A stretch of DNA of 29,676 bases from a virus (taxonomy: Duplodnaviria; Caudoviricetes): positions 1 through 29,676 of IMG/VR virus record IMGVR_UViG_3300025803_000069, one strand, 5' to 3'. How positions within the stretch are numbered: the first letter of the stretch is position 1; the number at the start of each line of letters is the position of its first letter. A program made the position numbers and the translations under genes. Shown piece after piece: positions 1-29,676 of this stretch. A model generated the notes under the pieces. That model was given only the letters and a program-made list of their open reading frames with translations. It ran no database searches and was not told where the DNA came from.

Positions 1-1
1 T

Positions 2-1294
2 GAGTTGCTTGCTGTCCGTGCTTGAGCCGGGTGCGTTACTGTTTTCATTACTGTGTGAGCCAACGTCACGGTTGCGAATGCTGTGCTCAATACAGAACGA
101 AGGGAGCGTGTCACCTGAGAACAAAAGGCGTCGAGTAGGATTTGTAATCGTACCATCGGAATTGACGTGTGGGCTACCAGTCAGTGTTGTACCGTTGAAT
201 CTGTAGGCAAAAATCGAATCTGTGTTGATGTGCTCAAATTGAAATGGGTCATCGACAAAAAGACGGACGCCACTGCTCAATGCTTCAATTGCAACAACGC
301 GTCTAAATTCACTGGTTTCTGTTTCTTCAAAGTGTTCAGAATCAGATGCAAGCGTGGATGTCGATGCAGGCGGCCAAAATTTGTCGTCAGATGCACCAGT
401 ATCAGGAGCGTCGTAACCGATGACTGGTACGCGTGTCGTATCACGGATGAGGATGTAGTCACCAATTGCAACTGCGTGAGAACCACTACCCGTGTTAAAA
501 TCCACGCTGTTGACATCCACATACGTTTGACCTACCGTGACCTTCGTCCCTGCTTTAATTACACCTGCTTGTGAATAACTTGCAACGGATGTGTGTGCAT
601 CAATCGCTTCTCGCCCAAGGCTGTAATACAACCATCGAGGATTGTTGAGTGGCATCTCCAACTGAGCACCTTGGTGGAACACACGCCCTGTTTGTTGGAT
701 TGCAGCCTGACGCCCCAAGCCAATAACGTGGTGTCGGTGCATCGTAACCTTTGTGTCAGGTAGTTTCATGTGTGATGCAAGACCAATGAACTGGTCAATT
801 TGTGAGAACTCACTTGACGACGCTGCACTATCGTTGTGAGCAAAGGTCGAACCACTAGCGAGTGTAGGCATACCTGTTGAGTGAATAAGCATAGCATCAC
901 CAGCAGCACTTACAATGCTAGTTGTAGTAAATCGTGGCACTACTTTCAATTTTGTAGCGTTGCTCTCAACGGTATGGTCAACAATTGTAAACACCTTATT
1001 TGTCATACCGTCAGAATAATGGTTGGTATAACCGCCTCCACCTGCTGTTTTGTGAAAACTAATCTTCTGACCAATGAGCATACCAACTGGGACTTTGAGA
1101 ATAGCCTTGCCATTTTCAAATATGGTGCTATGGTTACTGTGTCCCGTTTCGGTAAACGTGATTGTATTGAAGTCAGGTGTGCTTGAACTGAATGTCGTGT
1201 CAAAGTGACAAGGCTCACCATGCTCAATGAAGATACCAGTCTCGTGCCCCATAAGGACTTCCGAGACGTCTCCTTTGTATGCCTGACTTACCAT
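2..1294 (-). CDS. Probable major tail tube protein (partial, runs off the left edge; absent from the ORF track)
   Basis: Manual translation from ATG 1294 with SD GGTGA (1299-1303): MVSQAYKGDVSEVLMGHETG...DQFIGLASHMKLPDTKVTMHRHHVIGLGRQ...LEMPLNNPRWLYYSLGRE...LFSGDTLPSFCIEHSIRNRD. The read segments are in one frame that reaches the edge. The LPSFxIE and 'W.Y..LG' segments and the position right after a terminator-like gene fit siphovirus tail tube proteins. Confidence 0.7.
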   Translation of the reverse strand, partial: MVSQAYKGDVSEVLMGHETGIFIEHGEPCHFDTTFSSSTPDFNTITFTETGHSNHSTIFENGKAILKVPVGMLIGQKISFHKTAGGGGYTNHYSDGMTNKVFTIVDHTVESNATKLKVVPRFTTTSIVSAAGDAMLIHSTGMPTLASGSTFAHNDSAASSSEFSQIDQFIGLASHMKLPDTKVTMHRHHVIGLGRQAAIQQTGRVFHQGAQLEMPLNNPRWLYYSLGREAIDAHTSVASYSQAGVIKAGTKVTVGQTYVDVNSVDFNTGSGSHAVAIGDYILIRDTTRVPVIGYDAPDTGASDDKFWPPASTSTLASDSEHFEETETSEFRRVVAIEALSSGVRLFVDDPFQFEHINTDSIFAYRFNGTTLTGSPHVNSDGTITNPTRRLLFSGDTLPSFCIEHSIRNRDVGSHSNENSNAPGSSTDSKQL

Positions 1295-1302
1295 TGTATC
1301 AC

Positions 1303-1737
1303 CTATGCTATTGACTCAGCGAGAGTCACGACTTCTATTTGAAACGTATGCCTGAAAAGGCGCTTGGTACGGTCGCTGAGGTCGGTACGTGTCTTGAACA
1401 CCATGCGGTCGTAGTTGGTCGCATCGCCCTTGCGTGCAGCGTGGACGAGACGACGAATCTCGTTCTCAAGAAGTTGCAGGTGCGAACGGCTCTTGGCCGT
1501 GCGTACATCAACTGTGATGTTGACACGTGTTGTAACGAAGTTGTACAGCAAGTCAGGGACTTCTTCGTTGTGTGCTGTCTCGTACACGAGCACGAAGTCC
1601 GAACGCTGTAGGTCTTGACGCTTACCACGCTCAGGTGAGATTGTAGCAATGTCAGCGATGACAGGCTTGATGTTACCTGTGTTGGCTCGGTTCCAAGCCT
1701 CCAACTTTTCAATAACGACGTCGAGTGCTTCCTTCAT
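1303..1737 (-). CDS. Putative tail terminator / tail-completion protein
   Basis: About 144 aa (the ORF track starts at 1746; ATG 1737 follows GAGTGA). Alpha-beta pattern with VNITVDVRT and a terminal FQIEVV strand, located between the head-tail adaptor and the tail tube. Confidence 0.55.
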   Translation of the reverse strand: MKEALDVVIEKLEAWNRANTGNIKPVIADIATISPERGKRQDLQRSDFVLVYETAHNEEVPDLLYNFVTTRVNITVDVRTAKSRSHLQLLENEIRRLVHAARKGDATNYDRMVFKTRTDLSDRTKRLFRHTFQIEVVTLAESIA

Positions 1738-1742
1738 GTTCA

Positions 1743-3401
1743 TCACTCAAAGACAACTATCTCCTTGTATCTGTTCAAGATTGAGTTGGCTTCTTCTTTG
1801 AACATCTGAATCTTTTGTGCAAGCGGTACGTTCTGACTGCCCTCAGGGATGAGAACAGAACGGTCGTCAGCCATGAGCAGGTCGACAGCCACCATCTTTG
1901 TAGCAGCCTCTTCGATGGCCTTCTCCAAATATCGCTCGCCGTAAATGTAGGACACCTTGACAGCGTTGTGCTCAAAAAACGGGTATGAGTTGTTGAAGTA
2001 AATCATACCGATTTCGTAGTCAATCCACCAGTCTTTGAGACGGGCTTGGTCGCCGCCTGCGTCTGAAAACGCGCCGATGTCGGATTTGAATTGATGTTGA
2101 GTGATTGTATAGTTGGTTGCTTGAACAGGCTCAGTATTCATCCAGTGAACGTCAATCAACTGTGTTGAGTTCTTACTTGTATAACCAAATAACGCAGTTG
2201 TTTGTCCGTCAGCAACTGCAACTGCGACACCGTAGTCAGCAAAGGCGCTTGTGTCACCCGAAGCAACTGTCCATATCGCACCTGCACGAGCATACGTCAT
2301 CGTTCCTGTAACAGCCGTCGTCTGACTGATTGAAATGCCTGTTGTAGCGTCTGTAGCAATTGTAGCGGATTCGCCACCTTTGGTTTGACGCATGCTTGTA
2401 ATCTTCAATTTGCCGTTACCATAATCGGAATTGGCAGTTGCCAAAAATTCATTATTGACGTTGACAGACTGCGTGCCACCTGCTACGGGCAACGTGAATG
2501 CCGCACCATCGATGTCGTGTTCTTTTGTACCCCCTACCTGTGTCTCAGTCAGCGGTATAGCGCTGCGATTCGTGCGGTCTTCTTTGTTGATAAGGTCGGC
2601 AAGACTTTGTGCTGTTGATACTTTGTCGAAGCGGTCGTCCCAATTTGTAGTTCCCGTTCCTACAACCAACTGACCAAAGCCTCCGCCTCCGGGCGAAACG
2701 GCGATTCGTTTGCCACTCAATGCATTGTAGTCAGCGATTTCAACACGTGCCTCAGCACTGCATATCTCACGGTAGTCGTCGCCCTGCCACAGTTCAATGC
2801 GGAGCATCTGTTGCACGTTGCGGAACAACAGTGGCGTGCTACCGACGTAGTCGACGTAGTATCGTCGACGGTAGGGCTTGTAGGTATCGAAGTTGATGTA
2901 CTCAGCAATGACAAGGCTCGGACGCCATGCGTTGTGTGTGACGTTGTCGATGCGGTCTTGTATCTCTTTGATACGTTGCTCGACATGTGATTTTGTGACG
3001 CCTCGTGTCTTACCGTTGGTAAAGGAGGCAGTGTTTTGGACATAGCCGTTGTCCGCTGTTTCATACAAGCCGGGGTTGATTGATGATACACCATCCTCGT
3101 TTACTGTGAATGTAAGTTTTACACCGCTGGTAGTTGATGTTATGGCTGTGACTGTGACCTCTTGACCCATCGGGTCAGCGTCACTGTAAATAAGTAAAAT
3201 GTCGCTAACTGAAAAGCCGGTGTTTCTGTAGTCAGCACCAGTGACAAAGACTGCGTTTGCTTCCGCACTCGCTGACATCAGGACGGCTTCTTGCGGTCCG
3301 ATACCAAGCAAATCAGCGACTTTCTGTGCAGTCGTGTAAACGATTTCTTCGGGGTTGAGAGGGCGTGTTTCCGCTTCACCGGGTGAGAATACTACTGGCA
3401 T
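1743..3401 (-). CDS. Head-tail adaptor/connector (HK97 gp6 / SPP1 gp15-like) with large insertions
   Basis: 552 aa. Adaptor-like segments YTTAQKVADLLG, VEQRIKEIQDRIDNVT, WWIDYEIGMIYF and VKVSYIYG..AIEEAATKMVAVDLL are separated by Thr/Gly/Ala-rich beta-type inserts. Confidence 0.65.
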   Translation of the reverse strand: MPVVFSPGEAETRPLNPEEIVYTTAQKVADLLGIGPQEAVLMSASAEANAVFVTGADYRNTGFSVSDILLIYSDADPMGQEVTVTAITSTTSGVKLTFTVNEDGVSSINPGLYETADNGYVQNTASFTNGKTRGVTKSHVEQRIKEIQDRIDNVTHNAWRPSLVIAEYINFDTYKPYRRRYYVDYVGSTPLLFRNVQQMLRIELWQGDDYREICSAEARVEIADYNALSGKRIAVSPGGGGFGQLVVGTGTTNWDDRFDKVSTAQSLADLINKEDRTNRSAIPLTETQVGGTKEHDIDGAAFTLPVAGGTQSVNVNNEFLATANSDYGNGKLKITSMRQTKGGESATIATDATTGISISQTTAVTGTMTYARAGAIWTVASGDTSAFADYGVAVAVADGQTTALFGYTSKNSTQLIDVHWMNTEPVQATNYTITQHQFKSDIGAFSDAGGDQARLKDWWIDYEIGMIYFNNSYPFFEHNAVKVSYIYGERYLEKAIEEAATKMVAVDLLMADDRSVLIPEGSQNVPLAQKIQMFKEEANSILNRYKEIVVFE

Positions 3402-3436
3402 GCGTCATCCCCTCATCTCCCACAGAGAGTTCTCCG

Positions 3437-5254
3437 TCATAGACCTTGCCACCAAAGACGGTTTTGAACCGACTTCATGAGCACGTCTCCAATGTACATC
3501 GGGAATCCTGTTTGAACATCATCATCATCTCGTGCAGCCATTGCTGCTTCAAAGTCAGCGAGCATCTGTGCCTTCTGTTCCTCAGTCATACCCATACCAC
3601 CCATTGCCATGTTTGCTTTTTCTTCCGCTGTGGGCCGTGAACGACCTACAGCACTTGGGTCCATCCCAAGGTCAGGTGTCTGCCCGGTAGGGTCGATTGG
3701 TTTCTCAGATTCGACAAAGTCCATACGTGGACCATCGAGCGTTTCGATTTGCACGTAATCTCCTTGCTTACGACCAAGCCCTCTATCTGAGGCTCGTGGT
3801 GCACGTTCAGGCGGTGCGCCTCCCTTGATTTGGGATTCAACCATACGTCGTTGGTCACGAATTTCTGAGAGTCTTCGTCGTAGTGAAGGGTTGGTTTCAG
3901 CCATGTCTGCTAATGCGTTTTCTTGAGCGATGAGTTTGGTAAACTGTGCTCGCAGGTTAGCCATGTTGCGCTGCTGTAGTGCTTCGTCTGTACCTGACGT
4001 CACGTTCATCGCTGCTCGCTCAACAAGTTCAGATGGACTCATTTGAAACGCAGCAGTGCCCTGTTGCTGTTGCAACTGCTCGACAGCGTTGCGTAGTCGC
4101 TGCTCGTCATCAGGACTCATACCCTGACGCTGTGCAGTCATGTCAATCAAGTTCGACAATTTTTCTTCGTCTGAGATACCCGTGACTTCCGTGTCCGAAG
4201 GGTCAACTCGTTGCTTGAAACCGGGGTCTTGCGTAACGTCTCGACCTTCGCCGAGAATACGTCGAATAAATTCTTCTTCGCTTACAGTGTCGCCTTCTAT
4301 GCCAGTCATACTGGCACTGCCACCTGTCTTGCCTTGGGATGTTTCATAGCCTGCTCCACCAAGTTGAAGCCCCATACGATTCATGTGGTTCATGATGTTA
4401 CGACCCAGTTGTTGCTTGTCGTTTGCATGCAATTCGCCAAACCGACGAATTAATTCATTACGAACTCCTTGTGGGTCGTCTCCTTGACGATTCGGTTGTA
4501 CGTTACCGTAATCTTGACCCAAAATTTGTGTTTGAAATGCATTAGGGTCCTTTGACATCATTGAGTTCAGATACGACTCAAGCGTCTTTGCTTCTTTCGG
4601 TCCTTTCCTTTTACTACCCATGTATGGGTTTTGACCAGTATCGTCAACGACTCTCGTCTCACCACCGAATCCGACGATGCCTCCTTCGCCTGCTTCGGTC
4701 GCTATGTCTTTCTCACGACGGCCTGTTCGACTACGGAATTTCTTACCACGTGTATCTTCGATGTCAAAGGTAGCACGCTTAGCACCAATACCCCGTCCGA
4801 GTGAAGCACCACGGTCTTTGTCATCGCTCACACGCTTACCTTCACGTGAAGGCGGAGGGGCTTTGCCTTCTGATGTGTCAGTCAGTTGGTAAGCCTCAGC
4901 AAGAGCCTGTGCACGTGCAGGGGTGTTACCCTGTGCGATGGCTCGGTCGTAAATCTCTTGGCGCTTTTGTTTCATCGCCTCAGATTCTTCTGAGCCTACT
5001 ACTGTCTTACCAGCAAGGTCTTCCTCTTTGACTCCCCTTAACTTGGCACCTGTTCTGCCAGTTGTCGGTGCTTCGACGGGAACGTCACGGAGTTCCTCAG
5101 CAGTTCGCTTTTCGCCTTCGGGCTTCTCAGTACGACGCTTGACTGCGTCTTTGATTTCGCCGCCCTTTCCGCCGCTTAGTGCAGCGTCCAGTTTGTCCAT
5201 GAGGTTTTTACGTGAATCGTCATCACCGGGCGCTTTTCGTACTGCTATTCGCAT
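3437..5254 (-). CDS. Large hydrophilic hypothetical protein, possibly an internal virion protein
   Basis: Long ORF (track 3437..5302). SD GGAGGA at 5261-5266 favours ATG 5254 (MRIAVRKA) or 5260. Rich in G/E/R/Q with no recognisable domain; C-terminal TGFPMYIGDVLMKS motif. Confidence 0.7.
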   Translation of the reverse strand: MRIAVRKAPGDDDSRKNLMDKLDAALSGGKGGEIKDAVKRRTEKPEGEKRTAEELRDVPVEAPTTGRTGAKLRGVKEEDLAGKTVVGSEESEAMKQKRQEIYDRAIAQGNTPARAQALAEAYQLTDTSEGKAPPPSREGKRVSDDKDRGASLGRGIGAKRATFDIEDTRGKKFRSRTGRREKDIATEAGEGGIVGFGGETRVVDDTGQNPYMGSKRKGPKEAKTLESYLNSMMSKDPNAFQTQILGQDYGNVQPNRQGDDPQGVRNELIRRFGELHANDKQQLGRNIMNHMNRMGLQLGGAGYETSQGKTGGSASMTGIEGDTVSEEEFIRRILGEGRDVTQDPGFKQRVDPSDTEVTGISDEEKLSNLIDMTAQRQGMSPDDEQRLRNAVEQLQQQQGTAAFQMSPSELVERAAMNVTSGTDEALQQRNMANLRAQFTKLIAQENALADMAETNPSLRRRLSEIRDQRRMVESQIKGGAPPERAPRASDRGLGRKQGDYVQIETLDGPRMDFVESEKPIDPTGQTPDLGMDPSAVGRSRPTAEEKANMAMGGMGMTEEQKAQMLADFEAAMAARDDDDVQTGFPMYIGDVLMKSVQNRLWWQGL

Positions 5255-5256
5255 GT

Positions 5257-5538
5257 TCATTCCTCCTTTGTTCCCAAATTGAAGTCCATCTTTGTTCCGC
5301 ACGTTCGACAGTTGTCAACCCAACAGAAGTAAAGCATACCACACGATTTGCACCGTGTGCCTGAGCCGATGTTCAGAACGTCGCCTGTCTTTCGGTTGCG
5401 TATGCGTTGTTTACTGACTACGCCCTCAAGAGGTTTCTCTTGATTGAAGACGCTACCTGCCCCGTAGGACTCGGCCAGTCGTACGCCACGCTTCTCAAGT
5501 CGCTCGATTTCGTCGAGTCCGAGTGTTGCTGCATCCAT
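5257..5538 (-). CDS. Small zinc-ribbon protein
   Basis: ATG 5538 after GGTGA (5543-5547). CKSCG...CRTCG is a CxxC-x10-CxxC motif. Confidence 0.7.
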   Translation of the reverse strand: MDAATLGLDEIERLEKRGVRLAESYGAGSVFNQEKPLEGVVSKQRIRNRKTGDVLNIGSGTRCKSCGMLYFCWVDNCRTCGTKMDFNLGTKEE

Positions 5539-5548
5539 CGTATCACCC

Positions 5549-5725
5549 TCAGTTCGTGGTGACAATCAGAAAAATGTTTCCCAAGATGGTGATGGGTTCA
5601 GCACCTACAATGGTGTTTGAACCTGCTGCCGCTGCCACGTCGGTCGTCAGGGTAGTCGACATTGTCGACGTGTCCTGAAAGTCTCGTGGTGCGTATGGTC
5701 CTACGACTTTGGTCGTCTTTGCCAT
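5549..5725 (-). CDS. 58-aa hypothetical protein (below the ORF-track cut-off), possibly structural
   Basis: MAKTTKVVGPYAPRDFQDTSTMSTTLTTDVAAAAGSNTIVGAEPITILGNIFLIVTTN*. Strong SD GAGGTGA at 5732-5738; the ORF fills the gap between its neighbours. Confidence 0.75.
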   Translation of the reverse strand: MAKTTKVVGPYAPRDFQDTSTMSTTLTTDVAAAAGSNTIVGAEPITILGNIFLIVTTN

Positions 5726-5736
5726 GAGGGTTCACC

Positions 5737-6060
5737 TCAAGAGCGACGACCAATTGCGAGGAAACTTCCCGGTTGCACGTTGTCTTGGTCAGACGCTTGC
5801 CTAACTGTTATTGTAGTCCTTGCTGTGTCCAAAGAGCCTACATCGAGCAAATTGGTGATGTGTTCAGCAGCACCGTCGGTGGCATCGGCTGAGTCCACTT
5901 CTTGTATTACTGATGCATTAGGGTTAACCACAAATGCGTCGATTCTTGAGAAAAAACTTGTTAAGTCTATAGTCTCGGTTGCGGCTCCACCTGTGTATGT
6001 GCCTGTTACTACCATTCGGTCTCCAAAGTATGTTGGTCGTGGGTCAATTGTTACTGTCAT
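5737..6060 (-). CDS. Putative virion structural protein (capsid decoration-like, beta-rich)
   Basis: 107 aa, Thr/Val/Asp-rich, in the post-capsid cluster; TAATG overlap with the upstream gene. Confidence 0.6.
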   Translation of the reverse strand: MTVTIDPRPTYFGDRMVVTGTYTGGAATETIDLTSFFSRIDAFVVNPNASVIQEVDSADATDGAAEHITNLLDVGSLDTARTTITVRQASDQDNVQPGSFLAIGRRS

Positions 6061-6458
6061 TATTGTTCATCTCCTGTTGTTTCTGTTTCTTCTGCCACTG
6101 GTTTTTCGACCGCTGGTTCTTCGACGACTGGCTCAGGTGCTGGAGGGTTGAGGATTAGGTCAACCATGCCCAGTAGTTTGGACTTGGTCGCATATCCACC
6201 AACTGTTTCTCCACGCTCCTCAAGCCATGCGCTGATGTCCTTCTTAGTCCAACCTGAGTCGGGAATTCCATCGTCACCTGCGTCGACTGTGATACCTGCA
6301 TCTCCTTCGACCTTCCACCACTTAGGGGATAGTCGATTGCGGTACGCATCGAGCCACTCTTGCGAGACTTCCATAGGGACGTTTCGCTCAGCGTAGGTTC
6401 GGCGCATACCGGGAACTGTACGTGTATGGTACGGTCCCAGTGAAGTTATTGTAGGCAA
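6060..6458 (-). CDS. Protein with a HeH/SAP/LEM-like helix-extension-helix motif and an acidic tail
   Basis: TTG start at 6458 after SD GAGGTG (6466-6471). WTKKDISAWLEERGETVGGYATKSKLLGMV resembles the HeH-type modules often encoded after phage capsid genes. Confidence 0.6.
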   Translation of the reverse strand: MPTITSLGPYHTRTVPGMRRTYAERNVPMEVSQEWLDAYRNRLSPKWWKVEGDAGITVDAGDDGIPDSGWTKKDISAWLEERGETVGGYATKSKLLGMVDLILNPPAPEPVVEEPAVEKPVAEETETTGDEQ

Positions 6459-6469
6459 GAAGAAACACC

Positions 6470-6919
6470 TCAAGCCACAATCATCCAGCAAGTTACTGTG
6501 GTGTGACTTGTTCCAGTCACGGTAAACTGTGCTGCGTTCACGGTGTTGCCGTCTGAGTTTGTTGCAGTTGTTGTACCGATTGCATTCTTCATACTAACTG
6601 CGGCACTTTCTGTAACGTTGTCTCCAACGATTACTGCCAAAATTTTCGACGCATTGCCGCCAACGACCAATTTTTCATCGTTGGCTAGTGCTGTGGTAAA
6701 TCGTCCACAAACTAACTTGATGCCTGCTGTTGCGTTTCCATCACTGTTGCTTGCTTGAAATCCAGTCAAAGAGCCGGGGTATGTACCTCCGAAACCTTTC
6801 AACCATTCAGTATCGCCCGTAGGTGAACCTGCATACAAGTCGAGTGCAAAGTCTTCTGTGTAAACTGCACTTGAACTCGATGTGTAAACTATTCCGCTTG
6901 TTCCTGTTGTTGCTGTCAT
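6470..6919 (-). CDS. Putative capsid-associated (decoration/fibre) protein
   Basis: About 149 aa, Thr/Gly/Ser/Ala-rich, directly downstream of the major capsid gene; SD GGAG(ATGA) upstream of ATG 6919. Confidence 0.6.
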   Translation of the reverse strand: MTATTGTSGIVYTSSSSAVYTEDFALDLYAGSPTGDTEWLKGFGGTYPGSLTGFQASNSDGNATAGIKLVCGRFTTALANDEKLVVGGNASKILAVIVGDNVTESAAVSMKNAIGTTTATNSDGNTVNAAQFTVTGTSHTTVTCWMIVA

Positions 6920-6956
6920 ATTTTTCATCTCCTGTGTGTGTTATCTCCATCAAACC

Positions 6957-8132
6957 TCAAGACAAGTCTCGGATTGAACCGTGGCCTCCAAAGAAAGTTG
7001 TCCAAATTTCACCCATGGTTCGGTAAAGTCCTTCTTGACCGAGGCGGTTGATGGCGAATGGGTCTCCAGTTTCGATACCTGACTCAAAGTATTGAGTTGG
7101 TTTTGCGACACTAAAGTGTAGGTAGTCAGTGTCCAAGAAGTACATACGGCTGATGCCGTCCTTTGTAACGTCCTTGGATGGAATGATTGGGACACCGTTG
7201 TATGTAGCGACGATGAAACCTGCTTCAACACCGGGTACACCCTTGACACCGTTGAAGGTAGGGGTGACACGCTTCTCTTCCATGAATCGCTGTTGCGCTT
7301 GGAGGAGTTGTTGGATTCGCATCAAAGTGTCATATCCAGTGAGGATGACCTTTGGATTTCCACCACGTACCCAAATCTTTTGGAAGATGTCGTCGAGGTG
7401 GTCAAGGCTGAGTACACGCTCAGTCAAGCCTGCATCGGTTGCGACGTTGACCTCAGCGTTGGACCAAGTGTTTGCATCTCGGTCAATGCTGTAAATGTCG
7501 AGGTCAGAAGCAGCGCTAACGTGTGCGGTGTTTGTAGTCTGAGAGCCTGCTGCGACTGGACCAGTACCAGTACTGTCCATTGTGCTTGAAGCGGTGACAC
7601 GGTCGAGGGACTCGTAGTCGTTGCCAGCAGGTGTGTCGACGTCTTGGAGGAGCATCTTGTTGATTTCCTCAGCGTGGTGCTTACCCATTTCTTCCTTGAG
7701 AACACTGCGAATGTCACCAAGACCGTCGTCCTTGTCGTTAAGGAAGATTGCAACTTCGCTCATGTCGAAGGTGTGTGCAATGGTCTTAGGCTTTGCAGCG
7801 ATGTGCTGGAAGACAGGTTTGGTGGTTTCCGGTAGTGTACCGTTCTCCGCAATACCTCCGCCCTTAGCGGAATCAGGTCGTGCGGTTACGACACGCCATC
7901 CACTTCGGTCCCAAGGCTTCTTAGGAAGGATGGAGAATGCGTTGAATTCTTGGTTCAACTGGCTCCAAACCTTTCGTCCGTAAATTGCTTGGTATGTACC
8001 AGCAGTTGTGGACAATAGTGGTGCGTCTGCTTTCAAAAGTTCACTGCCTGAATAGTGGAAGCCCATGTTTGAGCCTGCACCATAGTAGTAGCGTTCCATG
8101 TCGGTTACTGTTCTTAGATAGTTTCTTGCCAT
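6957..8132 (-). CDS. Major capsid protein (HK97 fold)
   Basis: 391 aa immediately after the protease/scaffold gene. HK97-like segments GGIAENGTLPET..PVFQHIAAKPKTIAHTFDMSE, HAEEINKMLL, GNPKVILTG, TYNGVPIIPS and MYFLDTDYL. SD GGAGTGA. Confidence 0.9.
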   Translation of the reverse strand: MARNYLRTVTDMERYYYGAGSNMGFHYSGSELLKADAPLLSTTAGTYQAIYGRKVWSQLNQEFNAFSILPKKPWDRSGWRVVTARPDSAKGGGIAENGTLPETTKPVFQHIAAKPKTIAHTFDMSEVAIFLNDKDDGLGDIRSVLKEEMGKHHAEEINKMLLQDVDTPAGNDYESLDRVTASSTMDSTGTGPVAAGSQTTNTAHVSAASDLDIYSIDRDANTWSNAEVNVATDAGLTERVLSLDHLDDIFQKIWVRGGNPKVILTGYDTLMRIQQLLQAQQRFMEEKRVTPTFNGVKGVPGVEAGFIVATYNGVPIIPSKDVTKDGISRMYFLDTDYLHFSVAKPTQYFESGIETGDPFAINRLGQEGLYRTMGEIWTTFFGGHGSIRDLS

Positions 8133-8147
8133 TCTTAATCACTCCAT

Positions 8148-9551
8148 TTAGTTGTGGAATACACTTCCTGCGAGGCGGTGTACGTCATCCCAAGACATGT
8201 TAGCCATGTCCATAGTGGATGGAATTTCAACGTTAGAAACAGGTGCGGACTTTTGGATAGTTGTTCCAGTTGCACCTGATGCAAGGTTATCGATTCGGTC
8301 GCTTAGAGAAGCAACTGCCTTTTCGATTGATGCGAGTGGAGCACGAGCGTCGAATGCTTGTGCTTGTCGGCTTTCAGCCTCACTGCGCTGTTCCTTGGCG
8401 AGTCGGTCGGCGAATACATCGCTGAGAGTTCCCTTGAGTTGCTTCTCAATGGAAGCAGCCTTGTAAGCAGCGTATGCTTGCTCAAGGTCAGCAGGGGAGA
8501 GGTCCTCAGGAGACAAGTAGCCCTTTGCAACATCAGCCTTAGAGCCGCTGTTGAGTTTGCCAATTGCGCCAGTGGATGGGTTGCCACCTTCTTGTGCTCG
8601 GCCTTTAACTTGGCCTGCAAAGTAGTCAGCACCGTCAACAGAAGATGGGTTGTCGAAGCCACCAAGTTGTGCCTTCTCAAGTGCATCAAAGTGTGCACGA
8701 GCGCCGTTAATATCGACGCCACCCGACTTTAGGGTGTTTTCCATCCAGTGTAGGTAGTCTTGGGTGATAACGTCAGAGTACTCGGATTTCTCCATCTCGC
8801 CTTTGTGTTCGGCGCCGTACATCTTTTCGTCTTTGTCTTCATCAGCCATTTCTTTGCCTTTGTCTTCATCCTTGTCGTCCTTGTCCTTACCCTTCATGTG
8901 CTCTTTCAAGCCTTCGGGCATTTCACCTTTCTCCATTACGTCGAGGCGGGTGTTGATGCGGTCCAAGACGGACGACAGTTCGCTCATTGTGTTCATGTCT
9001 GTACTTTCAGTCATTGTTGTGTCCTCCTTCAATATACGGAATGTCGCCTCCGGGTTTATACCTTTTTCACAAATCGTTACCTCGTGAAGTTCCAGTTTGG
9101 AAATCTCGGTGTAATCACCGTGTTCCGAATCGGCTTTTCGCATTCGCTTGAATGCTTGTCCACCGATACTGAAACCCCTAAGGGCGCCTTTGCGAATCTC
9201 ATTGGCTACTTCACGAGCCTTTTCGATGTCATCGCGTACTTCGATGACAACGAAGAGTCCAGCGTCATCGACACCGGACTTCCACAATCGACCGCTACTG
9301 TCGGTGTATTGTGGTATAACACTTCCAACTTGGATGTTGGAGTGTGCGAGTTGTACGTTGCGGAATCCGTCCGCTTTCATGAAGTTGTCAAATGCACCCT
9401 TGAGTGCACCTGTAGTGATGAGGTCACCTTGCTTGTCGACCATTTCGACGCTTGCATAACCTGCAATAACAAGGCCATTGTCGCTCTTGAGGAGCGATAT
9501 GGTGCCACCGCCTTCAAACCGGGCGGATTGTAGTGGCGATACCATGACCAT
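8148..9551 (-). CDS. Prohead protease (HK97/U35-like) fused to a C-terminal scaffold domain
   Basis: IAGYASVEMVDKQGDLI, catalytic His region QLAHSNIQVG, catalytic Ser region LRGFSIGG and LHEVTICEKGINPEA, followed by a coiled-coil/acidic scaffold region. The track start is 9572; ATG 9551 fits the upstream TATA box. Confidence 0.9.
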   Translation of the reverse strand: MVMVSPLQSARFEGGGTISLLKSDNGLVIAGYASVEMVDKQGDLITTGALKGAFDNFMKADGFRNVQLAHSNIQVGSVIPQYTDSSGRLWKSGVDDAGLFVVIEVRDDIEKAREVANEIRKGALRGFSIGGQAFKRMRKADSEHGDYTEISKLELHEVTICEKGINPEATFRILKEDTTMTESTDMNTMSELSSVLDRINTRLDVMEKGEMPEGLKEHMKGKDKDDKDEDKGKEMADEDKDEKMYGAEHKGEMEKSEYSDVITQDYLHWMENTLKSGGVDINGARAHFDALEKAQLGGFDNPSSVDGADYFAGQVKGRAQEGGNPSTGAIGKLNSGSKADVAKGYLSPEDLSPADLEQAYAAYKAASIEKQLKGTLSDVFADRLAKEQRSEAESRQAQAFDARAPLASIEKAVASLSDRIDNLASGATGTTIQKSAPVSNVEIPSTMDMANMSWDDVHRLAGSVFHN

Positions 9552-9573
9552 TGTAGTTGTTACATCCGTCATT

Positions 9574-9581
9574 CTATATAA
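9574..9581 (-). promoter_or_regulatory. Archaeal-type TATA box for the protease-capsid operon
   Basis: TTATATAG on the minus strand, 23-30 nt upstream of ATG 9551, with no SD before that ATG. Confidence 0.55.
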
Positions 9582-12500
9582 TCAGATATGGTAAACAGCC
9601 TTATCTTCTGTAAGTTCTAACTTACTATCAACTTCCTCGACGTCTTTCGATTCTTCCTCTTTATCTTTCCTGTCACGTTCAATATCACGCACATCGTAGT
9701 CAGGCATGGTTTTCGCATCGTCGGGGTTGGTCGGACCTGTTGGTGATTGTATGGGCGTGCCGTAGTCTATACCGAGTCCTTTGGGTCCTGACATACTCGT
9801 ACCCACTTGACCTACACCGCTTTTCGCCAACAGTCGCTCAAGAAGTTCGACACCCTTCTTCATAACCTTGTTCTTCTCTTTGTCCCACGTCCCAGTGCCA
9901 TGAATTTTCTTAGGTGGGATGAGAGGCTTAGCGTCACCCTTACTTTCGTGAACCTCAGCCTTGTCCTCTCGTTCTTCTATAGAAAAGTCACCCTTGAGCA
10001 TGACGCCAGCAACGGGTGACCAAAACGGTCGTTGGCTTTCAGACAAACGAATCAGATAGTCATTGTCGGCTACGGGTGTGTGTACAGTCCAATACTGACC
10101 ACGTGTGGTCGCCTTGTACAGAACATCACCTGCTTCAAACGATACACGAATGTGACGGTCACTTCTATAGATGTTGAGTGGACTTTGAGTCATGTCGGCT
10201 TTTGCTAACATAGCAAGGCTTTCTGTACTGACCAATGGTTCGCCCTCAGCCTCACCTTCGATGCGTGGTGCGTGAACAGTGTACACCTTTTGATTCTCAG
10301 ATGCTTCACCTTCTGTTACGCTCGTGACATTGACCTTGACGAAGTCACCGACCTCATACTTTTCAGGAGCATTGAACGATGCACCAATGTCCATGTAAAT
10401 GTCATCCTCAATCTTGACTGCACGGTCACCCAAGTCCTCTCCATGAATGATTGGACCTGTACCAAGTCGATACGTGTACGGCGATTCGCCTCTTCGCTCA
10501 AGCACCATGAGTGTAACATCGTTGCCTTTCTGATACATGACCCACTTGGGATGACGTGCTTCGCCTTTCATGTACGTGGACTTTGCATCACGCAACAAGA
10601 TACGGTCGCTCTCGATGTTCTTGATGGCGTCAGCCAGTCCGACATCGTCGGTCAACTTGGTATCGGATGCACTTGGGGCTTCGACACCCTCAACGCTTTG
10701 CAACGCACCACGCAACAACTTGATGCGGTCTTGAATCGGCATATCATGAACCTCCTTGCCATCAAACTCAATGACCTCAAAGATGTACAATCCACTCTCA
10801 CGTCGTATAACGTCAACCAAAAAATCCTTGTCAGATACCTGCTTGAACGCTTTCTTCTCTTCATCTGTAAGTGAACCCTTACTTTCGACGTCGTCATCCT
10901 TTTTTGTAACGAACATTCGCTCGCCCTCAGGATAATCGCTGACAACCCAGTCGCCTGTGAACCCACGCAGGTGTTCAAGGTCGTCGACATCAAAGATACG
11001 GTGCATCGGTTGCAGTGACGGCAAGCCCTCAGGCATATCCTTGCGGATATAATCAGGGTTGGTCAGCGAAGCCAGCAATGCAGGTCCGTCCATCTTCGTC
11101 GATATGTCCAGCAGGTTATCACTCAAAGTCGTTTGGGCTTGGTTTGAACGCGTAGCGTTTGGTTGTCGCTCAACTGAACGGTCATCGTTGTGTGCACCAA
11201 AGTGACCAAGATGTTGTTGAGGCAAGACTCTTCTCACTGAACCTCCCATAGGCGTAGCCAATCGCATTTTCTTTGGCGTCTGTGGTCGAAACTGCATACG
11301 ACCGTCTCTTATATCCATGCGGAATGGAACTTCGTGCATGTGCCCTTTGTGAGAACGCAGTCCGTCTGAGTTGTAAATGGACATGATGGATGTTTCTGTG
11401 TCAGGATGTGAGGCACGACCAATCGGCTTTGACGTGAGTGCAAGCCTTTCTTTGGAGGCTTCGTGCGTTGGGTCGTACTCAACTGAGCCGTCATCAACCA
11501 CAATTCCATGAAGTAAGTTGGTTAATTTGTGCATTTTCTTTTCGTCTATGAGTGGTTTGCCTGTTAATCTATGACTAACATTTTTGCCAGTATAGTGTGC
11601 ATCTAATTGACGTTTATCCTTTTGGTTCGGTATTTGAATTTCCAAACCTCGGTCCGACAACGTTTCAAGCATCCGTGATACTGCCGATGCTGCGACCATT
11701 GTGGGGTTGGTCTTTAGGCTGTTAGCCCCTCTCCTCTTTCTATCAGGATGTGCTCGGACAGTTCCCAACTCAAAGTTACCTTCCCTGTCGTGAGGATAGT
11801 CAAGAAGTCCGTGAAAGTCATCAACTAATGTATCTGAAACTCCCATGGGTAAACTTGCTATGAGGTCTTGCACCGTAGCAATTCGTACAGGCGTACCTTG
11901 CTTACTGGCCTGAGTTACGATTTGTTGAATCATCCTTCGCTGATAGGGTGATGCTTCTTCGCCAAACACACGGGCTGTGGCTTTGTCCACGTTTTCGTTT
12001 GGTCCGATTTCGTGAGCATCATCTGTGTCCATGAAGGCTTTGACTTGGTCTTGTACAGCGTCATGCCTTACATGCGTTTTTTCACGAATCGTTCCCGCTG
12101 ACAATGCTTCTTGTCCGTGAAAATCTTGGTCTTGAGTAGCAAGAATGTCGTTTGCTGTCTTCATGGCCCACGCCATGACGGTGTCAGGCGGTGCCATAGA
12201 AAACAAATCAAAACCCTGTTGCTCAGCCTCAGCAAGCACTTGTTTGGCTACGTTCTCGATTGCATTGATGTGACTTCGTACTTTGCCTTGTAGTGTCCTT
12301 CCCTTATCACTCAAGTATTTCTGATGTCTTCCCTTGACGGAAGAATAATGTTCTCGTTCAATGGCCTCCAAGCGCTCGTGCGCTTCGTCGATTTCGTCTT
12401 CTGATACAGGCATACCACGCGCTTGCTGTTCAATGAGTGTGTTGAGTTCGTCCTCGGCTTGGCTGTATTCCAACATTCTTGGTCTAAACGTATTTACGTG

Positions 12501-14984
12501 TGCATTGACCTTACCCTCAGCCAACATTGCATCTCGTTCAGCGTCCTTAATTTTGTTTTCATGCTCTTGCGAGGCTAAAAACCACGCCATCGATTCGTCA
12601 TTCATACCAAGAACAGCGGGTGGTTTTGGTGGGTTGTTTTTCAGATTGCCAAGAAGCATGCGCTTCTCGTGTGCGTTCTCGCGCAGCGATTGAAGTTGTT
12701 TCAAATCGTTATCATAATTGTCTTGCGTAATTCCCTGCAACATTCCGAGTTCGTCACGGTCCGCAGCCATCTCTGTATCAGGGTGTATGCTGTGAGGATG
12801 ATGAACATCCTCTTGGAACGAAGGGTTGGCAGGTGGGTGTATTGCACCAATCATTCCGGACAACTGATGGTGATGCATAGCGGAGTCTTGGTCACGGCGC
12901 ATCACTCCTGTTTCAGTCGACTTCGGTCCGAATGCGTTGCGTGAACCTATGGTGTTTTCGTACCCATACCCATCAGCAACAGCATTACGCATAGCGCCAC
13001 GCATGCCTTGTTCCGTAGCACCGTGCTTGGATTCCATCAGTTGATTGTAATACTTTGGAGAGGTCGTCGTGTCGTGTCGTGTACTGTTGACCTTGGCACC
13101 CGACAGTAAACTGACGCCAGTGCGCTGAATGTTATGCGGATTCAACTGAGCAGTCAGACCCGTGCTGGGGCTGATTTCAGCAACCTGCTTGGCTTCATAC
13201 AGCCCCTTCTCGGTTTTACGATAACGCTTGACCGCTTCCAGTTCCGATTCAGGCGGACCGAACGGTGCCATCACGTTTTCAACAGCATCGGCAAGGCCAA
13301 TCAGTTCGGGGCGAAACGCGCCTGCGTCACCTACTCCAACTATGTCACCGCCCACACGTGAACGCTCACCAGTCGTCAAAAACGACATAGCGTCTCCCTC
13401 TTCGGGCGAAAAGCGATGCGCTGCATGCATGGTGTTTAGACGAGTTGCGTGCGTCTTACCAAGTCCGCCTCTTCCCAAGAACGGTGTGGAGAAGTGATGG
13501 CTGAGCGATTCTTGCTTACCGCCTATGTACGACTCAGGATGTGCGTTCTCACCTTCGGTAGCAAGAAACGGCTGTGTGAAAAACTGAATAGCGTTTCGCA
13601 ATCGACGACCATTACCTTTCATTTTTGTAGCATCCCTGTGAAAACCTACGAAGTCTTTGACAAGTTCGTCGATGCCCTCCAACGAATCAAGCAAGGCAAT
13701 CGTACGAGGGTCACCTCGGTTGAGTGAATAGTATGGGTCATCGTACCGCATAAGTTTCTGACCTGCACGACCCATGTTCGCCATAGCAAACAAATCGTTG
13801 GGGGTGATTGTTTTTGCATCGCTTGGTACGAGACGACCTTTCTCGACCTTCGCCAAATACTTCAACTTCTCGCCAGTAATCCCTTGGTAAAAGTCTTTCA
13901 GTCGCTGAAATAGTTCTGTACCCTCAAGGTCTTTGTACATCTCAGCGGGATTGATGTCGTCCTGTGGAGGAGTGTAAAGACGACCAAGTCCGGGTTCGCC
14001 TGTGGCATCCACGTCACGTGTGTGGTGTGCGTGAACTGGAGCATAGCGCTGATGAAAGTTTGCTACGAAACGACCCATGGGTACTTCCATACCCAAGTCA
14101 GGTAAGAAAACAGATGCGTTGTCCTTGTTCATCGAACCGTGTTCCATCATATGTTCATAGAATGCAATCTTGTCTTTGGGACTGAGCCATTCTAATCCAA
14201 AGTAGTAATCCAGTTCACCAAGCCCGACAGTGCGGTCCGTTCCTTCGCCCTTTGTGTCAAAATCTTTCCATGTATCTTTAGCATCCGACATGTGCCGTCT
14301 TCGCATGGCTTCGTCAAAATCAGCACCTTCACGACCAAGTAACAGTTCTTCTTGAAATGCTTTCAAACCCGCAGGGCTTGCTTGCCAATTTTCAAAGTTC
14401 ATTTCGTATATTGTATGATTAGACACCCGTTCCTTACCGTACATGGCAGGTGAGTACAGTGCAGTATCTCCGTGATGTCGATAGTGAGCCTCCTCTTTTC
14501 TGTCATGCTCTTGTGCTACACTTTCGACCTTAGGGTCAAGAACATTATCAAGAAAATAACGCTCCAAGACGTTGCTGAACTCAGGATGCGATTCGTCGTC
14601 GTATTCGTCATGGTTACCCCAAAGGGGATTGAAATCAGGACTGTGATAATGGTCTTCAAAAAAGTGCTCGGTTTCTGTACCCTGATGTTCTCGGCTTGGT
14701 GGTCGTATCTGTTGATGAAGCCACTGCGAACCCATGTGCACGATACTGTCGTGTGACTTAATGCGCTCAGCAAAGGGAGCACCGCCTTCAAACGATTCAG
14801 GCATCGTTTTGGGTGCTCTATCCATACCCTCCGATACCCGCATATCTGTTGACGGGTCAAGAACACCGAGAGATGCAACGTCTTCAAAAGTAGGGTCAGG
14901 CTGTTGCGCTAATGGAAAGGGAGACTGAAACGATGGGTCAGCCCCTTCTTGTTCCTCTCCACCACTGGGATTCGGAATCGTCAC
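9582..14984 (-). CDS. 1800-aa head-region protein with a C-terminal degenerate ATP-dependent DNA ligase-like (NTase + OB) domain
   Basis: GTG start after GGCGGTGA. The C-terminal part shows LQPM...WVVSDYPEGERMFV...FLVD...YIFEVIEFDG..HDMPIQDRIKLL...RILLRD..STYMKGEARHPKWVMYQ, then an OB-like beta region. The N-terminal ~1300 aa are unrecognised. Confidence 0.75.
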   Translation of the reverse strand: MTIPNPSGGEEQEGADPSFQSPFPLAQQPDPTFEDVASLGVLDPSTDMRVSEGMDRAPKTMPESFEGGAPFAERIKSHDSIVHMGSQWLHQQIRPPSREHQGTETEHFFEDHYHSPDFNPLWGNHDEYDDESHPEFSNVLERYFLDNVLDPKVESVAQEHDRKEEAHYRHHGDTALYSPAMYGKERVSNHTIYEMNFENWQASPAGLKAFQEELLLGREGADFDEAMRRRHMSDAKDTWKDFDTKGEGTDRTVGLGELDYYFGLEWLSPKDKIAFYEHMMEHGSMNKDNASVFLPDLGMEVPMGRFVANFHQRYAPVHAHHTRDVDATGEPGLGRLYTPPQDDINPAEMYKDLEGTELFQRLKDFYQGITGEKLKYLAKVEKGRLVPSDAKTITPNDLFAMANMGRAGQKLMRYDDPYYSLNRGDPRTIALLDSLEGIDELVKDFVGFHRDATKMKGNGRRLRNAIQFFTQPFLATEGENAHPESYIGGKQESLSHHFSTPFLGRGGLGKTHATRLNTMHAAHRFSPEEGDAMSFLTTGERSRVGGDIVGVGDAGAFRPELIGLADAVENVMAPFGPPESELEAVKRYRKTEKGLYEAKQVAEISPSTGLTAQLNPHNIQRTGVSLLSGAKVNSTRHDTTTSPKYYNQLMESKHGATEQGMRGAMRNAVADGYGYENTIGSRNAFGPKSTETGVMRRDQDSAMHHHQLSGMIGAIHPPANPSFQEDVHHPHSIHPDTEMAADRDELGMLQGITQDNYDNDLKQLQSLRENAHEKRMLLGNLKNNPPKPPAVLGMNDESMAWFLASQEHENKIKDAERDAMLAEGKVNAHVNTFRPRMLEYSQAEDELNTLIEQQARGMPVSEDEIDEAHERLEAIEREHYSSVKGRHQKYLSDKGRTLQGKVRSHINAIENVAKQVLAEAEQQGFDLFSMAPPDTVMAWAMKTANDILATQDQDFHGQEALSAGTIREKTHVRHDAVQDQVKAFMDTDDAHEIGPNENVDKATARVFGEEASPYQRRMIQQIVTQASKQGTPVRIATVQDLIASLPMGVSDTLVDDFHGLLDYPHDREGNFELGTVRAHPDRKRRGANSLKTNPTMVAASAVSRMLETLSDRGLEIQIPNQKDKRQLDAHYTGKNVSHRLTGKPLIDEKKMHKLTNLLHGIVVDDGSVEYDPTHEASKERLALTSKPIGRASHPDTETSIMSIYNSDGLRSHKGHMHEVPFRMDIRDGRMQFRPQTPKKMRLATPMGGSVRRVLPQQHLGHFGAHNDDRSVERQPNATRSNQAQTTLSDNLLDISTKMDGPALLASLTNPDYIRKDMPEGLPSLQPMHRIFDVDDLEHLRGFTGDWVVSDYPEGERMFVTKKDDDVESKGSLTDEEKKAFKQVSDKDFLVDVIRRESGLYIFEVIEFDGKEVHDMPIQDRIKLLRGALQSVEGVEAPSASDTKLTDDVGLADAIKNIESDRILLRDAKSTYMKGEARHPKWVMYQKGNDVTLMVLERRGESPYTYRLGTGPIIHGEDLGDRAVKIEDDIYMDIGASFNAPEKYEVGDFVKVNVTSVTEGEASENQKVYTVHAPRIEGEAEGEPLVSTESLAMLAKADMTQSPLNIYRSDRHIRVSFEAGDVLYKATTRGQYWTVHTPVADNDYLIRLSESQRPFWSPVAGVMLKGDFSIEEREDKAEVHESKGDAKPLIPPKKIHGTGTWDKEKNKVMKKGVELLERLLAKSGVGQVGTSMSGPKGLGIDYGTPIQSPTGPTNPDDAKTMPDYDVRDIERDRKDKEEESKDVEEVDSKLELTEDKAVYHI

Positions 14985-14998
14985 TTAATCACCGCCAT

Positions 14999-15379
14999 TC
15001 ATTGGCGGTTCATGCGTGCTTCCAACGCTTTCTTGAGCGATTGCGCTTCTCCGCCGCCGTCCACAAAGTGCCCTGCGAGCGTTGAAAGTGCTGTTGGGTA
15101 GTGTGGGTTCTTGTCAAGGACGTCGCTCTTTTCTGAGATAGCACCCTTGTTTGTGACATCTTCAACGTCAATCAGACGTTGGTTGGTTGAGTAGTATTGG
15201 TTTTGGACACCAGTCTCGCCACCGACTTGTACGTGGAATTGAACATCACCAAGGGCTGTTCCTTCCTTTTGGTCGAACGTGATACCTTGCTCTTTCGCAA
15301 TCATTCGGCTTTCAAGTTCTTTGGCTGCCTTCAAAAGTTGGTCGACCTTTGGGCTTCGTGGTTCGTATCGTGGTCGCAT
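14999..15379 (-). CDS. Hypothetical head-region protein
   Basis: 126 aa, SD GGAGTGA, tightly packed between its neighbours. Confidence 0.7.
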   Translation of the reverse strand: MRPRYEPRSPKVDQLLKAAKELESRMIAKEQGITFDQKEGTALGDVQFHVQVGGETGVQNQYYSTNQRLIDVEDVTNKGAISEKSDVLDKNPHYPTALSTLAGHFVDGGGEAQSLKKALEARMNRQ

Positions 15380-15383
15380 GCTA

Positions 15384-15764
15384 TCACTCCATTCCGATGT
15401 TGTTTCCTATGTTACCAGTGCCTTTTGCTTCTTCGGCAAGGCGATGAATGTCAGACCAGTCCATCGCATGGAACTCTTGATTGTTCTCAGGGATTGGAAT
15501 ACCACTGGCTGATTCATCTTTGAGAATATCATATGTAGCGTCACCACGAAACAAATCCGGCATGACGTCCATTGGTGCGCTGTTAGAACCGCTTCGGATA
15601 AAGCCTGCACGCTTCAAGAGCATAGCAGGGTCAGCGACGATTTGCTTGAGTGCACTGTTTTCTGCTTTGAGGATGCTAAGACTGTTGTCCATGCTTTCCA
15701 TTTTTGTAATCAAAGCACCCATGAGTTTCTCAGCCGTTCCCTCTTTTACGACTTCTTCGCTCAT
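15384..15764 (-). CDS. Small scaffold-like protein
   Basis: 126 aa, SD GAGGTGA. N-terminal coiled coil; C-terminal IPENNQEFHAMDWSDIHRLA matches the C-terminus of the protease-scaffold protein. Confidence 0.65.
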   Translation of the reverse strand: MSEEVVKEGTAEKLMGALITKMESMDNSLSILKAENSALKQIVADPAMLLKRAGFIRSGSNSAPMDVMPDLFRGDATYDILKDESASGIPIPENNQEFHAMDWSDIHRLAEEAKGTGNIGNNIGME

Positions 15765-15773
15765 TCAATCACC

Positions 15774-16115
15774 TCAAAGGTTCCTGTTGTTTCGACGTTG
15801 CATGATAGGTCCACGTCGACTTGTTCGGATTGTACCGGGCAAGACTTGTGTTGTTGATTCGTGAACTGACTGAACGCTATTGAACTTACGGACTGGCACT
15901 CCACCTGCATAGATGTCGTTGATACCACGTGATTGTGGTGTATCGGACTTCATAATCGCCTTCGATACATCTTCTGAAAGGTATTCAGCGTATTTGCTCA
16001 CTTCATTGATGTGAGAACTCGCCGACACACTGTCGTTGTCTTCGATTGCTTTGAAAAACGCATCAACGTGTGAGCGCATTTTGCGAGCCATAGGGTCCAT
16101 CTTCGTCAGGTCCAT
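15774..16115 (-). CDS. Hypothetical head-region protein
   Basis: About 113 aa, helical N-half and Arg-rich C-terminus; ATG 16115 or 16121. Confidence 0.7.
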   Translation of the reverse strand: MDLTKMDPMARKMRSHVDAFFKAIEDNDSVSASSHINEVSKYAEYLSEDVSKAIMKSDTPQSRGINDIYAGGVPVRKFNSVQSVHESTTQVLPGTIRTSRRGPIMQRRNNRNL

Positions 16116-16136
16116 ACGCATCCCATAACCTTCATC

Positions 16137-16144
16137 GTATTGAA
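16137..16144 (-). promoter_or_regulatory. Putative TATA-like box
   Basis: GGAACA-TTCAATAC in the short intergenic gap after the portal stop, 22-29 nt upstream of ATG 16115. Confidence 0.4.
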
Positions 16145-16151
16145 TGTTCCG

Positions 16152-17885
16152 TCAATTTCGCCGTATGTTGTTCATGGCTTGACTAAGTGGTGAGCCTTGT
16201 GGTCCTCGCTGTTGAACACTTGAAAACGGTGCGCCTGAACCCATGCTTGTTCGATTCTGTGGACTGGCAGGTCCACGTGGAGTACGCATTCCCATCCCCT
16301 CTCCTCCGGGCTGTGAAGCAGGTCCTTGACCTGCTCTCAAGCCTGCGCTTGCTTGACCTGCAAGTGCACCTGCCAACTGTGGTGGCATGTTACGACTTGG
16401 CAAGCCACCGGGCTGTGCCATAGGTTGGGGACCTCCGGGCATGCCTCCCATCTGAGGCTGACCACCCATACCTTGTTCCATAGGCTTGTAAATGAATCGA
16501 ATGTCTCGACCGCCCTCCTCGATAAGTTCAGGCTTGAATCCGAGTTGTGCCATACGTTGTGCGATGTTGACCTCCATCTCGTCTCGTCGGAGCCGAGTGA
16601 CTTCGTCTTCTTCTTCGTTTGGATAAAGTGTTAACTTCCAATCTGTAATGTCCATCTCTTCCATCAGTCGTGGGAACAAGTGGTCAGTGTACACTTTGTG
16701 ACCGAACTCGACAGCACGGTTGGTGACAAGTATTTGCAAACCTTCGTTGTTGAGTCCGCCTGATTTACCTGTGTCCATCATAAACACGTTTGATACACCG
16801 TAAAACGCTGCGATACGGGTTCTCATTTCGTCACGTACGGCAATGTATTGCATTTCTTCAAGCGTGTCCATGAACTTGACCCAGTTGACACCACCACGTC
16901 CACTTTGGCTTTCGATACCAATCTTTGGAATGTAGTGCGGGTCACGCTCAAGTTTCTCATCAACACCCTTCCAAAACGACTTCATCGATTCAAGGTTGTC
17001 CGTGGTGATTGAAATCAAGCCACGTGGAACACGACGCTTGCTGTATGCTGTGTACATGTAGTTGTCCATCGCTGTAAGCGTCATAGCCTGACGCCAAAGT
17101 GTCGATACTGGTGACTTACCGTACAACTTCGACGGATTGTATTTACTCACGTGAATAACTTCACCCTTGAGATAGTATTGCGTCTTCCCTGCACCACCTG
17201 TGTTGACGTGGTGCACGTCTTCCAGTTCGTGGTTGCATATCTCACAGTTGTTATCGGTTTCGCTGTAGCCACGCACTTGATTGCGATGCAATGGACAGAC
17301 TTTGTATCGTCCGCCACGCACGCCTCGCTTGTCAGCGACAATACGCATGAAGATAGGGTCGCCGCGCAAAATCTCTTTGACACGGTAAAAAGCAACCTCG
17401 TTGGTTTCAGGGTCAACGTAGTACTCTTTGACAAGAATCAAAAACGCATCGTCCATGATGTTGAGGTCGTATTCAATCTCGCGTAACACATCCATGAAGT
17501 TCTGTTCCATTGAGTTGCGTTGCTCAACAAGCCATCGACCATAAACGGTTTCGTTTGGGTCAGGGCTACGAACGTCGCCGCCACAATCAACGCATGTGTC
17601 AACGTCATGCTGGTATTCTTTTTCACATTCGATGCACTTCATGTGGAACTTCTTGTCCCAGTAATACCCACGTCGAAATATTTCTTGTTGAAGCGTTGAA
17701 AGCACCGTTCGCAGAATTAAGTTCTCAGATGCAACTGAATACAATGCAGGTATGGTAATACCTTGAACAATAACTGGCTCTTGAATACCCGTTGTGTACA
17801 ACGGCATCTGAGGCTCAGGTGTACGTCGTCGTCGGAACCGGTCGGCCAATCGACCAAGAACACCCTTAACACGTTCTTCCGCCAT
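16152..17885 (-). CDS. Portal protein
   Basis: 577 aa downstream of TerL. HK97-type portal segments DLNIMDDAFLILVK, EVIHVSKYNPSKLYGKSPV, VPRGLISI and EMQYIAVRDEMRTRIAAFYGVSNVFM. Two Cys-rich inserts and a G/P/Q/M-rich tail. Confidence 0.9.
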   Translation of the reverse strand: MAEERVKGVLGRLADRFRRRRTPEPQMPLYTTGIQEPVIVQGITIPALYSVASENLILRTVLSTLQQEIFRRGYYWDKKFHMKCIECEKEYQHDVDTCVDCGGDVRSPDPNETVYGRWLVEQRNSMEQNFMDVLREIEYDLNIMDDAFLILVKEYYVDPETNEVAFYRVKEILRGDPIFMRIVADKRGVRGGRYKVCPLHRNQVRGYSETDNNCEICNHELEDVHHVNTGGAGKTQYYLKGEVIHVSKYNPSKLYGKSPVSTLWRQAMTLTAMDNYMYTAYSKRRVPRGLISITTDNLESMKSFWKGVDEKLERDPHYIPKIGIESQSGRGGVNWVKFMDTLEEMQYIAVRDEMRTRIAAFYGVSNVFMMDTGKSGGLNNEGLQILVTNRAVEFGHKVYTDHLFPRLMEEMDITDWKLTLYPNEEEDEVTRLRRDEMEVNIAQRMAQLGFKPELIEEGGRDIRFIYKPMEQGMGGQPQMGGMPGGPQPMAQPGGLPSRNMPPQLAGALAGQASAGLRAGQGPASQPGGEGMGMRTPRGPASPQNRTSMGSGAPFSSVQQRGPQGSPLSQAMNNIRRN

Positions 17886-19195
17886 TACAAATCACTTCCC
17901 CAAGAACGAATGGTGTCAGCATCGACACCCCATGCATCGAGTTTCTTTTGCACAGCATCAGCGTCGTCCTTCCAGTTTTCAAACATAACCAACATACGAT
18001 ACTGCTCCTTTTTCATCGTGTCATTCTCTTCAAGGAACCGCAATGCGGCCTTTGCTTGAGTCGACTTCAACTGCAAGTGCGGAAGCACTCCGTTAAGAAC
18101 TTTCTTCAAATCATCTCGTGAATGGAAATTCAACCGATGCGTTGTGCGCTTGCTGTTCTTTGACATTTTTTCGTCGAGTGACAGTGTGCCGCAACCAAGT
18201 GTTTTCTGCAATCGCTCACAGTGAATGCGCCCTCTATCCCCAGTGGCTACTGCCGATGCACGAACTTCGCCACGCTTGGTGATAAAGATTGAGCCATCAG
18301 CGTCCATGAACCCCGCAGCATACGCCCACGGGTCTTTGATGACAAGTCCATCACAGGAAAGCAGAACGTATTCGCCACGCCGTGGTGCCTTAACAATGTC
18401 CATCTCTTCGCCAAACATCGAGAGTAATTTGCTCATGCGTGTGGCTGAAAGTCGATTCACGCCTTTCTCAATCAAGTTGGCAGTGATGTCACGAGCACCC
18501 ATGTGCCCTTTATCTTGCAATTCTTTCTTTGCCAATTCAAGCCAATTTTTCTGTTCTTTGCTGAGTGTGTCGACTTGATGAAGTCCGCTTCGCCACATCT
18601 TGCGTGCATCCTGTCGCTGTTGCATAGCATTAACCCAAGCGCTTCGTTCTTCGTCACCCCAAACATCCTCGTAGTCATCAAGCATCTTGAGGGCTTCGTC
18701 GGCTGCTTCCCACATATGACAAGCCCGTAGCAATGTTGATTCTCTTGAGTTACCGAACGTACGTAGCGATTTGAGGTTGCGGTCACTCAAACCGAGATTG
18801 CGAATGGTGTCGGCGTATTCGATTGCCCACGGAATAGAAGATATGGTTTGCTCCACTTCTTGAGCCTTGAGTGCACGTACACTTTTGATAGCACCATCAA
18901 TATCGAATTTCATGTCTTTCATCTTGCGTCGAGCACGCTTGAGGTCTTTGACAACTTCGTCAGCGCTCTTACCGAGATATGCATCAAACCACGAGTCGCC
19001 GTTTTCAGGGAACACATGTGTTTCAATCTGTAGGATAGGTTGCTGTGGTGCAGCCTCCTTTGCGATTTTGACGGCTTTCATCATATCGTCACGAAGTGAA
19101 GGGTGGCCCAAAAGTGAAGATGCAATCATTGTTGACTGCTCATGACCCATCTCAAGATGGATGTCTGACTCTCCTACAACAAGTGTCGGCCACAT
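17885..19195 (-). CDS. Coiled-coil + winged-helix + LAGLIDADG endonuclease-domain protein
   Basis: ATG 19195 after GGAGATGA (track start 19246). C-terminal WAYAAGFMDADGSIFI...LQKTLGCGTL...LKKVLNGVLPHLQLKSTQA is a single-motif LAGLIDADG domain, preceded by a wHTH-like segment. TAATG overlap with the portal gene. Confidence 0.8.
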   Translation of the reverse strand: MWPTLVVGESDIHLEMGHEQSTMIASSLLGHPSLRDDMMKAVKIAKEAAPQQPILQIETHVFPENGDSWFDAYLGKSADEVVKDLKRARRKMKDMKFDIDGAIKSVRALKAQEVEQTISSIPWAIEYADTIRNLGLSDRNLKSLRTFGNSRESTLLRACHMWEAADEALKMLDDYEDVWGDEERSAWVNAMQQRQDARKMWRSGLHQVDTLSKEQKNWLELAKKELQDKGHMGARDITANLIEKGVNRLSATRMSKLLSMFGEEMDIVKAPRRGEYVLLSCDGLVIKDPWAYAAGFMDADGSIFITKRGEVRASAVATGDRGRIHCERLQKTLGCGTLSLDEKMSKNSKRTTHRLNFHSRDDLKKVLNGVLPHLQLKSTQAKAALRFLEENDTMKKEQYRMLVMFENWKDDADAVQKKLDAWGVDADTIRSWGSDL

Positions 19196-19230
19196 CTCAA
19201 TCATCTCCGTATGGGTCGTAGTCAAACGGG

Positions 19231-20730
19231 TCAAGCAACAAACCAATCATCTCCTGTCATACGTGCAGCACCCTTGCCGGGTGAATCAAGGAACCACTTG
19301 TCGAATCCGGGTAGGTCGTCGTCGAGTAGGATAACACTGCCACGGAACTCCTTTGTTGCCCAGTTCGCCAGCGCAATTGCCATAGCCAAGTCATCGTGCG
19401 AACCGACCGATTCCAACTTACCACTCTTGGTCATTCCAAAGCGACTGAGTTGCTTTTCAAGTTCACGTGTGTACTCCTTACTACGCTCGTTGCCCCAAGG
19501 CGTTTTGATTTTGCCTTGCTCAAAAGCCATCAGCAGCGACATGAACATACTTTCCTTGCGTTGTCTTGTGGTCATAAATGTTTTGATGGGGATGTCATCT
19601 CGCATATCTTGCAATTCGGCTGCAAACATGCGCTGGAAATTGTTACCTTCAAGTTCAATTAGGTCAGGTTGGAACCGATTGTTGATGAGTAGGATGTTCT
19701 TTTTCTGTGCTGCGCCACTCAATCCCTTTTGATTAATGACGTGAACCATTTGCTTCTCCTCAGAATCGGGAAGCATACGCAAGATAACCATCGCTGTGTA
19801 GTCAGCGTTGCTATCACTGGCAATCGCAGGGTCCCAGCCGACAAAGTGCTGACCGAATACACCCGCTGCATTGCCTTCTTCGTCAAACTCTTGTTCGGCG
19901 TGGTCAAGCAACACGAGGCTTTCGTCGCGTGCCTTTTCCAACAGGCTGTTGGGGAACATACTGGAATTGTCGTGGATTGGTTCGCACAGATACTCACGAG
20001 CGAATTTGATAGCAGGCATCGACTGCTCACGCATTCGGAGTGCGTCGAGAGGCCAACGTCCCGGCCATAGTGGTTCACCATTCTCTAAGATAGCGGGATA
20101 GGTTTCGACTTGGAACGTGTCCTTCTGTTCAAGTTCAGCGTACAGGTCGTTGTACGAAAACGGTGTACCGACCATCATCATTCGACCTGTGTGGTGAAGA
20201 ACAGGGAGAAGAACGGTATAGAACCAGTCGGCTGCACGTTGAAGTTCAGACGCTGTGGTTCCCCACAGGATGTCATCGCACACGACCACGTCCGGGTGGA
20301 AACCACGAGTAGCACCACCGACGGACTTCGCCATGATACGGCTACCGTTGGTGAACTCAAAGTAGGATTTTGCCCACGGCTTACCTGAGGGCTTGAGTGG
20401 TTTGAGAATGTCAGCCATGTCGATGTTGCTACGGATGAATCGCATGTGCTCAAGCGTCTGTTCAAGCGAGTGGCTGAACACCATGATGTGCGTGTTCGGA
20501 TTGAACGCTGCAATCCATAGAGCATAGGACATGAAGAATACAGATTTACCGTGGTCACGGCTCGCTTTGACGCAGTAGTATCGGTGACCGTTCAAACCTT
20601 GGTCCCACGCTTCGTGATGGTCGGCGTAGTCAAAGCCAAGAATCTCGGTGAAAAAGAACTTGAACGACTTCTTCGACATCTCGATGTCGATTTCGTCAAC
20701 GAGTGCCTTGACACCCTCAGTGTCACTCAT
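19231..20730 (-). CDS. terL: Terminase large subunit
   Basis: Walker A ASRDHGKS, Walker B VVVCDD, coupling motif VGTP, nuclease motifs FVGWDPA..SNADYTA and HDDLAMAIALA. ATG 20730 after GGAGGCG (track start 20784). Confidence 0.93.
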   Translation of the reverse strand: MSDTEGVKALVDEIDIEMSKKSFKFFFTEILGFDYADHHEAWDQGLNGHRYYCVKASRDHGKSVFFMSYALWIAAFNPNTHIMVFSHSLEQTLEHMRFIRSNIDMADILKPLKPSGKPWAKSYFEFTNGSRIMAKSVGGATRGFHPDVVVCDDILWGTTASELQRAADWFYTVLLPVLHHTGRMMMVGTPFSYNDLYAELEQKDTFQVETYPAILENGEPLWPGRWPLDALRMREQSMPAIKFAREYLCEPIHDNSSMFPNSLLEKARDESLVLLDHAEQEFDEEGNAAGVFGQHFVGWDPAIASDSNADYTAMVILRMLPDSEEKQMVHVINQKGLSGAAQKKNILLINNRFQPDLIELEGNNFQRMFAAELQDMRDDIPIKTFMTTRQRKESMFMSLLMAFEQGKIKTPWGNERSKEYTRELEKQLSRFGMTKSGKLESVGSHDDLAMAIALANWATKEFRGSVILLDDDLPGFDKWFLDSPGKGAARMTGDDWFVA

Positions 20731-21661
20731 TCTCCGCCTCCCGCTGCATAAACTCATTGTACAACTCTTGTTCTCTGTTTCCAAGTCGTCCCGTTCGTGG
20801 TGATGGCGGCTGCGACGGCTCTCCGCCTCCGCCCTGCTGAGATTCTTCGCTCACTTCCGCTTGTGCCACTTCCACGGAATTTGATTGATTATCACGGTTT
20901 TCAGGAGCGTTTAATTGCTGGTTGACTGTATTGTCATTTTGGTCAAAGCCTGCCGCTGGCTGAATTTGACCTTGAGGCGCCTGTGCCTGCTGTTGCGGTG
21001 CTGCTACACCAAGACCAGTTAGCAAATCAAGTGCTGGTTGAAGTCGCTCAGGGTCTATGCCTTGGACTGCTTGTACAGCAGGGTCGTCATCTCGTCGACG
21101 ACCTCGACGCTTTTCTTGTTGGAATTTTGCTCGCCCAAGTGATGCTAACTCACGACCAAGTTGCTCAGCACCGGAACGTGTCGCCTGATTTGCTTCACTT
21201 GCTTGTTGTAAGCGTGCTTGTTCGGCCTCAAACCGTCGACGGTTGATGTTCATTGGGTTCATACGAGTTGCAAGACTTGGATTTTGTTGGCGGTATTCAA
21301 AGTCAGCCTGTGCTCTTTGTTTGGCATAGTCATCCTTTACTTGCTGTTCCATGTCAGCACGTGCTTGTCGCCCACGTGAAGTTGCCAAATTAGCAAGTCC
21401 TCGACCGGCTGCGCCACCTTGCATAGCACCAACTTGGAGATTTGATAGGAATCCGCCAAGACTTCGTGACTCACCTGCAAGTCCTCCCGCTAAACCTGCT
21501 AACGTACCTGTTGCGCCAAGCGCTCGACTCCGTTTTGTGCGACCACGTGCTCTATCGCCTCCCCCACGTCGTCCGCCAAAGCCGACGTTGTAGTACATCT
21601 GAGGCTTACCGTCAGGGCCAATCTGAATTTGAGGTGAAGCCTTCACGAGAATCTTGCTCAT
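20723..21661 (-). CDS. Gly-zipper / Gln-rich hypothetical protein, candidate ejection or pilot protein
   Basis: ATG 21661 (MSKILVKAS) in a TGATG overlap, SD GGAGGG. GATGTLAGLAGGLAG...GAMQGGAAGRGLANLA followed by a coiled coil and a disordered tail. Confidence 0.65.
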   Translation of the reverse strand: MSKILVKASPQIQIGPDGKPQMYYNVGFGGRRGGGDRARGRTKRSRALGATGTLAGLAGGLAGESRSLGGFLSNLQVGAMQGGAAGRGLANLATSRGRQARADMEQQVKDDYAKQRAQADFEYRQQNPSLATRMNPMNINRRRFEAEQARLQQASEANQATRSGAEQLGRELASLGRAKFQQEKRRGRRRDDDPAVQAVQGIDPERLQPALDLLTGLGVAAPQQQAQAPQGQIQPAAGFDQNDNTVNQQLNAPENRDNQSNSVEVAQAEVSEESQQGGGGEPSQPPSPRTGRLGNREQELYNEFMQREAENE

Positions 21662-23661
21662 CAAACCCCTCCGCTGAACGTGACCTTGACGACCTTGACG
21701 ACCTGTGGACTGACGTTCCATTCCTTAGCGATACGGTGCCAGTCGCCACGTGAGTGCAACAGTCCGTGAACGTCCATCGATGTGATACCCAAGTCTTTGG
21801 CGAATAACCCGATTGACTGAACTGAATTGAGTTGAATAGGATTGTGAGGAAGCATCTTGAGGATTGTAGCATCTTGCTTAGCGTCCTCCAGTTGGATATG
21901 CTCCATGGCTTCTGTAATTTCAGCGACTTGAGCCTTTTGAAAATCCGTCAATCGCATTTGACCTTGAGGCAAGCCATCCGTTGGTAGTGGTGCCTCAGCC
22001 ATAGGCTCCGGTGTAGTAACAGGCTTTTCAGCCTGTTGCCCCGCACGAGCCTGAGCAACTGTCATGTTCGGATGTGCTGTAAAGTCGAATGTGTGCTCCT
22101 CGGCATGCCGAGGAACAACTGTTGTATAGCCACGACGCTTGTGTTCTTCGCCCAACGGTTCAAACGCCAATCGACCTTCCGGCAAGTCAGGAATTCCCAT
22201 ATTTTCTTTGAGTTGACCAAAGACGCGTTGACCTAACTCACGGTTACCTTCATCTCGTGAATGCTTGGCGTGAGTGTAATCATGAGATGCAAATCGTTGC
22301 TTTATCATTTCTTCAACTTCTTCGGGTGCATACCCCTCGGCTACCAGTTGTTGTGCCAAGTATCTTGGTATGGCTAACAAGTGACGGGCGTGTCGGTGTC
22401 CGCCTCGTGCGCCGATTGACCCTAAGATGTTCTGATATTCGTTCGATTGCATGTCAATGCCAAGGTCTTGTCCTATCGAATTCAGAATGTTTCCGGGCAT
22501 CGAGTTCTTACGATTCTCGCCAAGCACAAGGTGCGACTTCGGCATTCTGTGCAATTTTTCAGCCTCTTCATCGGTGACATCGACGCCTTGTTCAGCGAGT
22601 TTTGCTTTGAGGGACTCCGCTGTCATACCACCTTGCTTGGTGCCAACCGTATCAAAAAGCGCTTGAGGAGCAAACTCAAGTCCCTGTAACGGATGGAAAT
22701 CCGTGATAGGTCGTTCCGCACCTGCTTCAAATCGTCGGTGTCGGCCACGGTCATGAGCCACTTTGTGAAACGTCAAATGTTCAAGGTTCACGACTGGGTT
22801 GTTGAGGTACGTTTGCTCCCCGCCTCCAAAAGAATCTTGAGAAAACTGAATCATTTGGTCAAACGCTTTTGCAATTTCAGGGTCGTTGATGTCGACATTG
22901 AAAGCAGGGTTTTGCATCATGTCAACGATACGTCTGAAATAATTCTTGACAGGGTCTTGCATTTCTTCATGCATGTGATTGACACCTGAGTCGATGAAAT
23001 TACCTTGGTCGGAGTGCTCAGACAAAACGTTACCTTTGTTGAGGGAATAATTGATGAGTGGGTTTTGAACACCGTCACCCGATGCTCCGCTACCCCTTGT
23101 CATTCGCATAGCACCTCCACTGTCTTTGTCAAAAGTGCCGACAGTGTTGCGTCGCCATTCAACGCTGTTGACACCGGGCAAAATGTGTGTTGCATCATCT
23201 CCATGAACGTCAGTGTGCTTCGCATTGAATGCGTCGATAGCAGGTGTCATGACCATCTGCTTGACGATTTCTTCGGCCTTGCCTTGACTGAATCCCAAAA
23301 TCTTTCGTGCATACTTTGCTAAATCGTAAATCATGTAGTCCATCGGGTGAAACGTGTGTGGACGCTCACCGAGTTTTCCATCTCTGTGAGGGTTGTTTGG
23401 GTCATAATCGTTTTGCCACAAGAGTTCCTTTGAGTCATGGTCGAAACCAAACGGCGGGTGGTGTGCAGGGACGTCGCCTTCAAATTGATGATACCATGGG
23501 TGGTCGGATTCGTGTGTGCGAATAGCCTCTTCGGGGTACCACTCAGACCACGCATCGCCGTTCCTACCGCTTTTTGGGCCGTGCTTGAGACGATACGCTT
23601 TGAGAATCTCGGTCGGTTCGGGTTCAGGAAAAAGAATATGTCGGGGTGTGTACTTGAACAT
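21661..23661 (-). CDS. Large hypothetical protein with a C-terminal HTH-like segment
   Basis: 666 aa, TGATG-coupled on both sides. C-terminus FAKDLGITSMDV...WHRIAKEWNVSPQVVKVVK looks HTH-like. Confidence 0.7.
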   Translation of the reverse strand: MFKYTPRHILFPEPEPTEILKAYRLKHGPKSGRNGDAWSEWYPEEAIRTHESDHPWYHQFEGDVPAHHPPFGFDHDSKELLWQNDYDPNNPHRDGKLGERPHTFHPMDYMIYDLAKYARKILGFSQGKAEEIVKQMVMTPAIDAFNAKHTDVHGDDATHILPGVNSVEWRRNTVGTFDKDSGGAMRMTRGSGASGDGVQNPLINYSLNKGNVLSEHSDQGNFIDSGVNHMHEEMQDPVKNYFRRIVDMMQNPAFNVDINDPEIAKAFDQMIQFSQDSFGGGEQTYLNNPVVNLEHLTFHKVAHDRGRHRRFEAGAERPITDFHPLQGLEFAPQALFDTVGTKQGGMTAESLKAKLAEQGVDVTDEEAEKLHRMPKSHLVLGENRKNSMPGNILNSIGQDLGIDMQSNEYQNILGSIGARGGHRHARHLLAIPRYLAQQLVAEGYAPEEVEEMIKQRFASHDYTHAKHSRDEGNRELGQRVFGQLKENMGIPDLPEGRLAFEPLGEEHKRRGYTTVVPRHAEEHTFDFTAHPNMTVAQARAGQQAEKPVTTPEPMAEAPLPTDGLPQGQMRLTDFQKAQVAEITEAMEHIQLEDAKQDATILKMLPHNPIQLNSVQSIGLFAKDLGITSMDVHGLLHSRGDWHRIAKEWNVSPQVVKVVKVTFSGGV

Positions 23662-24773
23662 CAAGCCACTCTCCCGCTACCACGTGCTGCAAAGACGTGA
23701 CCGGGCATACCTGATGATGACATCTCGTCGGAATCAGTGCTATCAGTTCCGCCTTGCGGGTTCGTTGTTTCTCCTCGATGACCTGCCTCCTTGTTTTTCT
23801 TGCTACCACGGGAAAGAGGTGCTTTCTTCATTCGGTCTTGTCGTTCGACGATTTTCTTCAAGTCACGAATCATTCGTCGAAGTTGTGAGATGTGAAGATA
23901 GTCTTTTGCTGACTTGAGCAGCATATTCATCTCTTTGAGTTCAGCCTTCTTGGTTTCACCTGCAAGTCGAGCAATCTTACCTGAACCCATGAATCCGGGC
24001 TTCGTAGGTGTGCGTTGCTCGACATTATGAGGTTGATGAGGCATAGCGATGTTGCCCATGAGTGCGCGCTGATGTCGCTGACCCAGTTGTTGTCGGTACT
24101 TTGCAGGGAACAATCGCAACGGTTGCTTGGTTGAAAGACCCAAGTGACCCATCTCAACAGCGAGTGGTGCTTCGGTCAGACCGCCATGTTCTGTACGTGG
24201 GCTGAGTGTACGGGATTGTCGCTTGGAGCGAATCGATGTAGCGATGTGTGGCTTACGTCCGCCGGGTGGACCTTCAAATTTTGGTTGTTGAAACGGCTTG
24301 CCATCGGCTTTCATCAACGTCGACCAAGCAGCCTCCATCGGCTCACCTGTAGCAACCAGCGGTCGGTAGCCACCCATGACGCCGTTTGTCTGTGCGCCGA
24401 TTGCTTGAGACAAATCGGGTCCGCCTGTGCCGAGTGCACCCGCCATAGCCGACATATCAGATGCCATAGCACCCTGTTCAGGATTGTACATGTTCGGGTC
24501 TTCCTCTTCTTGAGGTTCTTCCATGTCTCCCATCATCGGGTCTTCTTCGGGTTTGTCGATGGTAATTTGAAGATGCGGTGTATCGCCAACTGTTTGGGTT
24601 TCTTCACGTCGGCGTATCTTCTCATCACGTCGGCGCTCCTGTTCTTCGGCATCGCCTGCACCGTGCCTATACGAATCGTCGTCATCGGATGCGTACATAC
24701 GACTTGATTCTGAGCGAGGGGCGTACATACGGGTGTCAGAACCACGTCCCATACCTCCGAATCCACTTGGCAT
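23661..24773 (-). CDS. Hypothetical protein (acidic N-half, basic C-half)
   Basis: 370 aa, TGATG-coupled, SD GGAGGTGG; central TGEPMEAAWSTLMKA motif. Confidence 0.7.
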   Translation of the reverse strand: MPSGFGGMGRGSDTRMYAPRSESSRMYASDDDDSYRHGAGDAEEQERRRDEKIRRREETQTVGDTPHLQITIDKPEEDPMMGDMEEPQEEEDPNMYNPEQGAMASDMSAMAGALGTGGPDLSQAIGAQTNGVMGGYRPLVATGEPMEAAWSTLMKADGKPFQQPKFEGPPGGRKPHIATSIRSKRQSRTLSPRTEHGGLTEAPLAVEMGHLGLSTKQPLRLFPAKYRQQLGQRHQRALMGNIAMPHQPHNVEQRTPTKPGFMGSGKIARLAGETKKAELKEMNMLLKSAKDYLHISQLRRMIRDLKKIVERQDRMKKAPLSRGSKKNKEAGHRGETTNPQGGTDSTDSDEMSSSGMPGHVFAARGSGRVA

Positions 24774-25474
24774 CAGTCCACCTCCCCTTCATCAATCACA
24801 TCAAGAACGTCAGAATCACCACGAAGGAGTGCTTCGCGCACTCGCATCCATGTTTCGGGACTCTCTTTTGCCATTTCAACTTTCAGGATGTTGATGGTAT
24901 TGGTCACAGTCTTTTCCTCAGGCTGTGCCCATTGCGATTGGAATGCCATGAGGTCTTTGATGGACTCACGAATCTCTTTGTTGAGGCGTACCATGTCACC
25001 GATAGCGTTGTCATCATGAATACTAACCTCATCCATGTAGCGAGTCAACTTGTCGTTCAACTTTTCTGTGTTGCTTCGGATAACACCGAGTTCTTCACCA
25101 ACCTTAATCGACACGATTGCTGTTGAAGAACGTCGTACAAGTGGCTGGAAGTGCTCTTTCATGTGCCGATACACGGCATCTTCTGAGCAATCGACCTCGT
25201 TTGCTATCTCTTCTGTGGTCATACCCTCGTCAAAGTAGGCAACTTCGTACAACCCACGGTTGTCTGAGGTGCATATTGGACACCGATAGTTGGAACCAGT
25301 GACGTTTTCGCCTGCGTGGTTTCGCATATGTCGCTCAGCCGTGTTGGTTCTCCACCCTTTATCACGGTCCAATACACGCATATCGACATTTCCTGAGGCT
25401 ATTTGTTCCTCAAGTTCGTCACGGTTGTCGTCTTGGCAAAAAGCACATGACAGTTTTGTCTGACGACCCCCCAT
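24773..25474 (-). CDS. Probable terminase small subunit (tandem Zn-finger/HTH repeats + coiled coil)
   Basis: Two repeats of CxxC..DNR...(HTH)...RHMxxH, then a helical oligomerisation-like region. First gene of the coupled run leading to TerL. Confidence 0.55.
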   Translation of the reverse strand: MGGRQTKLSCAFCQDDNRDELEEQIASGNVDMRVLDRDKGWRTNTAERHMRNHAGENVTGSNYRCPICTSDNRGLYEVAYFDEGMTTEEIANEVDCSEDAVYRHMKEHFQPLVRRSSTAIVSIKVGEELGVIRSNTEKLNDKLTRYMDEVSIHDDNAIGDMVRLNKEIRESIKDLMAFQSQWAQPEEKTVTNTINILKVEMAKESPETWMRVREALLRGDSDVLDVIDEGEVD

Positions 25475-25496
25475 GCGTTAGGGCAGGTAACAGCCA

Positions 25497-25513
25497 ACGA
25501 TAAGGTTTTATCA
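25497..25513. promoter_or_regulatory. Back-to-back TATA-like boxes of a divergent promoter
   Basis: Imperfect palindrome GATAAGGTTTTATC (25499-25512). TTTTATCA (+) is 23-30 nt before ATG 25536; CTTATCGT (-) is 23-30 nt before ATG 25474. Confidence 0.5.
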
Positions 25514-25535
25514 AAGATAGCGAAGAAAACAGCAC

Positions 25536-25814
25536 ATGGGTCGGATTCGTCCAGCGGGTGTACGTGTTTTGGGCGTGCCTATGAACAAAGATACTGCTGT
25601 TTCCCTTGCAAAAGCAGCACGGGACGTCGTTTTAAGGCGTAATGTACCCCCTGAAATCAAGGAAAAACGGCTTAAAATGTGCCAAAAGTGCCCTCATTGG
25701 ACAGGTTCAAGGTGCAAAAAATGCGGTTGTCAGATGAAAATTAAGGCAAGTTTGTCCTCTTCTGAGTGCCCGATTGGACAATGGGGACGTTATACCGAAG
25801 AAATGCGGGAATAA
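25536..25814 (+). CDS. Small Cys-rich basic metal-binding protein (DUF6171-like)
   Basis: RLKMCQKCPH...RCKKCGC.MKIKASL...ECPIGQW is a pattern common in small phage proteins. It is the only credible plus-strand gene. Confidence 0.7.
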   Translation: MGRIRPAGVRVLGVPMNKDTAVSLAKAARDVVLRRNVPPEIKEKRLKMCQKCPHWTGSRCKKCGCQMKIKASLSSSECPIGQWGRYTEEMRE

Positions 25815-26041
25815 ATGGCACTTGCAAGAAGAACTCCAGTCATCAATGACCCCATGAGCCATGCAATCGTGTCGCTTCCGAGTGAATCGTTCTTCAAAAT
25901 AAGCAACAATGTGACGGTTACAATGATGGTGAGTATCTGAACCATGACCATATCAACAATAACAGACTTTTTTGGAGCGAAAATGTCACTCGTTGTCATA
26001 GCAAACCCTTGTGAAAAGGGCATTCGTTGTCCTCTATCCAT
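25790..26041 (-). CDS. Small two-TM membrane protein
   Basis: ATG 26041 after GGAGGT. Hydrophobic stretches VIVDMVMVQILTIIVTVTLLLIL and IAWLMGSLMTGVLLASAIY. Confidence 0.7.
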   Translation of the reverse strand: MDRGQRMPFSQGFAMTTSDIFAPKKSVIVDMVMVQILTIIVTVTLLLILKNDSLGSDTIAWLMGSLMTGVLLASAIYSRISSV

Positions 26042-26042
26042 C

Positions 26043-26666
26043 TTATCGACCTCCAATCATGTTACGGGTGAATGAGCCGATGCCTCCGCCGACCTTTTGC
26101 ATGAATCCTTCATCAGCCATGGCAGCATGAAGTGCGCTTCCCATCATTGATTGCTGAGAAACAGCAAGAATTTGTTGCTGTTCCATCTGTGCCTTGTCAA
26201 TATCCTGTTGACTTTTGCCCACCATAGCATTGAATTGACTTGTAATGTTCTCAGCGCTCATCGTTTGTAGGTTGGTTGGCAAAGATTGTGGGTCCATCTT
26301 CAATGTACCGTCGTCTTCATTAAGGGTAAACGATGCATTTCGTAGGATTTCAAGCAGTGAATAGGTAACGATGTCGTTCAACATCTGTATGAGCATAGGC
26401 ATCTTCTGACTGACAACAAACCTGTCAACCGGTGACTGACTTTTAAGCATAGCAAGTAGTATTTCAGCCTCACTTGGGGGTGTCATAGGTTGTTGCATAT
26501 ACTGTGGGTTCATACCTGCACCCTGCATGAATGCCCCTGCTGCTGGATTGGACGCCCAACCACCTTGTTGTTGGTATGCATTCTGTTGTGCAAATCCGTT
26601 TTGCTGTGGTGCGCCCAAGTTGAGTGCCCCGTTTTGCTGGTCGTTTCCTCCTCCAAATAATCCCAT
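26043..26666 (-). CDS. Gln/Met-rich hypothetical protein
   Basis: 207 aa, SD GGTGA. Low-complexity N-terminus, helical core, amphipathic Gly-rich C-terminus. Confidence 0.7.
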   Translation of the reverse strand: MGLFGGGNDQQNGALNLGAPQQNGFAQQNAYQQQGGWASNPAAGAFMQGAGMNPQYMQQPMTPPSEAEILLAMLKSQSPVDRFVVSQKMPMLIQMLNDIVTYSLLEILRNASFTLNEDDGTLKMDPQSLPTNLQTMSAENITSQFNAMVGKSQQDIDKAQMEQQQILAVSQQSMMGSALHAAMADEGFMQKVGGGIGSFTRNMIGGR

Positions 26667-26674
26667 GTGTTCAC

Positions 26675-27649
26675 CTACTGTTGTGGAAGCGTATATTGTT
26701 GCTGAGGTGCGTTCTGTTCTTGAACCTGTTGCCGTTCAGCCTGTTCGATACCCACTGAACCGATAGCATCACTAATCCCTACGTCTGTTGGAATCATGTT
26801 AAGTTCATCGTGGAAGTACCGAAGGTCAAAATACACGGCTGTAATGTCATTCATACCGTTGTTTGGATTTTTGTAATGTGAAATAGTAATACCTGCGTGT
26901 CGCTTAGAATCTTTTTCCAACTCGACAAAGAACGGTTCGTACTTGAGTAAAAATTCAGGTGTGTTGTTTTTCTTTTTCAAGACTGAAATGGGTACTGCGA
27001 CGGTACTCACACCTTTTCTGACCATCTCACGCATACCGCCTTTCGTTTTGAGTCGTTCCTTTTCGTTCTCACCTTCCCACTTTGTCAACAAGTGGTACAA
27101 ATGCAAATGCTCAGGACAGTACGTTCCTCGCATGAGCCGTCCGTCAGTGACGTTTTCACGCGCAATGAAGGCAGTAGGCTCCCCAGTAACTGGATTTTGC
27201 CAATACAAATCCCACAAACTTTCACCAGTGGACTCGTCTGTGATTTTTGCATAGAGGTTGTCGTACTGAATTAATTTTTGACAGTCACAGCCGTCGACAA
27301 CACAAGAGCCTGCACTCTTGTTGTAACGGTACTTGAAGCCAGCCCACCGCAGTGGATTGAACATTGAGCGCTTGGATGGCTTGAGTAGTGCTCGTGCTTG
27401 CTTGATGTCTTTCTTGCGTGCCTTGCGAGGGTCAGGATGTCGACTTGGATAAAAATTGACTTTCGGAACTTCGATGTTGTTGCGTGCACCTGCTGCACGC
27501 ATGGATTGCTGTGCACCTTGCATCTCAATCAACTGCTCGTGTGAAGGGTTCCCTTGGTGGCTCAGTGCCTTCATTTCAGCAGCATCCATTGCTTGAAGAT
27601 TACCGTTCATAGCACCTCCTCGAAACCTGCCATTGAAATCAAAAACCAC
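26675..27649 (-). CDS. Hypothetical protein with a possible Zn site
   Basis: 324 aa, GTG start after GGGGGAG. CVVDGCDC...GTYCPEH are candidate metal ligands. Confidence 0.7.
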   Translation of the reverse strand: MVFDFNGRFRGGAMNGNLQAMDAAEMKALSHQGNPSHEQLIEMQGAQQSMRAAGARNNIEVPKVNFYPSRHPDPRKARKKDIKQARALLKPSKRSMFNPLRWAGFKYRYNKSAGSCVVDGCDCQKLIQYDNLYAKITDESTGESLWDLYWQNPVTGEPTAFIARENVTDGRLMRGTYCPEHLHLYHLLTKWEGENEKERLKTKGGMREMVRKGVSTVAVPISVLKKKNNTPEFLLKYEPFFVELEKDSKRHAGITISHYKNPNNGMNDITAVYFDLRYFHDELNMIPTDVGISDAIGSVGIEQAERQQVQEQNAPQQQYTLPQQ

Positions 27650-27680
27650 TACATCTCCCCCTATCTGTCGGTTAGCATAC

Positions 27681-27690
27681 TATTTCAAAA
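27681..27690 (-). promoter_or_regulatory. Possible internal TATA-like box
   Basis: TTTTGAAATA in the gap between the GTPase stop and the next gene. Confidence 0.3.
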
Positions 27691-27697
27691 GCCTTCC

Positions 27698-28414
27698 CTA
27701 CGTTGAAAGCAAATCAATCATGGTGTTTTCCACGTTCCAACCGATACGCGTTGCCATCATCGAACGCATGGTTGGTATACCTGCTTTCTGCAATCGCACA
27801 AGGTCTTCACGGAACGGGTCGAAGATTCTGTGCTCACCTAACCGCTGCTGTTGCCAAAGCACGTTTGCTTGGTCATCCCACCATTGGTCGGCTTTGTTTG
27901 CAACAAGAAGAATCGACTTGGGGCAGTACTTTTTACCACGAAAACGAGCACGAAGACTTCTGTATCGGTACTGACGATGAATTAGTGCGTCACACAGATA
28001 CTTGAACCCAGCCACTGCTTGAAGTGCAGGTTCTCCACCCAACTGTACACGATGGTCAAAAACGAAGATAACGGCCTCCACGTTTCGATTGACCATGTCA
28101 TCAATCCAAAGGTTCCAAAATCGTTCTTCGCCACCCATATCGGAAGAATGAACGACACGTCGCTCGCCTTTCCAGCGCACTCGCTTGCGAGTAGCACGTG
28201 GTAACAAGTACTTGCCAAGAATTTTTGTGTGCGAGGTTCTTTCATCAATGGGTATATCTTCCATTTCACCGGGTGTTGTGAGATACTTATCGAGTGTTGT
28301 CTTACCGACCATCGTTGGACCGTAAATGCCAACACGTCGAGGAACCCAATAGTGGTACAACTCTCGTGCGAACACCAATCCGCCAACCATCGCCGAGCCT
28401 GCTGCCGCACTCAA
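27698..28414 (-). CDS. Small P-loop GTPase (Ras superfamily; Arf/Rab/Roc-like)
   Basis: G1 GPTMVGKTT, G2 Thr (ERT), G3 DMGGEERF.NLW, VEAVIFVFD strand, G4 LVANKAD, G5-like MAT. TTG start at 28414 overlaps the upstream stop after GGGTGG (track start 28486). Confidence 0.85.
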   Translation of the reverse strand: MSAAAGSAMVGGLVFARELYHYWVPRRVGIYGPTMVGKTTLDKYLTTPGEMEDIPIDERTSHTKILGKYLLPRATRKRVRWKGERRVVHSSDMGGEERFWNLWIDDMVNRNVEAVIFVFDHRVQLGGEPALQAVAGFKYLCDALIHRQYRYRSLRARFRGKKYCPKSILLVANKADQWWDDQANVLWQQQRLGEHRIFDPFREDLVRLQKAGIPTMRSMMATRIGWNVENTMIDLLST

Positions 28415-28659
28415 TCGAACCAACCACCCAGCCAGTTCGACAACTTTTCGCCAAACCACTGTGCAGTCGAATCCCAAAGACTCCAATCGCTGTGAAACTC
28501 GACAGCACTAACGACCATCGCTGATAGTACTGAAAAGAAAACGGCTTTGACCCAGCCCCATGCTCGTTCGTATGCTGTGTCGACCGTGTTGGCGATGTGC
28601 ATGGCACGAAGGGTAGCCTCGGTGCTGTCATCGGTAGGCGTCTTGAAAATACGACCCAT
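28411..28659 (-). CDS. Small Trp-rich membrane protein
   Basis: 82 aa, SD GAGGTGA. TM segment AWGWVKAVFFSVLSAMVVSAV and amphipathic tail WFGEKLSNWLGGWFD. Confidence 0.7.
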   Translation of the reverse strand: MGRIFKTPTDDSTEATLRAMHIANTVDTAYERAWGWVKAVFFSVLSAMVVSAVEFHSDWSLWDSTAQWFGEKLSNWLGGWFD

Positions 28660-28670
28660 AGGGGGTCACC

Positions 28671-29231
28671 TCACTTTTTGTTTTTGAACGTACCGTCAGG
28701 GTTGCGCTCACGCTTTGCCTTTTCCTTTGTCTCTTCGCCAAACGTCACGCCAAGTCCCAGTGGTTCGTCGACTGATGCTTCGTGATTTGGTTCAGGATTG
28801 AAATCAGCAGTAGTTTCTTCAAAGACTTTACCTTGATAGAGTGGTGGCATCTTGCCGGGATTTTGCTCCATCCAACGTAGTTCAGCCTCAAGTTGGGCTT
28901 CTTGCATACGCAACTCCATGTCTTGTCGACGTCGTTCAAACGTTTCCTCCATACCACGGTAGCGTATACGTCGCTCTCGTTCCATGGTTGCACTGCGTGC
29001 TTTTTCATCCATGCCCTGTTGGAAGAACATCTTGAAGATGTAGTATGCGATACCTTGCACGAAGAATGCACCCATTGCATAGGTGAAACCGTTGAGTGAC
29101 GATGTTTCCAAATCAATCCACATTTCAGCATCAAAAATACCGACAGCCAAGCCGACGGTTGCTGATTGCATTAGGATAAGTCCGAGTAGTCTGATTTCAC
29201 TTTGGTCAACTGCTGTATTTTGAGAACTCAT
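28671..29231 (-). CDS. Two-TM membrane protein with a cytoplasmic coiled coil
   Basis: 186 aa. LLGLILMQSATVGLAVGIF and FTYAMGAFFVQGIAYYIF, then an E/R/M-rich coiled coil and a C-terminal RERNPDGTF. Confidence 0.75.
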   Translation of the reverse strand: MSSQNTAVDQSEIRLLGLILMQSATVGLAVGIFDAEMWIDLETSSLNGFTYAMGAFFVQGIAYYIFKMFFQQGMDEKARSATMERERRIRYRGMEETFERRRQDMELRMQEAQLEAELRWMEQNPGKMPPLYQGKVFEETTADFNPEPNHEASVDEPLGLGVTFGEETKEKAKRERNPDGTFKNKK

Positions 29232-29252
29232 AGTGTCCCTCTCATAGTGTCC
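29227..29252. repeat. 12-bp perfect direct repeat spanning the start codon
   Basis: CTCATAGTGTCC at 29227-29238 and 29241-29252. Confidence 0.85.
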
Positions 29253-29266
29253 TAATTGCCACGCAT

Positions 29267-29274
29267 TGATAAAA
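29267..29274 (-). promoter_or_regulatory. Putative TATA-like box for the membrane/GTPase block
   Basis: AGAACA-TTTTATCA, the same 8-mer as at 25506-25513 (+), 22-29 nt upstream of ATG 29245. Confidence 0.5.
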
Positions 29275-29309
29275 TGTTCTAAGGTGGACCGAGGGAAGAG
29301 GGACTACCC

Positions 29310-29675
29310 TCAGTCCTTGGAGTCACGCTTGCCGTCGGTCGAAGGACCGGGACCTGAGCCTTTGGAGCCGATGACAATAACCATGCCGTGTGCAGGTTTC
29401 TTTTTCTTATCGCCATCATCGGCTTTCTTTTCTTCATCACACTTGCAGTTCTTACCGCACTTTGGACATTCCGCCTTTTGTTCTGTGCCGCAATGCATCT
29501 TGTCGAGGTCTTCAAGCGCCTTGCGAAGCATTTCGTTGCCTTCGTAGTGTGTAAATGTCATTGTCTCACCTTTGAATGTACCTGAACCGCCTTGTTGCCA
29601 AATCTGTTCTCGTCCCGTCTGACCGACTCCTACGTTTTGAATGTTTCCCACACCGCCCGAAGGGTCACCTGCAAG
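29310..29675 (-). CDS. 3' end of a hypothetical gene (partial, continues off the right edge)
   Basis: The frame stays open upstream of the track's GTG 29651 to the window edge (LAGDPSGGVGNIQ...). C-terminal CPKCGKNCKC and a Lys/Asp-rich tail. Confidence 0.6.
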   Translation of the reverse strand, partial: LAGDPSGGVGNIQNVGVGQTGREQIWQQGGSGTFKGETMTFTHYEGNEMLRKALEDLDKMHCGTEQKAECPKCGKNCKCDEEKKADDGDKKKKPAHGMVIVIGSKGSGPGPSTDGKRDSKD

Positions 29676-29676
29676 A

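Follow-up and report, generated by a model that had tools for sequence, protein, structure and literature searches.

A Divergent Arf-like GTPase Encoded within a Conserved Six-Gene Block of a Magrovirus-Type Archaeal Virus: A Candidate Virion-Release Cassette

We show here that six genes of a magrovirus-type tailed archaeal virus, whose hosts are abundant ocean archaea (Poseidoniales), are real, tightly packed and kept together over deep divergence, and that the third of them encodes a true, though highly divergent, GTPase of the Ras superfamily which, by its motifs and predicted fold, is nearest to Arf/Sar1/SRbeta. The roles proposed by the first-pass annotation (timing of lysis, release by vesicles, or assembly at a membrane anchor) are putative, being inferred only from gene content and position. 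The reading we tentatively prefer, with a probability of about 0.4, is a GTP-switched complex at the cytoplasmic membrane of the host that may time or drive virion release. The window, i.e., the whole stretch of DNA analysed, comprises 29.7 kb of a viral genome whose complete size is probably ~90–110 kb. No description of the six-gene block (Table 1) was found in the literature searched.

Table 1. Positions of the six genes in the window.
Gene	Position	Strand	Description
Gene 1	28671–29231	minus	186-aa ORF; predicted TM hairpin followed by a predicted coiled coil
Gene 2	28411–28659	minus	82-aa ORF; one predicted TM and a Trp-rich tail
Gene 3, GTPase	27698–28414	minus	238 aa from TTG 28414; longest ORF 27698–28486 (262 aa)
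Gene 4	26675–27649	minus	324 aa; GTG start; orphan soluble protein
Gene 5	26043–26666	minus	207 aa; Gln/Asn/Gly-rich N-terminus followed by a helical domain
Gene 6	25790–26056	minus	88 aa from TTG, 83 aa from ATG 26041; two predicted TMs

All six co-oriented ORFs of the first-pass annotation were found where it had placed them. The stop codon of gene 2 overlaps the GTPase start TTG by 4 nt (TTGA), and the median intergenic gaps across the block (51 loci) are 6, 8, 8, 8 and −1 nt. This TTG is the start used by most GTPase homologues; the alternative ATG 28390 gives a protein of 230 aa, and the ESM Atlas record begins there. When compared with three close relatives (L002, L052 and L003), all six genes have dN/dS values within 0.013–0.10, including 0.013–0.052 for gene 1, 0.065–0.10 for gene 2 and 0.031–0.089 for gene 6. 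These low values, together with the constant order and strand and the tight gaps, indicate genuine genes rather than chance ORFs. The block adjoins the morphogenetic genes in the window and shares their orientation; its earlier placement just upstream of the packaging genes holds only loosely, as TerL (19231–20784) is ~5 kb away, with four ORFs (233, 370, 667 and 332 aa) intervening. The 3′ end of gene 6 overlaps a convergent plus-strand DUF6171 gene.

A comparison of gene neighbourhoods, which the first-pass annotation had suggested, showed the block to co-occur in 51–53 of 53 IMG/VR loci: genes 3–6 have identical order and strand in all 53, and genes 1–2 in 51, the other two (L043 and L053) being cut by the contig end. 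Moreover, in all nine distant loci, where the GTPase is only 36–62% identical, its gene still lies between genes 1 and 4, while HMMs detected gene 2 in four of these nine and genes 5 and 6 in three each. Downstream, the genes for the 233-aa and 370-aa proteins are likewise kept (52/52 loci). Because the synteny of all close relatives thus extends past the cassette, co-occurrence within the virus group is weak evidence for functional linkage, the weight for which comes only from the nine distant loci. Such extended synteny, like the detection of genes 2, 5 and 6 in just three to four distant loci, would be expected if the six genes were adjacent only through the common gene order of the virus group, with the GTPase working by itself or with partners encoded elsewhere (for example, in translation, assembly or the sensing of nucleotides) and the membrane proteins having other tasks. 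We regard this as quite unlikely, however, given the presence of genes 1 and 4 beside the GTPase in 9/9 distant loci, the gaps of a few nucleotides and the start/stop overlap. Furthermore, where genes 2 and 5 would be expected, the distant locus L057 has ORFs matching them in size and composition that were missed by the HMMs, the one in the gene 5 place being Q-rich. In one metatranscriptome, a 1671-nt contig (~92% identical) covers genes 4–5 and the start of gene 6; this is a weak hint of transcription and no proof of a transcript, since DNA can occur in RNA libraries.

The GTPase motifs agree with those described earlier (G1 GPTMVGKT, DMGGEERFWNLW and G4 NKAD). In the 132 full-length family members, the P-loop is present in 131, a DxGG, DxAG or DxPG motif in 129 and NKxD in 129, and the GG doublet of the Arf/G-alpha type occurs in 101. 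Switch II reads DMGGE, with Glu in place of the catalytic Gln. The Glu noted by the first-pass annotation is characteristic of this clade and occurs in 93/132 members, but it does not extend to the whole family, as distant members have Gln or His. With this residue, the protein may hydrolyse GTP slowly, only with a GAP, or not at all. The AF2 model (pLDDT 88, pTM 0.84) predicts an N-terminal helix (residues 3–23) ahead of the G domain, thus bearing out the proposed extension of the Arf/Sar1/SR-beta kind. This helix is hydrophobic and aromatic with flanking Arg/Lys, and moderately amphipathic (muH 0.25, vs. 0.22–0.50 in the family). Since its hydropathy reaches a peak of only 1.19 (Kyte–Doolittle, 19-residue window, cut-off 1.6), it is not a classical TM segment.

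With the GTPase model, Foldseek matches at E ≤ 0.001 numbered at least 500; the 50 matches listed are without exception small-GTPase entries. The best solved match of the family profile, ranked with P-loop-only matches to RecA concatemers discounted, was GerdArfR1 (8oun_A, E 1.9e-9), followed by Arl8A/B and Arl10; the alignment (profile positions 13–123) begins in the N-terminal extension. 8OUN is described as an Asgard GerdArfR1 (bioRxiv 10.1101/2024.02.28.582541). In VIA-align, the highest Z scores belonged to Arf6 (17.8 and 17.6); Sar1 (17.3) and SRbeta (16.9) came next, with the Rab rows ranking lower (best Rab28, Z 15.1); the structural alignments to Arf-group proteins show ~16–19% identity. 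Pfam Arf was the strongest family among the GTPase family members (5.2e-9, in 5/27), and the window's own GTPase sequence passes no Pfam GTPase model. Hence, from the earlier designation "Arf/Rab-like" the Arf part can be retained, whereas the Rab part is weaker, because the DxGG doublet and the best profile and structural matches all point to Arf/Sar/SRbeta. With the Arf family (Arf6, Arl8, Sar1, SRbeta and Asgard ArfR; PDB 8OUN/8OUM), the viral protein shares a predicted Ras-like G-domain fold, the P-loop, the DxGG switch II, NKxD and the N-terminal helix ahead of strand 1. It differs in having Glu rather than Gln or His after DxGG, a switch I longer by ~15–20 residues, a basic insert (YRYRSLRARFRGKKY) between helix 3 and strand 5, extra helices after NKAD and a G5 that reads MAT instead of SAx, as well as in being virus-encoded with different partners.

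No cellular copy of the GTPase was found in the sampled host order. Of 121 Poseidoniales genomes, one single-cell genome had a real match, carried by a contig of viral size (106 kb), and the 120 others had no real homologue; the GTPase is thus not a recent host-derived fragment, an origin that the first-pass annotation had considered for the block. Of 1.84 billion proteins, no more than 86 representatives reach E ≤ 0.001, and the family has no detectable cellular counterpart. Eukaryote-like small GTPases are also carried by an MGE-like region of the Asgard archaeon Atabeya-1 (Arf-clade; PMC11529989) and by mimivirus (Rab; PDB 5xc5). Unlike these proteins, which closely resemble cellular Arf or Rab, the cassette GTPase lacks a detectable cellular counterpart and belongs to a tailed virus infecting a euryarchaeal host.

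The other five genes encode orphan proteins: no cassette protein has a Pfam match at E ≤ 0.1. Gene 1, earlier described as a 2-TM protein, has one clear TM by hydropathy (13–34), but its second hydrophobic, aromatic-rich stretch (~49–70) remains below the cut-off of 1.6. Beyond the hairpin come a predicted coiled coil rich in Arg and Glu, the conserved motif P(L/M)xLG and, last, a basic tail; searches of Pfam, PHROG and PDB gave no relative. Gene 2 is indeed a Trp-rich TM protein overlapping the GTPase start: a conserved N-terminal segment, FKTPxDDxxExTLRxMH, precedes a predicted TM at 35–55 and a Trp-rich juxtamembrane tail. Hydropathy likewise supports two TMs in gene 6. None of these three predicted membrane proteins matched a holin or any other family. 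Gene 4 bears a conserved basic motif (VNFYPSRHPDPRKARKKDIKQA) and has 797 homologues, all without a Pfam family or a name. Its description as a Cys/His protein stands for the cysteines, C116 and C178 being the only invariant ones once distant homologues are included, but not for the histidines, as CPEHLHLYH of this clade reads CPQALQLFK in L057. Its AF2 model (pLDDT 72.7) gave no Foldseek match at E ≤ 0.001 and a best VIA Z of 5.3. Gene 5 combines a likely disordered Gln/Asn/Gly-rich N-terminus, carrying an invariant LNL(G/S) motif and PPSE, with a helical domain, and has no PDB or Pfam relative. The suggestion that the neighbours act as GAP/GEF or effectors finds no support, gene 4 having no sequence or fold relative of a known kind.

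If the cassette acts in virion release, the GTPase would bind GTP, and its N-terminal helix and basic insert would carry it to the membrane in a nucleotide-dependent manner, as in Arf and Sar1. There it would meet the membrane proteins of genes 1, 2 and 6 and recruit or regulate the products of genes 4 and 5, and late in infection the complex would breach or deform the membrane. Lambdoid phages often have a lysis cassette of small membrane proteins immediately before their packaging and head genes and co-oriented with them. Just as in the holin-based cassettes of tailed bacteriophages, the block has small proteins with 1–2 TMs and the same orientation and place ahead of packaging/head genes. 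In contrast to them, it includes a GTPase and two large soluble orphans, its sequence conservation is much above that usual for holins, and it shows no holin-family match. As the first-pass annotation stated, no endolysin was seen: among the scanned window ORFs (28 with Pfam, 21 with PHROGs), no endolysin, lysin or holin family was found, and lysis genes may sit elsewhere, because the window is 29.7 kb of a probable ~90–110-kb genome. We know of no GTPase in lysis by any tailed virus, and none with such a part was found in the literature searched.

Over a span of 12 kb, no gene is more conserved than that of the GTPase (median identity 74.5% over 52 loci, vs. 40–63% for its neighbours). As lysis genes usually evolve fast, conservation of this degree would be no less compatible with a core role inside the cell. 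The cassette might then remodel or organise the host membrane as a replication or assembly site, with the small membrane proteins marking a patch to which the GTPase brings factors of the virus or the host. The classical task of Arf-family proteins is the recruitment of coats and effectors and not the breaking of membranes, and in L057 the block directly follows a Cpn60_TCP1 chaperonin gene, which Philosof et al. (PMC5434244) assign to the replicative cluster. We nevertheless consider an intracellular site unlikely: genes 4 and 5 showed no link to replication, and the block in the window is co-oriented with and adjoins the morphogenetic genes. To our knowledge, tailed viruses have no requirement for membrane platforms.

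Small membrane proteins of phages often serve host takeover or exclusion, and the cassette, having no structural or enzymatic signature, could be an envelope device in which the GTPase controls small membrane proteins that block superinfection, cell division or surface structures. Exclusion genes are, as a rule, accessory and patchy, whereas the core here is kept in 53 loci and 9/9 distant ones, and six conserved genes are many for exclusion; this function therefore seems rather improbable.

For membrane deformation by an archaeal small GTPase, a precedent is ArvA of Haloferax volcanii, reported to drive membrane budding and vesicle formation (PMC10927574). The ArvA–ArvB–ArvC (OapABC) system described there resembles the cassette in uniting a small GTPase bearing an N-terminal helix (amphipathic in ArvA) with a Cys-bearing or Zn protein in one operon, and in its site, the cytoplasmic membrane, as proposed for the cassette. 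The viral GTPase might thus itself be an ArvA-like vesiculating switch, by which the virus induces extracellular vesicles (decoys or vehicles of spread) in a host lineage without its own Arv system. ArvA is paired with a Zn-ribbon protein (PMC10927574), gene 4 with its cysteines also follows the GTPase, and OapB/ArvB (PF09846) was found in 0/61 sampled host-order genomes, with positive controls in Haloferax volcanii and Methanosarcina acetivorans. Yet the lack of Pfam matches in the cassette means that it has no DUF2073/OapB or DUF2072/OapC protein, while it has three membrane proteins vs. none in the Arv operon; the best family-profile matches among the solved proteins compared are ArfR and Arl proteins, and budding brings no obvious gain to a tailed, non-enveloped virion. 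We find vesicle induction of this kind very unlikely.

Taken together, the data are most consistent, in our tentative view, with a GTP-switched membrane complex acting in virion release. A 2024 review calls the egress system of head-tailed archaeal viruses "still completely uncharacterized" (PMC10791045). The cassette described here is a candidate exit mechanism for the tailed viruses of abundant ocean archaea.

The six open reading frames that the first-pass annotation had described just upstream of the packaging genes, within 25790-29231, were confirmed; they are numbered 1 to 6 in the order of transcription. The six genes are real and form an operon; comparison with three related IMG/VR loci (L002, L052 and L003) gave dN/dS values of 0.013-0.10 for every gene of the cassette, including those for the 82-aa and 88-aa proteins. 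A scan of IMG/VR with the GTPase yielded 53 loci, one of which (L001) is identical to the window. In a tblastn search with all six proteins, genes 3-6 were found in 53/53 loci and genes 1 and 2 in 51/53; in the other two (L043 and L053) the contig ends there, both contigs starting at or inside the GTPase gene. The order and strand of the cassette are constant across the 53 loci, and the genes are closely packed, with median gaps between successive genes of 6, 8, 8, 8 and -1 nt (51 loci). In the window, the TTG start of the GTPase gene overlaps the stop codon of gene 2 (TTGA). The GTPase gene and gene 4 are separated by a few bases or overlap slightly in every locus but L039, where an insertion of about 1 kb, between 6726 and 7783, lies between them.

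Coordinates of the cassette and of other features of the window
Feature	Coordinates	Strand	Description	Basis
Gene 1 (186 aa)	28671-29231	minus	TM 13-34, aromatic hydrophobic stretch, Arg/Glu-rich helix, basic tail	predicted
Gene 2 (82 aa)	28411-28659	minus	conserved N-terminal segment, one TM, Trp-rich tail	predicted
Gene 3 (238 aa)	27698-28414	minus	GTPase	
Gene 4 (324 aa)	26675-27649	minus		
Gene 5 (207 aa)	26043-26666	minus		
Gene 6 (88 aa)	25790-26056	minus	two TMs	predicted
Motif site, gene 1 C-terminus	~28671-28850		hydrophobic-x-L-G/S	
Motif site, gene 4 N-terminus	~27515-27649		hydrophobic-x-L-G/S	
Motif site, gene 5 N-terminus	~26550-26666		hydrophobic-x-L-G/S	
92-aa Cys-rich gene	25536-25814	plus		Pfam, PHROGs
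233-aa gene	24773-25474	minus	CxxC pairs and helix-turn-helix	
TerL	19231-20784			PHROGs/Pfam
453-aa ORF	17885-19246	minus	HNH-endonuclease-like C-terminal part	PHROGs
Portal	16152-17885			PHROGs/Pfam
1800-aa ORF	9582-14984	minus		
S78 prohead protease	8148-9572			PHROGs/Pfam
HK97-type capsid protein	6957-8132			PHROGs/Pfam

Synteny among such close loci gives weak support to a functional unit, since the genes that follow downstream are kept as well. More weight is carried by nine distant loci, four of them viral (found with the query protein P0128) and five from prokaryote genome bins, whose GTPases are 36-62% identical to that of the window or 52-55% identical to P0128. Profile HMMs placed genes 1 and 4 on either side of the GTPase gene in 9/9 of these loci, gene 2 in 4/9, and genes 5 and 6 in 3/9 each. 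At L057, one of the distant loci, two ORFs missed by the HMMs stand in the corresponding places: a 72-aa TM ORF in that of gene 2 and a 246-aa Gln-rich ORF in that of gene 5.

At least half of the window's sampled words were present in 19 DNA runs, 13 of which may be its source, and 13% in one metatranscriptome. In this metatranscriptome, RNA run X20, a contig of 1671 nt with 139 differences spans 25995-27665, taking in genes 4 and 5 in full and gene 6 at its start; a second contig of 314 nt falls at 25164-25477, in the downstream gene for the 233-aa protein. The contigs hint weakly at transcription of the gene 4-6 part in a related strain; they prove no single transcript, the lack of coverage of genes 1-3 carries no meaning, and DNA may contaminate RNA libraries.

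The product of gene 3 shows the G1, G3 and G4 motifs and, in the predicted model, the six-stranded G-domain fold of a Ras-superfamily (TRAFAC) small GTPase. In an alignment of 17 homologues (62-78% identical), GxxxxGKTTL, TTPGEME, D-x-G/A-G, NKAD and MAT are invariant or nearly so. Among 132 full-length family members, the P-loop GxxxxGK[ST] of G1 (GPTMVGKT in the window) is present in 131, G3 as DxGG, DxAG or DxPG (DMGG in the window) in 129, and G4 as NKxD (NKAD in the window) in 129; the GG doublet of switch II is found in 101. Candidates for the G2 threonine in the window protein are T46/47, T60 and T75. The residue that follows DxGG is Glu in the window and varies in the same 132 members (Glu 93, Asp 17, Gln 15, His 3, Asn 1, Ala 1, with 2 missed by the pattern). 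Distant members carry DxGGQ or DxGGH together with an SA-type G5 motif, Gln or His occupying the position in 7 of the 10 distant representatives with a readable motif. As judged from the sequences, this suggests an ancestral state with the Arf/Sar-type catalytic residue, which later gave way to an acidic one in the clade of the window.

This is a narrow family: of 1.84 billion representative proteins searched with a profile, only 86 matched at E<=0.001, mostly fragments with about 10 at full length, and no ordinary cellular GTPase was among them. In a set of 7992 longer candidates, no fused form of the GTPase was found at E<=0.001; this counts as weak evidence. Searches with the single sequence gave no family in Pfam (E<=0.1) or PHROGs, Rab33B only in phmmer against the PDB (E 0.44-0.7), and in NCBIfam a sub-threshold match to small_GTP (TIGR00231; E 0.0076, 16 bits against a cut-off of 42.5). 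A PDB search with a profile of the 17 close homologues also returned no GTPase, and it was the addition of distant members (profile A2, 27 sequences) that turned this blank search into a clear one. The best A2 match was 8oun_A (E 1.9e-9), with an aligned stretch that begins in the N-terminal extension, followed by 8oum_A, Arl8A/B, Arl10, Rab33B, Arl1, Arl5, Arf1, Arl3, SRbeta and G-alpha. RecA concatemers in the same list were rejected, as they match the P-loop alone, repeatedly. According to a preprint (bioRxiv 10.1101/2024.02.28.582541), 8OUN and 8OUM are GerdArfR1, an Asgard Arf-related GTPase that requires its N-terminal amphipathic helix to bind membranes in yeast. When the 27 members were searched one by one, Pfam gave Roc for 13 (best 3.3e-4), MMR_HSR1 for 6, Arf for 5 (best 5.2e-9), Ras for 3 and SRPRB for 2 (5.9e-6); the Arf and SRPRB matches all fall in divergent members.

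AlphaFold2 on A2 gave a model with pLDDT 88.0 and pTM 0.84, in which a predicted helix at 3-23 (pLDDT 54-85) precedes the strands and helices of the G domain; the switch I region is long (47-74), a basic insert at 154-162 is helical, and further helices follow NKAD. Foldseek against the PDB returned at least 500 matches at E<=0.001; among the matches listed, 50/50 are small-GTPase entries, with TM scores of 0.43-0.54 on the query length. VIA-align, a structure comparison run over 48,161 representatives without Foldseek, in which rows within one Z unit are tied, placed Arf6 first (Z 17.8, rmsd 5.6, 173 aligned; and Z 17.6, 2.5 A, 162 aligned), with Sar1 (Z 17.3, 2.8 A, 159 aligned) and SRbeta (Z 16.9, 2.7 A, 166 aligned) next, and an Asgard Rag-like protein (16.1), G-alpha (15.4), Rab28 (15.1) and a mimivirus Rab (14.9) in lower rows. 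For the predicted model this ranking leans to Arf/Sar/SRbeta and is not proof. The look-alikes in the ESM Atlas, taken as a lead only, point the same way: viral clusters automatically named Ras or GTPase come first, and bacterial clusters with Arf follow. The rank orders of the profile search and of VIA both place Arf-type proteins first.

In the N-terminal extension, a first half of small and hydrophobic residues is followed by an aromatic and basic second half. The hydropathy maximum of the extension, 1.19, lies below the threshold of 1.6, thus giving no TM segment by hydropathy, and the hydrophobic moment of the helix is moderate (muH 0.25 in the window, 0.22-0.50 in the family). We conclude that gene 3 encodes a small GTPase that is Arf-like in the sense that it would work like, and is nearest to, Arf proteins. 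Membership of the Arf family proper is not established, because the window GTPase was tested for both the curated models (Pfam PF00025 Arf and PF09439 SRPRB) and the catalytic Gln/His of Arf DxGGQ or Sar1 DxGGH, and it matched neither model and has Glu after the GG doublet.

Pfam (E<=0.1) gave no match for the six cassette proteins except two weak, sub-threshold ones to gene 6, and PHROGs gave none at E<=0.01. For gene 4 the protein collection contains 797 homologues, which are all unnamed and of which none has a Pfam family; neither Pfam (17 members), a PDB profile search nor the ESM Atlas returned anything for it. In its putative metal site only C116, G120 and C178-P179 are invariant once distant homologues are included, the His residues being lost in the latter. 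The AF2 model of gene 4 is middling (pLDDT 72.7, pTM 0.53), and Foldseek found no match at E<=0.001 (best E 0.96). A likeness to connexin helices (best VIA Z 5.3) falls within the quoted noise range of the tool, and winged-helix-like rows for the C-terminal part (VIA Z 3.4-3.7) are untrustworthy; both were set aside. An ArfGAP-type finger was not seen in gene 4 by sequence and fold searches, which do not thereby exclude one. PDB profile searches for genes 5 and 1 gave no sequence relatives. The first-pass annotation had cast the neighbours as GAP/GEF or effectors; labels of GAP, GEF or known effector are unsupported, because the neighbour searches gave no known relatives, and those of GAP, GEF and zinc finger were dropped for gene 4, which matched no known family or fold.

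A hydrophobic-x-L-G/S motif recurs in the likely disordered ends of the proteins of genes 5, 1 and 4. It reads (A/T)LNLG in 53/53 homologues of gene 5, P(L/M)xLG in 51/51 of gene 1 and (L/M)(M/V)ALGQQGN in 37/53 of gene 4. The pattern is loose and a chance likeness is possible; it could be a docking motif shared by the three proteins.

The window belongs to a tailed dsDNA virus, and nearly all of its genes lie on the minus strand. Between the portal and prohead protease genes stands the 1800-aa ORF, whose sole match is a weak ATP-dependent DNA ligase domain (residues 1353-1481, E 2e-4, below cut-off); it may be the counterpart of the 'ligase within the structural module' mentioned for magroviruses by Philosof et al. 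(PMC5434244). The 453-aa ORF between TerL and portal resembles HNH endonucleases in its C-terminal part (phrog_5046, E 7.1e-12). The 233-aa protein encoded directly after the cassette gave HTH_20 (E 1.5e-4) and sigma-70 region 4-like matches, all below their cut-offs; its gene is present in 52/52 loci at a median identity of 56%, and candidate roles for the protein are those of a regulator or of the small terminase subunit. The 92-aa Cys-rich gene runs opposite to this otherwise one-directional block, convergent with gene 6 and overlapping its 3' end by 25 nt; it matches Pfam DUF6171 (28.4 bits, cut-off 27) and phrog_13558 (E 3.8e-14), and has a tblastn match in 45/52 related loci.

Contigs bearing the GTPase reach 90-110 kb. 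Among the five genome-bin loci, L059, a contig of 106 kb, comes from a single-cell genome labelled Candidatus Poseidoniales archaeon, and the remaining four bins carry the labels Maricaulis, Parvibaculum, Flavobacteriales and Methanobacteriota. Cassette-bearing contigs L058, L060 and L062 come from the Maricaulis, Parvibaculum and Flavobacteriales bins, and at least these three bacterial labels probably reflect misbinned virus contigs. At L057 a Cpn60_TCP1 chaperonin gene (E 1.7e-140) stands immediately ahead of gene 1. Since Philosof et al. (PMC5434244) count among the traits of magroviruses both chaperonins and a DNA ligase located within the structural module, the Poseidoniales contig, the chaperonin of L057 and the weak ligase-domain match lead us to infer a magrovirus-type virus of Marine Group II archaea, a reading made from these traits. 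A tblastn search of INPHARED, a GenBank phage collection, gave 0 matches.

The family profile found a real match in 1/121 genomes sampled from the order to which the Poseidoniales single-cell genome belongs, namely on that genome's own 106-kb contig; the genomes of this order are samples of incomplete genomes, so that a negative means not found in those searched. Four marginal matches (E 0.003-0.008, 32-36 residues round the P-loop of proteins of about 550 aa) were rejected as relatives. The first-pass annotation had allowed that the block might be a recent host-derived fragment with a housekeeping role; a GTPase found in one of the 121 sampled genomes, on a virus-sized contig, speaks against this.

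ArvABC (OapABC) has a GTPase gene followed by DUF2073 (ArvB) and DUF2072 (ArvC), whereas Pfam (E<=0.1) found neither among the six cassette proteins. OapB/ArvB is the usual partner of the vesiculating GTPase ArvA, and its family (PF09846) was found in 0/61 sampled genomes of the host order, with positive controls in Haloferax volcanii and Methanosarcina acetivorans. A holin-endolysin cassette sets a holin-family TM protein beside a cell-wall hydrolase, whereas no holin or lysin family was found in the window by Pfam (28 ORFs) or PHROGs (21 ORFs), which for these ORFs bears out the first-pass remark that an endolysin-like gene is lacking. Small 2-TM topology alone is not diagnostic of a holin. 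Neither GTPase nor GTP occurs as a word in the main text of PMC5434244, PMC10160649 and PMC11706807, all on magroviruses, or in that of a survey of archaeal Caudoviricetes (PMC8651126), and full-text searches found no description of a GTPase of a tailed archaeal virus. Among the nearest literature items are ArvA (PMC10927574) and two GTPases of the Arf clade that an Asgard genome carries in an MGE-like region (PMC11529989).

Taken together, the results make the cassette a candidate GTP-switched membrane complex for virion release, a reading to which we give a probability of about 0.4. Its main rival takes the same cassette for a device that organises membranes inside the cell. The release reading can be carried further, to a version that we consider unlikely: the cassette would be the exit machinery still missing for head-tailed archaeal viruses, a GTP-timed complex that breaches the membrane, built of a virus-specific Arf-like switch and small membrane proteins and without a counterpart in bacteriophage lysis, and the GTPase family would be an old viral Arf-type lineage outside Asgard archaea and eukaryotes.

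In the surface ocean, magroviruses are considered the dominant part of the archaeal virome (PMC5434244), and in a review (PMC10791045) the exit of head-tailed archaeal viruses from murein-free cells is an acknowledged blank, the egress players being 'still completely uncharacterized'. A conserved, compact six-gene set would provide concrete egress candidates that can be expressed and assayed without culture of the host. That the catalytic position varies in nature (Glu, Asp, Gln, His, Ala) is useful for studies of mechanism. An Arf-type GTPase family confined to viruses of a non-Asgard archaeon would widen the range of membrane-directed small GTPases and bear on the origin of such switches.
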